A stretch of 64,000 nt of DNA from a virus (IMGVR_UViG_3300021963_000030); one strand, 5' to 3'. Shown: positions 1 to 64,000, counted from the first letter of the stretch. Made by a program: numbers and translations. The notes: generated by a model not told the origin, from the sequence alone.

Positions 1-2
1 CT

Positions 3-332
3 AATTTTGGATGGGTATATTTGAATTTGCCTCCGACGATGAAGGGTAAATTACGAGAAATGTTAGATGATAGTGATACTACTAACAACACATCAAAGTA
101 TTCTGGTCCAGCAGATAATTTTACTTTGACTTTGACGTTTGATGGAATATTTGGATTTAGAATGTTTCAACACATAGCTATTGCAAATCTTCCAAAACCA
201 TATGTTCCGGGCAACGTGATATTTATGATCAATGAAGTGGATCATCAAATAAATGCTGGTAAATGGGAGACCGTCGTAACAGCAATGTTGAGATGTTGTC
301 CAGACCAAGAATATGAATTTATAAATGTATGA
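3..332 (+). CDS. C-terminal part of a protein entering from the left edge; probably virion/baseplate-hub-like
   Basis: Frame is open from base 3 (NFGWVYLNLP...). The C-terminal pattern TFDGIFG...IFMINEVDHQINAGKWETVV resembles tail-hub C-termini. Confidence 0.5.
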   Translation, partial: NFGWVYLNLPPTMKGKLREMLDDSDTTNNTSKYSGPADNFTLTLTFDGIFGFRMFQHIAIANLPKPYVPGNVIFMINEVDHQINAGKWETVVTAMLRCCPDQEYEFINV

Positions 333-715
333 TTCAAGATGCAGATACCAGTTTAGTCGATAGTTTAGGTCTTGGAAACTTTGATCTATTTTTTCCAAGC
401 ACATATTTGCCTACACCACGTAAGGCTGATTACGAGTATGGTTTCATCACCAGATATTTTATTGGCAAACGAAATCAACAGATCATCATAGAAACAAATG
501 CTCGAGATTATAACGCCACAGATGGGTCTTTTTTTGTTAAAGGAAAGATAGATTGGCAAATAAGTGGAAGAAAGAATAATTTATACAAAGATCAAATCTT
601 GATTGATTCTGGCGTTCAAGAATATAATTTGGTTCAAATAAACAGTTTGAAAAAAACACTACCAGGTATTGAGATAGTGTTATCAAACCCGCTTCAGTTT
701 TGGCAAGGGTATTAA
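329..715 (+). CDS. hypothetical phage protein
   Basis: 128-aa ORF with ATGA overlap to the upstream gene. YLPTPRKADYEYGFITRYF motif. Confidence 0.7.
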   Translation: MIQDADTSLVDSLGLGNFDLFFPSTYLPTPRKADYEYGFITRYFIGKRNQQIIIETNARDYNATDGSFFVKGKIDWQISGRKNNLYKDQILIDSGVQEYNLVQINSLKKTLPGIEIVLSNPLQFWQGY

Positions 716-722
716 AATATAT

Positions 723-750
723 TTGACAGCGACACAACATGGTGTATAGT
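723..750 (+). promoter_or_regulatory. sigma70-type promoter overlapped by an inverted repeat
   Basis: TTGACA(723-728)-N16-TATAGT(745-750). GTG start at 758. Inverted repeat arms at 731-740 and 753-762. Confidence 0.7.
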
Positions 751-757
751 CTATGTC

Positions 758-2071
758 GTGTCACAGTCATCTAAAATATACTTGAAGTTAATCTTCAGAG
801 ATACAAACCTTCATCCGTCGCAGGACAAGGTGATTGCGGCTTTTGTCTACGATTATCAGACCAAACAGACGGAGTATTTCAACTTTGAGCATCCAGATGT
901 AGTTGCAAATTCTACATTCAAGTCGTTCAAAAAAACATTGTTGGATAAAAAAGTTTATGTCAATAACAAAAAACGATACAAGTATCATATTCCAAATGTT
1001 GACTTGTATGACGTAAATCTGTTTTCGTTTCTCAAAGACGGTGAAGTGGTAGAAATGCCTAACCACTTGTATACTACACAGTTACATATGACTCACAACA
1101 AGTTGAATCATGTAAACCTTGTGGTGCCATATGTTGTTCATCAAAATGTATTTGACGCAGAAGTGGATTTGATCGATCAATATGAAGATGAAAACACAGA
1201 CTCATATTGTTTCAAGTTCTTCAACAACATCGTCACAGATACACTGTTTGAAGTGGAACGTAATGGTATTCATGTCAATACTCCTCAGTTTAAAGCATGT
1301 TTTCCAAATGCACGGGTTGCAACTAGTGAAGATGGAAGTAATGATACCGTATACAGTGAATATTACATCTATAATCCCACTGGCAGACCTAGTAACAAGT
1401 TCGATAGTGTAAACTACGTTGCTCTAAACAAAGAGGATGGTTGTAGAGAAAGTTTCACATCAAGATATCCAACTGGTAAATTGATGATGGTAGACTTTAC
1501 TGGATTTCATCCATACTTGGTTGCGCAACTGATTCAATACAAGGTTCCAGACGAAGAAACCATTTATGAACATCTTGCGAAACAGTATTATAATATCGAT
1601 GTTGTAGACGCAAATACATTGTCCAAGTCTAAGAAACAGACGATGGTCAATTTGTATGGTCAGATATCGGATAAACATATACAAATTCCTTATTTCACAA
1701 AGGTAGAAGAACTCAAGAACAAGTATTGGGAAGAGTTCACCAACAAAGGATATGTAAAGACTCCTATTTACAAACGTAAGATCAATCAACATCATATTAT
1801 TGATCCCAACAAAAATAAGTTGTTTGCATACATAATCCAAGCAACCGAGACGGAGTATGGACTAAACAGTTTGGGTAATGTGTTGAAATATGTAGCGGGT
1901 AAGCCAATCATACCCATATTATACATTTATGATAGTATTCTGTTTGACATTGATAGTAGTGTAAAACCCGAAGAAATCAACGATGTTGTGGATATTATTA
2001 GAAATAAACGGTTCAAGGTAAAGGTTTATGAAGGAAATAATTACAATGAAATGACATTAGTCTCAAGTTAA
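758..2071 (+). CDS. short, divergent family A DNA polymerase (Pol I-like polymerase domain)
   Basis: TGRPS, motif A MVDFTGFHPY, motif B KKQTMVNLYG, QATETE, motif C IYDSILFD. 437 aa with no 5'-3' exonuclease domain. Confidence 0.8.
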   Translation: MSQSSKIYLKLIFRDTNLHPSQDKVIAAFVYDYQTKQTEYFNFEHPDVVANSTFKSFKKTLLDKKVYVNNKKRYKYHIPNVDLYDVNLFSFLKDGEVVEMPNHLYTTQLHMTHNKLNHVNLVVPYVVHQNVFDAEVDLIDQYEDENTDSYCFKFFNNIVTDTLFEVERNGIHVNTPQFKACFPNARVATSEDGSNDTVYSEYYIYNPTGRPSNKFDSVNYVALNKEDGCRESFTSRYPTGKLMMVDFTGFHPYLVAQLIQYKVPDEETIYEHLAKQYYNIDVVDANTLSKSKKQTMVNLYGQISDKHIQIPYFTKVEELKNKYWEEFTNKGYVKTPIYKRKINQHHIIDPNKNKLFAYIIQATETEYGLNSLGNVLKYVAGKPIIPILYIYDSILFDIDSSVKPEEINDVVDIIRNKRFKVKVYEGNNYNEMTLVSS

Positions 2072-2074
2072 ACA

Positions 2075-2082
2075 TATTTATA
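2075..2082 (+). promoter_or_regulatory. candidate phage late-promoter motif TATTTATA
   Basis: The same core lies 5-25 nt upstream of starts at 2087, 9211, 12641, 19205, 32021 and 37908, and at 17976 on the minus strand. Confidence 0.5.
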
Positions 2083-2083
2083 A

Positions 2084-3958
2084 TTGATGAAGTTCAACTC
2101 AATTATAAACGATGTTTGTTGTGACAGTCGTATAAAAGATGGCGTGTTGAGGCTCGAATTGCCTGAACACGTTTTTGTGTTACAAGAATACTTGGAGAAG
2201 GCTGGGTTTTCGATTGAAACGGTAGTCAACAAGACAGCTAAGTTATTTGAAGCAGGTCGCTTTCCAGAACGTCAAGCATATAATAAAGATGGTATATTGG
2301 TTACATTTCCAAGCAAAGAATATCGTGATCGTGCCGTAGATAAAGGAACACACTTTGCAGAGAACCCGAAGAAAAATACAGGAACTTTGTTTTCACCCAC
2401 TGACACTGGAGGATTGTCAACCGCTGATATTGAGAAAACCGACACTGGTGAAGAAAAAGCAGACTCAGATAAATCTGACACAGTATCTCTTGACAAGGAG
2501 TTGAACAAGAAAGTAACTGGTGATGACAAACAAGATGATCGTAGCACCAAAGAAAAGGTTCAAGATGCGGAAGCTGTATCTTCAATCCTTACTGGCGGAA
2601 CTCCGTTGATTAACCAACAAGTAGATGAATGTGATGATTGTGGTTGTGACGAGTGTGACAAAGAAGAATACACCATTGCCGAAGCAAAGAGATATGGTTT
2701 TTACAACAAAGGAATGTTGTGGTATGACTCTGATGGAAATTTGATTGGAGAACAAGTTTATAAGGAAAGTGTTGGACCAGTAATAATTGCTGAAGCAACT
2801 AAATGTAATGCTCAAAAAATGGAGTATTACATAAATGATGAAATTGGTGGAAAAAACAGCGGTGATACAGTTGCTAAACAAATTGCTGGTAAACTAAAGA
2901 AACAAGGTATAACTAAATCCACTGCTCTTGGAGATTTATCGTGTGATATCACAAACCCACTATTCACACAATTAAATGCTACTTCAAAGACCGATTTGAT
3001 TTTTGAAGGAAAGAAACGAATGAGAGCCAGTTTGAAAGCAAAAGGTGCTCAAATTTGTAGTGCGCAAAATGCCGAAGTAAACTCTGTGGTATCTGCTATA
3101 TTACAAGACACAGGTGAAGATAAAAAAGTAATGGAACAAGTTTCTGCATTCATCATTGATGGCTTACAAAAGAAGTTTTACATTGGACTCAAAGATGAAG
3201 TAAAAGAGAAACTACACAAATCATTGACATCCGCAATCAAGGGTGAAAAGAGTGTGCAAGAAATTAAAAAAGAAGTTAGTGATTTGGAAAGTATCATCAT
3301 ACAAAACAAACAATTTGTTAAAAGTGGTGTCATACCTGTGGATGTCGAAAAGGTAATGTTGACATTAAACAGTGTATTTGTTGGTCCTCATAGAAAACTT
3401 TTGATTGAAGAATTAGCAACAGGTAAACGTAGATTCCAACAAGGAAAGGCAGACTTTAGTGCCGATTGTATTGCTGATCACATGATGACATGGGATTGTA
3501 ATGCAGAATATCACTTGTATACAGTTTCTAAATTTATTGCTGATAACGATACCAACATATCATTTAGATTTTCAAACCGTGGTGGAGTTCGTGGTATTTC
3601 TATTCGTGGCGACATTAAACTAGAAGAAGTCAAGTTGGATGAAGGTATGATGGATATGTTGAAAGGTGTCGGCACCGCATTAACCGATTACTTTAGTGAT
3701 GTCTGGACCAGAATTAAATCACTAAGCGGCGAACTTAAAGAATTTTTTACTAAAGCGTGGGAGAATATCAAATCTGGGTTGCAGAGCTTATATGAGATGT
3801 TATTGCGATTCGCAAGATACCTAAAAGCGCTGGTAGTTGAAGGATGGGAACGATTCACAGAATTTTTAGGATTTGAGGGACATGCTGATGGTGCTTGGAA
3901 GTGGGAAATGCCAATATCATCGCAACAATCTCCTGTTGCTGAACCTACATTAACATGA
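2084..3958 (+). CDS. multidomain protein with central PD-(D/E)XK-like motif; probable protease-processed internal virion protein
   Basis: TSKTD...ASLK motif. LFE/A, IAE/A (twice) and LDE/G sites. Acidic linker and W/F-periodic helical C-terminus. ATG at 2087. Confidence 0.55.
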   Translation: MMKFNSIINDVCCDSRIKDGVLRLELPEHVFVLQEYLEKAGFSIETVVNKTAKLFEAGRFPERQAYNKDGILVTFPSKEYRDRAVDKGTHFAENPKKNTGTLFSPTDTGGLSTADIEKTDTGEEKADSDKSDTVSLDKELNKKVTGDDKQDDRSTKEKVQDAEAVSSILTGGTPLINQQVDECDDCGCDECDKEEYTIAEAKRYGFYNKGMLWYDSDGNLIGEQVYKESVGPVIIAEATKCNAQKMEYYINDEIGGKNSGDTVAKQIAGKLKKQGITKSTALGDLSCDITNPLFTQLNATSKTDLIFEGKKRMRASLKAKGAQICSAQNAEVNSVVSAILQDTGEDKKVMEQVSAFIIDGLQKKFYIGLKDEVKEKLHKSLTSAIKGEKSVQEIKKEVSDLESIIIQNKQFVKSGVIPVDVEKVMLTLNSVFVGPHRKLLIEELATGKRRFQQGKADFSADCIADHMMTWDCNAEYHLYTVSKFIADNDTNISFRFSNRGGVRGISIRGDIKLEEVKLDEGMMDMLKGVGTALTDYFSDVWTRIKSLSGELKEFFTKAWENIKSGLQSLYEMLLRFARYLKALVVEGWERFTEFLGFEGHADGAWKWEMPISSQQSPVAEPTLT

Positions 3959-4350
3959 TTCAAAAACAACTACTTTGCACATTTTCAGATAGCAACAAAT
4001 ATTTGTCGGTCGTAGAAGACATCAAAAAAACCTACGAAATGGCAGATAACAAAATCTTCGTGTTTGCTAATGAAAAAAATCTTCGGGAAATATACCTAAC
4101 ATTCAATATTGTCAAAAATGTTGATTCTAAGATCAAGTATCCAAACACCATAAGCGTTCATAGAAAGAAACAAACTAACACGCTTTATACTCTCAATGCG
4201 ATGAACAGATTGATTGAAGATGAGAACAATGGTGTGTTTGATAAAACGTTTCAATTGAACTGGGAATTGTATCAAAACAGCATCATTTTGATAGCTGATC
4301 CTGGTGTAAAAATTGTTGGATTAAAGTTGTTTTCTGTGCTTTCGTGGTGA
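3955..4350 (+). CDS. conserved hypothetical phage protein
   Basis: 131-aa ORF with ATGA coupling. LLCTF...NKIFVF...TISVHRKKQTNTLYTLNAMN. Confidence 0.75.
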   Translation: MIQKQLLCTFSDSNKYLSVVEDIKKTYEMADNKIFVFANEKNLREIYLTFNIVKNVDSKIKYPNTISVHRKKQTNTLYTLNAMNRLIEDENNGVFDKTFQLNWELYQNSIILIADPGVKIVGLKLFSVLSW

Positions 4351-4364
4351 TATGTATTTATACC

Positions 4365-4393
4365 TTGACGGTCTTCTGCACATCGTGTAGAGT
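4365..4393 (+). promoter_or_regulatory. sigma70-type promoter of the SSB operon
   Basis: TTGACG(4365-4370)-N17-TAGAGT(4388-4393). Confidence 0.6.
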
Positions 4394-4404
4394 GTTGTCA
4401 TGGT

Positions 4405-4486
4405 GATTCGTTACGAATCTTAATTTAAGTGAATTAAGACTACTTAACTAATTAACCGTTAAACTAATTAAATAATTAAACTAATT
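4405..4486 (+). promoter_or_regulatory. structured plus AU-rich 5' leader of the SSB gene (candidate translational operator)
   Basis: Hairpins GATTCG-tta-CGAATC and TCTTAATT-taagtg-AATTAAGA, then four TAATTA repeats up to the ATG. Confidence 0.5.
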
Positions 4487-5371
4487 ATGGCACTAAATAT
4501 ATCGCAGTTAAAGAGTCGCTTGAACTCCCTTTCAAGCCAAGGTTCTGGAAACAGTAAGAAGAATGACGTTCTCTGGAAGCCTAATCCCGGTAAGCAAGTT
4601 GTTCGTATTGTTCCCTATAAGTTCAATCCCGAGAATCCGTTTATCGAACTCAAGTTCCACTATAACATCAATGGTAAGACCTATTTGTCTCCTGACAGCT
4701 TTGGTCGTCCAGATCCTATCGTGGAGTTTGCTAATCGTCTCAAGAAGACTGGTTCTAAGGAAGATTGGCAGATGGGTCGTAAGATGGAACCCAAGATGCG
4801 CACATTCGCTCCGGTGATCGTTCGTGGTCAAGAGAGTGAAGGTGTCAAGTTCTGGGGATTCGGCAAGACCGTGTATCAAGAGCTTGTTTCTGTGTGTCTT
4901 GATCCAGAGTATGGTGATATTACTGATCCCGCCAATGGTCGTGACATTACTATCGAATTCAAGACTGCCGAAGAGACTGGTAAGAGTTTCCCAGAAACCA
5001 CAGTTCGTGTGAAGCCAAACGTCACTCCGGCTGTTGATCCTAAGAATCCTCAACTTATTGAGTCTCTTAAGAATCAGACCAACATCCTAGACTTGTTCCC
5101 AGAGTTGTCTTATGATGAACTCAAGGACGTTATGGATAAGTGGTTGAATCCAGAGACCGCAGGTGAAGTTGAAGTTCCTGCCGGAACCGAGACTGACGAG
5201 GCTGTTGCCGAAGCTCCCGCCAAGGTTGTTCAGGCAGCTATCGCATCTAAGCCTACTGTCGCACCAAAGGCAGAAGCTAAGAAGGCTCCGTTTGTTTCTC
5301 CTACGGCAAAGAAGTCAGCTGGTCAATCTACTGATGTAGAGAAGGCTTTTGACGATTTGTTCAACTCCTAA
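4487..5371 (+). CDS. single-stranded DNA-binding protein, T4 gp32-like
   Basis: LWKPNPGKQVVRIVP, PFIELKFHY, VKFWGFGKTVYQEL, DITDPANGRDITI. Acidic/aromatic tail DVEKAFDDLFNS. Confidence 0.88.
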   Translation: MALNISQLKSRLNSLSSQGSGNSKKNDVLWKPNPGKQVVRIVPYKFNPENPFIELKFHYNINGKTYLSPDSFGRPDPIVEFANRLKKTGSKEDWQMGRKMEPKMRTFAPVIVRGQESEGVKFWGFGKTVYQELVSVCLDPEYGDITDPANGRDITIEFKTAEETGKSFPETTVRVKPNVTPAVDPKNPQLIESLKNQTNILDLFPELSYDELKDVMDKWLNPETAGEVEVPAGTETDEAVAEAPAKVVQAAIASKPTVAPKAEAKKAPFVSPTAKKSAGQSTDVEKAFDDLFNS

Positions 5372-5382
5372 AAACAATAAAT

Positions 5383-5417
5383 AAAGCCGGTGGAGTTTTT
5401 TATACCCCACCGGCTTT
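5383..5417 (+). terminator. intrinsic terminator-like hairpin
   Basis: AAAGCCGGTGG...CCACCGGCTTT 11-bp stem after the SSB stop codon. Confidence 0.6.
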
Positions 5418-5432
5418 CTAGTTATACACGTT

Positions 5433-6575
5433 ATGGCAAAAAAATCAAGTAGCGGACAAGATTCCAATAGAGACGATTTAATCGATTTACTCCAAACTGA
5501 GCTTAACAAGGCTAATAAGGATGGAGGAAAGATTGCGTATAAGTTGGATGAACAAGATAATCCCGCTGATATCACAGATTGGATCAGCACGGGTTCATCT
5601 ATTTTGGATTTAGCAATCAGCAATAGACCTCACGGTGGATTGCCGGTTGGTAAAATGGTGGAATTCAACGGCCTAGAAGGCACTGGTAAGAGTCTTGTCA
5701 GTGCGCATGTCGTGGCCGATACTCAGAGAAAGGGTGGTGTAGCAGTTATTATCGATACCGAGAATGCTGCTGCCCCTGAGTTCTGGAAGAGCCTTGGTGT
5801 AAATCTATCTAAACTTCTGTATGTTCAATGTGAAACCGTCGAGGACATTTTTGAACAGATGGAGAAGATGATTGCAATTGTGAGAAAGTCCAACAAGGAT
5901 CGTATTCTTACAATCATCGTTGACTCTGTGGCAGCTGCTTCTACAAAGGCAGAACTAGAGAGTGAACATGGCAAGGATGGTTATGCAACTGGTAAGAGTA
6001 TTATTATCAGTAAGGCTATGAGAAAGATTACCAACATGATTGGAAAACAGAAGGTTCTCACTGTTTTCACCAATCAACTACGTCAAAATCTGAATGCTAT
6101 GGCATTTGGTGACAAGTATGTGGTGAGTGGTGGTAAGGCTCTGGCATATCATTGTAGTGTTCGTGTTCGTCTTAACAATACTGGTAAGCTCAAGAAGGGT
6201 GAGGAAATCATCGGTAATGAGTGTAAGGCAGTTGTTGTTAAGAATCGTATGGGTCCGCCCAATCGTCTCGCCAATTTCGATATCTACTATGATAGTGGAA
6301 TTGCCGACTATAGCAGTTGGATTAAAGTTCTCAAGGACAACAATCTGATCAAACAAGGTGGTGCATATTATACCTATCAAAAGGATGATGGCACCGAGTG
6401 GAAGTTTCAATCTAAGGATTTTATTTCCACACTACAAACTGAAACAAAGCTCAAGGAAGAAATTTACTTGAAGATTTGTGACGCAGTTGTTATGAAATAC
6501 AAAGACCCAAACAGCAAGATTGTAGAAGACGCAGAAGTGTCCTCTGATGAAGAAGACGCCGGTGCTGAAGAATAA
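5433..6575 (+). CDS. uvsX: RecA/UvsX recombinase
   Basis: ISTGSSILDLAI, Walker A GLEGTGKS, IIVDSVAA, FTNQLR, SGGKALAYHCSVRVRL, KNRMGPP. Confidence 0.95.
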   Translation: MAKKSSSGQDSNRDDLIDLLQTELNKANKDGGKIAYKLDEQDNPADITDWISTGSSILDLAISNRPHGGLPVGKMVEFNGLEGTGKSLVSAHVVADTQRKGGVAVIIDTENAAAPEFWKSLGVNLSKLLYVQCETVEDIFEQMEKMIAIVRKSNKDRILTIIVDSVAAASTKAELESEHGKDGYATGKSIIISKAMRKITNMIGKQKVLTVFTNQLRQNLNAMAFGDKYVVSGGKALAYHCSVRVRLNNTGKLKKGEEIIGNECKAVVVKNRMGPPNRLANFDIYYDSGIADYSSWIKVLKDNNLIKQGGAYYTYQKDDGTEWKFQSKDFISTLQTETKLKEEIYLKICDAVVMKYKDPNSKIVEDAEVSSDEEDAGAEE

Positions 6576-6577
6576 TC

Positions 6578-7645
6578 ATGAGTGGATTTACTTCCAACGA
6601 GAAGAAAAGATTGTTCTCTCTGTTTGAGAACATCAAAGAGGATGTTGGGGTTAGTGGCCTTCAAAAAACCACCAACTCCGACATCCTCATCGTAGACGGT
6701 CTAAATACCTTTATTAGATCGTTTATGGCGGTTCCATCTATGAATGACGATGGAATGCACACGGGTGGCATCGCTGGATTCTTGAAGAGTGTTGGTTATG
6801 CCATCAAACTCTTGAATCCTACCCGTGTTATTGTTGTATTTGATGGTAACGGCGGAAGCCAGAAACGTCGTAAGATTTATCCAGAATACAAAAAGGGACG
6901 TAAGACTCGTATCAAGTTCAACAGAACCTACGATGAAATGTCTAGTAGTGACATTGAACAAAAGAATCTCAAGATGGAACTTTTGAGGTTGGTCAATTAT
7001 CTTGAAGTATTACCAATTACAGTAATGGCAATTGATAATATTGAGGCAGATGATACTATTGCTTACTTGGCTGAACAAACATTCAAGGATAGTAATGTTA
7101 CCATCATGTCTTCTGACAAAGATTTCCTACAGTTGGCTAGTGACAAAATCAAAATTTGGAGTCCTACCAAGAAGAAGATCTTTGGCTGCAAAGAAATTGT
7201 AGACGAGTATGGTATCACTTGTAATAACTTTATCTTCTATAGGTCTATGGAAGGTGATGATAGTGATAATATTCCAGGCATCAATGGTGCCGGGTTAAAA
7301 ACCATTTTGAAGTGTTTTCCGTTTTTGGCAGACGAACGTCAAACTTCGTTGCAAGAAATCTACAATTATGCCGAAAACAACAAGAGCAAGTATAAGCTCT
7401 ATGAAAAAGTATTGAGTGAGAAATTGACTCTTGAAAGAAACTATGAGTTAATGCAGTTGAAAGACACGCAGATTCAGTCTTTCACTCAACTACGTATCGA
7501 GGAAATTATCCAAAAGCCAGTTCCCCATATTAATAAACTGGCCTTCAGCAAGTTGATCAATGAGGATAAGATGTGGAGTAACCTACCTAACTACATGGTA
7601 TGGTTGAATGAGACTTGGGGCAAGGTCAACAGTTTTGTAATCTAA
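6578..7645 (+). CDS. 5'-3' exonuclease / T4 RNase H-like flap nuclease
   Basis: LIVDGLNTFIR, VVFDG, EYKKGR, EADDTIAY, SSDKDFLQL, GDDSDNIPGING. Confidence 0.92.
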   Translation: MSGFTSNEKKRLFSLFENIKEDVGVSGLQKTTNSDILIVDGLNTFIRSFMAVPSMNDDGMHTGGIAGFLKSVGYAIKLLNPTRVIVVFDGNGGSQKRRKIYPEYKKGRKTRIKFNRTYDEMSSSDIEQKNLKMELLRLVNYLEVLPITVMAIDNIEADDTIAYLAEQTFKDSNVTIMSSDKDFLQLASDKIKIWSPTKKKIFGCKEIVDEYGITCNNFIFYRSMEGDDSDNIPGINGAGLKTILKCFPFLADERQTSLQEIYNYAENNKSKYKLYEKVLSEKLTLERNYELMQLKDTQIQSFTQLRIEEIIQKPVPHINKLAFSKLINEDKMWSNLPNYMVWLNETWGKVNSFVI

Positions 7646-7664
7646 CAAGTATAATAAGTTGTAG

Positions 7665-7687
7665 ATGCTACGCATGTAGTGTAGCAT
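7665..7687 (+). promoter_or_regulatory. stem-loop in the helicase gene leader
   Basis: ATGCTACGC-atgta-GTGTAGCAT (9 bp with one G-U pair). TATAAT at 7650-7655 has no clear -35. Confidence 0.35.
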
Positions 7688-7711
7688 TGTATTTCAACAA
7701 GAAAGTAACAC

Positions 7712-9097
7712 ATGAGCGAAAAAGTAATTATCGACAACCTAAAGAAATTCGGAAGTGAATTCCAAATCAAATGTATCTCTGGATTGGTATCCGACCGTCC
7801 ATTCATCGAACGACTCGCAGACATTGTAGAAGCAGAATTCTTTGAGAATGAAGCACATCGTTGGATTGTCAAGGAAAGTATCAGTTACTTCAACGAGTAT
7901 CGTGATCTACCTTCACTCAATGTATTTAAGGTGAGACTTGAGACCGTTTCCAACGAAGCTCTCAAGGCAAGTATCGTCAATAACCTCAAAGTCGTTTATC
8001 AAAAGATGAACGATGGTGATTTGGTCTTCATCAAGGAACAGTTTCTTGAATTCTGTAAGAATCAGAAGTTGAAGAATGCCATCAACGAAGCAGTTGACCT
8101 TTTGGTGACTGGTGAGTATGAGAAGATCAAGAGCAAGGTTGACGAGGCTCTCAAGGCGGGTATGGAACGTAATCTTGGTCATTCATACGAAGAAGACGTT
8201 GAGAAACGTATGACTGTGATGGCTCGTAATTCAATCAAGACCAATTGGGATGTGATTGATGCACTAATGGATGGTGGTCTTGGACCCGGCGAACTTGGTA
8301 TTATTACGGCTTGTGCCGGTAGTGGTAAGAGTTGGGTCTTGAGTAAGATCGGTGCAGAGGCGATGAAGCAAGGCAAGAATGTTCTTCACTTCACTTTGGA
8401 GTTGAATGAAAACTATGTGGGGCTTCGTTATGACTCATGTTTCACGGGTATTGACTTCCAGAATATTCGTAACAATGTATCAGTTGTTAAGGAAAAGATT
8501 GGTCAAGTGCCTGGTAAGTTGAAAATTAAGTATTTTCCTATCAAAACTGTGTCTGCTCATAGTTTGAAGTCACATTGTGAACGTATTCAGACGTTGGGAA
8601 CTAAGATTGACATGATTATTGTTGACTACGCTGATATTCTACGTCCTATTCATAGTGAACGTAACAGTAATAGTTATCAAGAAGCTGGTGGTATTTATGA
8701 AGAACTTCGTAGTATTGCCGGTGAACTTCAAGTTCCTATTTGGAGTGCTTCACAAAGTAACCGTGCCGCAATGGATGAAGATATTATTCAGGCAAATAAC
8801 ATCGCAGACAGTTATCGTAAGATTATGACGGCTGACTTTGTTATGTCACTAAGTCGTAAAGTTACCGATAAAGTCAACAATACTGCACGATTTCACATTA
8901 TCAAGAATCGATTTGGTCCTGATGGTTTGACATTCCCAAGCAAAATGAATGCAGGATGTGGTCAGATCGAAATATTCAGTGAATCTTCTAGAGAAGGTAT
9001 GGCACTTCAGAACGAAATGATGGATGGTGAAAACCAAGTCAAAAAGATTTTGAAGAATAAATGGAATGCCCATACAAGCGACGATGATGAGGAATAA
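7712..9097 (+). CDS. dnaB: replicative DNA helicase, DnaB/T4 gp41 family
   Basis: GGLGPGEL, Walker A AGSGKS, FTLELNE, IIVDYADIL, WSASQSNR, TADFVMSL, KNRFGPDG. Confidence 0.93.
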   Translation: MSEKVIIDNLKKFGSEFQIKCISGLVSDRPFIERLADIVEAEFFENEAHRWIVKESISYFNEYRDLPSLNVFKVRLETVSNEALKASIVNNLKVVYQKMNDGDLVFIKEQFLEFCKNQKLKNAINEAVDLLVTGEYEKIKSKVDEALKAGMERNLGHSYEEDVEKRMTVMARNSIKTNWDVIDALMDGGLGPGELGIITACAGSGKSWVLSKIGAEAMKQGKNVLHFTLELNENYVGLRYDSCFTGIDFQNIRNNVSVVKEKIGQVPGKLKIKYFPIKTVSAHSLKSHCERIQTLGTKIDMIIVDYADILRPIHSERNSNSYQEAGGIYEELRSIAGELQVPIWSASQSNRAAMDEDIIQANNIADSYRKIMTADFVMSLSRKVTDKVNNTARFHIIKNRFGPDGLTFPSKMNAGCGQIEIFSESSREGMALQNEMMDGENQVKKILKNKWNAHTSDDDEE

Positions 9098-9105
9098 TCC
9101 ATAGT

Positions 9106-9172
9106 GTGCCGTTATAAAAAACCTGACAAAAAAAGTTTCAAAAAGTTTCGTCAGAGAGTTTATAACGGCACT
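9106..9172. repeat. perfect 14-bp inverted repeat with inner stem and a 10-bp tandem repeat in the loop
   Basis: GTGCCGTTATAAAA (9106-9119) / TTTTATAACGGCAC (9159-9172). CTGAC/GTCAG inner stem. AAAAAGTTTC twice (9130-9149). Confidence 0.9.
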
Positions 9173-9210
9173 TCCCAGTCATAATTATTTATCACCATTG
9201 TAACAAATTT

Positions 9211-11508
9211 ATGAACAAAGAGATTTTTATTAAAAAGCGTAACGGTAAGGTAGAAAAATTCAGTGCAGACAAAATCAATAAGGTCTTGCAATGGGCTACT
9301 GAAGATGTTAAGGGAGTTAGCTTTGAAGAAGTAGCAATGAATGCACACTTGTCGTTCTTTGATGGAATGACCACTAAGGATATTCATGCCATGTTGATCG
9401 AAGCAGCTGCAAATTTGATTAGTGAAGAAAAGTCTAACTATCAATATGTTGCTTCTAGACTTTTGAACTATAGTCTGAGAAAAGAAGTTTGGGGAGGTAA
9501 GAATCCACCCAAGTTGTATGATCTTGTCAAGGCAAATATAGAACATCTTGTATATGATGACCAAATCCTAGATTGGTATAGTAAGCAAGAGTTTGACAAG
9601 TTGGACGAGTATCTTAAACATGATCGTGATTTCAACTTCACATATGCTGGTATCAAACAATTGTGTGACAAATACCTTGTGCAAAATAGGTCTGTCAAAA
9701 AGTTGTATGAGACTCCTCAGTTTGCATACATGTTGATCGCAATGACGTTCTTTAAGGACTATAAAGAAGGTCGTTTGGATTTGGTCAAGAAGGCTTACAA
9801 TTACTTCAGTAAGCACAAGATCAATCTACCAACTCCTATCATGGCTGGTGTGAGAACTCCTATGAAGAGTTATGCTTCATGTTCTCTATTCACAGTTGAC
9901 GATACCCTCAAGAGTATTTTTAGTAACAACAGTGCAGTTGGTTATGCTACTGCAAGTCGTTATGGCATTGGTCTTAACTTGAGTCGTTTGCGTGCTACAA
10001 ACGCACCTATTCGTAACGGTGAAGTTATTCACACTGGTCCAATTCCATTTGCCAAGGCATTTGAGTCTACTGTAAAGAGCTGTCATCAGAATGGTATTCG
10101 TGGTGGAAGTGCAACCGTGAACTTTGCTTGGTTCCATTATGATATTATGGACATTCTTGTATTGAAGAACAATGCTGGAACTGATGACAACCGTGTTCGT
10201 AAGTTGGACTATTGTATTGGTCTTGACAAGTTGATCTTTGAACGTTTCTTGCAAAACAAGGACGTTACATTGTTCAGTTACCATGAATGTGCTTCACTTT
10301 GGAATAGTTTTGGCTTTGCTGATTTTAAGGAGAAGTATGAAAAGGCTGAGGCTAATAAGAATATTAAGTTCAAGAAGAAGGTGTCTGCCCGTGATTTGAT
10401 GATGCTTTTGGCAAAGGAACGTCTTGAGACTGGTCGTATTTATACTATGTTTGTTGACCATGCTAATGATCACGGCAGTTGGTTGGAACAAGTAGATACA
10501 AGTAATCTGTGTCTTGAAGTTAATCATCCTTTGATTCCTATCGAAGATGTCAATGATAAGAATGGTGAAATTGGCGTTTGTATTCTCGCTGCCGTTAACT
10601 GGATGGAAATCAAGGACGATGAAGAAATGAAGAGCGTTTGTGATGTTATTGTCAGAATGTTGGATTCTCTCATTGAACATCAAAACTACTTTGTGCCTGC
10701 TGCTGAAAACTTTGCCAAGAAACGTCGTAGTCTCGGCGTTGGTGTAAGTAACTTGGCTGCTTATCTTGCCCGTGAAGGTGTCAAGTATTGGGACAAGAAG
10801 GCTCCTAACCTTGTTGCCAAGATGATGGAGAAGCAGAGTTTCTATTTGATTGAAGCGTCCATTCAGATGGCAAAGGAACTTGGTAAGTGTGAGAAGTTTG
10901 ACAAAACAAAGTTTAGTCAAGGTGTGCTTCCAATTGATACTTATAAGAAGGATGTTGATGAATTTATCACAGAGAAGCTTCATTGTGATTGGGAAGCTCT
11001 TCGTGAGGAAATCAAGAAGTATGGAATGCGTCATTCTACGTTGACTGCTTGTATGCCTGTGGAATCAAGTAGTGTTATTCAGAGTTCTACCAATGGTATT
11101 GAACCACCTCGTAGTTTGATTAGTTTTAAGGGAAGTAAGAGCAACATCTTGCCAGTGGTTGTGCCGGGTATTGATAAGTTTAAGGAACACTATACTTTTG
11201 CTTTTGATATGCCAAACAACGAAGGATATCTCAAGGTAGCAGCTGCTATTCAGAAGTTTACTGATATGAGCATCAGCACTAACACATATTACATACCTTC
11301 TAGATATCCTAACAACAAGGTTCCAGTTCAAGAGGTCATTAAAGATATGATGTTGGCCTACAAGTATGGAATTAAGAATTTGTATTACGCAAATACTGAC
11401 GATGGCGACAAACAGACCGCCATGGAACACAAAAAGGTCGAGGCAACCAAGCCAGAGCCAAAGATCGAACAAGAAAGTGGTTGTGCTAGTGGCGCATGCG
11501 CCCTATAA
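9211..11508 (+). CDS. nrdA: class Ia ribonucleotide reductase alpha subunit with ATP cone
   Basis: IKKRNGKVE ATP cone, LPTPIMAG, ASCSL, TSNLCLEV, CMPVESSS, TNGIEP, IKNLYY, C-terminal CASGAC. Confidence 0.97.
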   Translation: MNKEIFIKKRNGKVEKFSADKINKVLQWATEDVKGVSFEEVAMNAHLSFFDGMTTKDIHAMLIEAAANLISEEKSNYQYVASRLLNYSLRKEVWGGKNPPKLYDLVKANIEHLVYDDQILDWYSKQEFDKLDEYLKHDRDFNFTYAGIKQLCDKYLVQNRSVKKLYETPQFAYMLIAMTFFKDYKEGRLDLVKKAYNYFSKHKINLPTPIMAGVRTPMKSYASCSLFTVDDTLKSIFSNNSAVGYATASRYGIGLNLSRLRATNAPIRNGEVIHTGPIPFAKAFESTVKSCHQNGIRGGSATVNFAWFHYDIMDILVLKNNAGTDDNRVRKLDYCIGLDKLIFERFLQNKDVTLFSYHECASLWNSFGFADFKEKYEKAEANKNIKFKKKVSARDLMMLLAKERLETGRIYTMFVDHANDHGSWLEQVDTSNLCLEVNHPLIPIEDVNDKNGEIGVCILAAVNWMEIKDDEEMKSVCDVIVRMLDSLIEHQNYFVPAAENFAKKRRSLGVGVSNLAAYLAREGVKYWDKKAPNLVAKMMEKQSFYLIEASIQMAKELGKCEKFDKTKFSQGVLPIDTYKKDVDEFITEKLHCDWEALREEIKKYGMRHSTLTACMPVESSSVIQSSTNGIEPPRSLISFKGSKSNILPVVVPGIDKFKEHYTFAFDMPNNEGYLKVAAAIQKFTDMSISTNTYYIPSRYPNNKVPVQEVIKDMMLAYKYGIKNLYYANTDDGDKQTAMEHKKVEATKPEPKIEQESGCASGACAL

Positions 11509-11526
11509 TGAGGAAGGAAGATAAAC

Positions 11527-12588
11527 ATGAAAACCGTATTAAACAAATATAACATCGACGTAACTAAGAACCCAATGTTCCTTGGAGAGGATCTTTCTCT
11601 TCAACGTTATGATAAACAGAAGTATCCAAAGTTCTATGATTTGTATGATCAACAGTTGAACTTTTTCTGGCGACCACAAGAGGTTTCACTTGTTAAGGAT
11701 ATTGCAGACTATAAGAATCTATCTGACGAAGAACGATTTGTTTTTGATAGCAACCTTAAGTTTCAGACTATGACTGACAGTATGTTGAGTCGTAGTATTC
11801 ACCAAATGATGAAACATGTCACCAATCCAGAATTGGAGATTTGTATGAACACTTGGAGTTTCTTTGAAACCATTCATAGCAATTCCTACACTTATATTCT
11901 CAACAATGTTTACCCAGATGCTACCAAGTTCTTTGACAGTATTCTTGAAGATAAAGAAATTGTCAAGAGGGCTAAGGCTATTAGTGAAAAGTATGATGCT
12001 TTGTTGGCAACTGACAAGGATGATATTCGTCAACAGATCTTTGATGCTATTTTGGCTACCCAAATCACTGAAGGTCTTGTGTTTTATGTATCGTTTGCTT
12101 GTTCCTTTTATTTCGGATATCGTGGTAAGATGGAAGGTAATGCAAAGATTATCAAGTTTATTAGTCGTGATGAAAACCTTCACGTTGCTATTACTCAAAA
12201 TATTATCAAACATCTATCTGAAAACAAGGACGAAGGTTTCCAAGATATTATCAAAAAGTCTGAAGACAAGATCTACGAAGCCTACAGAATTGCCGTAGAG
12301 GCAGAAAAGGATTGGGCTAACTATTTGTTCAGTAAGGGTAATCTTGTTGGTCTCACCAATGATAGTCTAAATACCTACATTGAGTGGCTCTGTAACAACC
12401 GTTTACAAAGTATTGGATATAAGAAGTTGTATCCTAACGCTAAAACGAATCCTTTGGCTGGTTGGTTGGATAGTTATTATGATAGTAAGAAGCTCCAAGT
12501 TGCTCCTCAAGAAACTGAGTTGAGCAGCTATGTAAAGGGTGTGGATAACACCATTTCAGAGGATGCTTTTGCTGGATTTAAGTTATAA
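11527..12588 (+). CDS. nrdB: class Ia ribonucleotide reductase beta subunit
   Basis: FFWRPQEV, FETIHSNSY (radical Tyr), EGLVFYVSF, RDENLH, PQETELSSY. Confidence 0.97.
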   Translation: MKTVLNKYNIDVTKNPMFLGEDLSLQRYDKQKYPKFYDLYDQQLNFFWRPQEVSLVKDIADYKNLSDEERFVFDSNLKFQTMTDSMLSRSIHQMMKHVTNPELEICMNTWSFFETIHSNSYTYILNNVYPDATKFFDSILEDKEIVKRAKAISEKYDALLATDKDDIRQQIFDAILATQITEGLVFYVSFACSFYFGYRGKMEGNAKIIKFISRDENLHVAITQNIIKHLSENKDEGFQDIIKKSEDKIYEAYRIAVEAEKDWANYLFSKGNLVGLTNDSLNTYIEWLCNNRLQSIGYKKLYPNAKTNPLAGWLDSYYDSKKLQVAPQETELSSYVKGVDNTISEDAFAGFKL

Positions 12589-12640
12589 ATAATATGTCAC
12601 TTTTTATGAGTGACGTATATTTATATGATAGACTTACCAT

Positions 12641-13282
12641 ATGAACTATAGAGATCAACTGAAAAAAGCTGTTAAAAAGATAGTAAGAGAGGTCATTGAG
12701 GAAAAGCCTACCGCGGTCAGCAAGACTTGGGCTGAAATGATGGAATCTTTGTCTAAAGAAATCAAGAAGCCTATTACCTTTGATGATGCTGGAAACTATA
12801 ATGTTTGTGAGTGTGAACCACATCGCATTAGCATTCGTCCTATAGTTCACGATATCTTTGACCTACAATATTTCAAAGATGGTGTAGAACGTCAAAAGGT
12901 ATTGTTTGTTCCATTCGACGAAGTAAAGAAGTATGTAAAAGAGTGGTTGAATTCGAAGGAACCAAATTATGTTGACACTTGTTACGAAAGAACAGTTGAT
13001 AACAGCAAGGATAAACAAGGTGGTAAGAAAGCAGACAATCAGGCTGAAGAACAAAACTTAGTTAATCCAGAAAAAGATAACAAGGTGGTAAAGTCTATCA
13101 AGGCCAAGCCTATGAATGATGCTAAGGACGATCCAACTGAACCAATGCGTCCAGTTGATAAGTTTGAAAAGCAATCAGATCATAAGTCCAAGAAACCATC
13201 ATACGAAACACCAAAACTACCAAAGAGTCTACAAAAGTTGGTAGTCAAGTATACCAAAGGTGGTAAAGCTCGTAAAAAGTAA
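12641..13282 (+). CDS. hypothetical protein, possibly head-associated
   Basis: 213 aa preceded by TATTTATA at 12618-12625. N-terminal KKIVREVIEE and a charged C-terminus. Confidence 0.65.
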   Translation: MNYRDQLKKAVKKIVREVIEEKPTAVSKTWAEMMESLSKEIKKPITFDDAGNYNVCECEPHRISIRPIVHDIFDLQYFKDGVERQKVLFVPFDEVKKYVKEWLNSKEPNYVDTCYERTVDNSKDKQGGKKADNQAEEQNLVNPEKDNKVVKSIKAKPMNDAKDDPTEPMRPVDKFEKQSDHKSKKPSYETPKLPKSLQKLVVKYTKGGKARKK

Positions 13283-13294
13283 ATAATCATCGTT

Positions 13295-13657
13295 ATGCCA
13301 GAGGGTGAATTCAATCCCAACAGTTACGATGCGGTATTATCTTCTATTAATACCCAATTGCAGATAATGAATACTACTCTGGCAAAAATGCAGACCGATG
13401 AAAGTGAAAATAATAAAGCAATACAAGAAAAGATAGAAAAAGTTGAAAAACAAATTGACGAGAAGATCGGTGATCTAAACGAAAATTTGACAAAAAGCAT
13501 AACCGAAGTAAATAATAAAGTTATTGCACTTGAATATTTCAGATATTATCTAGCTGGTCTTGTAACTGCTGCATCCGCAATTGGAGGAGCTATTTTTTCA
13601 TTTATATTTACTAAGTGGTTTGGCGGTGGTGGTCCTCCAGCATCACCATCTGCTTGA
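13295..13657 (+). CDS. coiled-coil protein with C-terminal transmembrane helix (holin/XhlA-like)
   Basis: Heptad coiled coil followed by YYLAGLVTAASAIGGAIFSFIF. Confidence 0.45.
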   Translation: MPEGEFNPNSYDAVLSSINTQLQIMNTTLAKMQTDESENNKAIQEKIEKVEKQIDEKIGDLNENLTKSITEVNNKVIALEYFRYYLAGLVTAASAIGGAIFSFIFTKWFGGGGPPASPSA

Positions 13658-13716
13658 ATAACAAAAATTAAGCACCGTCTAATCTTCGTTAGTCCAAATT
13701 ATAACAAAGGATAAAT

Positions 13717-14073
13717 ATGAATAAAGCGGTAATGGGTGTTGTTCTTGCTTCAATATTGACAACACAAGCAGTTAAGGCGGGAGACAGAGAATGGGCGGTA
13801 GTAGGCAAAGTCTTGACAGGTGTAGCGGCAGTGCATGTTATTGATAGAATTGTAAATCCTCCAACTCAAGTGATTTATGTTCAACAACCAGTAGTAGTGC
13901 AACAGCCTGTAGTGGTTCAACAGCCAGTGGTCCAACAAGTGGTGGTTCAACCCACACCAGTAGTTTATGTGCAACCAGCACCCGTGGTTTATTATTCTAC
14001 TCCGGTTGTAACAGTTTATCCAGGCTGTCCAACGCCGGTATATCATAGACGACATCATCACTGGCATCGATAA
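13717..14073 (+). CDS. secreted Pro/Val/Gln-rich protein
   Basis: AAGGA RBS, signal peptide (VKA/G), QQPVVV repeats, His/Arg tail, followed by a terminator. Confidence 0.7.
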   Translation: MNKAVMGVVLASILTTQAVKAGDREWAVVGKVLTGVAAVHVIDRIVNPPTQVIYVQQPVVVQQPVVVQQPVVQQVVVQPTPVVYVQPAPVVYYSTPVVTVYPGCPTPVYHRRHHHWHR

Positions 14074-14095
14074 TTTAAATAAAAATATCAAAATG

Positions 14096-14123
14096 AACCG
14101 CTGACAAAATCAGCGGTTTTTTT
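14096..14123 (+). terminator. intrinsic terminator
   Basis: AACCGCTGA-caaaa-TCAGCGGTT followed by a T-run. Confidence 0.9.
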
Positions 14124-14132
14124 ATTTGGGTG

Positions 14133-14160
14133 TTGACATACAAAAAGTATGTGGTAGGAT
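14133..14160 (+). promoter_or_regulatory. sigma70-type promoter with extended -10 and palindromic spacer
   Basis: TTGACA-N16-(TGG)TAGGAT. ACATAC-aaaaa-GTATGT inverted repeat at 14136-14152. Confidence 0.7.
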
Positions 14161-14201
14161 AGATGGTGTTGAGATCATCTATGAAAAACAAAAATACACA
14201 C

Positions 14202-15158
14202 ATGAATTTGACCACTACGGCGAATTTTGATATCAAGAAGTTCCTTGAAACTTGCAAGGATCTTCGTCCGTCCAGTTTGATTATGGACGATACCAAGTGG
14301 AAGTATATGGTTCGGTCCACTATCCGTGGCAAGAACATTCTTCTTCTTGGACCCACTGGTTGCGGTAAGACTCTTGCCGCTCAGACTGTTGCTAAGGTTG
14401 TTGGTAAGGAGAATAAGTTCTTCTATTTCAACCTTGGCGCCACGCAGGACGCTCGTGCTTCTCTGATTGGTAATACCCACTTCGATAAGTCTTCTGGAAC
14501 CTTCTTCAAGGAGTCTAGTTTTGTGAAGGCTATTCGCACTCCTAACGCCATCATTCTTCTTGACGAAATTAGTCGTAGTCATCACGATGGTGTCAATATT
14601 CTTATGACTGTTCTTGATGACCTACAACGTTATCTCCGTCTTGATGAGAAGGAAGACAGTGAGATTGTCAAGGTTGCTGATGGTGTTACCTTTATTGCTA
14701 CTGCCAACGTGGGCAACGAATACACCGCTACCCGTGTTATGGACCGTGCTTTGCTTTCACGTTTCCCCGTCAAGATTGAGATGACTCCTCTTGACCGTGA
14801 GAGTGAATTCAATTTGCTTAAGAGCCGTTTCGATATCACCGATGCCGACAAGTTGGATCTACTCAACTCTGTTTGCGATATCGCTGACCATACTCGTAAG
14901 CAAGTCAAGTTGGAGGACAGTAAGATTACCAACTTCTTGCCCACTCGTTCTACCGTCGAAATTGCTGAACTTATTGTTGATGGATTTAATTTGCTTGAAA
15001 TTGCCGAGACTACCATTTATCCTAACTTTAGTGAAGATGGTGGAGTTGACAGTGAACGCATTTACATGAAGCAGCTTGTTCAGAAGTATATCAAGACTGA
15101 TGCTAAAAGCAATCTGTTCAATGACCCTATCAAGGAATCTAATCAGGTTCCCTTTTAA
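14202..15158 (+). CDS. MoxR-family AAA+ ATPase (CbbQ/NirQ/CobS-like)
   Basis: GPTGCGKT, ILLDEISR, FIATANVG, MDRALLSRF, LPTRS. The start could also be 14181. Confidence 0.9.
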   Translation: MNLTTTANFDIKKFLETCKDLRPSSLIMDDTKWKYMVRSTIRGKNILLLGPTGCGKTLAAQTVAKVVGKENKFFYFNLGATQDARASLIGNTHFDKSSGTFFKESSFVKAIRTPNAIILLDEISRSHHDGVNILMTVLDDLQRYLRLDEKEDSEIVKVADGVTFIATANVGNEYTATRVMDRALLSRFPVKIEMTPLDRESEFNLLKSRFDITDADKLDLLNSVCDIADHTRKQVKLEDSKITNFLPTRSTVEIAELIVDGFNLLEIAETTIYPNFSEDGGVDSERIYMKQLVQKYIKTDAKSNLFNDPIKESNQVPF

Positions 15159-15190
15159 TAGTAACAATTAACAAATAACCGACTTAATTT

Positions 15191-17281
15191 ATGGCTAAGC
15201 AACACAGCGACTTCTGGATGGAGGATTATGATCTTGATTGGGATTTTACCGAAGATTCCGATGATCTGGATCTTTCCAACGCCCAGACTGAGAAGACTGC
15301 ACAGTTGATTAGGTTGGCAGCTGCACGTAGAGCTATTTCTAACTACGTGTCTATTCTCACCAACAAGACGATTCCCGTCATGTTTAATGATCAAAACGTT
15401 AGCATGACAGATGGAAAGACTGTTTATATTGGTGCTGATGTAAATGAAAAGGGTAACTTTGATGTGGCTGTCGGATTGGCGCTGCATGAGGGCAGCCATA
15501 TCTGTTACTCTGATTTTGATTTGTATAAGACCCTTTGGCAAAAGGTTCCTAGGGAGATTTATGACTACGCAGCTAAACTTAACATTTCTAAGGAAGAAGT
15601 GGCGAATGTCTGTAAGACGCTTTTCAACATTATCGAAGACCGATATATTGACTACACCGTTTACAAAAATGCGCCTGGATACCGAGGATACTACGAGGCG
15701 CTTTACGACAAGTATTTCAATGCTAGTGTGATCGACGACGGTCTTAAGAGTGATTTGTATCGCAATCTCAACGTAGAGTCATATTTGTATCGTATTGTCA
15801 ACATTACCAACAAGCATACTGATTTGGATGCTTTGCCTGGTTTGTATGATATTGCCAAGACTCTGAATTTGTCTAACATTGCCCGTCTTAAGACTGGTAT
15901 GGATCGACTTGAGTGTGCATTTACTATCGCAACTATTTTGTTCAAGAATATTAATGAAGCTGATCCTACGGTAAAGATTCAGATTCAGAGTGATATGCTT
16001 GCCGCTGGAGATGGCGAAGAAAAGAAGCCTTCCGAGAATAACAAGAAGAATGTCGAAAACAGTTCTGATAAGAAGTCCGAAGATGATGTTCTTGGTGGCG
16101 ACACTACCGCTGTAGAGACCACTAATGATGTTAATGATAAGGATAATATTGGTGACGATCCGAAGATTTCTGATACTAAAAAGTCTAAGATCTCCAAGGC
16201 CTTTCAGAAGCAAAAGGAGTTCATTTCGGGATCTCTAAAGAAAAAGAAGGTCACCAAGAAGGATAATCAGATTCTTAATACATTGGAACGTAGTCAGATT
16301 GATCTGGTTGACGTTGGACATGAGTATGTTGTTAGTCAAAACAGTGTTGGCGCTATCGAATGTATTTTGGTCAAGAACCTTACTAGGGAACTTGCTACTT
16401 CTGAAGAGTTTCCTCTTGGACCGTCTCGTTCATTTTATGGATATAAAGATCCAAGTGCTATTCCTCAGGTCATGGACCTACAGAAGGTTATTGACCAAGG
16501 TATTTGTCTTGGTGTAAAGATTGGCAAGCGTCTTCAGTTTCGTAACGAGGTGAATATTGAGAAGTTCTCTCGTAGGGAAACTGGTAGGCTTGACAAGCGT
16601 ATCATTCATGAGTTGGGTTTTGATGCAGAAAACATCTTTTACACCACGGCGACTTCCAAGTATAAGAAGATGCAGTTCCATATTAGTGTGGATGCTAGTG
16701 CAAGTATGAGGGGTCCGAAGTGGCGTAAGACTATGCTTCTTTGCACTTCTATTGCCAAGGCTGCTAGTATGTTGGAGAACATCCATGTTACTATTAGTTT
16801 TAGGGCTACCATGGACAAGTTGCCGTATGTGGTAATTGCTTATGATTCTAAGAGGGACAAGATTTCTAAGATCAAGAACCTTTTTGCTTATATTCATCCA
16901 GAAGGATTGACTCCAGAGGGATTGAGTTTCGAGGCAATCATGCGTGAAATTCCGCAGGCGGACCACAACTCTGAGAGTTACTTTATCAATATCTCTGATG
17001 GCGAACCTTGTTTTTCGTTCAATGGCGAGAGCGTGGAACAACCTATCGGATATAGTGGTAATGATGCTGCTCTGCATACTAGGAAGCAGGTCAACAAGAT
17101 TCGTGCTCTTAACTACAAGGTAATTTCTTACTTTATCAGTGAAAGCACCGATTCGGCTCAACAGTTGAGTGCATTGTTTAAGACCATGTATGGAAAGGAC
17201 AGTGTGTTTATTAATGTTGAGAATATCAATCAGATTGTTAACACGCTCAATAAAAAGATGTTGGAAAGTGTTGACGTATAA
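15191..17281 (+). CDS. HExxH metallopeptidase-like plus VWA domain protein (MoxR partner)
   Basis: GLALHEGSH, NIIEDRYID, acidic linker, GRLDKR, MIDAS VDASASM, GLTPEG, ISDGEP. Confidence 0.85.
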   Translation: MAKQHSDFWMEDYDLDWDFTEDSDDLDLSNAQTEKTAQLIRLAAARRAISNYVSILTNKTIPVMFNDQNVSMTDGKTVYIGADVNEKGNFDVAVGLALHEGSHICYSDFDLYKTLWQKVPREIYDYAAKLNISKEEVANVCKTLFNIIEDRYIDYTVYKNAPGYRGYYEALYDKYFNASVIDDGLKSDLYRNLNVESYLYRIVNITNKHTDLDALPGLYDIAKTLNLSNIARLKTGMDRLECAFTIATILFKNINEADPTVKIQIQSDMLAAGDGEEKKPSENNKKNVENSSDKKSEDDVLGGDTTAVETTNDVNDKDNIGDDPKISDTKKSKISKAFQKQKEFISGSLKKKKVTKKDNQILNTLERSQIDLVDVGHEYVVSQNSVGAIECILVKNLTRELATSEEFPLGPSRSFYGYKDPSAIPQVMDLQKVIDQGICLGVKIGKRLQFRNEVNIEKFSRRETGRLDKRIIHELGFDAENIFYTTATSKYKKMQFHISVDASASMRGPKWRKTMLLCTSIAKAASMLENIHVTISFRATMDKLPYVVIAYDSKRDKISKIKNLFAYIHPEGLTPEGLSFEAIMREIPQADHNSESYFINISDGEPCFSFNGESVEQPIGYSGNDAALHTRKQVNKIRALNYKVISYFISESTDSAQQLSALFKTMYGKDSVFINVENINQIVNTLNKKMLESVDV

Positions 17282-17299
17282 CAACTCGTCTGATATAAT
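17271..17299 (+). promoter_or_regulatory. strong sigma70-type promoter
   Basis: TTGACG-N17-(TGA)TATAAT. Confidence 0.8.
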
Positions 17300-17356
17300 T
17301 TAAAACAGGTAAACTATACCTAAACTACAAACATAAATAACAAGAAAGGATAAAAC

Positions 17357-17728
17357 ATGAAAAAGACTGATCGTAAGAATAAGACTAACCTCGTTGTCAA
17401 TTGGCCGAAGAATATCTTCACTATTGAGGAGTTGAACGAGAAGAACCCTGACTTTGTGAATATCACATTACGTGTTCGACTCAAGAAGGCTATTACCGAC
17501 AATGCGGTGTCCGAAGTTGGATATCTACACAATGGTAAGGGACGCCCTCGTTTGGTGTTGGCTTGTGCTCCTATTACGCAAGAGCATATTGCCGAGGCAA
17601 AGAGTAAGGGTGTTGTATTGAAGGATGGATTGAGTGTCAACGTTTTGAGTGTCAATGCTTCTAAGGAAGAGTCCGTTGCCACAGTTATTGAGTCAACCAA
17701 GTCACAGAGTGTTACTATGACTGTGTAA
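17357..17728 (+). CDS. small basic protein, possibly DNA-binding (winged-helix-like)
   Basis: Own promoter, AAGGA RBS and terminator. FTIEELNEKNP...ITLRVRLKKAI...GKGRPRLV. Confidence 0.6.
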   Translation: MKKTDRKNKTNLVVNWPKNIFTIEELNEKNPDFVNITLRVRLKKAITDNAVSEVGYLHNGKGRPRLVLACAPITQEHIAEAKSKGVVLKDGLSVNVLSVNASKEESVATVIESTKSQSVTMTV

Positions 17729-17736
17729 TAGTTGAT

Positions 17737-17976
17737 TTAAATATTGTGTGACCAAAGCGGACTGAGCTTAAGCTCTCCGCTTTTTTCTTTTGAATAATAG
17801 AATATAGAAGCATCTTTCATATGTTTCTTGATATTCTTAACTACACCTTCACACATATTCCAACTACCATAATAAATTGGTTCATCCATTTGACTATCAA
17901 AGATGCTGTATGATCTTTGACTTGTTTCAAATACAAAGAATGTTTGTTCTTTTGGATTGATCTTTTTGAACTTCAT
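17737..17976 (-). CDS. hypothetical protein
   Basis: 79-aa ORF filling the gap. TATTTATA motif 12 nt upstream on the minus strand. Confidence 0.55.
   Translation of the reverse strand: MKFKKINPKEQTFFVFETSQRSYSIFDSQMDEPIYYGSWNMCEGVVKNIKKHMKDASIFYYSKEKSGELKLSPLWSHNI
17754..17790. terminator. intrinsic terminator, probably bidirectional
   Basis: AAAGCGGA...GAGCTTAAGCTC...TCCGCTTTTTT between convergent genes. Confidence 0.8.
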
Positions 17977-17994
17977 GTTATACTATCTATAAAT

Positions 17995-19176
17995 ATGGCA
18001 GACATCTCAGAATTTTTTGGCGGAATAGAAGAATTTGATTACGAGGGAAATAAGAAGAAACTTATTGATAACCTCAATTATCTTAAGTCAATGTCTGTAG
18101 AAGAACAAACCTTCTATAAGAAGTGGATTGAACTACAAGAATTGACACACTATTCTGGTAAGGCAGCAATTGCTAAGAATAAGATTTGGACTCCAGCAGA
18201 TCTTAATAATGAAAAAAAGACGATTGCGGAGATTGAAAGTATTAATCCAACTGTAGTTCATGTTACAAATGATGCTTTGGATACTGAGTGGGTAATGTTG
18301 AGAACGTTTGTTCATACCATGGCATATGACCAAACACCAGGCAGATTCATCAAACTACTAATCAGCGACGGTAATAAAGATAATCCCAGATACCTAGGAG
18401 TAATTAGTATGTCTAGTGATGTTATTACCATTACCGACCGTGATAATTATATCGGTTGGACTCCAGATGCCAAGTTGAAAGGTAAGAAATTGAATAATAG
18501 TGCAATTGGTAGTTGTATTATGTCTACGCAACCGTTTGGCTATAACTTCTTGGGTGGTAAGTTGATTGCGGGACTTGTAACTGGCGAAACGGTTAGAAAT
18601 CTTTGGAAACAGTTGTATGGTCAAACACTAGCTGGTATTACCACAACCAGTCTATATGGTAGTTATAGTATGTATAACAGTCTTAAGTGGTGGCACAAGT
18701 GCGGGTCTAGTAGTGGTAAAATGACCATTAAGCCAGATGATGACATCTACAAGGTGTGGCATAATTGGATCAAAGAGAACAAGGCTGATAAATATAAACA
18801 AGCCATGACTCAACGTGAAGGTGTTAGTGGACCCGTGACTGGTGCCAAGAACAGAGTGTTGAGCATGATTTTCTCTCAATGTGAAATTAAAGCATCCGAA
18901 TATGTTCATGGTTACGAACGTGGAACCTACTATGCTTGTCCCTATCGTAATAGTAGAGAATTCTTGAAAGGTGAAATTGAAGAATCAAAGTTGGACCCCA
19001 ACCCAATTTACAACGAAAAGTTTATTATTGATTGGTGGAGACAAAAGGCAATTGCACGATATCAAACTCTCAAGAATGAGAAACGATTGAAGGGAGATAT
19101 TCTATATTACAACAAAATGATTGGAATGTCGTATGAAGACTCAAAAAAACTTTACTTTGGTGAGGTAGGAAGATGA
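17995..19176 (+). CDS. DUF4338 / Druantia DruA-like protein
   Basis: YLGVISMSSD, RDNYIGW, PFGYNFLGGKLIA, ITTTSLYG..SMYN, W.KCGSSSG. Likely start is ATG 17995. Confidence 0.65.
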   Translation: MADISEFFGGIEEFDYEGNKKKLIDNLNYLKSMSVEEQTFYKKWIELQELTHYSGKAAIAKNKIWTPADLNNEKKTIAEIESINPTVVHVTNDALDTEWVMLRTFVHTMAYDQTPGRFIKLLISDGNKDNPRYLGVISMSSDVITITDRDNYIGWTPDAKLKGKKLNNSAIGSCIMSTQPFGYNFLGGKLIAGLVTGETVRNLWKQLYGQTLAGITTTSLYGSYSMYNSLKWWHKCGSSSGKMTIKPDDDIYKVWHNWIKENKADKYKQAMTQREGVSGPVTGAKNRVLSMIFSQCEIKASEYVHGYERGTYYACPYRNSREFLKGEIEESKLDPNPIYNEKFIIDWWRQKAIARYQTLKNEKRLKGDILYYNKMIGMSYEDSKKLYFGEVGR

Positions 19177-19204
19177 GATTTTTACTATTTATTATGGTAA
19201 AGAC

Positions 19205-19621
19205 ATGGGAAAAAGTAAAAATCCGTCCGTCAATTATACATTTGCAGATAGATATCAAAAATTTATATCTAAGCTGACGCAATTTGCCAAGTCTGCTAGA
19301 ACAACCACAGAAAAAGATACTTCTCCCGATGGCGTATTCACTGGTGAACCTGGTGATTTGTTGGTAAAAAATGATAACTTAATTTGGTATAGAGACAATT
19401 CAGACGCCGATTTTAATTCATTATCAGATCAATTTCCCGATCTTACCAAAAAAACTCAATACGTTTTAACCCAAGGCATCAATAAAAAGGCGTCTTGGGT
19501 TAAAACAGCTGCTGGCCCTACCACTTGGAAACTTCTTGGATACTTCTGTCCAATATTAGGTGTTGATTGTTGTGCTACTGGTTCGTTTAGTGGAAGTCAA
19601 AGCGGTAGTGGTAGCTTCTAA
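19205..19621 (+). CDS. hypothetical protein
   Basis: 138 aa preceded by ACTATTTATT. SPDGVFTGEPGDLL...WVKT..GPTTW resembles short tail-fibre-type motifs. Confidence 0.55.
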   Translation: MGKSKNPSVNYTFADRYQKFISKLTQFAKSARTTTEKDTSPDGVFTGEPGDLLVKNDNLIWYRDNSDADFNSLSDQFPDLTKKTQYVLTQGINKKASWVKTAAGPTTWKLLGYFCPILGVDCCATGSFSGSQSGSGSF

Positions 19622-19649
19622 TTGACTTTGATCACGCTCATGGTATACT
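19622..19649 (+). promoter_or_regulatory. sigma70-type promoter (likely leaderless uvsE mRNA)
   Basis: TTGACT-N16-(TGG)TATACT, with the ATG 7 nt downstream. Confidence 0.75.
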
Positions 19650-19656
19650 AATTATC

Positions 19657-20568
19657 ATGAGAAAAAGTCTGTGTTGTATATCCCTAAAACTGCAAGAACG
19701 TGGTATCAAAGCAAATACCATGACAAAATCTAGGTTTCTTGCACTAGAACGTGTCGATTCACTGGAAATTCTTAGTAAACGTGTATTGAACAACGTTATT
19801 GTTACAAAAGAAACTATCAAGTATTGTATCAATAAAGGTTGGAACTACCGTGTAAGCAGTGATTTATTTCCTCTAAAAACTCTTCCAGAGGCTAATCTTG
19901 ACTTTGATTGTCTTCCAGATAAAGATAAAATTGATCAAGCATTTGATGAATGTGTTGTTCTTATCAAAAATAGTAAGATTCGTTGTAGCACACATCCTGA
20001 CCAGTTTGTGGTTCCAGCTAGTGCAAATTCGACTGTAGCACAAAAGTCTATTGTGGAATTGACCTATCATGCGGATGTAATGGACCGTTTGGGTCTTCCT
20101 CGTTCGTATAATGCGCCTATAAACATCCATATGAACTGTTATAAAGGAGACCTCAAAGCTACGGCAAAACGGTTTATAGAGGTGTTTAGACAGCTTCCTG
20201 ATGGTGTTAAGAGCCGTTTGGTCTTAGAGAACGAAGACAAGCCCAACAGTTGGAATGTCAAACAACTGTATGATTATATTTATCAAGAAACCGGAATCCC
20301 AATTACGTATGATAATCTGCATTTCAGATGCAATACTGGTGGATTGACTGCCAAGGATGCGGTGACACTGTGTAAGTCTACATGGGGTAGTTACGTTCCT
20401 CTATTTCATTTCAGCGACAACGATGTCAAGAATCGTAATCCTCGTGCGCATGCGGACTATCCTACTGTGTTTCCCGATGAATATATTGGTGAAAATATCG
20501 ATTTGGACTTTGAGTTCAAGGCAAAGGACTATGCGATTGAATTTTTTGAACATAAACTCCAAAAATAA
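19657..20568 (+). CDS. uvsE: UV DNA damage endonuclease (UVDE)
   Basis: YRVSSDLFP, STHPDQFVV, NIH, RLVLENEDK, YDNLH, FHFS, AHADY, EFKAKDYAI. Confidence 0.93.
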   Translation: MRKSLCCISLKLQERGIKANTMTKSRFLALERVDSLEILSKRVLNNVIVTKETIKYCINKGWNYRVSSDLFPLKTLPEANLDFDCLPDKDKIDQAFDECVVLIKNSKIRCSTHPDQFVVPASANSTVAQKSIVELTYHADVMDRLGLPRSYNAPINIHMNCYKGDLKATAKRFIEVFRQLPDGVKSRLVLENEDKPNSWNVKQLYDYIYQETGIPITYDNLHFRCNTGGLTAKDAVTLCKSTWGSYVPLFHFSDNDVKNRNPRAHADYPTVFPDEYIGENIDLDFEFKAKDYAIEFFEHKLQK

Positions 20569-20583
20569 AAAAAGTAGAAGTTG

Positions 20584-20611
20584 TTGACTTCTTCAAACTG
20601 TGTGTTAAGAT
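20584..20611 (+). promoter_or_regulatory. sigma70-type promoter with a long A-rich leader
   Basis: TTGACT-N16-(TGT)TAAGAT. A-rich tract at 20631-20674. Confidence 0.7.
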
Positions 20612-20674
20612 TATTTCAAGTTGGTGATGAACTAACGAAACAAAAACAAAAAAACAAAAGAAAGAAAAATAAAT

Positions 20675-20878
20675 ATGTATACTCGTAAGAATGCTCGTAA
20701 CAAGACTAACTTCGTCGGCCACAATACCACTGGTGTTGAGCTTTATCTCTCCACCCCCGTCGCCGGTGCTAAGAAGGCTTCCCGCCTCACCCTCCGTGCT
20801 GGTGATACCCGTCTTGACTTGAACGGTCGCCAGATCAAGGCTCTCCGTGAGGTTCTCGCTGCTGGTTACAATGCCTAA
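20675..20878 (+). CDS. small basic hypothetical protein, probably highly expressed
   Basis: 67 aa, GC-rich C/T-ending codons, dedicated promoter. Confidence 0.75.
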   Translation: MYTRKNARNKTNFVGHNTTGVELYLSTPVAGAKKASRLTLRAGDTRLDLNGRQIKALREVLAAGYNA

Positions 20879-20881
20879 TCA

Positions 20882-21175
20882 ATGACATTAGGAACAACAA
20901 CGTTGATTGTTGGAATGTGGCTGCTGTCGATGGCAGCCACATTTTTTCTTTATATTAGTCTTCGTAAGCAAATCAACAATCTTAAACAAAATCTAGAAAA
21001 TACGAAGAACGAATCAAACAAGTTATTTACTACAATAACTGAAGCATTTGAATTGTTGTCTGGTGAACGCAGTAGGATGATAAAAGATGTTGAAGAACTG
21101 AAACGACGTATTAGAATGTATGGCAATGAAACGAAAAGGCAAGGCTTCCAAAGAAGAAACCGTGGTCAAGAATAG
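20882..21175 (+). CDS. N-terminal transmembrane plus coiled-coil protein
   Basis: LIVGMWLLSMAATFFLYISL followed by heptad repeats. Confidence 0.6.
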   Translation: MTLGTTTLIVGMWLLSMAATFFLYISLRKQINNLKQNLENTKNESNKLFTTITEAFELLSGERSRMIKDVEELKRRIRMYGNETKRQGFQRRNRGQE

Positions 21176-21614
21176 AGGATTGTTTGATCATGTTAAACAC
21201 ATTCGACAAGTCCAAAAACCAGATTATTATGATTCATTGAATGAGACTGAACGTAAGTCATTCAGTAAGTATATGATTCTGCGGGTCTTGAGTATGGACC
21301 CAAATGTTATTGAAGAAATATCTTTGATATCAAAATACATGGAGGTCTTGCCTGAGAAGCAATTGTATACGCTGTTGATTCAATGTCTTCCCAAGGACTT
21401 TAAGTTTTATCCATATATCAAGAAGTCTACAAAAGATCCCAATCAGACTATTATTGATTGTATTTCGAAAAAATTTAAAGTGGGTAGCCGTGATTCCACA
21501 GATTATTACAACCTACTTATTTCGACCGAGGGTGGTATCAAAGAACTACATTCATTGGTAACATCATTCGGCTATTCAGAAACAGAAGCAGAGGAACTAT
21601 TTACGAAAGAATAA
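21120..21614 (+). CDS. clamp loader small subunit, T4 gp62-like
   Basis: LFDHVK, FSKYMILRVLSMD, FYPYIKK, ISKKFKVGSRDSTDY pattern. Confidence 0.65.
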   Translation: MAMKRKGKASKEETVVKNRGLFDHVKHIRQVQKPDYYDSLNETERKSFSKYMILRVLSMDPNVIEEISLISKYMEVLPEKQLYTLLIQCLPKDFKFYPYIKKSTKDPNQTIIDCISKKFKVGSRDSTDYYNLLISTEGGIKELHSLVTSFGYSETEAEELFTKE

Positions 21615-21618
21615 AAAT

Positions 21619-22281
21619 ATGAAAGTTATAGGTGTATCAGGTATTGCCAGAAGCGGAAAAGACTTATTTACCACAGTCGCACAAGATATTCTTGAAAAGG
21701 AATATAAACTCAAAACAGAACGTCGTGCTCTCGCATACGAATTAAAGAGTGACCTTAAGGATCTTATTCGTGACAAAACGGGTATTGATGTATTTACAGA
21801 AGATACCGCACAGAAAAACATTATTCGTCCACTGTTGGTTGCTTATGGCGACGTAATGAGAAAGACTAGTGAAGGCAAATATTGGACAACCAAGGTAGAA
21901 AAACACATCGCAAAGTCTAAGGCGGATGTATTATTCGTCACAGATATTCGATACGATCATTATCCAGAGGATGAATGCACTTGGCTTCAACGTAAGATGG
22001 CCGGCAAGTTGGTTCATGTAACTCGTTATCAGTTAACTCAAGCACCATCTAAACGTAGAATTACTACAGCTAAACCAGTTAAGGTTTATGAAGCAGCTCC
22101 AAACGAACATGAATTGTTTAATGACCCCAAAGTGAAGAAGCGTGCTGATTATGCTTTTGAATGGGAAGATATGTCTCAACAGTGCAAAACCAAAGAAGAA
22201 CTGTTGGCAAACACTTACATTAGACAACAAGTTATGGATGCTTTGGTTGCAATAAAGATTATAATCAACCCAGCAAGTTAA
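21619..22281 (+). CDS. deoxynucleoside monophosphate kinase-like P-loop protein
   Basis: IGVSGIARSGKD, ALAYELK, RPLLVAYGDVMR, VTDIRY. Confidence 0.75.
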   Translation: MKVIGVSGIARSGKDLFTTVAQDILEKEYKLKTERRALAYELKSDLKDLIRDKTGIDVFTEDTAQKNIIRPLLVAYGDVMRKTSEGKYWTTKVEKHIAKSKADVLFVTDIRYDHYPEDECTWLQRKMAGKLVHVTRYQLTQAPSKRRITTAKPVKVYEAAPNEHELFNDPKVKKRADYAFEWEDMSQQCKTKEELLANTYIRQQVMDALVAIKIIINPAS

Positions 22282-22559
22282 CGTAATTTTAGTTTCAAAA
22301 TAGTATGATGCGAGTTGTGGTTAAACACAATTTCCGCATCATTTGTTTTTGTGCGCATATATTCTGCAAGAGTATTTTGGTTATTCTTGATAAACTGAAC
22401 GTATATTGTGTTACACTCTTGAGATTTTTCTACTTTTCTAGTTTTGTTACATGAACATATTCTACCAAGACTAGATATACACTCACCCAGATTTATTGCA
22501 ATTGGGTTGTTGTCGTTCTTGATTAAGTTATAGAATGATTGATAGTCACCGATAATCAT
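22278..22559 (-). CDS. hypothetical Cys-containing protein
   Basis: 93 aa at the end of the minus-strand operon with 4-nt overlaps. Confidence 0.6.
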   Translation of the reverse strand: MIIGDYQSFYNLIKNDNNPIAINLGECISSLGRICSCNKTRKVEKSQECNTIYVQFIKNNQNTLAEYMRTKTNDAEIVFNHNSHHTILKLKLR

Positions 22560-22933
22560 AGTAGTTTACGTATAATCAAATAGATAAACAAACTGCAAAT
22601 ATAGTTAATTGGAAACAATAACAATGTATAGATCTGATGATAACCAGATCCAAATACTAATAAACCAACTGTCACTAGTGTTGACCAAAAACATAGACAA
22701 ATTGGACACGATATTAACTTGGTAAAGTAACTTGGATAATTACTATACAAAAAGTTAGGATAGTTTGACATTACGTCAACTTCTGCTTTGTATTTAGTAA
22801 ATTCATCTATTCTGAATAACCATTTTGTGTTGGTTAATGTAGCTATGGTTGTAACGATATCACTTTCAAACCAAACTACCAACATAAATGATATCCAACA
22901 AATTAGAGGAATGTCAAGATCAGCGAGGTTCAT
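22556..22933 (-). CDS. membrane protein with CxxC (DUF1360-like)
   Basis: TM helices. KLISCPICLCFW. Confidence 0.55.
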   Translation of the reverse strand: MNLADLDIPLICWISFMLVVWFESDIVTTIATLTNTKWLFRIDEFTKYKAEVDVMSNYPNFLYSNYPSYFTKLISCPICLCFWSTLVTVGLLVFGSGYHQIYTLLLFPINYICSLFIYLIIRKLL

Positions 22934-23727
22934 ACGTTTTTATTTAGTTGTTTTTCATTACTATCCAACACACTTTTTAGTATTTCTAGATTAACACCAA
23001 CCTTGTCACCCAACTTAACAAGCGCTTTGGTATCTTTTGGAAAACACTTACCACCAAAACCACGTTCACCAGTAAATACAGCCGTATGTGATTTGGTTGT
23101 TCTTGGGTCCAATAACCATAGATCACGGACTTCATAGTAGTTTGTGCCTAACTTCTCACATAGGTCATAAATCTCATTACAATATGCAACCTTCATGGCC
23201 AATTGTGTATTGGTCACATACTTCGCTAGTTCAGCATTGAGTGGTTCTGTAACCCTATAAGTTTTGCTTGGACCAGTAATTGGTGTATAAATTTCGATCA
23301 TTTTATAACACAAATCTTTTTTACCACCAAAGATAAAGAACGGTGTTTGTTTGACATCGGTCGTGAATCCGTCTGGAGTCCAATACTTGGATTCACCAGC
23401 AAATTCTGGACTAAACACAATTTCTTTATTATAGGTCTTGATCAATCTATCAGTTGTTCCAATTTCAACCGTAGATTTTAATAGTATCAATGGTGTATTT
23501 AACCATGTGATTGTTTCTTCAACAATGCTTGTGTTACAACTACCATCTTTGTTTTCTGGTGTTGGCACACATATTACTCCTAGATCACACTTGTTGATTT
23601 CATCTTTTGTGACTGAGTTTTCGAGTGCTGGGTCATAAATTTTTACGTTATAGTGACCCTTAAAAAAGTTATGAAACGCTTTACCAACGTAACCATAACC
23701 AATTATTCCTATTGTAAACTTGTTCAT
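22930..23727 (-). CDS. short UDP-glucose/GDP-mannose 6-dehydrogenase family protein
   Basis: IIGYGYVG, ICVPTP, KSTVEIGT, FSPEF, AELAKYVTN, GFGGKCFPKD. No C-terminal UDP-binding domain. Confidence 0.88.
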   Translation of the reverse strand: MNKFTIGIIGYGYVGKAFHNFFKGHYNVKIYDPALENSVTKDEINKCDLGVICVPTPENKDGSCNTSIVEETITWLNTPLILLKSTVEIGTTDRLIKTYNKEIVFSPEFAGESKYWTPDGFTTDVKQTPFFIFGGKKDLCYKMIEIYTPITGPSKTYRVTEPLNAELAKYVTNTQLAMKVAYCNEIYDLCEKLGTNYYEVRDLWLLDPRTTKSHTAVFTGERGFGGKCFPKDTKALVKLGDKVGVNLEILKSVLDSNEKQLNKNV

Positions 23728-24926
23728 ACTAATTTTTCTAGATACCACTTATCATTGATATCTATAAGTCCTTTGCTATAATCTTTCAAATTTTTTACTT
23801 TTAACTTGAATATATCAAATTCCACATTACCTATTTGACCGCTATCTTCAAGCATCAATTGAAGCATATTGAAGAATTCAAAGTTTTGAGTAGTCAACTT
23901 GTTTCCATCAAATTCAACGATGATGTCATTAACTTTTTGATCATCGTATCCCTTTAACTTTTTCTTCAGATTAAACTTGGTATTCTTTTGTTCTACGTTA
24001 ATATAACGTTCATAAGGAACGTCTGTATAAATTGTGTCACACCATGGCTCCAAAAGCATTAACTTATATTCATCACAGTTGACTACTACAAATCCAACAT
24101 CATAACGTTTAGGCACAATTGGTTTCATAGTGTCATTATGTTTTACAAAATGACCCCACTTACGAATAAAGTTTCTGGCACTGCGATTGTTTTGTGCCAA
24201 CCACTCATCACTTTCTTTACCAACTGTAGTCAATGTAGGATTGTATCTGCTACCTCTGCATGTCATGTGATATACACAACCCTCCCACGTTTGAACAAAT
24301 TTGTAACCGTTCAACAAGAATCGATTGAATATGTCACTGTCCTCTTTGCTTTGAGGAGCATACAAATCGTCATGACCACCAATTGATTGAAAGTCTTTCT
24401 TGTAAATTGCCCACGGAGCAAAGATACCTTCAGTAGTCTTATCACGCCTGCTGATTTTGCTTTCATTGAACCACTTCAAAAAGTTTTCTTCAGCAAACAA
24501 TTCTGGTTCAGTTGCAAAATCCATCACAATCTTTTCTGGTCCAGGTGGATGTAACGGAGGTTCGATTCGGGTCAAACTCACAACTGTGCCTGGTTGTATG
24601 TGCTTTTCAACATATTTATCAAAATTAGGACAAGCATACATGTCTGCATGATAAATCATGACCACATCGTTAGTAGCAACAGTGTTAATTAAACGATCAT
24701 ATAAAATGGTGTGTCCGAGTCTTGTAGGACCGTCATTACGAATGAATTTGAAGTATGGGTCTGTCTTACTAATTTCAGCACACCACTCACTTGTTCCATC
24801 GTTGCTAAAGTCATCTGCCACACATACTTCGTGTTGTTTATGACTTAGATTTTTTCTCAAAGCAGCATATGCCCACTTGAGATATTTTAGGTTGTTTCGG
24901 GACGGAATGATAAAACTAATATTCAT
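23724..24926 (-). CDS. glycosyltransferase family 2 with C-terminal extension
   Basis: FIIPSRNN, VADDFSNDGT, YHADM, IGGHDDLY...EDSD. Confidence 0.85.
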   Translation of the reverse strand: MNISFIIPSRNNLKYLKWAYAALRKNLSHKQHEVCVADDFSNDGTSEWCAEISKTDPYFKFIRNDGPTRLGHTILYDRLINTVATNDVVMIYHADMYACPNFDKYVEKHIQPGTVVSLTRIEPPLHPPGPEKIVMDFATEPELFAEENFLKWFNESKISRRDKTTEGIFAPWAIYKKDFQSIGGHDDLYAPQSKEDSDIFNRFLLNGYKFVQTWEGCVYHMTCRGSRYNPTLTTVGKESDEWLAQNNRSARNFIRKWGHFVKHNDTMKPIVPKRYDVGFVVVNCDEYKLMLLEPWCDTIYTDVPYERYINVEQKNTKFNLKKKLKGYDDQKVNDIIVEFDGNKLTTQNFEFFNMLQLMLEDSGQIGNVEFDIFKLKVKNLKDYSKGLIDINDKWYLEKLV

Positions 24927-24950
24927 ATGGTATACATAGATTTTTATATT

Positions 24951-25817
24951 TTAGATGTATTGCGTAGTTTCAACAAAATTACCTCCAAGTGGGAATTGTC
25001 GTTGTAATGTAATATTCTTGGTATATTTTGAAATAGTGTCGTTCATACCACTTTGATTTCCTATATTAACTAATGCTCTGGTCTTTATGTAGAGTTGAAT
25101 TCTTAGAGGTAACATACTCATATCTAACACTTTGTTTATATTCGCAAAGTTTGTGTTCTCTATAGGTTTTGAAGTCCAATAATAATAAGGCAGATCATAC
25201 AGTTTGAGATATTTCAATAACTTGTCATCGGACTGATAGTCGTATCTATTTGATAACAATAATGTCCCAAATGGGTTATCGCCTGTAAATCCACTGATGA
25301 TTTTGTCTCCCAAACCTATTTCAGATTTGCTAAAATATAACTCTGGCAGAACATCGTCTAGGTCGTGATCTTTAAACTGCCAGAATTTCAATATTTGTTT
25401 TGCTAGAGGTTCATCGGGCAAATCAGTATTGTAGATTCTGTAATGATCATGAAATATATCCCCATCACAACTATCAACATAACCATCTACATATGGGTTA
25501 TTAGCAAATATATCTTTGACCACGCTAAATGGCTTGTTGGTCAATGCAGATGGATTTAAAATGTCTGCAAATAACTTAAACATTAGTGCTTCTGATGGTA
25601 AATACACTTTACAGTTTGGATATTTCTTTTTGAGCTTACGTGGTAGTGCTGATATGATTCCCCAATCACCAATACCAAAACAAGTTCGTAATATGACGAA
25701 TTCTTGTTTTGATAGATAATCATCGGGAATGTATCTAGCATCGTTTTGAGGAAATCCCAAAGCGTCACATTCATGAACATTTATTCTTCGATTATTAAGT
25801 ATTCTCCAAAATATCAT
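24951..25817 (-). CDS. GT9 (ADP-heptose:LPS heptosyltransferase)-like glycosyltransferase
   Basis: RTCFGIGDWGIISALPRKLKKKYP, IFANNPYVD, IGNQSG. Confidence 0.55.
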   Translation of the reverse strand: MIFWRILNNRRINVHECDALGFPQNDARYIPDDYLSKQEFVILRTCFGIGDWGIISALPRKLKKKYPNCKVYLPSEALMFKLFADILNPSALTNKPFSVVKDIFANNPYVDGYVDSCDGDIFHDHYRIYNTDLPDEPLAKQILKFWQFKDHDLDDVLPELYFSKSEIGLGDKIISGFTGDNPFGTLLLSNRYDYQSDDKLLKYLKLYDLPYYYWTSKPIENTNFANINKVLDMSMLPLRIQLYIKTRALVNIGNQSGMNDTISKYTKNITLQRQFPLGGNFVETTQYI

Positions 25818-26766
25818 TGCACATGTCTCTCCATTGTTTTAACCAAACTTGTTCGGTGTAATATTTTTGATAATTTGATTTGGTAGTTTCTATACATTGA
25901 TTGTAAAACTCTTTATCATCTCTCAAACGAATTGCTAACTTATTAGCACTTTCAATATCACCAACATCCACACTCAAGTCTGGATGTAAAATTTGTTGGG
26001 TATCTAATCCTTTATATCCAATACATGGTATACCCCAATATGAACAATTCAATGCGAACGTTCCCGCAACTCTGGGTCTCATCAAATGAACACCATAACT
26101 AAACTTAGACAATGCGATCATCCAATCAGTCCACTCTAAGAATGGTAAATGGTTTAGGTTAGGAGTGTGTTCTTCATTTTCAATTCTACGTCCCATGCTT
26201 GGAACCCAGATTGGTTTATTAAAGTTTCTAGCCACAAAGTAACTATCTATGCCGCTATACCAACTACAGAAGTTGCCGCCTATAATAACCTCACCATTGC
26301 GTGCCGGTGTTATATTCTTGGCTTTTAATCCATCATCTACAATCAACGTTTGAATGGTATACGTCTTCTTTTTGTATATACCACTGTAGTATGGAACGTC
26401 GGTCTTACTATGCGCAAACAATACGTCCATAGACCCAACAAAGTTTAGATATCGAATTTGGTCAATATATTTGTAGTCTTGATAATACCAATGACTACCT
26501 TCTTGCATGTGTCCAATCTTCTTACACAACTTTCTAGCATTTGTCAATAACAACTCTAAATTGAGGTTGGTAATATCTTTTGGTAAAATTATTACACCCA
26601 AATCATATTGTTGTGATATCTGATTTCTATCTGCCATTGCAAGACCATACACGTTGATAATGTCGGAGTCAGATGCTGCTGGCCACGCTGATACCACACT
26701 TAAATTGTTGACGGTTCTTGAAACTTTACCGTTAATATTGATTGGACTTATAAAGCAAGTGTTCAT
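25795..26766 (-). CDS. GT-B fold glycosyltransferase-like protein
   Basis: AGTFALNCSYWGIPCIG, DLSVDVGD, LRDDKEFY. Confidence 0.6.
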   Translation of the reverse strand: MNTCFISPININGKVSRTVNNLSVVSAWPAASDSDIINVYGLAMADRNQISQQYDLGVIILPKDITNLNLELLLTNARKLCKKIGHMQEGSHWYYQDYKYIDQIRYLNFVGSMDVLFAHSKTDVPYYSGIYKKKTYTIQTLIVDDGLKAKNITPARNGEVIIGGNFCSWYSGIDSYFVARNFNKPIWVPSMGRRIENEEHTPNLNHLPFLEWTDWMIALSKFSYGVHLMRPRVAGTFALNCSYWGIPCIGYKGLDTQQILHPDLSVDVGDIESANKLAIRLRDDKEFYNQCIETTKSNYQKYYTEQVWLKQWRDMCNDILENT

Positions 26767-26767
26767 T

Positions 26768-27409
26768 TTACGGAGTTCCCATATTTTCTTCAGCAGTAAA
26801 GTTCTTCATGTATCGTTCATTACTCTCACGTTGTTTCTCAATCGTTTTTTCATGAACAATAGCATAATCTTTTTGAGGAGGAATAATTGTATAACTGTCA
26901 TGACCCTCAACACGTTCATGCAATCGCTTTTTGTAACGAATATTTGGCTTCCTCTTATACAATCGTGACTGATAGTCTGGAAAATTTACCATACCTTCGA
27001 CCATTTTCCAACCCCATTTATCTATATCCGATTGTTCTACACCCGTGAAATAATTGCATCTTGGCAACCAAATGACATCATTAACATCATTTTGTTTGAT
27101 AAGCAATTCTATATGTTCTAACAATAGATCTGTTGGATATTCGTCTCCGTCTAATTGAAATATCCACTCACCACTACACGAATCAATACCAAAGTTCTTT
27201 TGTGCTCCATAATTGTTGTTAAGTCTATGAAGTCGCAGTTGTATGTGATTACTGTATTTCTCAAATATCTCCAGTGTTTTTGGATTGGTAGAATGATCAT
27301 CAATCACGACAATTTCTTGATTTGATTTGAGTGAAGAAACTAGCTTGGACAATAACTTATCCAAGCTGTCAGTTTCGTTGTGGGTAGTAATTAGATATGA
27401 TAAGAACAT
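26768..27409 (-). CDS. glycosyltransferase family 2
   Basis: YLITTHNE, VIDDHS, QKNFG, WIFQLDGDE, PDYQSR, LHE. Confidence 0.85.
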   Translation of the reverse strand: MFLSYLITTHNETDSLDKLLSKLVSSLKSNQEIVVIDDHSTNPKTLEIFEKYSNHIQLRLHRLNNNYGAQKNFGIDSCSGEWIFQLDGDEYPTDLLLEHIELLIKQNDVNDVIWLPRCNYFTGVEQSDIDKWGWKMVEGMVNFPDYQSRLYKRKPNIRYKKRLHERVEGHDSYTIIPPQKDYAIVHEKTIEKQRESNERYMKNFTAEENMGTP

Positions 27410-27410
27410 A

Positions 27411-28730
27411 TTAGATCTTTAATGTAGGCAATCCGCCGGATGCATCTGGAGAAATTGCGTTGAACTTTGGAAGAACAAACTTATTTTCAACTGCGAATTT
27501 GGGAACATATTGATCCAAGATAGCCCACAGTTTCTTGTCCATTGCATCCATACTAAACTTCTCGGCATTTTCTTGACGAAGTAGTTCTGCATTTTCAAAT
27601 ATCTTCTTTGGCTTATTGTGGAACATTTCCTTGATTTTGTTCTCAGCCAATCCATAAGACACCTTGAACCACTTACTTTCTTTGATAATCCATTGATTGA
27701 CTGACTTTTTATCAACGTCAACCAACTGACCTTGAAGAAGAGTAGCATACTTTGGATTCATAAAGTCGAGATGGCCACTCCAGTCTGGTGCGAGAACTGG
27801 TTTACCACTCAATGTTTGTAACAATAGTGGGTGACCATAACCTTCACCGTGAGTAAATGAAATGTGAACCTTTACCTTTGGATGGTTGAACAAAGCATTC
27901 ATTTCAACGTCGGTCAATTCACCGTGTAACAAATAGATGTTTGGAATTTGTCCCTTGAATGTCGAGGTAATTTTATTGATATTGTTTATAATCTCAAACC
28001 TATCCATGGTCGAGAAACCAACACCCGAAGTCTTAAGAATGAGACATGGCTTGTTTGGAGTATTGTTATTGAAAGCTTCACAAAAGGTTTTTACAAGGTT
28101 TGCAATGTCCTTTCGATCTGCAAACAATCCACTGTGGGTCCACTGACCAACAAACAAATAGGCAAACTCTTCTGGAATAACAGATAATGCTTCATCAACT
28201 GATGCAACACGTTCGTCTGTCTTTTTGTAGATTCTTGTATCAGCACCCCAGAAACATACTTCGATTGGTTTCTTTACTGCAATATCTTCACGTTTGCCAT
28301 CAGGCGTTTGTTTCAACATCTTGGTATTTACCAACACATCCTTAGAATGTTTGGACAACGCAATCGTCAAATCGGTTCGGTTTACACCCTCAATAAATTC
28401 ACCAGACGCAACCGTAGTTTCGATACCAGCCGTCATACCAATATTATACTTACCAACACGTTGAAACTCGTTGGGAATACTCAATTGGATAAACAAATCT
28501 GGTTGCTTTTGAAGAGGTTGCAACAGAAACCTGGTTGTAAGGTTTTGATCTTCTGGATCGGTCAATTCTTCAATATATCGTTTTGGTTGACAATTACCCC
28601 ATCTAGTAGGTGCAATCTTTACATCGTATTTGTCATAACGAACAATACTCTTAGCAACAGCTGTTGCCCAGTCACCATACCCGCTTCGATTAAAGACGGG
28701 TCCAGAAATTAAACATAGTGGTTTACTCAT
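27411..28730 (-). CDS. glycosyltransferase family 4-like (GT-B)
   Basis: RSGYGD, AGIET, YLFVGQW, RKDI, HGEGYGHPLL. Start is MSKPLC. Confidence 0.8.
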   Translation of the reverse strand: MSKPLCLISGPVFNRSGYGDWATAVAKSIVRYDKYDVKIAPTRWGNCQPKRYIEELTDPEDQNLTTRFLLQPLQKQPDLFIQLSIPNEFQRVGKYNIGMTAGIETTVASGEFIEGVNRTDLTIALSKHSKDVLVNTKMLKQTPDGKREDIAVKKPIEVCFWGADTRIYKKTDERVASVDEALSVIPEEFAYLFVGQWTHSGLFADRKDIANLVKTFCEAFNNNTPNKPCLILKTSGVGFSTMDRFEIINNINKITSTFKGQIPNIYLLHGELTDVEMNALFNHPKVKVHISFTHGEGYGHPLLLQTLSGKPVLAPDWSGHLDFMNPKYATLLQGQLVDVDKKSVNQWIIKESKWFKVSYGLAENKIKEMFHNKPKKIFENAELLRQENAEKFSMDAMDKKLWAILDQYVPKFAVENKFVLPKFNAISPDASGGLPTLKI

Positions 28731-28731
28731 A

Positions 28732-29307
28732 TTATCTATTAAATTGTTGTTGTTCACGTTCACCAATCACTTGACTATACTTCTTTGCAGGAGTTGGAAC
28801 CCCGCCTAGTTTATTGTATAATTCTTCCATCTTGGACATTTGTTTGGATGCTTGGTCTACAGTTTCACGTTTGTTGTCACTACTACCAAATCCACCATCA
28901 CCACGTTGCGTCGCGGTCAAATCATCAACTTCAGCGAATCCACCTTGAACTGTTCCATGTGCTTCAAAAATGATTTGAGCAATAGCTGTTTCTTTGCCAT
29001 CCTTGATGATTGGTAGTTGAACCGGTTTGTCTCCAAGATTGATTAGAGCTACCAAGATTTCGCCACGATAATCACTATCAATAACACCGGCAAGAACGTC
29101 GAGGCCATGTTTTACAGCAAGTCCACTACGAGGTGCAACTCGACCATAAAATCCCTCTGGAATAGCCAAAGCAATATCTGTTTTGAATGCCTTACGTTCA
29201 CCAGGCTTTAATTCATACGATTCTGTAGTGTATAGATCATAACCAGCTGCACCAACACTACCCTTACTAGGAATTACAGCTTTATCAGATAGTTTCTTAA
29301 TATTCAT
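28732..29307 (-). CDS. dut: trimeric dUTPase with C-terminal extension
   Basis: AAGYDL, GRVAPRSGLA, GVIDSDYRGEI, IAQII, RGDGGFGSS. Confidence 0.96.
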   Translation of the reverse strand: MNIKKLSDKAVIPSKGSVGAAGYDLYTTESYELKPGERKAFKTDIALAIPEGFYGRVAPRSGLAVKHGLDVLAGVIDSDYRGEILVALINLGDKPVQLPIIKDGKETAIAQIIFEAHGTVQGGFAEVDDLTATQRGDGGFGSSDNKRETVDQASKQMSKMEELYNKLGGVPTPAKKYSQVIGEREQQQFNR

Positions 29308-30272
29308 TGAATTTCCTTTTTGATAGATTCAACATCAATCTTGTGCATGTCAAATCCAAGTTTACCTTGAGGCAAATTGTCCATATTGAACTCTTCACTA
29401 TAACTGAATATACCAAACTTCTTGGGTGGTGTAAAGTTATCAATAGTAAAATCCATTGCTTTAATAAACTCACGACACATATGTTCAGAATTGATACCAC
29501 CTTCGTTTAGTGCCCAACGTCTACCTTCAGCACCATATGATTCACGCTTTTCTGGACCAACCAAATACCAATACATGATAGCCTCTGAGATATCTTTATA
29601 ATCGGTAAAATCATCCATGATATAAGGTGTTGGAGGACTACCTTGTAGTGTTTGAATCTTGGTCCATATTGGCTTAGCCCAAACTCCATGTTTCTTGTAT
29701 TTACCAGTAACATTGGTGCCAAATTCCAAATTAAACTCATATGGATTACCATCGTTGTCTACCAATCCAAGTTGATCTTGTAGACCACCAGTGACCGTGG
29801 CGATTACTGGGGTTCCACACATAATAGCTTCAGCAATACTCAAACCAAATCCTTCATTGGAACTTACGTTTGCTACTACGTCACAAATATTGTAAAATGC
29901 AACCATGTCTTCTGGAGTTCTTCGACTTTCGTCAATGACCACAGTGTAGTTAGGACAAATAGCTTCAATAACTGCTAACAAGTTGGTTCCTTGATCACAC
30001 ACCTTGTCGGTATGCATTAACAAAGCACACTCACTCGCTTGTTCTGGAGTCAAATGATCACAAAAGTTTTTGAATGCCAATATTAAATTAGCGGGATGCT
30101 TTCTATGAGTATTTCTACTGTTGAATCCTACAACAAACTTATAGTTGCGATCACCAAAGAACTCTTTCTTTAGTTTGGTCACCAAGTTGTTATTCTTTGG
30201 AAGTGTAGTAAATACCTTCGAATTGATTCCGTGGGGAACGTAGTGTAGTAGATGTTTTCCTTTTACTGGCAT
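29304..30272 (-). CDS. GT4 glycosyltransferase, C-terminal part of a split gene
   Basis: YVPHGIN, SRNTHRK, ANVSSNEGFGLSIAEAIMCGTPVIATVTGGLQDQ. Confidence 0.8.
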   Translation of the reverse strand: MPVKGKHLLHYVPHGINSKVFTTLPKNNNLVTKLKKEFFGDRNYKFVVGFNSRNTHRKHPANLILAFKNFCDHLTPEQASECALLMHTDKVCDQGTNLLAVIEAICPNYTVVIDESRRTPEDMVAFYNICDVVANVSSNEGFGLSIAEAIMCGTPVIATVTGGLQDQLGLVDNDGNPYEFNLEFGTNVTGKYKKHGVWAKPIWTKIQTLQGSPPTPYIMDDFTDYKDISEAIMYWYLVGPEKRESYGAEGRRWALNEGGINSEHMCREFIKAMDFTIDNFTPPKKFGIFSYSEEFNMDNLPQGKLGFDMHKIDVESIKKEIQ

Positions 30273-30808
30273 ATAATTTTTCCTTCCTTGTCAAAGTCTC
30301 CTTGAATACTGGTGCAAAACTCTGGTCCCAATACCCACTTATTAAGATTATCTGTTTGTTTACTAATTGCGAACAACGCATCACAACTCTTGTAGAATGG
30401 ACGATTCCACATTGGATATGGCAAATCATCCCAAATATCCAAATATGTAAGTGGAATCTTGCTTCGGATTTGATTCTCAATTAAATACAACCATGCCCAA
30501 TAACGAGGATCTGTAAAGTGTAGAATTGCATCAGGCTTCTCAGCTCCAATTACTCCAAACAATGTTTCTTCGTTACCATAACCATCAACTGGATACAACT
30601 TCAAATAAGCATCCTTTAGACCTGTCATTTTATTCGAAGCATCACACATATCTACAACCTTGCCACCTTCTGGATGTTTGATAGCACCAGCAATCTGAAC
30701 CCAATCATAGTGGTGTAATGTTCCTAATACTAACTCTCTGCTCATAGTAGCAACGCCACTATGCATTCGCAAATCATCACTCAATAAGAGTATTTTTTTC
30801 TTCTTCAT
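30263..30808 (-). CDS. GT4 glycosyltransferase, N-terminal part of a split gene
   Basis: KILLLSDDLRMHSGVA, KPDAILHFTDPRYW, WDDLP, CDALFAISKQT. Confidence 0.8.
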   Translation of the reverse strand: MKKKKILLLSDDLRMHSGVATMSRELVLGTLHHYDWVQIAGAIKHPEGGKVVDMCDASNKMTGLKDAYLKLYPVDGYGNEETLFGVIGAEKPDAILHFTDPRYWAWLYLIENQIRSKIPLTYLDIWDDLPYPMWNRPFYKSCDALFAISKQTDNLNKWVLGPEFCTSIQGDFDKEGKIICQ

Positions 30809-31029
30809 GGTTTTTTATCCTTGGATTTTGAAAGTTGAAACGGCTGATTATAGCTAAGCTGTTGAACGACACTCTCGCTAATTTCATTACGAAAAGTGTC
30901 ATCCTCAATATACTTTTCAAGACACTTATTTACAAAGTCTTGAAACGATATACGTGCTCGCACATTTATTTCCTTGAACTGAGTATATAACTCGTTGTCA
31001 AGTTTTACTGTAGTAACAAATTGTTCCAT
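30805..31029 (-). CDS. ribbon-helix-helix (Arc/MetJ/CopG-like) regulator
   Basis: TTVKLD strand, NELYTQFKEIN helix, SFQDFVNKCLEKY helix. Confidence 0.65.
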   Translation of the reverse strand: MEQFVTTVKLDNELYTQFKEINVRARISFQDFVNKCLEKYIEDDTFRNEISESVVQQLSYNQPFQLSKSKDKKP

Positions 31030-31030
31030 A

Positions 31031-31062
31031 ACATATTAACATATATACATATGTGAATATGC
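31031..31062. promoter_or_regulatory. four tandem 8-bp boxes (consensus ACATATGT); candidate RHH operator
   Basis: ACATATTA ACATATAT ACATATGT GAATATGC. 31032-31061 is a palindrome at 26 of 30 positions. Confidence 0.6.
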
Positions 31063-31077
31063 CAGGTTTGTTAATTT

Positions 31078-31962
31078 TTATTTGGTAGCTTTGCCGTCAC
31101 ATGCTTTCTTGTAGTGGATACAATACTTGCAGTTCTTTTTCGCATTGCCTGGAATCTTAGGATACTGATTATCCACATTATAAGATCCATCAGGTTTGAA
31201 CCCATGATCCAAGAATTCAATGAAGTTATTGATAGATTCTTTGATATGATTTGAGCTATGCGGTGGGATAAACACCTGAATTCTGCTTTGAGGGAAACTT
31301 ACATTCTCAAGCAACTTACGTTTAACAATGAAGAATTCAACGTCAATTGACTCCAACGGAACATTGAATTTCTTACTGTATACGCTTTTATACAAATGAA
31401 GCTGGGCATACTTACTCTCATCTTCTTTCTGGTATTTATTCCAACCTTGGGTGCTTGTCTTGAAGTCAATGATACGGTATTTCTCTTTGTTTACTTCTTT
31501 GAGAACAATATCAATAAACCCGACAAACTCCACGTTGTTTTTCAGAGGAATTTCCAACGGAACTTCAATACCAATCAGTTCATAATCCTTTGCAGGAAAA
31601 TACTTGAGTCGATTAGCAGTCTTACAGAATGTATTGATAATGTCTTGACCATCAAAACAAAAATCGGTGAACTCTTCTTCGTTATAATCTTCAGGCTTCA
31701 ACTTTTTGATTTCCTCGTTGAATTTATCCAAAAAGATTTTATTGAGATTGAGTGAATCAGCCTCAGTTACGCTTTTCTTATAGAGAATATCCAGATAGGT
31801 TTGAAACACATGATGAATTGCGGTTCCAAATGTGGTATTAATGTTATCATCTCTAACCCTAAGATTCTTGACATAATCCAAATACCATTTATGAGGACAT
31901 TTCAAAAACGTTGAGTATTGACTAAAACTTACTCTATTCTTTTTTATTTCTTGATCAGACAT
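31078..31962 (-). CDS. PD-(D/E)XK nuclease, Cas4/AddB-like with four Cys
   Basis: SFSQY..F.KCPHKW, FGTAIH, GFIDIV, IIDFKT, QLHLY, CKYCIHYKKAC. Confidence 0.85.
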   Translation of the reverse strand: MSDQEIKKNRVSFSQYSTFLKCPHKWYLDYVKNLRVRDDNINTTFGTAIHHVFQTYLDILYKKSVTEADSLNLNKIFLDKFNEEIKKLKPEDYNEEEFTDFCFDGQDIINTFCKTANRLKYFPAKDYELIGIEVPLEIPLKNNVEFVGFIDIVLKEVNKEKYRIIDFKTSTQGWNKYQKEDESKYAQLHLYKSVYSKKFNVPLESIDVEFFIVKRKLLENVSFPQSRIQVFIPPHSSNHIKESINNFIEFLDHGFKPDGSYNVDNQYPKIPGNAKKNCKYCIHYKKACDGKATK

Positions 31963-31968
31963 GTTATC

Positions 31969-31996
31969 ATGATACACTATAACCTACAACTGTCAA
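31969..31996 (-). promoter_or_regulatory. sigma70-type promoter (likely leaderless)
   Basis: Minus strand TTGACA(31996-31991)-N16-TATCAT(31974-31969). ATG at 31962. Confidence 0.7.
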
Positions 31997-32020
31997 TTTA
32001 TAACAACTATTTATTAGCAT

Positions 32021-32758
32021 ATGAAAAAACTACTAGCATTATTACTAACAAGTGTGTCATTGTTCGCAAATGATCTTTATCTATATGATTCAGCTGATAA
32101 GGTTGAATTGGGTGAGGTTATCGCAAATAAACTCAACGTATTGCCTACAGTAAATGGCAAGACGTATACTTTAACTAACAATTTATCTGTAACAATTAGC
32201 ACAAATGGATCTGCGACATACGCCCTGCCATATAGGGTTGCTGTGTATCAAAAGGAAAACTCATCGGCTTATTTCAATGAAACTCAGACTGAGTATGTAA
32301 ACAATTTTTCGCTACCTGAAGTGGTGAAAATCAAGGATCATTCTCTTAACTTTTCGACTCAAGGAGAGCTATATGTAATTAGCGAGTCTGAAAAACAAGT
32401 CACCGTTGGAACATCAATGGCAATCATTATTTTTGACAAAGCAAAGATTTTTGTTAAGTCCGGTGAAAAGTTTACGCAAGTATATGTTGTGGAAGGCAAA
32501 GCCACTGTATTGGATGCTAAGAGCAGCAAGAAAAAGAAAGAGTTGAAAGAAGGAGATTTTTTGGTAATTACCCCTCAAGCATCGTTGAGTCCAAGAGAAG
32601 CAACCATCAAGACATCGGGTAATAGCTTTAGCATAAAGGAAGTAGAAGATGTAGAAAAAGAAGTTCATACTGGCGAACTAAAGAATTTACAATCTAAACT
32701 TGACAATGTTTTGTTTGTGAATTATGGTAATAACATATTTGGTTTTAAATTAAAGTAA
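32021..32758 (+). CDS. secreted protein with FecR-like beta domain
   Basis: Signal peptide MKKLLALLLTSVSLFA. TQVYVVEGKATV...LKEGD motif. Confidence 0.5.
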   Translation: MKKLLALLLTSVSLFANDLYLYDSADKVELGEVIANKLNVLPTVNGKTYTLTNNLSVTISTNGSATYALPYRVAVYQKENSSAYFNETQTEYVNNFSLPEVVKIKDHSLNFSTQGELYVISESEKQVTVGTSMAIIIFDKAKIFVKSGEKFTQVYVVEGKATVLDAKSSKKKKELKEGDFLVITPQASLSPREATIKTSGNSFSIKEVEDVEKEVHTGELKNLQSKLDNVLFVNYGNNIFGFKLK

Positions 32759-32988
32759 TGACGTTACAGCAGCTTCATAGTCTTACAGAAGACGAATTAT
32801 CAATATTGTGGTATTGCGTGAACAAGGTCAACCCACCTGTATTAGCAGGAGTTGACCTTGAACCGTCTTTATTCACAAGCATTAATCATAGAAAATTGAT
32901 GAACCGTCTGACGAACTGCAGGATTTTGATCAAACCAGAACATCTTCCAGTTTTTGATGGACTTATGGACAAGTTGCGACTACCATAA
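32758..32988 (+). CDS. hypothetical protein
   Basis: 76 aa with TAATG coupling. Confidence 0.6.
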   Translation: MTLQQLHSLTEDELSILWYCVNKVNPPVLAGVDLEPSLFTSINHRKLMNRLTNCRILIKPEHLPVFDGLMDKLRLP

Positions 32989-32999
32989 GATCATAGGTT

Positions 33000-35657
33000 A
33001 TGTATCAAAACATCTATTTCGACAAAAAGACAAATACGTGTCATCTGTGGGATGATAAAAAGGGTTATACGAGTTTCGTGTTTCGACCCTATGCTTATCG
33101 CAAGCGTCCGAACGGAAAGTATAAGAGTATCTTTGGAGACGATCTTGAGAAGGTCCACAGTTTCAATCCTAGAGATCCATCGTTGTTTGAGTCTGATGTT
33201 CCGATTGAAACCCGTATCTTGATCGATGCCTACGAGGATAGTGACGATTTGTCGGAGGGTCATCGTGTGTTGTATCTTGACATTGAGGTCAGCACTGAAG
33301 GTGGGTTTCCAAACGTAGAACAAGCGGACAAGGAAATCACAGCTATCGCAATTTGTGATGGTGTAACCGAAAAATATACCGCTTTCATTCTTGATAGAGA
33401 TGGTAAACTAGAACAATTCTCAAAAGATAATGTTGAGGTATTGAGTTTTACTACAGAAGAAAGTTTGTTGTCTCACTTTGTGACCAAGTGGGAAGAAATT
33501 CAACCAACTATTGTGACTGGTTGGAACAGTAATGACTTCGATATGCCTTATTTGTATCGGCGTATGAAGAGTGTGATTGGTGCGTCTCAAGCAAAACGTA
33601 TGAGTCCTATTGGTGTGACTTATATCAACGATTGGAGTAAGAAACTTGTGATCGCTGGTGTAACTCATTTGGACTATATGCGTCTTTATGAAAAGTTGAA
33701 CATCAAGAAAGAGCCAAGTTACGCACTAAATGCGATTGGTAAGAAGATTGTAGGTATGGAGAAGATTACCTACAAGGGAAGTCTTGATGATCTTTACAAG
33801 TCTGATATCAACAAGTATATCGAATATAACTTGAACGACGTTCAGATCATTGTTGCTTTGGAAAAGAAACTTCAATTTATTGAGTTGGCTAGAGCTATTT
33901 GTCACAAGGGTCACGTTCCATATGACTGTTACCAAATGAGTTCACGATTCATTGAGGGTGCAATTCTTATGTATCTTCGCCGTAAGGGTCAAGTCGCTAA
34001 AAACAAGCCTTTGGAAGGTCGTGAGGAATATGAACAACGAATGGATGAAAACGAAGAAGGATTTGAGGGTGCATATGTCAAGGCTCCTGTGCCTGGTCGT
34101 TACGAGTGGGTTTTTGATTTGGACCTCACATCAATGTATCCGAATATCATCATCAGTCTTAACATCAGCCCTGAGACCAAGATAGGTGTTATTGATCGTA
34201 TTGAATATGATGACAAGTTTGTTGATGATCGTAGAAAGGATCTGACCGACGATTGGCAGAATCTTAGTGATAATACTCAGAAAGATACTCCTCTGGAACA
34301 GTATATTGAACAGAGATTGTATGGATACAGTGCCAAGATGTATACACAAAACCGTGTGTCTAAGTATCACATCGGTGGTAATGTATATTCTCAAGATGAT
34401 TTCAAGAAACTTGTCAATGAATCCAAGTTGAGTATTGCCAGTAATGGTGTATTGTATTACAAAGAAACCACTGGTGTTATTCCAGAAATTCTTGTGAAGT
34501 GGTTCGATGAACGTAAGGAAATGCGTAAGTTGGCAAAGAAGTATCATGAACAAGGTGATGAAGGTATGTATGAATTCTATGAACAACGTCAGAAGGTTCA
34601 AAAGGTTCTACTCAACTCCATTTACGGTGTTTTGGGTCTGCCTATCTTCCGTTTCTATGATAAGGATAATGCGAGTGCCGTAACAATCACTGGTCAAGAT
34701 ATTATCAAAACCACGGGTAAGGCAATCAACGAATATTTCAAGAAGACTCTGAATGAAACAGAAGGTGATTGGGTGATTTATACCGACACAGATTCGTGTT
34801 TCGCCAGTGCGTTGCCTATTATCCAAAAGAACATGCCTGAAATCGACCAGTCTGATGAAAAACAGATGACTGAGGCAATCTTGAAGGTAACGGGTGAGGT
34901 TCAGACATTCGTAAACAAGTTTTATGACATGATGGCGGTTCGTTTCTTCAATATTGATAAACATCGGTTTGATGCAAAACAAGAAGTTATTGCCAAGACT
35001 GGTTTTTGGTTGGCCAAGAAACGTTATGCCCAGTTTATCATCAACAAGGGTGGTATCGTGTGCGACGAAATGGAAGTAAAGGGTATTGACGTTGTTAGAA
35101 CATCATTCCCAATTCAATTCAGAAAGTTCATGCAACAGTTCTTGGATGATATTCTTCGTAAGACTGATAAAGAAATTATCGATCAAAATATCTTGAATTT
35201 CTTGGAGTCCAACTTGGTAAACTCACCAGTCATTGAAATTGCAAAGAATACTAGTGTTAAGTTCAAGAGTGGTGGTGAAACCAAGACTGATTACAATCCA
35301 AAGAGTCGTAGTAAGTTCAAGTATATCAAGGGAACTACAGCTCAGGCTAAGGCAGCTTTGTTTTACAACGATCTATTGCAACATTGGGAATTGGACAAGA
35401 TTATTCCTCCGATCTTTCATGGACAAAAGATCAAGTGGGTATATCTAAAGCCTAATGAGTTTGGATCTGACTGTATTGCCTTGAAGGCGGACGGAACCGA
35501 TCCAGACAGAATTCTAGAGTTTATCAATCAATATGTTGATCGAAGTGCGATGTATGAACAAGAGTTGAAAGGTAAACTGCTTGATTTCTATCAAATTCTA
35601 AACTGGGATTATCCTAATCAAACTGATAAGACGCTTGGTGAGTTCTTTAGTTTTTGA
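33000..35657 (+). CDS. polB: family B DNA polymerase (T4 gp43-like) with proofreading exonuclease
   Basis: YLDIEV, GWNSNDFDMPYL, YNLND, DLDLTSMYP, KVLLNSIYG, YTDTDS, KKRYA. Confidence 0.97.
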   Translation: MYQNIYFDKKTNTCHLWDDKKGYTSFVFRPYAYRKRPNGKYKSIFGDDLEKVHSFNPRDPSLFESDVPIETRILIDAYEDSDDLSEGHRVLYLDIEVSTEGGFPNVEQADKEITAIAICDGVTEKYTAFILDRDGKLEQFSKDNVEVLSFTTEESLLSHFVTKWEEIQPTIVTGWNSNDFDMPYLYRRMKSVIGASQAKRMSPIGVTYINDWSKKLVIAGVTHLDYMRLYEKLNIKKEPSYALNAIGKKIVGMEKITYKGSLDDLYKSDINKYIEYNLNDVQIIVALEKKLQFIELARAICHKGHVPYDCYQMSSRFIEGAILMYLRRKGQVAKNKPLEGREEYEQRMDENEEGFEGAYVKAPVPGRYEWVFDLDLTSMYPNIIISLNISPETKIGVIDRIEYDDKFVDDRRKDLTDDWQNLSDNTQKDTPLEQYIEQRLYGYSAKMYTQNRVSKYHIGGNVYSQDDFKKLVNESKLSIASNGVLYYKETTGVIPEILVKWFDERKEMRKLAKKYHEQGDEGMYEFYEQRQKVQKVLLNSIYGVLGLPIFRFYDKDNASAVTITGQDIIKTTGKAINEYFKKTLNETEGDWVIYTDTDSCFASALPIIQKNMPEIDQSDEKQMTEAILKVTGEVQTFVNKFYDMMAVRFFNIDKHRFDAKQEVIAKTGFWLAKKRYAQFIINKGGIVCDEMEVKGIDVVRTSFPIQFRKFMQQFLDDILRKTDKEIIDQNILNFLESNLVNSPVIEIAKNTSVKFKSGGETKTDYNPKSRSKFKYIKGTTAQAKAALFYNDLLQHWELDKIIPPIFHGQKIKWVYLKPNEFGSDCIALKADGTDPDRILEFINQYVDRSAMYEQELKGKLLDFYQILNWDYPNQTDKTLGEFFSF

Positions 35658-35670
35658 TACTTCTTATAAG

Positions 35671-35699
35671 TTGAAAGTGGATAGACTGTTTGTTATTAT
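35671..35699 (+). promoter_or_regulatory. sigma70-type promoter (likely leaderless)
   Basis: TTGAAA-N17-(TGT)TATTAT. ATG at 35706. Confidence 0.6.
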
Positions 35700-35705
35700 T
35701 GAGCA

Positions 35706-36125
35706 ATGAGTTCCTACGAAAAATTGTTAAATATTCCAATTGATGGTGCTAAGATGTATTTATACTCGGCACTATCATCTATTCCAGTCGCAACACAGTA
35801 TCAACGTGTAGTAATTGGTCAACGGGGACCATATATTGAATTTACCAAGAATCAGATTGTTGACACCGAACTTTATATACCAAAGTCACAGCTATATCGG
35901 TTGAGTGATCCGAAGGTGTATTACATTGAGTTTAGAACATTACAAAATAATGTAAAGGTATATTATCAAATGCGAAGTGTGGCATATGCCGACTACTTGA
36001 TCAATCACTTTTACATATCGCCGAGTGATCTATATTTTGTAGAAGATGGTAACGTAAAAACTTGTATCAAAGAACAAGATGCCAAAGTTAGTATTATACC
36101 AGAAGAATTTTTTGAAACGGTTTGA
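35706..36125 (+). CDS. conserved hypothetical protein
   Basis: RVVIGQRGPYIEF...VKVYYQMRSVAYADY...FYISP. Confidence 0.65.
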   Translation: MSSYEKLLNIPIDGAKMYLYSALSSIPVATQYQRVVIGQRGPYIEFTKNQIVDTELYIPKSQLYRLSDPKVYYIEFRTLQNNVKVYYQMRSVAYADYLINHFYISPSDLYFVEDGNVKTCIKEQDAKVSIIPEEFFETV

Positions 36126-36150
36126 CAGTAACATAACAACATAGTAACAT
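36122..36150 (+). promoter_or_regulatory. sigma70-type promoter (likely leaderless)
   Basis: TTGACA-N17-TAACAT. ATG at 36158. Confidence 0.7.
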
Positions 36151-36157
36151 AGAAAAC

Positions 36158-36895
36158 ATGAAGAAAGAAACATTAAATACATTCATCGACAAATACTCGC
36201 TAAACGGAACTATTGAGTCTGTAAAGTGGGTGGTAAGTGCAAAAGACAAAAATATCAAGACATCTGCGATTAGTGATGACAAGAACGTTTTGGGATTTGT
36301 CACTATCAAGACTAATGATGGATTGGAAGATATGGAAATTGGTGTCAATGACACTGCCAAGCTGAAGAAGATGTTGACAGTCTTGGCAGAAGAGTTGACT
36401 ATTTCTCCAACCAAGACAAACGAAAAGGTTACATCTTTGACACTGGCAAGTGCAGAAACGGACGTTCAGTATGTTACGTCTGACTTGAGTGTGATTCCCA
36501 AGGCGGTTGAACTCAAGAAATTGCCTCCGTTCAACTTGGAGATTCCATTGACCAAGGAGTTCGTAACGACCTTTGTAAAGGCAAAGAGTGCGTTGAGTGA
36601 CGTTGATATCTTTACTCTGACCACAGATAAGAAGGGTAAGATCAAGATGACTCTAGGATTTAGTAATGTAAACAGTAATCGTATCAATATTGAGGTAAAG
36701 CCTACCGCTGGTAAGGATAAGATTGGCAAGACTCTACATTTCAGTGCGAAGTATCTCAAGGAGATCTTGACTTCCAATACAGACTGTGATAATGCTGTAT
36801 TGAAGATCAGTGACGCAGGTATTGCGAACGTTGAGTTTGATAACGATATGTTCAACAGCAATTACTTTCTGATCGAATTCAAGAACATTGACTAA
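36158..36895 (+). CDS. DNA sliding clamp, T4 gp45-like
   Basis: 245 aa, beta-rich two-domain pattern, FSAKYLKEIL, located between polB and the clamp loader. Confidence 0.7.
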   Translation: MKKETLNTFIDKYSLNGTIESVKWVVSAKDKNIKTSAISDDKNVLGFVTIKTNDGLEDMEIGVNDTAKLKKMLTVLAEELTISPTKTNEKVTSLTLASAETDVQYVTSDLSVIPKAVELKKLPPFNLEIPLTKEFVTTFVKAKSALSDVDIFTLTTDKKGKIKMTLGFSNVNSNRINIEVKPTAGKDKIGKTLHFSAKYLKEILTSNTDCDNAVLKISDAGIANVEFDNDMFNSNYFLIEFKNID

Positions 36896-36903
36896 TATAA
36901 ATT

Positions 36904-37863
36904 ATGAGTTTCTTTACTGAAACAGAACAACCGCAGGTTTCGGATCATGGTGTTTGGGCAGAAAAGTATCGTCCAGACACACTTGAAGACTATATTTGTG
37001 ATGAGCGAGTCAGATCGATCATTACGGATTTTATCAACAAGAAGAATGTGCCTGGTCATTTGCTTTTTCACGGTAATGCGGGAACTGGCAAAACGACGTT
37101 GGCAAAGATTATCACCAAGAATATTCCTTGTGATGTGATGTATGTCAACGCATCGGATAATACTGGTGTGGACTTTGTTCGTGATAAGATCAAGCCATTC
37201 GCTTCGACGATGGGTTTCAATGACCTAAAGATTGTGATTTTGGATGAGTCTGATTATATGTCTCAGAACTCACAGGCATCACTTCGTAATTTGATGGAGA
37301 CCTACAGTAAGACCACACGGTTCATTCTTACATGTAACTATATTGATAAGATTATTGAACCGTTGTTTAGTAGGACTCAAGTGTTCAAGTTGGAACCTCC
37401 CACTATGAAGGATGTTGCGATGTATATCGTTAAGATCTTGACTAAGGAGAATATCTCTTATGATATGCCTGAGGTTGCGACTGTGGTTAAGGAATATTAT
37501 CCAGATATCCGTAAGATTGTCAACGTGGTTCAACAGAGTTCTACTAGTGGCAAACTTGAGTTGGTCAAACTACAAAGTGCCAATGCGGATGTAAAGAACA
37601 AGATGATTTCTATTCTTAAGACCGCAAAGACCAACAAGAAAGCGTTTACAGAGATCCGACAGTTGATCAACGATGTGGGTATTAAACACTTTGATGAATT
37701 GTATTCTGAGTTGTATAACAAGGCTACGGAATATGACAATGGACATACAATTAGTGTGATCGTGGACATATCAGAAAGTCTGTATCAGAATTCGTTGGTT
37801 ATTGATAAAGAAATTACGTTTATGGCTTGTATTGCCAAGATCATAAAAGTCATATCCAAGTAA
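36904..37863 (+). CDS. clamp loader ATPase subunit (RFC/T4 gp44-like)
   Basis: WAEKYRP, GNAGTGKTT, NASD, ILDESD, LRNLME, FILTCNY, YPDIRK. Confidence 0.95.
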   Translation: MSFFTETEQPQVSDHGVWAEKYRPDTLEDYICDERVRSIITDFINKKNVPGHLLFHGNAGTGKTTLAKIITKNIPCDVMYVNASDNTGVDFVRDKIKPFASTMGFNDLKIVILDESDYMSQNSQASLRNLMETYSKTTRFILTCNYIDKIIEPLFSRTQVFKLEPPTMKDVAMYIVKILTKENISYDMPEVATVVKEYYPDIRKIVNVVQQSSTSGKLELVKLQSANADVKNKMISILKTAKTNKKAFTEIRQLINDVGIKHFDELYSELYNKATEYDNGHTISVIVDISESLYQNSLVIDKEITFMACIAKIIKVISK

Positions 37864-37907
37864 ATGTAAAAAGTAGATAAATACCCACTCGGACTATTTA
37901 TTTCCAA

Positions 37908-40559
37908 ATGAGTTACAGCAAAAAAGTTGTTTATTTTGGATCAGATGGTGCGAGTGGGTATGCTAATGCGGCTAAGGGATACATTTATGACTTAATACAA
38001 AGTGGTCATGAAGTATTTTTTGGAACATTATCTGGTGCTCCAGTAAAAGACGATACTGAGTTTTATAACTATTTTCATAAGAATGTTAAGAAAATTCCAG
38101 TCTTTTCCAAGAAAGAAAAACTTGAAGGTGCGGATGTAGTAATTCATTTTACTCCCGATATTTGGAATAAAGTAATTAATTCTCACAAAGACTGGATTGG
38201 CAACAAGAAAGTTATTGGTAGAACCGTATGGGATTTTGATCCTGTTCCTGACAAGTGGGTAAAAGACATTAACGACAGTATTGTTAATGTTGTTAGCGTT
38301 CCATCCGAATGGTGTAAAAATGTGTTTATTAAGTCTGGTGTAAAAAAGGATGTAATTGTAGAACCACACACTGTTCCAAACATTAATTATACTAAATATG
38401 GTTTGGTAGATCTATTAAATAATGCTAGAGTATTTAGTCCAGTCCCCATCAATTATCAACGGTATACAAAACGAGTAAAATTCTTAAATATATCTTCATT
38501 GGTAGCACGAAAGAATACTGGATTTTTGATCGAAGCATATTTGGATTCGTTTACATTTGATGATGAAACTCTACTAATATGCAAGTTCACTGATCACATC
38601 AATAATATCTCTCATATTGAAAAACATATACAAGAGATAATTCTAAAGAAGATCAAGAATAAAGAAAAAGATTATGCCTATGCTCCAATTGTAGTAATAA
38701 GTGAACGATTGAGTTTCGATAAAATTCAAAGTCTACATGATGATACAGACATTTATGTTAATGTATCTAAGGGTGAGGGCTTCAATATACCATGTTATAC
38801 TGCTTCAAGAAAAAATAAAGATATTGTTACTCTATTACACGGAGGTATGACAGATTATCTGACAAACTATCCGAAGTTATTTGAAGTTGACTATAACACT
38901 GTTAATATCAGTAGTGTAGATAAAAGTGTAGATTTATCTATGATGATGTGGATCAATATGAATACTAAGAGTGTTGATCCTTCATATGAAGATTTGTGTA
39001 ATAGTCTCAAATCCGCCTATTATTCCAACATCAAAAAATGTGTATACTTTGATTCGGTTGAACTTTATCAACCACATACAACTTTGACTGAAGAGTCATC
39101 GCTGTTTCCAATTTATTTTAAAAACGGATGGCACAATGAATTGTTGACGGCAGGTATTTGGTCTGAAAAACAATCTGAAATGGTGATCGGTCCAGATGTT
39201 CATAAGATTGAGTTTTTATTAGAAAGTGTTCAAGATAACGTAATAACTTTGACTATAAACGATGTGGATCATGTTTATCAAGTAAAACGTGGTCAGTATT
39301 CATTAAAGGTAATTTCTAAAGAAGAAAAACATATCGAATTCGACTGTCAAACCACAGTGAATGGGTCGTGTGTAGGTAGAAATGAGGATAAAGATTATGG
39401 TGTCAAAATTGTTGACATTTACGTTAATGGTATCAAAAACTCAACGAGTAAGCTTGTATTAAAAGATGCAAATTTCAACGAACGTGTGCTTGTAGATAGT
39501 GGATTTATTATAGAAAAATCGAATGTCTTGAACAAGGGTGAATACGGAGATATTATCATTAAGTTCAAAGAGTTGACTGATAATAACAAATACCCAAAAA
39601 AGATCAATCTTGGTAAACAACTTTCATTTTATTCACATAGATCTGGATGGAATTATGTGTTACACAACATGGCCGCACTCAATAGTAACAGCGGTGTATA
39701 TTGCGATGGTTTTATAGAAAATAATTTTAGTTGGAGAAAAACAGAGTGCATTCTTCAAAAGACAATTCCATATAACAAGAGTTGGGTCGGATTTATTCAC
39801 AACCCACCAAACATGCCACCATGGTTTAGTGATAATAATGCGTTTTGTAACATCATATTGCAAGATCCATATTTTCTAGATAGTCTTAGAAAATGTAAAG
39901 GGTTATATACACTGTCAGAGTATCACGCCAAAGTAATACGACAGTATGTTCCATTTGTTCCAGTCGAGTCATTGTATCATCCAACTGAAATTCCAGAGTT
40001 ACAATTTGATTTCGAAAAATTTGTCAAGAATCCAGAAAAGAAACTTATCACTATTGGATGGTGGCTTCGTAAGTTAAATGCATTATATACCGTTAACCCC
40101 GACGGATATCAGAAGGTAAGATTGCTGCCAAACAACAAGTGTAAAGATACAATTTTTAGATTGGAAAAAATAGAATCATTGGTCAACAATCAACAAATAA
40201 CTGACGAACAAAGAAATTCTGTAAGAATACTTGACTTCTTACCTAATGATGAATATGATAAGATACTGACTGAAAATTTAGTATACCTTGATTTATATGA
40301 TAGTAGTGCCAATAACGGTATCATTGAATGTATGGCTAGAGCAACCCCAATATTTATAAATCGACTTCCCGCAATTGTTGAGTATTTGGGAGAAGGATAC
40401 CCACTATATATTGACAGTCAATATGACTTGGAAGCTAAAATAAAAGATTTAGATTTGATAAAGAAAGCACATCTTTATCTAAAAACAATAAGATACAAAG
40501 TTGAAATTGGCCACTTTTTAGAGAGTATGGTCAATTCAAAGATATATAAGAGTTTATGA
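37908..40559 (+). CDS. multidomain glycosyltransferase: GT4 domain, beta accessory domain and a C-terminal GT-B-like domain
   Basis: SGYANAAKGY, RKN, SKGEGFNIP. GWH...WS domain. HRSGW...GFIHNP...IGWWLRK...DSSANNGIIEC. Confidence 0.7.
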   Translation: MSYSKKVVYFGSDGASGYANAAKGYIYDLIQSGHEVFFGTLSGAPVKDDTEFYNYFHKNVKKIPVFSKKEKLEGADVVIHFTPDIWNKVINSHKDWIGNKKVIGRTVWDFDPVPDKWVKDINDSIVNVVSVPSEWCKNVFIKSGVKKDVIVEPHTVPNINYTKYGLVDLLNNARVFSPVPINYQRYTKRVKFLNISSLVARKNTGFLIEAYLDSFTFDDETLLICKFTDHINNISHIEKHIQEIILKKIKNKEKDYAYAPIVVISERLSFDKIQSLHDDTDIYVNVSKGEGFNIPCYTASRKNKDIVTLLHGGMTDYLTNYPKLFEVDYNTVNISSVDKSVDLSMMMWINMNTKSVDPSYEDLCNSLKSAYYSNIKKCVYFDSVELYQPHTTLTEESSLFPIYFKNGWHNELLTAGIWSEKQSEMVIGPDVHKIEFLLESVQDNVITLTINDVDHVYQVKRGQYSLKVISKEEKHIEFDCQTTVNGSCVGRNEDKDYGVKIVDIYVNGIKNSTSKLVLKDANFNERVLVDSGFIIEKSNVLNKGEYGDIIIKFKELTDNNKYPKKINLGKQLSFYSHRSGWNYVLHNMAALNSNSGVYCDGFIENNFSWRKTECILQKTIPYNKSWVGFIHNPPNMPPWFSDNNAFCNIILQDPYFLDSLRKCKGLYTLSEYHAKVIRQYVPFVPVESLYHPTEIPELQFDFEKFVKNPEKKLITIGWWLRKLNALYTVNPDGYQKVRLLPNNKCKDTIFRLEKIESLVNNQQITDEQRNSVRILDFLPNDEYDKILTENLVYLDLYDSSANNGIIECMARATPIFINRLPAIVEYLGEGYPLYIDSQYDLEAKIKDLDLIKKAHLYLKTIRYKVEIGHFLESMVNSKIYKSL

Positions 40560-40978
40560 ATATCAAAGAAATATATTACAATAACAAGATATACACAGTG
40601 CCAACAACATCAGTAAAGCACATTGATAATAGCGACGTAACACAAATAGAAGAAGATTTGATAGTTTATTATTCGGATCAACATCAAGCTTGGAGAGAAG
40701 CTTCGTTAGACCTACAAAAAATGTATACGAATAAGGTAGTTGTAAATGTTTTGTCTGGTGATGAGACTTTAAAATTAAAAGTGAATGCCGACGACGTAAT
40801 TGAAATTTTAGATAAAAAAGTAGTTAAGGTGAAGTTGGAATCAATTGTAGTGTGTGACGATGATGTTAAAAATATTTGGAAAGTAGTAGACCAAAGTAAT
40901 GACCTATGTAAGCTTTATAAAATATTTGATCAAAACAAACATCGATTAAGTGCTGAAAACAAAATATTCAATGGATAA
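40556..40978 (+). CDS. hypothetical beta-rich protein
   Basis: 140 aa, operon-coupled. Weak Hint-like pattern. Confidence 0.55.
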   Translation: MNIKEIYYNNKIYTVPTTSVKHIDNSDVTQIEEDLIVYYSDQHQAWREASLDLQKMYTNKVVVNVLSGDETLKLKVNADDVIEILDKKVVKVKLESIVVCDDDVKNIWKVVDQSNDLCKLYKIFDQNKHRLSAENKIFNG

Positions 40979-40983
40979 AGTTA

Positions 40984-42078
40984 ATGAAAGATTTGTCTAA
41001 AAAGTTTTGTTTCAAACCATGGGACCATCTAGAAATTGGACCTGGACAAACACACAGATTACCAACAGAATACACTGAAGATGTTGTTTATCCATGTTGT
41101 TCAAATTGGATAAACAGATATCATTTTGGCAAAATTGACAAAGATATCAAATTTAATGATGTGTGGAATAGTGATAAAGCAAAGAAATTTAGACAATCAA
41201 TTTTAGATGGTAGTTACAAATATTGCAATAAAACACTATGTCCTTGGATACAGAATAACAATTTGCCAGATGTGGACGATGTAATTTCTGGAAAACATGG
41301 AGAAGAAAAAAAGAATATATATCTGACCAAAGAATTACATTCTGATTATCCAAACTATATCAATCTATGTTATGACAAAAGTTGCAATTTAAAATGTCCA
41401 AGTTGCAGAAAAGATTTTGAATTTTTGACCGAAAAAAGCGACAGTGAATTATATTTGTATAAACTAGCGCATCAGAAAAATTTGATTGAATATTTGTATA
41501 CATGTAAGACAAAAACATGTGTCAATATAACTGGATCTGGAGACCCATTTGCTAGTAGGTTGTTTTGGGAACTTATTACTTCATTTGATGGTATCAAAAA
41601 TCCATTGTTACAATTTCAGTTTCAAACAAACGGCGTTCTTTTTACAGAAGAAAACTGGAACAAAATGAAGAACCTACACAATAACTGTATAACAGCTGTA
41701 ATTAGTTTGGATGCCGGAACTGAAGAAACATACAATTACACCAGACGAGGTGGAGACTGGAATAAACTCATGAACAATTTGCAATTTGTCAAACGTCTTT
41801 TTGATGAAAAGAAATTGTGGTATGTTAGATTAGATTTTGTTTGTCAACAGAAAAACTACAAGGAAATCCCGCTTTTTATTGATATAGCAAAAAAATACAA
41901 TTTTCACTGTTATTTGTCAAGAATTGATAACTGGGGAACATACTCCGAAGAAGAGTTTAAAGTCCACAATATATTTGATAAACATCATCCAGAACATAGT
42001 GAATTTCTGAAAATAGTTAATCAAACATATGATTATGAATTCATCGATTTTGGTAACCTAAGTGAGTTCAGAAAATAA
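40984..42078 (+). CDS. radical SAM protein with N-terminal SPASM/twitch domain
   Basis: FCFKPW...PCC...WNS...CNKTLCP, CNLKCPSC, TGSGDPF, QTNG, ISLDAGT. Confidence 0.88.
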   Translation: MKDLSKKFCFKPWDHLEIGPGQTHRLPTEYTEDVVYPCCSNWINRYHFGKIDKDIKFNDVWNSDKAKKFRQSILDGSYKYCNKTLCPWIQNNNLPDVDDVISGKHGEEKKNIYLTKELHSDYPNYINLCYDKSCNLKCPSCRKDFEFLTEKSDSELYLYKLAHQKNLIEYLYTCKTKTCVNITGSGDPFASRLFWELITSFDGIKNPLLQFQFQTNGVLFTEENWNKMKNLHNNCITAVISLDAGTEETYNYTRRGGDWNKLMNNLQFVKRLFDEKKLWYVRLDFVCQQKNYKEIPLFIDIAKKYNFHCYLSRIDNWGTYSEEEFKVHNIFDKHHPEHSEFLKIVNQTYDYEFIDFGNLSEFRK

Positions 42079-42082
42079 AGTT

Positions 42083-43210
42083 ATGTCAGAAGTAATTCAT
42101 TTTAATTCAAATCCTCTAAAATGGCATGGTGACTTAACTTTGTGTCACGATAAAACAATCAACAAGTCGTATAGATCGTTGGAAGATATAGGATGGGAAT
42201 TGGAAAATTATGCACCTCACTATTGGGGGCCGATTAATCCAGAATATTATCAGGCCTCGACGTTGTTTGTCAGAAAACATAATGGCAAAATGGAATATGG
42301 TCATTATGGAGACAGTCGTGCTACAGAAACATCTCTGTTGTTTAATGATGTTGATGCCGAATTCAATTTTAAAGATTTTGATTGGATACAAATTTTCTTA
42401 GCAGATGCTGGACCAACAATCCGCATGTTAGAAAATATCAAAATTCCAGTATTTACTACTGCGTATTATAACTTTGAATTTAAGAATTATGAACCCGATC
42501 TGGGCGTTCCAAATCCAGAACGATATATGCCGGATGTTAAAAAATTGACACTACCATATCATTACAATCGTGGTTTATTGGTCAATAATACTTTGTCAGT
42601 TTTACCAACGTGTGCTTATAACAATTTCTTTGGTGTTAATTTTAAGAATCTAATCAAGTTTAAAAAAGAATACGCTAAACATCACCGAGGCCTTCAACAA
42701 AAAGTTGGATGGCGTGGATCTATGAACTGTCATCAAAGATACTTACTTGTCAAGTTATCCCATGACAATTTTGATATGATTGATGCAAAACAGTGGGTAG
42801 GGATACCAAATTATTGTCCTCCGGCAAATAAAGACTTTTCAAATCAATTCATATACAATGAATATATGACACTAGAAGATCAGATTACACAATTTGATTA
42901 TTTGATTGAAGTTGGGGCAGGAGGATTTAGTGGAAGAGTGCCACACCTTATACAGTCAAATAGAATAGTGTTATCTACTGACCATCCAGTTTGGTCTTAT
43001 GCTGAACATCAACTAGTGTCTGATATACATTACGTTAGAATAAAAAAGGACTTAAGTAATTTAGTTGAAAAACTTCAAGATATGAAAAATAACCCTCAGA
43101 AGTATGAGGTTATTAGAGATAATATGTATAATTTGTCAGAAACACACTTTACATTGGAAAATATCCGTAAAATTGTATACGAAACAATGTGCATCAGACT
43201 AAACTTATAA
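42083..43210 (+). CDS. glycosyltransferase family 90 (CAP10-like)
   Basis: VGWRGS, QFDYLIEVGAGGFSGR, HYVRIKKDLSNL. Confidence 0.72.
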   Translation: MSEVIHFNSNPLKWHGDLTLCHDKTINKSYRSLEDIGWELENYAPHYWGPINPEYYQASTLFVRKHNGKMEYGHYGDSRATETSLLFNDVDAEFNFKDFDWIQIFLADAGPTIRMLENIKIPVFTTAYYNFEFKNYEPDLGVPNPERYMPDVKKLTLPYHYNRGLLVNNTLSVLPTCAYNNFFGVNFKNLIKFKKEYAKHHRGLQQKVGWRGSMNCHQRYLLVKLSHDNFDMIDAKQWVGIPNYCPPANKDFSNQFIYNEYMTLEDQITQFDYLIEVGAGGFSGRVPHLIQSNRIVLSTDHPVWSYAEHQLVSDIHYVRIKKDLSNLVEKLQDMKNNPQKYEVIRDNMYNLSETHFTLENIRKIVYETMCIRLNL

Positions 43211-43214
43211 ATTT

Positions 43215-44222
43215 ATGTATAGAATCACAAATATAATTGATAAAGATATTCATTTATATACGTTTGAATTCAAAAAACGTTCCAGCATCATTTTTCGGGA
43301 ATTTCCAAAGTTTTTAAATATTTATGTCGAAAACACCGACTTCGCATATTTGTTGAAACGATCTTCTTGGTTAAAAAATGAAAACTTAACTCATGTGAAA
43401 GAAGACTTCACATTTGACAAAGAGGTAGAACATTTATCTCACGCATCATTATTTTTGTTTGATGATTATTTTGGTAATTATCTACATTACTTTCTAGAAA
43501 CATTTCCTAAATTGGAATATTTCATGCGAATAAAAGAAAGTATCCCAGATTTAAAGTTGATTGTTCCTGACTTTATGTGGGATGTATCATTTATCAAAGA
43601 ATCTATTCTTTTGTATTTTGATAATAACATGAATGATGTGGTAGTATTAAGTGGTTCTAAACATTATACATGTGATAGATTGTTAATACCCAGTAATGTA
43701 TATCTATGGCCTGATAAGGGATATTTTTCAAGTATCATACATGACAGTTTTAAGACATTATCAAACAAGGTTACTATTGACGATAAAAAAGAAGGTGTGT
43801 ATATTTCGAGACAAGATATTGTCAAACTTGGTTGGAGACACAATAGACATTTACAAAATGAACTAGAATTGATTGATAAGATCAAAACCAAATTCGATTA
43901 CGATATAATTGAGCTATATGATTTGAACATGTATGATAAAATCAAAGTATTCAAGTCATACAATAATATAATACAGACAAATGGTGCTGCTATGATAAAT
44001 TTATTGGTATGTCAACCAAATACAAACTATCACATCATTTCACATCCATTGTATGGTCCATGGGCAAACCCAATATTGAGAGACTCGGCAAATAGATTGG
44101 GCGTCAATTTTTATGATTACGATTATGCTAAATTACTTGAAGATCATGAACCTATTGTAGGTGATACCAATAATAGACCATGGCGATTGGAAAACATAGA
44201 CCACATGTTATCAAGACTATAA
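43215..44222 (+). CDS. glycosyltransferase family 61 (DUF563)
   Basis: NYLHYFLETFPKL, YISRQD...R..QNE, NGAAMINL. Confidence 0.75.
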   Translation: MYRITNIIDKDIHLYTFEFKKRSSIIFREFPKFLNIYVENTDFAYLLKRSSWLKNENLTHVKEDFTFDKEVEHLSHASLFLFDDYFGNYLHYFLETFPKLEYFMRIKESIPDLKLIVPDFMWDVSFIKESILLYFDNNMNDVVVLSGSKHYTCDRLLIPSNVYLWPDKGYFSSIIHDSFKTLSNKVTIDDKKEGVYISRQDIVKLGWRHNRHLQNELELIDKIKTKFDYDIIELYDLNMYDKIKVFKSYNNIIQTNGAAMINLLVCQPNTNYHIISHPLYGPWANPILRDSANRLGVNFYDYDYAKLLEDHEPIVGDTNNRPWRLENIDHMLSRL

Positions 44223-44225
44223 TTT

Positions 44226-45200
44226 ATGGAAAAGATAAAACTCAAAGGCGGATCATTAAGCGGCGTATATCTCATCAAGGATGACAAAAAAACATATGTG
44301 AGAAAAGAAGTTTCGGTGTTACACAATAGAGAATATGGATTTCAAAGATGGTATTCGCAACTTAAAAAGATTCAGAGATATAACTCATTGTTTCCAAATT
44401 TGTTTCCAGAGTTAATATCATACGGATTAGAAGAAGACATTGCATATTTTGATATGGAGTATTTAGAAAACGCCATATCAGCACATAAGTTTGTATGTTC
44501 AACCACCGATCCCAAAAAGATTGAAATATTTCTAGAAAATCTATTATCGTCGATGAACAGACTTCATTCTGTTAAATTGAAATCTAACACGAACTCTCTC
44601 GATCTATACATAAAAGAAGAAGTATTACAGAAGTTAAATGATGCTATAATTGATGATATATTTTTACAGTTTGTCAAACATAAAACAGTTAATGTTAATG
44701 GTTATGACATAAACGCTTTTTATTATGAAGTGGATAACTATACATCATTATTTAAAAAAGTATACAATAATCCAGTTGAGTGTTTTACTCACGGAAATAT
44801 AACATTGGAAAATTTATTATACGATGAAGAGAATGATAAATTATACTTCATAGATCCATACGAAGAAAACATAATCGACTCTTCTTTAACAGAGTATTCT
44901 CAGATATTTCAATCAACTAATTCAAAATATGAGATATATAATAACCTAGATATAGATGTGGTCAACAACAATTTGATTATAAACAACGTTGATAATTTTG
45001 GAGTAGACTATTTGAATAAATTGTTCGATGACCATCTACGCAAAACAATCAGTAATGATCAATACATAAGTGTAAAATTGTTTGAAGTATCTCAGTTTGT
45101 AAGAATGCTCCCATTTAAAAAAGAAATTGACAAAAATAAGATGTTATTTTTCTACATATTAGCATCGAAGTTATTTAATGATGTTAAAATCCTATTATGA
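44226..45200 (+). CDS. APH/choline-kinase-like phosphotransferase
   Basis: LKGGSLSGVY, VRK, FDMEYL, HGNITLENLL, FIDP. Confidence 0.75.
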   Translation: MEKIKLKGGSLSGVYLIKDDKKTYVRKEVSVLHNREYGFQRWYSQLKKIQRYNSLFPNLFPELISYGLEEDIAYFDMEYLENAISAHKFVCSTTDPKKIEIFLENLLSSMNRLHSVKLKSNTNSLDLYIKEEVLQKLNDAIIDDIFLQFVKHKTVNVNGYDINAFYYEVDNYTSLFKKVYNNPVECFTHGNITLENLLYDEENDKLYFIDPYEENIIDSSLTEYSQIFQSTNSKYEIYNNLDIDVVNNNLIINNVDNFGVDYLNKLFDDHLRKTISNDQYISVKLFEVSQFVRMLPFKKEIDKNKMLFFYILASKLFNDVKILL

Positions 45201-46315
45201 CAGAATATGAGATAAATACTACATTGTCTGTAAATTATAAAATTAAAAACTCTCCGGGGATTTTTAATATGAATAATTTGGATTTATTGTATTGTAATTC
45301 GGATGTATTTTCAAACCGAAGATTCCTTGTCATCGATGAAAAAATATATAAATTGTTTGCAAGCGAGATAAAACAATATTTTGAACATCACAATATATAC
45401 ACAAAAATTGTGACGCTGGACTCGGAAGAGATTTCAAAAACAGATTCAAAGTTGATTGAGTTGTTGGAAGAAATTGAGAACTTTAACTTAAATAGAAGAA
45501 GTGAACCTATTATTTGTATAGGTGGCGGAATAATACTTGATATAGCTGGGTTAGCATCATCGTTATATAGAAGAGGTATACCATACATAAGAGTTCCTAC
45601 TACATTATTGGGAATTGTGGATGTATCTGTCGCAGCTAAAACCGCAGTCAACTTTAAGAATAGACGAAATAGACTTGGATCGTATTATCCACCAATACTA
45701 AGTTTAATAGACAAATCATTTATATACACACAGACGTTGAGTGACATAAGTTCTGGTATGGGTGAAATTCTTAAGATGGCGGTAATCAAGGACCATGATC
45801 TGTTTTGTATTTTGGAAAAATATGGTTCCGAAATAATGCACAACAAGTTTAATCATCCACAATCCGATCACGTTATTCATCTGTCAATAAAAGGAATGAT
45901 AGAGGAGTTAGAAAATAATTTGTGGGAGAAGAATTTAAAGAGACTTGTAGATTTCGGTCATACATTTAGTCCAATTATTGAAATGCGATCTCTTGGAACA
46001 GATTGTGAATTAAAACATGGTCAAGCTGTGGCATTGGATGTTGTATTCTCTTCGATAATATCATATAATAGAAATATTTTATCGTATGACGAATTGGTAA
46101 GAATTATAAACACATCAAAAAATCTTGACTTGCCAACGGCACATGAATATTTTTGTAACTTTTCATTTTTGAGAGAATCATTAAATGATGCTACTAAACA
46201 TAGAAATGGAAATCAAAACATGCCTATTCCAACAAAAATTGGTGTGGGGAGTTTTGTAAATGATTTAACCGATGATGAAATAATAAAAGCAATCGAAGTT
46301 TTTAAAACTATATGA
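45197..46315 (+). CDS. sedoheptulose 7-phosphate cyclase, 2-epi-5-epi-valiolone synthase (EEVS) type
   Basis: RRSEPIICIGGGIILD, SLYRRGIPYIRVPTTL, GMGEILK, MIEELENNLWE..L.RLVDFGHTFSP, HGQAV. Confidence 0.85.
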   Translation: MTEYEINTTLSVNYKIKNSPGIFNMNNLDLLYCNSDVFSNRRFLVIDEKIYKLFASEIKQYFEHHNIYTKIVTLDSEEISKTDSKLIELLEEIENFNLNRRSEPIICIGGGIILDIAGLASSLYRRGIPYIRVPTTLLGIVDVSVAAKTAVNFKNRRNRLGSYYPPILSLIDKSFIYTQTLSDISSGMGEILKMAVIKDHDLFCILEKYGSEIMHNKFNHPQSDHVIHLSIKGMIEELENNLWEKNLKRLVDFGHTFSPIIEMRSLGTDCELKHGQAVALDVVFSSIISYNRNILSYDELVRIINTSKNLDLPTAHEYFCNFSFLRESLNDATKHRNGNQNMPIPTKIGVGSFVNDLTDDEIIKAIEVFKTI

Positions 46316-46989
46316 AAAAAACAGTAATAATAACAGGAGTTAGCAGTGGTGTTGGAAAAAAGGCGGTCGAAAAGTTCTTGTCAAAGAAATGGAATGTGAT
46401 AGGGCTTTCTAGAAACAAAGTTGATTTTTCCAGTAAAAATTATTTGCATATAGAGACAGATTTGAAGAGCGTCGAGTCGATAAAAAAAACATTTGACGTT
46501 ATATCCGATAAATTTGATTCGATTGATTTATTGATTAACAATGCTGCTATATTTAAAATGAAACCCTTTACTGAGTTTTCAGAACAAGAGATCAATGACA
46601 TTATAGATACAAATATCAAAGGGGTCATTTTTTGCACACTGAATACATTGAAAATTATGAAACAGGGTAGAATAGTGAATATAAGCTCTGTATCTGGAAC
46701 GCATGGAATAGAAAATCAATCAGTATACAGTTCGACCAAATATGCTCTAAATGGATTTTCTGAGTCTTTAAATCAAGAACTTATAAAGAAAAATATATTA
46801 ATCACTACAATTTGTCCTGGCGGAATAAATACCCCTTTGTGGAATGAGAAAAATAAATACCCAGGTGGTGACACAAACAAACTTTTGAAAGATGAAGATG
46901 TTGTGAACATGATAGAGTATGTATCTGAATTGCCTAAAAATGTAGTTTTGAAAAATGTAGTTTTGTTTCCAACATGCGAATGGCATTAA
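46312..46989 (+). CDS. short-chain dehydrogenase/reductase
   Basis: TGVSSGVG, LINNAA, NISS, YSSTK, ICPGGINT. Confidence 0.92.
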   Translation: MKKTVIITGVSSGVGKKAVEKFLSKKWNVIGLSRNKVDFSSKNYLHIETDLKSVESIKKTFDVISDKFDSIDLLINNAAIFKMKPFTEFSEQEINDIIDTNIKGVIFCTLNTLKIMKQGRIVNISSVSGTHGIENQSVYSSTKYALNGFSESLNQELIKKNILITTICPGGINTPLWNEKNKYPGGDTNKLLKDEDVVNMIEYVSELPKNVVLKNVVLFPTCEWH

Positions 46990-46993
46990 TATT

Positions 46994-47698
46994 ATGAATC
47001 TTATACTAACGATGGCCGGTAAATACTCTCGGTTTGTCAACGAGGGATTTAAAATTCCAAAGTATCTATTACCTTGGGCAAATCACACGATATTGTCCGA
47101 AATATTGTTTAATCTGACAAATCAAAATGTGTTCAAGAATGTATTTTTGGTTGCCAACAAAAACGATAAAAATTTCATGTATCAAATTTTGTATACAATG
47201 AAATACTATAATATCCCGCAAGAAAACTTAGTCTTTATAGGTGATACAAAAAGTCAATGTGAAACCGCCTTACACGGCATTGATAGATTTAAAAATAGAT
47301 TGGTGAACGGACCTATATGTTTTCATAATATAGACACTATATTGTATGAACGAGATTTACACCACATTTCAAATAGTTTGAATAAGTATGATGGATATAT
47401 CGATATATTTACTTCAAATAATCATGAATATAGTTACATATTAACTGATGACATATATGTAAAGGACATACAAGAAAAAATACTGATATCTTCTGTAGCC
47501 AGTTCTGGATTTTATGGATTTTCTAACACAGATACGTTTTTTAAATATTACGAGGATGACTACTTCAGCAAGACATATAGAAATATGATAAATGATGATA
47601 AAAAAGTAGTTTTTGGTAATTTACACAATGAGAATAATACTCTAGTGTTAGGAACTCCAAAAGAGTATTTTTACTTATCTAGTAAACACATCGTTTAG
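46994..47698 (+). CDS. sugar-phosphate nucleotidyltransferase-like protein
   Basis: LTMAGKYSRF...PKYLL, SQCETA, NIDT, LGTPKEY. Confidence 0.75.
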   Translation: MNLILTMAGKYSRFVNEGFKIPKYLLPWANHTILSEILFNLTNQNVFKNVFLVANKNDKNFMYQILYTMKYYNIPQENLVFIGDTKSQCETALHGIDRFKNRLVNGPICFHNIDTILYERDLHHISNSLNKYDGYIDIFTSNNHEYSYILTDDIYVKDIQEKILISSVASSGFYGFSNTDTFFKYYEDDYFSKTYRNMINDDKKVVFGNLHNENNTLVLGTPKEYFYLSSKHIV

Positions 47699-48513
47699 TT
47701 GGAAAAGTAGTTTTTCCAAAACTTGTATACATCCACAATGTTACTTTCGTTAACATTGTTGTTTTCAATAATATATTTCCATGATCTAAAACATTCGACA
47801 TCGACTGGAGTTCCAAGACATGCGTATTTTGTGGCATCATATTGGGTTACTTTTAGTCCATCTTGAATCATTAGGTTGTAAGGAACAGTAACATAGTATT
47901 CACCATTGACGCAAATCTTTTCATTCATTAGACGATTGAAATAGTGTTTCATCAATTTACCAGTCTTAAAGTAATAGATACCATTTGATGCTGGTTCATT
48001 TGGTTTTACTAATTCCATGGGTTTCTTTTCATGCACATACGATACAAAACCCTTTTCATCCACCGTGAGAAATGCAAATGACTTGTTATACAATTTATGT
48101 GGCACAAAACCAGTGTGAGTCACAACAACACCATCTGAATTTGATTCTCGACAGTGTTTAAGAAAATCTGTAAAGTCCCAATTTTGTGTGAGATCACAAT
48201 AGCTTACAATTACTTCTTCGTCATCGGGGATGTTGTCAAAAGCATTTGAAATCGAATATACAGGACCCAGTGTATTTTTGTCGATAGCTACAATCTTTGA
48301 CACCTTGGATTCTAATATGGCCCTTTCAATAGCGTTAGCTGACAAATCATCTTTTCTGACAATGAATATAAAGTCTTTGTCTTCTACGGTGGGAAACATG
48401 TCCAACACATAATCCAATATCTTTTTACCCTCGATCTTTATCAAAGCCTTAATTGGATATCCCTTTGATGTAAAACGTTCACTATTTCCCGAAAGTGTTA
48501 TAACAATCTTCAT
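47695..48513 (-). CDS. sugar-phosphate nucleotidyltransferase-like protein
   Basis: ITLSGNSERF...IKALI, SYCD, HEKKP, ASNGIYYF, NGEYYV, LGTPVD. Confidence 0.8.
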   Translation of the reverse strand: MKIVITLSGNSERFTSKGYPIKALIKIEGKKILDYVLDMFPTVEDKDFIFIVRKDDLSANAIERAILESKVSKIVAIDKNTLGPVYSISNAFDNIPDDEEVIVSYCDLTQNWDFTDFLKHCRESNSDGVVVTHTGFVPHKLYNKSFAFLTVDEKGFVSYVHEKKPMELVKPNEPASNGIYYFKTGKLMKHYFNRLMNEKICVNGEYYVTVPYNLMIQDGLKVTQYDATKYACLGTPVDVECFRSWKYIIENNNVNESNIVDVYKFWKNYFSN

Positions 48514-48952
48514 AAAATTTAATGTTGTCACTTATTATGCCATCAAACTGTAAAATTTCATCGACAGTATAGTTTGACATTTCTGGCATCATTAATATGC
48601 CTTTTCTATAAGTAGTAACTGTGTGCGGATTTATTAGAATTTTTCCTTTACTAGATAGTGTAAATTTATCATTGGTGTGACTGAATATGTCCAATACTGG
48701 TAATGAACTCAATTTGAACAATGAAGCATCATCTTTACAGTGGATCAGTAATCTTGTATAATGTTTTTTCAAAAACTGGTCATTAATTTTCCACACGGGT
48801 TCATCGTGACCTAAATATAATACATCATCTTTACACCAAATATCAATTTCGACATCATATCCCTCTGATATCACGTTTTCGATAACGGATGGAACGTTTT
48901 CGTTGATCTTATGACGACCCTGTAAGTTTCCTCTATGACTAATGAATTTCAT
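48482..48952 (-). CDS. small GDPD/PLC-like phosphodiesterase
   Basis: ISHRGN, EN, GYDVEIDIW, LGHD, IHCK, GIISD. Confidence 0.7.
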   Translation of the reverse strand: MKFISHRGNLQGRHKINENVPSVIENVISEGYDVEIDIWCKDDVLYLGHDEPVWKINDQFLKKHYTRLLIHCKDDASLFKLSSLPVLDIFSHTNDKFTLSSKGKILINPHTVTTYRKGILMMPEMSNYTVDEILQFDGIISDNIKFYEDCYNTFGK

Positions 48953-49019
48953 TTTTACAATATATATTTGAAAGTCAAATTCCAAAACAACTATATCCAA
49001 AATATAATAATTCATCAAA

Positions 49020-49047
49020 TTGACATGTCGTCTAGTTATGGTATGAT
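49020..49047 (+). promoter_or_regulatory. sigma70-type promoter of the right-hand GT operon
   Basis: TTGACA-N16-(TGG)TATGAT. Confidence 0.7.
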
Positions 49048-49062
49048 TGAATCTAAACTAAT

Positions 49063-49497
49063 ATGAAAGTTATTACAATACAACAACCGTTTTATTTAAA
49101 GTATGTTTCGGCTCTCAAGAAGTTGACAAAAAAGTTATCTAGAATCAAGACCGAACCAAAAATTCAAAGAGAGTCTGATCTGTGGTATGGTCTTGAACAA
49201 GCAAATGACAAACCATTTAGGTGGTCTCATCCACTAACAAAGGTTAATATTCAAAACGTAGACAAGGTTGTATTTGTTTTTTCTGATCCAATTGGTCGAG
49301 AAATGACTTTCAAATCAAAAGAGGTAGACCACACTATCAAGTTGGCACCAGGGGAAGAATACAAGGTAATTGTATCTACGTATGATGCAAATGAAATCTC
49401 CATCAGAATAGATCCATTTAATCCAGATAACGACACACGTTCACTTGGTGCTCAATATTATTCTATCACTTCTGAAGATACATTGGTATTGAACTAA
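49063..49497 (+). CDS. GT-associated beta-domain protein (paralog of 50925)
   Basis: WYGLE...FRWS...NDTRSLG. Confidence 0.6.
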   Translation: MKVITIQQPFYLKYVSALKKLTKKLSRIKTEPKIQRESDLWYGLEQANDKPFRWSHPLTKVNIQNVDKVVFVFSDPIGREMTFKSKEVDHTIKLAPGEEYKVIVSTYDANEISIRIDPFNPDNDTRSLGAQYYSITSEDTLVLN

Positions 49498-49498
49498 T

Positions 49499-50917
49499 AT
49501 GGAGAAATACAATCAGAACAGTATTGATTTCTTACGAGAACGTAGTAATTCTTTGGTGTTGATATCCAAAGATAAAACTGTTCTTGATAGTTTGAAGTCT
49601 GAAAAAGACATTGAACTATATTTGATCGATGATATGGATGCTTTGAATGGTATTGGTATCTATAATGAATTGATCAAGAAACTTGGCAAAACGTTTGTAT
49701 TTGTCAATAGTAGTTTCGAAGAAAATAAGTTCTTAAGGTTTGTAGTCAATAGAACGCTGAATGTATTTGAAAAGGAAAAGATTTTTTGTAATATTATCGT
49801 ATATCCAAAATATGATTTTCCTCGTAAAGAGACCCTCAAGAAGATCAGTCTAATCAAGTTGTTCAATCGATCAAATATCGAATTGGACATCGTGGACTCG
49901 GTATATTACGTTGGTCAGTATGGAACAAGTGGTTATGCTACCGCAGCTAAAGGTTACATCGCAGAATATGTTACAAAAGGTGTTCCAATTTGTTGGCACA
50001 CGTTACGGTTTGATAGTAGTAAACTCGATACCACAAACTACGTCAATGCTCTTGCTGAAAGCGCAATGAATCGATCTTTGCCTGGTAAAGATCAAATTAC
50101 GTTACATTCGACTCCCGATTTGTGGCCCGAGTTCATAAGAAAGTATGAATGTTCTAAATACAAACGTGTTGTGGGATATTGTGCTTGGGAAAGTAGTAAG
50201 TTACCTTCTAAGTGGGTTGATTGTATTAACATGATACCTGAGGTATGGGTTCCGTCTGTATACAACAAAGAGGTTTATGAAAAATGTGGTGTCAAATCCA
50301 AAGTAGAAGTTGTGCCTCACGTATGGTTTGATCAAAAACTCTTGGATAAGAGTAAGATTAATATTACCGACTGTTTCGGAACTGAACTAAGCAAGACCAA
50401 ATATACATTTTATAGCATTGGTGAGTTGACCGCACGTAAGAGTATTGAAGAGTTGGTTAAGGTATTTGACAAGTTAAATAATAAGTATCCTAATACCCAA
50501 CTTCTTTTAAAGGTTCACTATAAAGATTATACTCTAAACAACATTAATTATATCGTTAACAAGTTGAGTGTATTGACTGATAAAATCGGTAAAAGTGTTC
50601 ACTTGTTGTTGATGAATCTTAACGAACGTGAAATGTTAAGTTTGCACAGTTTTGGTGACTGTTATGTAAGTCTTACTAAGTCAGAAGGATTTGGATTGAC
50701 TATCTTTGAAGCATTTCATCTTAAAAAGGATGTTATTGCTACTGGATATAGTGGTCACATCGACTTTCTTGGCAAAGACCATCCTGGATTGGTAAAATAT
50801 AAAATTGGATCAATTCAAGGTATGGAAACGTTCAGTGCTAATTATACTAGTGACCAAGAATGGGCATACCCAGATTTGGAACATACTTATGCTTTAATGG
50901 AATCAAAAGTGAAATAA
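49499..50917 (+). CDS. GT4 glycosyltransferase with N-terminal extension
   Basis: SGYATAAKGY, WESSKLP, RKSIEEL, TKSEGFGLTIFEA, IATGYSGHIDF. Confidence 0.85.
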   Translation: MEKYNQNSIDFLRERSNSLVLISKDKTVLDSLKSEKDIELYLIDDMDALNGIGIYNELIKKLGKTFVFVNSSFEENKFLRFVVNRTLNVFEKEKIFCNIIVYPKYDFPRKETLKKISLIKLFNRSNIELDIVDSVYYVGQYGTSGYATAAKGYIAEYVTKGVPICWHTLRFDSSKLDTTNYVNALAESAMNRSLPGKDQITLHSTPDLWPEFIRKYECSKYKRVVGYCAWESSKLPSKWVDCINMIPEVWVPSVYNKEVYEKCGVKSKVEVVPHVWFDQKLLDKSKINITDCFGTELSKTKYTFYSIGELTARKSIEELVKVFDKLNNKYPNTQLLLKVHYKDYTLNNINYIVNKLSVLTDKIGKSVHLLLMNLNEREMLSLHSFGDCYVSLTKSEGFGLTIFEAFHLKKDVIATGYSGHIDFLGKDHPGLVKYKIGSIQGMETFSANYTSDQEWAYPDLEHTYALMESKVK

Positions 50918-50924
50918 AAAAGTT

Positions 50925-51350
50925 ATGGATGACGCAATTATAATCAATCAATCATTTTGGAATAGACTCAAGAATATTTTGAGTGTCAAATCATTCAATA
51001 GTGCTAGCACATTGTCCTTGAGTGGAACTGACTGGCACGAAGTTGAAAAAGACTTGGATGGCAACAAGTTCAGATGGTCTTTTCCAAAAACTACAATCAC
51101 ATACGAAAATATATCAGCATTAAGAGTTAAATTCACATGTCCAGTAGGTCGAGAAGTTCGTATATACAATGACCGTATTAACTTCAAACAAAAGTTGACT
51201 CCAAACAAACCATACATATTTATAATTAACTGTGTTGGCACTAAAGACTTGACTATTGAGACAGATTCGTATATGCCAGAGAATGACACTCGTTCACTGG
51301 GTCTGTGCTTTGCTCAAGTGTGTGAACATCCAAGTCTATCTTGCCTGTAA
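50925..51350 (+). CDS. GT-associated beta-domain protein (paralog of 49063)
   Basis: DWHEVE...FRWS...NDTRSLG. Confidence 0.6.
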   Translation: MDDAIIINQSFWNRLKNILSVKSFNSASTLSLSGTDWHEVEKDLDGNKFRWSFPKTTITYENISALRVKFTCPVGREVRIYNDRINFKQKLTPNKPYIFIINCVGTKDLTIETDSYMPENDTRSLGLCFAQVCEHPSLSCL

Positions 51351-51354
51351 AATA

Positions 51355-52392
51355 ATGAAAAAATTACTATATCTCTGTTGTCACTGTGTGTTGGAATATG
51401 ACGAACTCCGACTTCTTCATGAATTAGGTTATGATGTATTTACCAATGACGCATATCACCGTCCAAAAACGCCGGTAGTAAATAGAAGACCACCTCTGAA
51501 TATTGAAGATAAGCCAGATTATCTCCAGAAGTTTTACGATATGTGTCATGTCAATTCACATAATCCAGACGTTAAGCCAGAACAATACAATAACTTGTTG
51601 ACTGATGCCATGATTGATTCATTTGACACAATCATGATCATGCATCTTCCTAGATTCATTGAACAAAACTGGGATCGTATCAAACACAAGAATGTTATCT
51701 GGAGAACTATTGGACAATCTACTGCTGATGTTGAAGCCAAGATGCAAAAGTATCGTGCTGAAGGTCTGAAGATTGTTCGTTATAGTCCAAGTGAACGTGA
51801 ACTGGGTAATTACTGTGGTGAAGATGCGATGATTCGATTTGCCAAGTATAAGAACGATTATCTACCATATGTTGGCGATCAAAATTATGTGATGACGTTT
51901 GGTCAGAACGTGGTTGGTAGAGGTGATCATTGCAGATACGATTTGATTCGTCATGTTGCAAAAGATTTCAATTTCAAGTTGTTTGGACCAGGCAATCAAG
52001 CTGCTCCTATGGACTGTGGTGAATTGGACTACAAGGATCAGTTGGTTGAACTATCAAAGAACAAAGTCTATTTGTATAGTGGAACCTGGCCAGCATCTTA
52101 TACATTAAATTTCATGGAAGCCTGGATGAGTGGAATTCCAGTTGTTGCTCTCGGTGATGAACTCGCTAGCAAAGTTGGTAAGTTCCCATACGAAGTTAAC
52201 AAGTTGATCAAACACGGAGAAAACGGATTCTGTTGCAACAATGTTGCTGAACTCAAGGAATGTATTCGTGAAATAATGACCGATACAAATTTTAGAAAGA
52301 AGATCAGTGAGAATGGTAGAAAAGCTGCTATTGAATATTTTGATGCAGAATCTATCAAACCTCAATGGAAAGCATTTTTTGACAAACTATGA
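51355..52392 (+). CDS. GT-B (GT4-like) glycosyltransferase
   Basis: FMEAWMSGIPVVA, IKHGENGF, ISENGRKAA. Confidence 0.8.
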   Translation: MKKLLYLCCHCVLEYDELRLLHELGYDVFTNDAYHRPKTPVVNRRPPLNIEDKPDYLQKFYDMCHVNSHNPDVKPEQYNNLLTDAMIDSFDTIMIMHLPRFIEQNWDRIKHKNVIWRTIGQSTADVEAKMQKYRAEGLKIVRYSPSERELGNYCGEDAMIRFAKYKNDYLPYVGDQNYVMTFGQNVVGRGDHCRYDLIRHVAKDFNFKLFGPGNQAAPMDCGELDYKDQLVELSKNKVYLYSGTWPASYTLNFMEAWMSGIPVVALGDELASKVGKFPYEVNKLIKHGENGFCCNNVAELKECIREIMTDTNFRKKISENGRKAAIEYFDAESIKPQWKAFFDKL

Positions 52393-53546
52393 AAGTATTT
52401 TGTGATTTTCACCATCGTGATTTAGTTAACTCAATGTGTCACCTATTCGAAAAAAGAATGGGTGCCGAACTGTATGTTCCTTATGGAATGGATTATTACA
52501 AACAAGGATACTGGAGAATTGTTGATGCAAATATTGACAGTGTTGCGGAACAATTCTTGATAAACCAATTTGGTAATGATGGTCTACAAGAATTTACAGA
52601 TAATGAAGATGGAACAGTGTTGGTAAAGTCTAATGATGGTAAATTGCCATATAAAGGTATGGACTTTGAAACGTTCTGTAAAACTAAGTTCGACATCATT
52701 ATTGCTACTGTTCCAGCGCACATTCCTCTTTATATGAAGTTGTTGAAGGATCATCAACCTCAAGCCAAGTTTATTTTTGAAGCGGGTAACAATTGGGGTA
52801 ACATCAACACCAACGTTCCCAACTTCTTGAATTCAACAACATATACATTTGTTTCGGGTGAAGATATACATGGGTTGACCATGACATCTCTTTACAAGAA
52901 ATTCCAAAAGAAGGACTTGTATAAGGGTATGCACAAGATATTCCAGAACAGACGTAATGGCAAGAAATGTAACATGGTTTTCTTCCATCCAGAATTTGAT
53001 CTGAACATCTTTAAGAATAACAATAGTATCAAAAACATCAAGAGTATTAGTAACATACGTCATAACTGTAATACTCTTGGTGGGTTATATGAACTTGAAC
53101 GTCGTTTACCAGATTGGACTATCAAAGCGTATGGTGTTGGTAATAGAGATGGCGAACTAAAGACAGATTATGACATTGCTAGAGTGATGAATGAATCTGG
53201 ATTTGTGTATCACGTTAAGCCTGTGGGTGACGGTTATGGATACAACGTTCACCAAACTTATGCTGTTGGTAGTATTTTGATTACAGACAGCAGTCACATG
53301 ACCAGCGCGGGAAATCCAGAAGAATGGTTTACGTCGCAACTATTATTGGACACTGAGAATTATGGAACCAAACCAACATTTGTTGATTGGGGTAAGTATA
53401 ACTACGACAGTGTGGTAAACAGATTGAAGTGGTGTGCCGATAACTATCCGACCATGCAAGAAAACGTCATAAATAAATTCAAAGAAGTTGTGGACTTTGA
53501 TGAAGAATACCAAAAGATTCGTGTATTTATTGAAAGACTAATATGA
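52389..53546 (+). CDS. divergent GT-B-like protein (paralog of 53543)
   Basis: DFHH..L, GNRDG, K..DGYGYNVH..YA.G. Confidence 0.55.
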   Translation: MKVFCDFHHRDLVNSMCHLFEKRMGAELYVPYGMDYYKQGYWRIVDANIDSVAEQFLINQFGNDGLQEFTDNEDGTVLVKSNDGKLPYKGMDFETFCKTKFDIIIATVPAHIPLYMKLLKDHQPQAKFIFEAGNNWGNINTNVPNFLNSTTYTFVSGEDIHGLTMTSLYKKFQKKDLYKGMHKIFQNRRNGKKCNMVFFHPEFDLNIFKNNNSIKNIKSISNIRHNCNTLGGLYELERRLPDWTIKAYGVGNRDGELKTDYDIARVMNESGFVYHVKPVGDGYGYNVHQTYAVGSILITDSSHMTSAGNPEEWFTSQLLLDTENYGTKPTFVDWGKYNYDSVVNRLKWCADNYPTMQENVINKFKEVVDFDEEYQKIRVFIERLI

Positions 53547-54538
53547 AAGTTTTAGCTGATTACCACCATTTATCTTTACTTAGATCCATTTACATTTTAT
53601 TCAGTCAACGACTTAACTACGAATTGGAAATTCCTAGTGGTTGGGATTGGTATTTTGAAGGATCATTGTATAGTTCATATGCACCAGAAGTTGGGTCTTA
53701 TACAATACATCCCGAATTCGATAATGCATATTTTAAACAATACATGCCTAAACTAGGTGGTGGCAGTTTTGAAAAGTTCAAGAACAATGAATATGATATT
53801 GTTGTATGCACTTTGCTTGAAAACTATATCACTTGGCAAACATTGATCAAACACTACAACCTAAAATGTAAGTTGATCTTTCAAATAGGCAATAACATTC
53901 CACTATGGTGTCAACCTACACAATTTGAAAACTTATTGTCTAGTTCATGGCCATGTTATGTAAACTACCCATGTAAGAACAAGGTGTTTTATCATCAAGA
54001 ATTTGACACAACCAAGTTTACCCAAAAGTTAGATTGTAATAGAAAGTCAATAGCTAACCTTCAACATTTTATGCAAATGCCTGAATTGTTTTATGGTCTT
54101 GAAAAAGCTATGCCGGACTATACATTCAAAGCACATGGTGCGGGTAATAGAGACGGATATATTCCAAACGGTGAAGATGAAATGTCTAATTTTATCAAAA
54201 ACCTTGGCTTCTTGTTTCACTGTAAGGTTGTAGATGAAGGTTATGGACATAATGTTCACAACGCATTTGCTTGTGGTAAGCCTGTGATCGTAGATTCTAC
54301 GCACATGGGTGTGGATTGGAATGGTTGGATTGGTAATACTGCGTCATTAATGTTTGAAGATGGTAAAACTGTTATTGATGTGAATGGTAAGACTCAAAAA
54401 GAAATTGAATTCAAAATCAGAGAAATGACAGAAAACTACGAAGAAGTTAGTAATTATGTTATGAAGAAGTTTAAACAAGTCAGTGATTTTGATTATGAGT
54501 TTCTTCAAATTAAGTCATTTTTGGCAAATCTAGTATGA
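53543..54538 (+). CDS. divergent GT-B-like protein (paralog of 52389)
   Basis: DYHH..L, GNRDG, K..EGYGHNVH.AFACGKPV. Confidence 0.55.
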   Translation: MKVLADYHHLSLLRSIYILFSQRLNYELEIPSGWDWYFEGSLYSSYAPEVGSYTIHPEFDNAYFKQYMPKLGGGSFEKFKNNEYDIVVCTLLENYITWQTLIKHYNLKCKLIFQIGNNIPLWCQPTQFENLLSSSWPCYVNYPCKNKVFYHQEFDTTKFTQKLDCNRKSIANLQHFMQMPELFYGLEKAMPDYTFKAHGAGNRDGYIPNGEDEMSNFIKNLGFLFHCKVVDEGYGHNVHNAFACGKPVIVDSTHMGVDWNGWIGNTASLMFEDGKTVIDVNGKTQKEIEFKIREMTENYEEVSNYVMKKFKQVSDFDYEFLQIKSFLANLV

Positions 54539-55740
54539 ACAACGACAAAAAAATCTCCCTACTGTTACCTGCAACTGGCGAACCACTACTGATGTATTGT
54601 TGGATGACTAACTTGCAAAAGTATAGTCATCACTTCGACAACATATTTGTATCGGTCGATTGTATGGGTCGATTGAACAGAATGGAGTTCATTTTTATTC
54701 AGAATTATCTCACCAGACTGTATAGAAAGTTTCCTAACCTACGTGACAATAGTGAATATCTGGTTGCGCAACACGGACTCAATATTGATCTATTGTTAAA
54801 CAAGTATGAGCCTGATATCCGAGATAATGTATTGTTGATGGAAGAAGATGACTTTATCATCAATCCAAAGTTTGTCACAGAAAACATCAACGAGTATTTT
54901 GATAAAGGATATGATGTCTTAGGTGTTGGTCGAGGATCAGCAACTCCATATTTGTTGGATACACTTTTGCCTTTGGTAAAACGTAGACCAAATCTTCAAA
55001 TAGATACAACGTTAGCTCCAGACGATTCTGCTATAAGTTTTTGGCCAACTTTCTTTTTGACCAAGAAAAATTTGTTGGTAAAATCGTCAAGAGAATTTTA
55101 TTCCAAAACTTGGCCTGCTGGGTCTGTTATTAAAATCGGAGACGAACAAGTAACTTTGGACAGAGAATGTAGTGGTGATACATTCGTAAGTTATGCTTAT
55201 GAATTGTATGGTAATCCAGAAGTCAAAAAGGTAAAATTATTGTCTAATACACCAGAAAAGTTGTTTACTTCAGAACATGCTTACCCTGTGGATCACTTGT
55301 ATAGAACATATCATTCTAGTCTACATGATAACGAACTATTGGATAAAGTGATACCAACATCGATGGACTTCCACGTTGGTTCTTTATCTACATTCATTTC
55401 AAACAAGTTCTGGAAACCATTCAAAGGTGAATATGAAGAACATTCATACATGAAGGCAATGTATGCACAGAAGTCACAAGAAGGTTCTAACCATAACAAT
55501 CTGTCTATCGTAGAACCGTATCGTAGATGTTTGTTGATGCGAGAGATGTTGAATGCAATCAAAAATCCAAAAGATTTTGAATACTACGACATTTATCAAG
55601 AGAATTTAAACAGAACCATAAACACATACGAAACTGAGAATGATATGGAAGCTATACTGAAAGCATACAATATCAATGGATTGACCGATGGAAAAATTGA
55701 TATTGACAAATATCGAACTATTGCTAAAATGATACTATGA
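54535..55740 (+). CDS. divergent GT-A-like protein
   Basis: ISLLLP, MEEDDFI, WPTFF, GDTF, FHVGSLS. Confidence 0.5.
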   Translation: MNNDKKISLLLPATGEPLLMYCWMTNLQKYSHHFDNIFVSVDCMGRLNRMEFIFIQNYLTRLYRKFPNLRDNSEYLVAQHGLNIDLLLNKYEPDIRDNVLLMEEDDFIINPKFVTENINEYFDKGYDVLGVGRGSATPYLLDTLLPLVKRRPNLQIDTTLAPDDSAISFWPTFFLTKKNLLVKSSREFYSKTWPAGSVIKIGDEQVTLDRECSGDTFVSYAYELYGNPEVKKVKLLSNTPEKLFTSEHAYPVDHLYRTYHSSLHDNELLDKVIPTSMDFHVGSLSTFISNKFWKPFKGEYEEHSYMKAMYAQKSQEGSNHNNLSIVEPYRRCLLMREMLNAIKNPKDFEYYDIYQENLNRTINTYETENDMEAILKAYNINGLTDGKIDIDKYRTIAKMIL

Positions 55741-56615
55741 ACAAAGTTGATTTATTTGTTATATCTAATCCGACGTTTGATAGTCCTCTTATAAGAGACT
55801 TTATTCACAAGTATTATACAAGATTCAACAAAGTATTTTATGTGTTTTCTTACTCGCAAGATTTTAATGAAAATTGGAGACCCTATACCAACTTCATTGA
55901 AAATGACTTAAAAGATAAGTGTGAGATTATATACTCCAGAATGTCTGGAGCATTAAATTCAGACTGGCGTGACGAAGCGGTTCATGAAGTTCTCAAACGA
56001 TCAACAGGTGACTATATTTTTAGTATGGAGCCTGATTTTATTGGTGACTGGGAAAAGATAGTGAATATCATGTTGAATGTAGACTATTCACTATTTTCGG
56101 TGATAGAACACAATCTTACTGGTATAAGAATGTGGCCATCTTTTTGGGGGTGTAAGAAGTCATTGATGTCACAAATAAAATATCTTAATTTTGGTGCTAC
56201 TGTAGATCAACGTGTCAAAGATTTATTTGGTGTTGATTACAATAAACGTTTAAAATTTGATAATGATCAATTGAAGTATCTTAACGCAGATGCTGTTAAA
56301 AACTTCTACAAAGAACACAAAATTATAACCGAAGAAATGTCAGTTCCTCATTTTTACGACCACTTTGATTTGGTGTCTACACAGTTGATGGATATTGTTC
56401 AAGATGATGGAAAACAGTTGTTGTTGCTTGATAGACTGGATGTGTATTTTAAACACTTTGCGGGCATCACCCACGATTATCTGATGATGTATGAACATGG
56501 TCGTAAAGCTAGAAATGGTCCGGCATATAGGCTATTTCATGAACAGTGTATGAAAACAACTGTTCAATTGTTTCCAGAGTGGGTGACCATTTCAAATAAA
56601 ATACTAGAAGAATGA
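55737..56615 (+). CDS. divergent GT-A-like protein
   Basis: MEPDF, WPSFW, DHFD, KHFAG. Confidence 0.45.
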   Translation: MNKVDLFVISNPTFDSPLIRDFIHKYYTRFNKVFYVFSYSQDFNENWRPYTNFIENDLKDKCEIIYSRMSGALNSDWRDEAVHEVLKRSTGDYIFSMEPDFIGDWEKIVNIMLNVDYSLFSVIEHNLTGIRMWPSFWGCKKSLMSQIKYLNFGATVDQRVKDLFGVDYNKRLKFDNDQLKYLNADAVKNFYKEHKIITEEMSVPHFYDHFDLVSTQLMDIVQDDGKQLLLLDRLDVYFKHFAGITHDYLMMYEHGRKARNGPAYRLFHEQCMKTTVQLFPEWVTISNKILEE

Positions 56616-57616
56616 ATTACATCATTATTCCATTTATAAGTTACTCTCATGGTGATAGAAAACTGGGCGAAATGTTGCATGATTATATTTTGTCAAGAAT
56701 ATCTAGATTTCCATGTGATAATTTCATTTTTGTCGGAACATTGATGTCATGGAAAAGTAAGACAGTAAATATACATGGCAAAACTATTGAGTATATAGCA
56801 ACCGGTGCATGTCATCAAGAAAATTTGCAAATCGCAATCGATAAGTTAAACGATGACGATAAATTCATTATATTAGACAGTGACTTGATGATATACGACC
56901 ACAGTATTTTTACTCGTATATTCAATGATTTAGATCAACACGATGTTGTATCAAACATAGATGGGGGTTGCACAATAACTCCCACATATTTTCATACTTG
57001 GCAAAAAGGTCATTTTCCAGAAGATGAATATCGAAATTTCATGTATACATCTCCAATATTTGCGCCAAATGAATTTCGTGGTGGCAGAGGCCGATTTGCT
57101 GCAACTTTGTTTGGATGCACAAAAAAGTTTTGGATGACATATTGTGGTGAAAGTGAACAGTATAATTCACACGAATCCATGGAGATATTTTCCAGAAACG
57201 TTATAAAACACTATCCACATGTAAAGTTTAAAGAGTTGAAGGATTATAGGTTCAACTTGTGGATCAATTTTGAAAATAACACTATTGATAAATATCAAAA
57301 CTCGGACGATTCTAGATGCGATGAAGGTGCTACTAGATCAGGCGAATATTATCACATTAGAAACTTTGGTGAAACTATAAAAACTATAGAATATGTAAAG
57401 TCAAATACATCACATGTTCATTACAATCGACAAGAATCACAACGATTACTTTCGTGGTTCACAATTGTTTTGGAAAAGTTGATAGAAATTGATGCAAGTT
57501 ATTCTGAGTATACTAGTTATATAGACAGAATTCGTGAAGATATAGGTATCTCAAAAGAACTGTTTGACGATTACCAAAATCAATTTAAAGAATTTCATAG
57601 AACTAATATGTTATGA
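56612..57616 (+). CDS. divergent GT-A-like protein
   Basis: YIIIP, ILDSDLMIY (DxD), FAATLF, ESME, YHIRN. Confidence 0.5.
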   Translation: MNYIIIPFISYSHGDRKLGEMLHDYILSRISRFPCDNFIFVGTLMSWKSKTVNIHGKTIEYIATGACHQENLQIAIDKLNDDDKFIILDSDLMIYDHSIFTRIFNDLDQHDVVSNIDGGCTITPTYFHTWQKGHFPEDEYRNFMYTSPIFAPNEFRGGRGRFAATLFGCTKKFWMTYCGESEQYNSHESMEIFSRNVIKHYPHVKFKELKDYRFNLWINFENNTIDKYQNSDDSRCDEGATRSGEYYHIRNFGETIKTIEYVKSNTSHVHYNRQESQRLLSWFTIVLEKLIEIDASYSEYTSYIDRIREDIGISKELFDDYQNQFKEFHRTNML

Positions 57617-58743
57617 GTGAGGTTATAAAACAAAAAACTAGAGCAGTAGGTTTGACATCGATTGGAAATCCACTGACACTTATTGCGTCATTTGAAAAGT
57701 TTAAACGGTTGTGTAAGGGGTATAAAATATATGTGATGTTGAACGTTGCTAGAGAATGTAACAATCCACAAAATATTAAACATCTTACTGAACAAACATA
57801 TAAGATTTGTCAATACTATCAAAAGTTTTTTTCTGAAGTGTTAATCATAGAAAACACCACACGTGATTGGATGACACACGGATTATGTTTGGATACATTA
57901 TTTACGTTGACCACAGAAGATGAAATGGTATTCTTTGAAGAAGATGCTTTCTTGACTGATAAGGTGACGTTTGACAATTGGTTCAATCAACTAAAAGATA
58001 ATCATTTACATTGCGTAGTTGCTCCACAAAATCCAAACAACTTTGGTCAGTTGTTTAGTAAACTGGGTATATTTCATGGTGCTGTAAACATGCCTGGTAA
58101 AGAAAGTATATTCTTTGTGAGAAGAGATATACTAGAGTTGTATGATTGGCCTGCTTTTGATTATATTAAGTGGGAAAATCATTTTGTATATAAACCAAAT
58201 TCACACCTTGAATTAAAGTTTAATGAGGAAATACACTTTGATACATTCGAATTCTTTTCTTTAAACTGTTGGATGAACAAGAGTATCAAGAAGAGTGTGT
58301 ATGAAGAACACAACTTTGACTATTGGGTGAGTGAAGGACGAGGAAACATAGATGAGTTCTTCAGAAAGCACGCTTCTCCACCACCATACATTCATTATTT
58401 CAACGGAGCGTTATTTCAGTATCTAGATTACCACGATAAAGGAAATAGAAAGTTCTACTATGATATGGTGCACGAAGCGCCTCACTTCGGACAGTTTATG
58501 TATCATATGTCTACATTCTTGCTCCACTATTCTATTATGTTAACAATCAAGAAGAGGTATGTGGAAATTTGTGGTATAGAAGAATATAAACGTCACAAAA
58601 AGTCGTTAAAGAACTCAATAACGATGTTGTTCAATTACTTTGGATATTATACAATCAAGAAAAAATTCAAGATGCACTTGTATTTTAAATTTGCTTGTAG
58701 ACACTCAAGAAAAGTTCACTATTTGAGTGAGGAGATTGTATAA
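57613..58743 (+). CDS. divergent GT-A-like protein (paralog of 59930)
   Basis: RAVGLTSIGNPLTLIAS, THG.CLD, FEEDAF, FDTFEFFSL, HYFNGALFQYL. Confidence 0.5.
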   Translation: MSEVIKQKTRAVGLTSIGNPLTLIASFEKFKRLCKGYKIYVMLNVARECNNPQNIKHLTEQTYKICQYYQKFFSEVLIIENTTRDWMTHGLCLDTLFTLTTEDEMVFFEEDAFLTDKVTFDNWFNQLKDNHLHCVVAPQNPNNFGQLFSKLGIFHGAVNMPGKESIFFVRRDILELYDWPAFDYIKWENHFVYKPNSHLELKFNEEIHFDTFEFFSLNCWMNKSIKKSVYEEHNFDYWVSEGRGNIDEFFRKHASPPPYIHYFNGALFQYLDYHDKGNRKFYYDMVHEAPHFGQFMYHMSTFLLHYSIMLTIKKRYVEICGIEEYKRHKKSLKNSITMLFNYFGYYTIKKKFKMHLYFKFACRHSRKVHYLSEEIV

Positions 58744-58759
58744 TAATCTATATATCTTT

Positions 58760-59452
58760 ATGGAAGCAAATTATATCTTGAATTTAATTTTTGATTACAA
58801 AGAATATGCTGTAAGTGCAAGTGCCTCTGCATTCGCTACAATGTTCTTTACCTTCATCAAGTCTCTAAAATCGTCATATCAAAAACATAACTATTGGGTC
58901 AAGTTTTATCAGTTGGTATTAAACAAAAAGCCAGATCTTATTGTTGAGATGGGAATTTTAGAAGGTTATTCTCTATTCAGTTTTGCAAGAGGATGTGTTG
59001 AAAACAGAAAAGGTAAGATCATTGCAATTGATTTATTTGAAGACTATCCATACCATCACGCTAGATACGATGACATCAAATCTAAGTTGGAACATTGGGG
59101 TATGGACAAATGTGTGTATCTTCACAAAGGAGATGCATTAGACTTGGATCTTAAGTTTGATGACAAGTCAATTGATATTCTTCACATCGATATTTCAAAC
59201 ACAGGCGACAAAGTTGAAAAACTGTTGTTGGAGTATAATTCAAAGATGAAAGACGACGGTATTATCATATTTGAAGGTGGTAGTAAGTCCCGAGATAACG
59301 TTCCATGGATGATTGACTACAACTGTGTTCCTATTGCTCCAATTCTAGAAAAAGAAGAATTGACTAGACTTTATGATTTCTTTGTGATAGAAAACTATCC
59401 ATCATTAACAATTTGTTACAAAAAAAATGAACAGTCCAAGATTATTCTTTGA
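58760..59452 (+). CDS. class I SAM-dependent methyltransferase (Methyltransf_24-like)
   Basis: VEMGILEGYS, AIDLF, KGDA, DILHID, IIFEG. Confidence 0.8.
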   Translation: MEANYILNLIFDYKEYAVSASASAFATMFFTFIKSLKSSYQKHNYWVKFYQLVLNKKPDLIVEMGILEGYSLFSFARGCVENRKGKIIAIDLFEDYPYHHARYDDIKSKLEHWGMDKCVYLHKGDALDLDLKFDDKSIDILHIDISNTGDKVEKLLLEYNSKMKDDGIIIFEGGSKSRDNVPWMIDYNCVPIAPILEKEELTRLYDFFVIENYPSLTICYKKNEQSKIIL

Positions 59453-59933
59453 TCTATATAAGATCTACGCCAACTACAAAGATGTTGAAAATCTTGTGGT
59501 TTTGGAATATAACACCACAGGCAAACTGTCTTCACAAATGTGGACACAGATTTTTAAACATATTCATGTCGAGACCGATATAACCAAACTTAACAGCTAT
59601 GAGTTCGACATCTTCTTTTTGAACATCGAAGATTGGTCAACTGCAGAATCTATACTATCCGTTTTAAATTATTCTGTTAGACCCAGAGGGTATCATGAAA
59701 TTATAGTTGCTAATAAAGCAAAATTTTGGCCGTATTTTTTACCAGCACCAAAAGACGGAATTTGTCCAGAAGGTATTTGTCAAAGAGCAAAACTTTGGGG
59801 TGGTGAAGAGGACAAGAGACAACTTTATGTTCAAGGTGATCTTGGACTATTTCCATATAAAATCAAGAGACCTGATCAAACGGTTGTTGCAGAAAGTCTA
59901 GAAAACGAATCGACAATATTTCAGTATAGATGA
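59427..59933 (+). CDS. hypothetical protein, possibly a degenerate methyltransferase fold
   Basis: LVVLEYNTTG, FDIFFL, VRPRG echo class I MTase motifs. Confidence 0.4.
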   Translation: MNSPRLFFDLYKIYANYKDVENLVVLEYNTTGKLSSQMWTQIFKHIHVETDITKLNSYEFDIFFLNIEDWSTAESILSVLNYSVRPRGYHEIIVANKAKFWPYFLPAPKDGICPEGICQRAKLWGGEEDKRQLYVQGDLGLFPYKIKRPDQTVVAESLENESTIFQYR

Positions 59934-61060
59934 ATGACGGTTCTAGAGCAGTGGGGCTTACTACTCTCGGTAACCCTCTTACATTGATCGCATCGTTGGA
60001 TAGACTTAGTAAGTTGTGTCCACAATACAAACTTTACATTTGTCTTAATCCACAACGAGAATACATTTCTGCGGAACAATTGCAGTATATCTATGACGTA
60101 TCCTATAAAGTGATACGTTCATACGAACATTTATTCAAAGAGATTGTTGTAATTGAAGCACATTACAAAGCATGGTGGGGAACACCTTTATGGGCTACCC
60201 ATGGTTTTTGTATGGACTCAATTTTGTTTTTATCTGAAGAACAAAATATAGTCATATTTGAAGAAGACGCTTTTGTATTTGATAGAGAATTGTTTTACAA
60301 TTGGTTTGACAAACTCAACGACGTTCATGTTGTATGTGGTATGAATCGTGTTACTCCAAACAACTGTGATGTATTTGAAAAGATTCGTTTGTTTTCATGT
60401 GTTCCAGATGTTCCTGGTCCCGGCAAAGAAAGTGTATTATTTGTTAATAAGTCTATAAAACAACATTGGGATTGGATGTCTGTAGACTATGTTAAGTTAG
60501 AAAATGGAATCGATTTTAGACCACAGTTATTGCCTACTTATTTAAACTTCAAACGAGAGGTTAGCTTTGATACATTTGAATTTTTCTCATTAATGTGTTA
60601 TTTGAACCCCAACATCAAGATACATTTTTATGAAGAAAATTCTTTTGATTACTGGTGGTTTCAAGGGTTAAGTAAAACACAAGAATTTTACGATAAACAT
60701 AGTCAACTGGATAAATACGTTCATTACTTCAATGGTGCTTTGTTTCAATATCTTGAGTTTAATGATAAGACCAATAGAAAAGTTTATTATGATCGTATCA
60801 TGAAATCAAAGGACTGGTCACCTTTTGTTCATCATTTATCAACGTATATACTAGGTATGGCATTGATACAAACTTTCAAGCAAAAGTATATTGAATTGTT
60901 GGGTAATGAACAATATATAAAGCACAGAAAAGCGTTGAAAAACTATATATTATTATTGATACAGTATTATGGTTATGGACGAATCAATTTGGAGTTCGAT
61001 TTGAATAAATTTGTCAAATTTACATATCGATACGTTCATAAACACCATAGACTAAACTGA
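59930..61060 (+). CDS. divergent GT-A-like protein (paralog of 57613)
   Basis: RAVGLTTLGNPLTLIAS, THG.CMD, FEEDAF, FDTFEFFSL, HYFNGALFQYL. Confidence 0.5.
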   Translation: MNDGSRAVGLTTLGNPLTLIASLDRLSKLCPQYKLYICLNPQREYISAEQLQYIYDVSYKVIRSYEHLFKEIVVIEAHYKAWWGTPLWATHGFCMDSILFLSEEQNIVIFEEDAFVFDRELFYNWFDKLNDVHVVCGMNRVTPNNCDVFEKIRLFSCVPDVPGPGKESVLFVNKSIKQHWDWMSVDYVKLENGIDFRPQLLPTYLNFKREVSFDTFEFFSLMCYLNPNIKIHFYEENSFDYWWFQGLSKTQEFYDKHSQLDKYVHYFNGALFQYLEFNDKTNRKVYYDRIMKSKDWSPFVHHLSTYILGMALIQTFKQKYIELLGNEQYIKHRKALKNYILLLIQYYGYGRINLEFDLNKFVKFTYRYVHKHHRLN

Positions 61061-61062
61061 AT

Positions 61063-61956
61063 ATGAATCCAATTTTTACTTTTGACGAACTTAACGTAGA
61101 GATGTTGAAACAGTTTGATGGGACCAACAATTATTTTAATTGTTCTCATTTGAATGGTAAAACGATATTTCGTAAAGAACATAAACTGAGTAGAGACTTT
61201 CATGCTTGTGATATCGTAGACCAAGATGGGGTCGTATTATTACAAAATTATGCGGATGAAGAATATCACTATAGTTTTGAGGACGCACGTTGGATAGACG
61301 ACAAACATATCAGTGTATGTGTTGCCAAATTTGATATTGAAGATCTTGCTAAACTTGAAGGTGTTCATTTCAAGAAATACAATATCGAAACCAAGAAGTT
61401 GTATCATTATGCAACTAGAAAAGCACACTTTGAAAAACACTGGCAGTTTTATAACAACTACATAATTTATCACGTTAATCCATATACGATTATGGATTCT
61501 TCTGAACAACAGGTATTTGTCAAGAACATCAATTGGAAACCATGGATTGAAAAGTATGGTAATCCAGGACTAAGCACTAACGTATTTGATGTTCATGGAG
61601 AAAAGTTTTTGTTGTATCACAGTTATGTTTATTATGGACCTGCACTCATGAAATACTTTGTGGGACTTATGAAAGTAAAGAACGACCTAACACCAGTTGG
61701 ATATTGCATAAATCCACTGTTGGTGTCTGATCGAAACTATTCAAGTTCTTATGTATTGAATCGCCTGTGGTCTTGGAGAAATACCACACACAGAAATGCT
61801 ATCAAGTATGAAGTGATTTTTCCAATGAATGTGGTGACCGACGATAAATCAATTCACATTTATGGTGGTTTAAACGATTGTTCCGCAGTCAAGATGAGTA
61901 TTGATAAATCCATGTTTGTAGAAAGATTCAAGAGTCAACCATTTATTATTCACTAA
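61063..61956 (+). CDS. five-bladed beta-propeller glycosidase/phosphorylase-like protein (GH130/DUF377-like)
   Basis: FNCS, FEDAR, EKHW.FY, VIFPM, YGGLND. Confidence 0.6.
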   Translation: MNPIFTFDELNVEMLKQFDGTNNYFNCSHLNGKTIFRKEHKLSRDFHACDIVDQDGVVLLQNYADEEYHYSFEDARWIDDKHISVCVAKFDIEDLAKLEGVHFKKYNIETKKLYHYATRKAHFEKHWQFYNNYIIYHVNPYTIMDSSEQQVFVKNINWKPWIEKYGNPGLSTNVFDVHGEKFLLYHSYVYYGPALMKYFVGLMKVKNDLTPVGYCINPLLVSDRNYSSSYVLNRLWSWRNTTHRNAIKYEVIFPMNVVTDDKSIHIYGGLNDCSAVKMSIDKSMFVERFKSQPFIIH

Positions 61957-62020
61957 ATTATAAAGGTAAACTTGAAGATAAATTACGAGAGGGTATATAC
62001 TCCGTGTTATTTGAATATAA

Positions 62021-62599
62021 ATGAGAACTTTGGTAGTAACAAGATATGATGAAAATTTGAGTTGGATTGACAACATCAAAGACGATGTGGTCATTTATAA
62101 CAAAGGTTTTCCCTTACTACCATATGAGTTCAAAGAGTTACCAAACGTAGGTCGTGAGGCGGACAGTATGTTGTATCACATCGTCAACAACTATCATAAC
62201 CTAAGTGATGAACTTGTTTTTCTACAAGGCGATCCATTTGACCACTGTTGGGATCTTTTGAAACTCTTAGAAGAAAATAGAAATGTCGAAGACGTTGTGT
62301 GGTTGGGAAGCAATTGGGGTCCAGTTACAAAAAACTATGACGGTGGACCTGGACATGGTTGTTTTCTACCAATGATAAAGATATCAAAACTATTATTTGA
62401 GAATTGTGACTTTGACAAAAGCACAACGTTCACGTTTTCTGCTGGAGCGCAATATATTGTTCCAAGACACAAGATTACATCCAAGAGTTTAGAGTGGTGG
62501 ATACATGCCTACAAAGTGTTTACAGATAATCTACCTACAACTCCTTGGGTATATGAACGATTGTGGCCGCTGATTTGGAGTTATTCTACAAACCACTGA
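62021..62599 (+). CDS. DUF3431 family protein
   Basis: VVTRYDENLSW, IYNKG, LPNVGREA, FLQGDPFDH, AGAQYIV, WVYERLW. Confidence 0.75.
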   Translation: MRTLVVTRYDENLSWIDNIKDDVVIYNKGFPLLPYEFKELPNVGREADSMLYHIVNNYHNLSDELVFLQGDPFDHCWDLLKLLEENRNVEDVVWLGSNWGPVTKNYDGGPGHGCFLPMIKISKLLFENCDFDKSTTFTFSAGAQYIVPRHKITSKSLEWWIHAYKVFTDNLPTTPWVYERLWPLIWSYSTNH

Positions 62600-63405
62600 T
62601 TACAGTCTTTCATAAACTGTATTTTGTTACTTGTGAACGTAGGATGATAAGTTTTGGGTCTTAGTTTCAATACTTGATCGTGTGTATAATTAACTCCAAC
62701 ATCACTCAATAAATTCAATTGATCTTTTATCGATGTGATATTGAGATTGGTTTGTCTGAAGTATTCGGTCATGATATTTTCATCCAAATTGTTTAACGCG
62801 TCGAAGTGTGGAAAAAATAGTTTAGTATAGTTGTTTATATGGTCTAATGTAATATCTGATTGTCGAACATACATAAATCCTGTGTTTATGATTTGTTCTT
62901 TACCCACCCACTGATATAATGACTCTGGATGATTCAAGCTTGTCGCAGTTCTTATTTGAAGGTAATATTTAAATCCAAACAAAGCAGGTCCATTATGATG
63001 AAACTTACCTTCATAATCAGTCCAGTATATGAGTTCATCAATAAAATCTTCAAATACAATCATATCAGCATCCAACAAACATACACGGTCATTTTGTAAT
63101 AATGTTTGAAACACCACATCGTGTTTTATAAACTGATATACAGCATATGAGTTACTCGATTTATATGTTGCGGCTAAATCTTTATTATCTAAATGTGGAT
63201 TGAGTCTTTCTGATATACTTTCGAACAACATTGGTTTGAACTTTCTGATATCACAGTCTAAGTTTTTAGAACTTATAGATTTGTATGTTAATTCATCCGT
63301 GCAAAATATAATTAAGTCGGTGTGACGGGAGAACTTTTTCAATTGTAAGTATAAATTATGACAGATGTCCGTGTATGCCAGATTTATAAATGTAACCAAC
63401 TTCAT
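62581..63405 (-). CDS. nucleotide-diphospho-sugar transferase (GT77-like, GT-A)
   Basis: TFIN.AY...NLY, LLDADMIVFED, INTGFMYVR. Confidence 0.7.
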   Translation of the reverse strand: MKLVTFINLAYTDICHNLYLQLKKFSRHTDLIIFCTDELTYKSISSKNLDCDIRKFKPMLFESISERLNPHLDNKDLAATYKSSNSYAVYQFIKHDVVFQTLLQNDRVCLLDADMIVFEDFIDELIYWTDYEGKFHHNGPALFGFKYYLQIRTATSLNHPESLYQWVGKEQIINTGFMYVRQSDITLDHINNYTKLFFPHFDALNNLDENIMTEYFRQTNLNITSIKDQLNLLSDVGVNYTHDQVLKLRPKTYHPTFTSNKIQFMKDCNQWFVE

Positions 63406-63421
63406 GTCAATATATATGAGT

Positions 63422-64000
63422 ATGAATGAGGTTACAATAGTTGCTCCTGTTTATTTGGGTAAACCACATCGACTTGAATATTTTGAGACATACATAAAGT
63501 CATGTTTGGCCCAACGTGATTTTGACAAAATGAACTTTGTGTTTATGGTCGAACCTGATGTAATGAATTTTGACTTACTCACAAAGTTACGACTGTATCC
63601 AAATATTCGTATCATGGTCAACCCATACAAATACGGGTTATTGTTGAATCAATATATGACATTGTATTACAGTTTTGAAATACTTGGGCTAGAACACGTA
63701 ATTTATACCGAAGACGATTGTTTGATGTCGAATGATATGTATGACATCACCAAGTTTTATGTCAACTCACAGTATTATGACAACAATACTATACTGACGT
63801 ATTTAAACAAAGATAATTTGGTTGACCCACCACAAAATGATGACGGTAAGGATATACTAGAAGTTAAGTCGAACTTTCATCCAATTAGAACAGGTATGGT
63901 ATACTTTGCTACATGGGGTTACTTATGCACACGTAAAATGTGGTTTGATTGTATGAAGAAGTGGCCACATCAATGGTGTTTCTCTGAACATCTTTTGCCT
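63422..64000 (+). CDS. GT-A-like glycosyltransferase, truncated by the window edge
   Basis: My translation: MNEVTIVAPV...VEPD...IYTEDDCLMSND...FATWGY, open to base 64000. Not in the supplied ORF track. Confidence 0.6.
   Translation, partial: MNEVTIVAPVYLGKPHRLEYFETYIKSCLAQRDFDKMNFVFMVEPDVMNFDLLTKLRLYPNIRIMVNPYKYGLLLNQYMTLYYSFEILGLEHVIYTEDDCLMSNDMYDITKFYVNSQYYDNNTILTYLNKDNLVDPPQNDDGKDILEVKSNFHPIRTGMVYFATWGYLCTRKMWFDCMKKWPHQWCFSEHLLP

Follow-up and report, generated by a model that had tools for sequence, protein, structure and literature searches.

The locus lies in a window of 64,000 nucleotides, that is, the whole stretch of DNA analyzed here (IMGVR_UViG_3300021963_000030), from an uncultured, T4-like phage from water, with UvsX, a gp41-like helicase, RNR, gp43 PolB and gp44 clamp loader as the T4-like markers in the window. 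Directly 3′ of the clamp-loader gene, a gene for a glycosyltransferase-like protein followed by a small ORF, a pair that is also found in sibling contigs, forms the conserved start of a glycan island (Table 1). All the genes named in the preliminary description, which had read one cluster here as a pathway for the synthesis, activation and transfer of a C7-cyclitol (pseudosugar), are present in this T4-like phage. Neighboring genes are separated by 3-5 nt or overlap by 4-17 nt, and the stop codons of the two nucleotidyltransferase genes, NT1 and NT2, overlap. Contigs of an independent freshwater metagenome span both junctions of the four-gene cassette described below, so the gene order is no artifact of chimeric assembly. 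Short, nearly identical contigs that cover cassette genes also occur in two metatranscriptome libraries, although contigs from RNA libraries are not proof of transcription.

Table 1. Genes of the glycan island and of its proposed C7-cyclitol cassette, with positions counted from the first nucleotide of the window.
Feature	Position	Strand	Supporting match or motif
883-aa glycosyltransferase-like protein and 140-aa ORF	37908..40978	+	phrog_2170 glycosyltransferase, E 2e-13
Radical SAM protein, N-terminal SPASM/twitch-type Cys clusters	40984..42078	+	PF04055, PF13186; intact CNLKCPSC motif
GT90-family glycosyltransferase	42062..43210	+	PF05686, 32 bits
GT61-family glycosyltransferase, directly upstream of cassette	43215..44222	+	PF04577, 64 bits
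Kinase-fold protein, APH/choline-kinase-like; proposed cyclitol kinase	44226..45200	+	catalytic loop HGNPTLEN
EEVS-type sedoheptulose-7-phosphate cyclase, sugar-phosphate cyclase (DHQS) superfamily	45197..46315	+	best solved match ValA, an EEVS
Classical SDR; proposed ketoreductase on C1 ketone of cyclase product	46312..46989	+	adh_short, 159 bits
NT1, sugar-1-phosphate-type nucleotidyltransferase; proposed NDP-cyclitol maker	46994..47698	+	family profile vs PDB 4EVW, E 6e-32
NT2, second nucleotidyltransferase, MobA-like/GlmU N-terminal type	47695..48513	-	PF12804, E 3e-10
156-aa mini glycerophosphodiester-phosphodiesterase (GDPD)-like protein, translationally coupled to NT2	48482..48952	-	ATG at 48952, MKFISHRGN

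The conserved unit within this island comprises four genes only (44226-47698), those for the kinase-fold protein, the EEVS-type cyclase, the SDR and NT1, which occur together in every sufficiently long one of 80 viral loci and also in about 19 bacterial or archaeal genomes. By HMM counts the kinase-fold gene is found in 77 and NT1 in 73 of the 80 viral loci, each absence being at most 1.5 kb from a contig end, while orthologs of the SDR (37-80% identity) lie directly 3′ of the cyclase in 79 of these loci and in 13 genomes. The pairwise-distance matrices of the four genes are correlated over 82 loci (r 0.79-0.94), with the same nearest neighbors for each gene. Gene order is NT1, kinase, cyclase, SDR in 65 loci and kinase, cyclase, SDR, NT1 in this window and in the cellular genomes; the cassette of this window belongs to a minority lineage that groups with the cellular copies. 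These cellular copies sit in surface-glycan loci, surrounded by Wzz, ManC, GT2, GT9 and DegT in Polynucleobacter and by a Wzx-type flippase, PMT and GT2 in a Woesearchaeote. The four-gene cassette is best read as a self-contained, horizontally mobile unit. Actinomycete EEVS loci are without the kinase-fold gene and NT1, and none of the deposited phage genomes carries the cyclase.

The remaining genes have a different history. The radical SAM, GT90 and GT61 genes accompany the cyclase in only 0-1 of the 80 viral loci, with GT90 absent from all 80. Relatives of the radical SAM protein (57-63% identity) are encoded in phage contigs without the cassette, 3′ of a glycosyltransferase of ~880 aa and a small ORF of ~140 aa, and GT90 adjoins the radical SAM gene in such sibling contigs. 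The radical SAM product carries the general CxxxCxxC motif and a Pfam SPASM domain, and scores 66 bits against NCBIfam NF033640, the N-terminal twitch subfamily, below the cut-off of 170. In loci L009 and L172/L173 a GT61 ortholog accompanies the cassette, while L170/L171 and another contig have such an ortholog and no cassette; GT61 is only a weak candidate for the user of the cassette product. On the opposite strand NT2, with a likely start at 48513 as judged from the N-terminus MKIVITLSGNSERF and a weak full-length match to 4EVW, converges on NT1 and forms a separate module with its upstream GDPD-like gene; the two are paired in siblings that have no cassette. The phosphodiesterase call for this last gene has mixed support, with invariant residues in the HRG, E-x-D and HD motifs (H6, R7, E35, D37, H49, D50) and a match of family profile A4 to the GDPD 7E0V (E 5e-5), but over residues 4-54 only, the protein being ~150 aa long vs ~250 aa for the TIM barrel. 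The radical SAM, GT90, GT61, NT2 and GDPD-like genes all occur in sibling phages without the cassette; they form part of the island backbone or of a separate module and lie outside the pathway. The single cluster of the preliminary description is physically tight but evolutionarily composite, and co-conservation across viral loci holds for the four cassette genes but not for these five. The segment 44226-47698 appears to occupy a swappable “donor-synthesis slot” in a large phage glycosyltransferase island, and during infection its product would presumably enter a glycan as an uncommon building block.

Comparison of the cyclase with solved members of its superfamily gave bit scores of 285 for ValA (4P53, E 8e-84), 191 for the DDGS 5TPR, at most 117 for DHQS and 87 for DOIS. 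EEVS and DDGS are distinguished by Leu267, Asp281 and His360 in ValA vs Glu254, Ala268 and Thr347 in the DDGS MysA (PMC10666671). The aligned residues in the phage cyclase are L238, D252 and H335, all three EEVS-type, and among 161 relatives the Leu and the His are found in 161 each and the Asp in 160, with one Asn. Metal-ligand positions E190, H255 and H274, mapped together with the NAD motif by our own count on the ValA alignment, are unchanged in 161 sequences; the GGG of the NAD motif (G109-G111) is invariant, and a conservative K-to-R replacement is the sole systematic change in the active-site region. In the tree the cassette-linked cyclases all group together and are separate from those of actinomycetes, although support for their clade is modest (0.68). 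Judged by its sequence, the enzyme is an EEVS-type S7P (sedoheptulose-7-phosphate) cyclase, as had been proposed, rather than a DHQS or DDGS.

The SDR shares only 20-27% identity with the SDRs of actinomycete clusters. Along its full length the NT1 family profile matches the NDP-sugar pyrophosphorylase 4EVW (Table 1), GlmU (E 4e-5) and RmlA (E 5e-5 to 3e-4), and the N-terminal G-x-x-x-R-F/L loop is present, with M7-A-G9 and R13-F14 invariant; NT1 is thus predicted to have the RmlA/GlmU N-terminal fold of a sugar-1-phosphate nucleotidyltransferase.

The structure predicted for the kinase-fold protein is confident and bilobal, with a protein-kinase-like fold, and its structural matches are small-molecule kinases, with MTR kinase, NahK and maltokinase, all anomeric kinases, among them. 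The ATP- and metal-binding elements, assigned from motif spacing rather than structural superposition, are invariant in 27 family members (the K7-G-G-S10 loop, K27, E36, N196 and D210). The description of this protein as an APH-like kinase is therefore sound as to fold and binding residues, but the canonical catalytic Asp of the H-x-D-x4-N motif, as in APH and choline kinases, is replaced by Asn in HGNPTLEN. Of 99 locus homologs, 95 have HGN, as do 85 of the 87 full-length library clusters of the subfamily, while distant relatives keep the Asp (HGD). The kinase-fold protein is the weakest link of the pathway proposed below; it could be slow, use another base, such as the invariant Glu adjoining the metal-binding Asn, or be no kinase. 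One apparent kinase::cyclase fusion adds a little to the association of the two genes.

The tight linkage of the cyclase gene with those for the kinase-fold protein, the SDR and NT1 is consistent with a pathway that ends in a nucleotide-activated C7-cyclitol, and we consider it probable that the cassette converts S7P, an intermediate of the pentose phosphate pathway, into such a carbasugar. The preliminary description had suggested this kind of pathway for the cluster as a whole; the four cassette genes fit it, but the other genes listed there are not part of it. The EEVS-type cyclase would turn S7P into 2-epi-5-epi-valiolone with release of phosphate, the SDR would reduce the C1 ketone to the pseudo-anomeric alcohol, the APH-fold protein would phosphorylate the cyclitol, most simply at C1, and NT1 would react the cyclitol phosphate with an NTP, forming the NDP-cyclitol. 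By the DHQS-family mechanism the cyclase eliminates the only phosphate of its substrate, so NT1 needs a phosphorylated one. That a cyclitol 1-phosphate can be nucleotidylated is known from AcbU, a 1-kinase, and AcbR, which converts V1P to GDP-valienol (PMC9200736). What the analysis establishes is the class of the cyclase, the folds of its three partners and the joint inheritance of the four genes. We infer the order of the steps, the phosphorylated position, the nucleotide, any dehydration or epimerization and the transfer to an acceptor; the targets suggested earlier for that transfer (virion proteins, DNA or a host glycan) are pure conjecture.

Two further points weigh against this route. 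The cassette has no dedicated, co-conserved transferase in this window, where the GT-A protein that partners it in the main viral clade is missing, and an NDP-carbasugar with a saturated ring would be a chemically poor glycosyl donor. The activated cyclitol phosphate might instead be passed on as a phosphodiester-linked decoration rather than as a pseudoglycosyl unit, much as ribitol-, glycerol- or inositol-phosphate is donated by CDP-alcohols, or hexose-1-phosphate is transferred by Stealth-type enzymes. With the nucleophile attacking phosphorus, no bond to the carbocycle need break, and this route is chemically easier, as NDP need not be displaced from a carbon without a ring oxygen. The NT1 profile also weakly matches the IspD/TarI cytidylyltransferases (E 5e-4 to 1e-3), NT2 weakly matches an inositol-1-phosphate cytidylyltransferase model, and in L172 the third gene 3′ of the cassette is LicD/CTP_transf_like. 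However, the IspD/TarI match covers only the N-terminal part of NT1 whereas that to RmlA/GlmU-type enzymes is full-length, genes for a CDP-alcohol phosphotransferase, TagF or a clear LicD are not conserved along with the cassette, and the partner seen most often in the main viral clade is a GT-A protein whose fold is that of retaining enzymes rather than of phosphotransferases. We regard phosphodiester transfer as unlikely.

A second alternative is that the free cyclitol or NDP-cyclitol acts as a soluble infection effector outside any glycan, for example by inhibiting host glycosidases or glycosyltransferases or by serving as an osmolyte or protectant. NDP-carbasugars are known glycosyltransferase inhibitors, and no transferase is strictly co-conserved with the cassette in this window. 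The known C7-cyclitols validamycin, acarbose, streptol, kirkamide and gadusol all act as soluble small molecules (PMC12904256; PMC4426668), a precedent that counts in favor of an effector. Nevertheless, the nucleotidyltransferase is invariant in the cassette and points to activation for transfer, the cellular cassettes are embedded in polysaccharide loci that also encode flippases, chain-length regulators and numerous glycosyltransferases, those of phages lie inside glycosyltransferase islands, directly beside a GT-A gene in 53 loci, and the gene tables that were read show no gadusol-type methyltransferase-oxidoreductase beside the cyclase, all of which makes a soluble role improbable to about the same degree. 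Least probable is a different chemistry in which the Asn-for-Asp protein is a pseudokinase or non-kinase and the cyclase product bypasses a cyclitol phosphate, as the fixed Asp-to-Asn change in an otherwise canonical catalytic loop and a top PDB sequence-profile match to the JAK2 pseudokinase domain, via the shared HGN...N motif, might suggest, but against which stand the invariant binding residues listed above, the neighboring Glu as a possible alternative base, and the fact that no other kinase travels with the cassette to supply NT1 with a phosphorylated substrate.

Returning to the NDP-cyclitol route, we tentatively put forward a broader proposal, which at present we hold to be somewhat less likely true than false: carbasugars may also be building blocks of surface or virion glycans, in that a cassette exchanged among aquatic phages, bacteria and DPANN archaea would make an NDP-C7-cyclitol that glycosyltransferase-like enzymes install in linkages uncut by ordinary glycosidases, with the kinase representing a new APH-fold class without the canonical catalytic Asp. 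If true, this would extend the role of carbasugars beyond antibiotics and sunscreens. In agreement with the earlier remark that no phage carbasugar system had been described, our literature search found no papers on such a system in a virus.

The closest known counterpart is the GDP-valienol branch of acarbose and validamycin biosynthesis in actinomycetes (AcbC/ValA, AcbM/ValC, AcbO, AcbL, AcbN, AcbU, AcbJ, AcbR/ValB, AcbS/VldE), which likewise leads from S7P through an EEVS-type cyclase, a reductase, a kinase step and a nucleotidyltransferase to an NDP-cyclitol donor (PMC9200736). The analogy drawn in the preliminary description is nevertheless loose. The cassette has four genes, the actinomycete pathways about eight enzymes; the cassette kinase has the APH fold with Asn at the catalytic position, where the GDP-valienol branch uses ROK-family or AcbU-type enzymes; and Pfam and NCBIfam scans of the cluster ORFs found no ROK cyclitol 7-kinase, 2-epimerase, dehydratase or GT5/GT20 pseudoglycosyltransferase, with a phosphatase and an aminotransferase likewise not found with the cassette. 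The setting also differs, being a phage or cellular surface-glycan locus instead of a secondary-metabolite cluster. DDGS (MysA, mycosporine-like amino acids) and the EEVS with MT-Ox of gadusol synthesis share superfamily and substrate with the cassette cyclase, which has L/D/H where DDGS has E/A/T, and in the gene tables that were read the neighbors of the cyclase include no ATP-grasp, O-methyltransferase or MT-Ox gene; to our knowledge, the products of these two systems are soluble sunscreens and never nucleotide-activated. In its pairing of an APH/choline-kinase-fold small-molecule kinase with an NTP-transferase-fold enzyme, the cassette resembles the salvage systems of NahK and maltokinase, and may also resemble AmgK with MurU, in which an APH-fold anomeric kinase and a nucleotidyltransferase activate a sugar. 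Unlike the cassette protein, however, NahK, AmgK and maltokinase retain the catalytic Asp and have true sugars as substrates, whereas the substrate here would be a carbocycle that the adjacent cyclase makes de novo.

All genes listed in the preliminary description, from the radical SAM/SPASM gene (rSAM) to the phosphodiesterase, were found in the window (see table). The plus-strand genes are packed as tightly as claimed, with gaps of 3-5 nt or overlaps of 4-17 nt, and the second nucleotidyltransferase gene (NT2) converges on the first (NT1) with overlapping stop codons. The name phosphodiesterase could be kept only in part: the protein (156 aa, start ATG at 48952) belongs to a family in which the motifs HRG, E-x-D, and HD are invariant, but its match to GDPD covers the first ~50 residues only. 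Both flanks of the cassette are genuine, since an independent freshwater metagenome covers them with a 6.1 kb contig corresponding to 39228-45370 with 9 differences and a 2.9 kb contig corresponding to 45346-48261. Promoter and terminator scans did not rise above shuffled expectation and are uninformative on operon structure. Overall, the observation of the genes stands and their interpretation as a pathway is retained in part.

Features of the window, with the number of cyclase-containing loci in which a homolog was found
Feature	Position	Strand	Content or match	Viral loci	Genomic loci
MoxR-like AAA ATPase, then 696-aa protein without family	14163-17281	+
Protein matching Druantia DruA	17917-19176	+	PF14236, E 2e-20; also phrog_19197
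UvdE UV-damage endonuclease	19657-20568	+	E 5e-40
Second glycan block	22930-30272	-	UDP-glucose/GDP-mannose dehydrogenase-like gene, two GT2, one GT4
dUTPase	28732-29307
Glycan island	37.9-62.6 kb
rSAM	40984-42078	+		0/80 (BLAST)
GT90	42062-43210	+		0/80 (BLAST)
GT61	43215-44222	+		1/80 (BLAST)
Kinase-fold gene	44226-45200	+	cassette	75/80 (BLAST), 77/80 (HMM)	19-20/80
Cyclase	45197-46315	+	cassette
SDR	46312-46989	+	cassette	79/80 (BLAST)
NT1	46994-47698	+	cassette	69/80 (BLAST), 73/80 (HMM)	17-18/80
NT2	47695-48513	-
GDPD-like gene	48482-48952	-
orf144	49020-49497	+
DUF3431 protein	62021-62599	+	E 6e-10

The conserved unit consists of four genes, not nine. A profile search with the cyclase gave at least 106 viral contigs and more than 564 genomic matches, 80 of each being kept, and the ORFs of the kept loci were searched with each window protein. 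The kinase-fold gene, cyclase, SDR, and NT1 are co-conserved, and in every viral locus without the kinase-fold gene or NT1 the cyclase lies no more than 1.5 kb from a contig end; rSAM, GT90, and GT61, counted as pathway members in the preliminary description, drop out. The order NT1, kinase-fold gene, cyclase, SDR occurs in 65 viral loci. That of the window, with NT1 last, is found in three further viral contigs and, among cells, in Woesearchaeota, Polynucleobacter, Desulfobulbaceae, Myxococcales/Kofleriaceae, Balneolaceae, and Fibrobacteria. In Polynucleobacter sp. 80A-SIGWE the complete cassette is part of a locus of O-antigen type. Over 82 loci, the four proteins have correlated pairwise distances (r of 0.79-0.94), and the nearest neighbours are identical for each gene. 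In the cyclase tree the cassette-linked sequences form one clade, with a support of only 0.68, apart from the actinomycete 2-epi-5-epi-valiolone synthases (EEVSs), which come without the kinase-fold gene and NT1; the cyclase of the window falls into a minority subclade (support 0.97) of mostly cellular sequences. On a phage-like viral contig as large as 394 kb (L007/L010) the cassette lies near genes for Thg1, PTH2, IF3, HSP20, ClpP, and an Acb5-like anti-defence protein.

The remaining genes of the neighbourhood (rSAM, GT90, GT61, NT2, and the GDPD-like gene) belong to the island backbone or to a module of their own, outside the pathway. Contigs of sibling phages share a layout of clamp loader, ~880-aa glycosyltransferase, ~140-aa ORF, rSAM, GT90, NT2, GDPD-like gene, orf144, and GT472, and carry at the place of the cassette a methyltransferase, a DUF6492 protein, and GT61 on the other strand. 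The trio of glycosyltransferase, ORF, and rSAM is also present, and the cassette absent, on a 164 kb contig of another relative. NT2 and the GDPD-like gene are a separate pair, found in the loci L010 and L098 too. GT61 orthologs at 52-57% identity lie directly upstream of the cassette in loci L009 and L172/L173, and those at 47-52% identity lie between rSAM and a methyltransferase in cassette-less islands; in the cassette-less L170/L171 a 622-aa NTP-transferase comes next. The occurrence of GT61 with and without the cassette indicates that the cassette fills a swappable slot downstream of GT61. It also argues against GT61 as a dedicated cyclitol transferase, a role for which its place immediately before the cassette in the window, L009, and L172/L173 had made it a candidate. 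A cassette-linked, cyclitol-modifying role of rSAM was likewise rejected, given its absence from the 80 viral loci and its presence in cassette-less siblings. The sigma-70-like site ranked best in the region (TTGACA-16-TATGAT with TG) lies just upstream of orf144, which is conserved in the sibling contigs and has the top depth among the contigs of two metatranscriptome libraries.

Annotation pipelines at present name these cyclases 3-dehydroquinate synthase. Against solved structures, the cyclase of the window scores 285 bits with ValA, the EEVS of validamycin biosynthesis, and 191 bits with the DDGS MysA, compared with at most 117 bits for true 3-dehydroquinate synthases and 87 bits for 2-deoxy-scyllo-inosose synthase. 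The residues that a review of 2023 (PMC10666671), with reference to Osborn et al. 2017, quotes as separating EEVS from DDGS, three out of a 14-residue fingerprint, are His360, Asp281, and Leu267 in ValA and Thr347, Ala268, and Glu254 in MysA. H335, D252, and L238 of the cyclase align with them at residue level, so that all three quoted positions are EEVS-type. They are kept, together with the metal-ligand positions, across 161 relatives bar one Asn at the Asp position, a conservation partly due to retrieval because one search pattern included VDFGH. By its sequence, the cyclase is thus EEVS-type as judged against the references ValA, DDGS, DHQS, and DOIS. Before RLG the cyclase has RN instead of the common KN, as pointed out earlier; Arg occurs in all cassette-linked cyclases and also in 23% of other EEVS-like sequences, which makes it a conservative variant.

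Of the partner enzymes, the SDR, a classical short-chain dehydrogenase, constitutes a distinct orthologous group adjoining the cyclase. The NT1 family profile matches 4EVW, an uncharacterised NDP-sugar pyrophosphorylase, with an E value of 6e-32; its alignment is full-length with GlmU and RmlA and confined to the N-terminal part with IspD/TarI. In the kinase-fold protein the Gly-rich loop, the β3 Lys, the αC Glu, and the metal-binding Asn and Asp are all invariant, but Asn replaces the catalytic Asp of H-x-D-x4-N. Of 99 locus homologs, 95 have the motif HGN[PLIV]TLEN, as do 85 of the 87 full-length clusters (E 1e-30 or better) from a library of 1.84 billion proteins, whereas more distant relatives have HGD[LIP]TxEN, so that the Asp-to-Asn replacement is a derived and fixed trait of the cassette subfamily. 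The invariant Glu beside the metal-binding Asn might act as an alternative base. The structural ranking of the kinase-fold protein did not single out anomeric kinases, and for the predicted function of the cassette as a whole this Asn is the one clear anomaly. In library protein P0288, from a single 4.2 kb contig on which NT1 immediately precedes it, the kinase-fold domain and the cyclase are joined. The last 35 kinase profile positions are missing, and the apparent fusion, which may stem from a frameshift, gives weak support.

Other relatives of the kinase-fold protein have further domains. Five distant ones that keep the Asp (P0376, P0384, P0373, P0383, and P0404) are fused to LPG_synthase_TM, rSAM/SPASM, HAD phosphatase, or NTP-transferase domains, and seem to represent a wider group of glycan-related kinases that has yet to be studied. 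P0265, a protein of the cassette type, carries a C-terminal GIY-YIG/NUMOD3 homing-endonuclease module, which suggests that a mobile endonuclease was inserted into or beside the cassette in some phage.

In the proposed route, the cyclase would form 2-epi-5-epi-valiolone from sedoheptulose 7-phosphate, the SDR would reduce its C1 ketone, the kinase-fold protein would add a phosphate to the cyclitol, with the newly formed pseudo-anomeric hydroxyl as the simplest site, and NT1 would convert the product to an NDP-cyclitol, which may be saturated or valienol-like. Since cyclases of the DHQS family eliminate the phosphate of their substrate, a kinase step is needed before the nucleotidyltransferase, and the kinase-fold protein is the only kinase candidate that travels with the cassette. 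A saturated carbasugar nucleotide would be a poor glycosyl donor, which makes it a serious rival to glycosyl transfer that the product is handed on by a phosphodiester-type transfer. Against this stands a gene found directly upstream of NT1 in the main viral clade (53 loci; for example L063:5568-6284), the model of which (pLDDT 84) has a GT-A fold most like the retaining GT6/GT8 enzymes; known pseudoglycosyltransferases are relatives of retaining glycosyltransferases. None of the partner genes of this clade (the DUF7796-like GT-A protein and five other families) was found among the window ORFs with HMMs and hhalign. The window's own transferase candidates are GT61 and several downstream enzymes of GT4 type.

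The source of the window is an uncultured T4-like phage, and the window encodes a UvsX-like recombinase, a gp41-like helicase, both RNR subunits, a gp43-type family B polymerase, and a gp44-like clamp loader; among named phages, Microcystis phage Mel-JY01 has the closest polymerase, with an identity of only 43%. The glycan island of ~25 kb starts right behind the clamp-loader gene, contains at least seven glycosyltransferase-like genes and one methyltransferase, and has a lower G+C content in its first 10 kb (0.30) than the replication genes (0.36-0.39). Together with the second glycan block, which has the dUTPase gene mid-way, it brings the glycan-related share of the 64 kb to more than 30 kb. 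The DUF3431 protein is encoded at the far end of the island. Elsewhere, the window encodes the DruA-like protein, a defence-system component on a phage, as well as UvdE and the MoxR-like ATPase.

Metagenomes with the labels marine, estuary, freshwater, aquatic, or sediment, from at least eight studies of 2018-2025, contain near-identical cassette DNA (at least 91% of sampled words). In two metatranscriptome libraries, the GT61/kinase junction, the cyclase/SDR junction, and NT1 are covered by short contigs that differ at 0-3 positions; these are Logan contigs, which do not prove transcription and leave the uncovered parts uninformative, and they give a weak hint of expression. Among 50,697 deposited phage genomes neither the cluster (megablast) nor the cyclase (tblastn) had a match. 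As the preliminary description had supposed, no phage carbasugar system seems to have been described: a literature search of incomplete coverage returned incidental papers only and no account of an EEVS or cyclitol pathway from viruses or from surface-polysaccharide loci, and the words phage and polysaccharide are both absent from a 2026 cyclitol review (PMC12904256).

If the cassette works as proposed, C7-cyclitol chemistry would leave actinomycete secondary metabolism for mainstream glycobiology and virology, with a minimal four-enzyme route to an NDP-carbasugar that is widespread in aquatic phages and present in phylogenetically scattered cellular glycan loci. Glycans would then include a residue of a new type, which would bear on how phages and hosts recognise each other, and carbasugar nucleotides, in demand as probes and inhibitors of glycosyltransferases, could be made with a small set of enzymes. 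The kinase-fold protein would be a natural test case for Asn at the catalytic Asp position, and the 3-dehydroquinate synthase label would have to be corrected. Phosphorylation and nucleotidylation of the kind proposed exist in acarbose biosynthesis, where AcbU is a 1-kinase and AcbR converts valienol 1-phosphate to GDP-valienol (PMC9200736). The likeness to the acarbose and validamycin pathways drawn earlier is limited to the class of the cyclase and the general fold of the nucleotidyltransferase, and the cassette, as predicted from its sequences, is a C7-cyclitol-type pathway of a known kind in an unprecedented setting.
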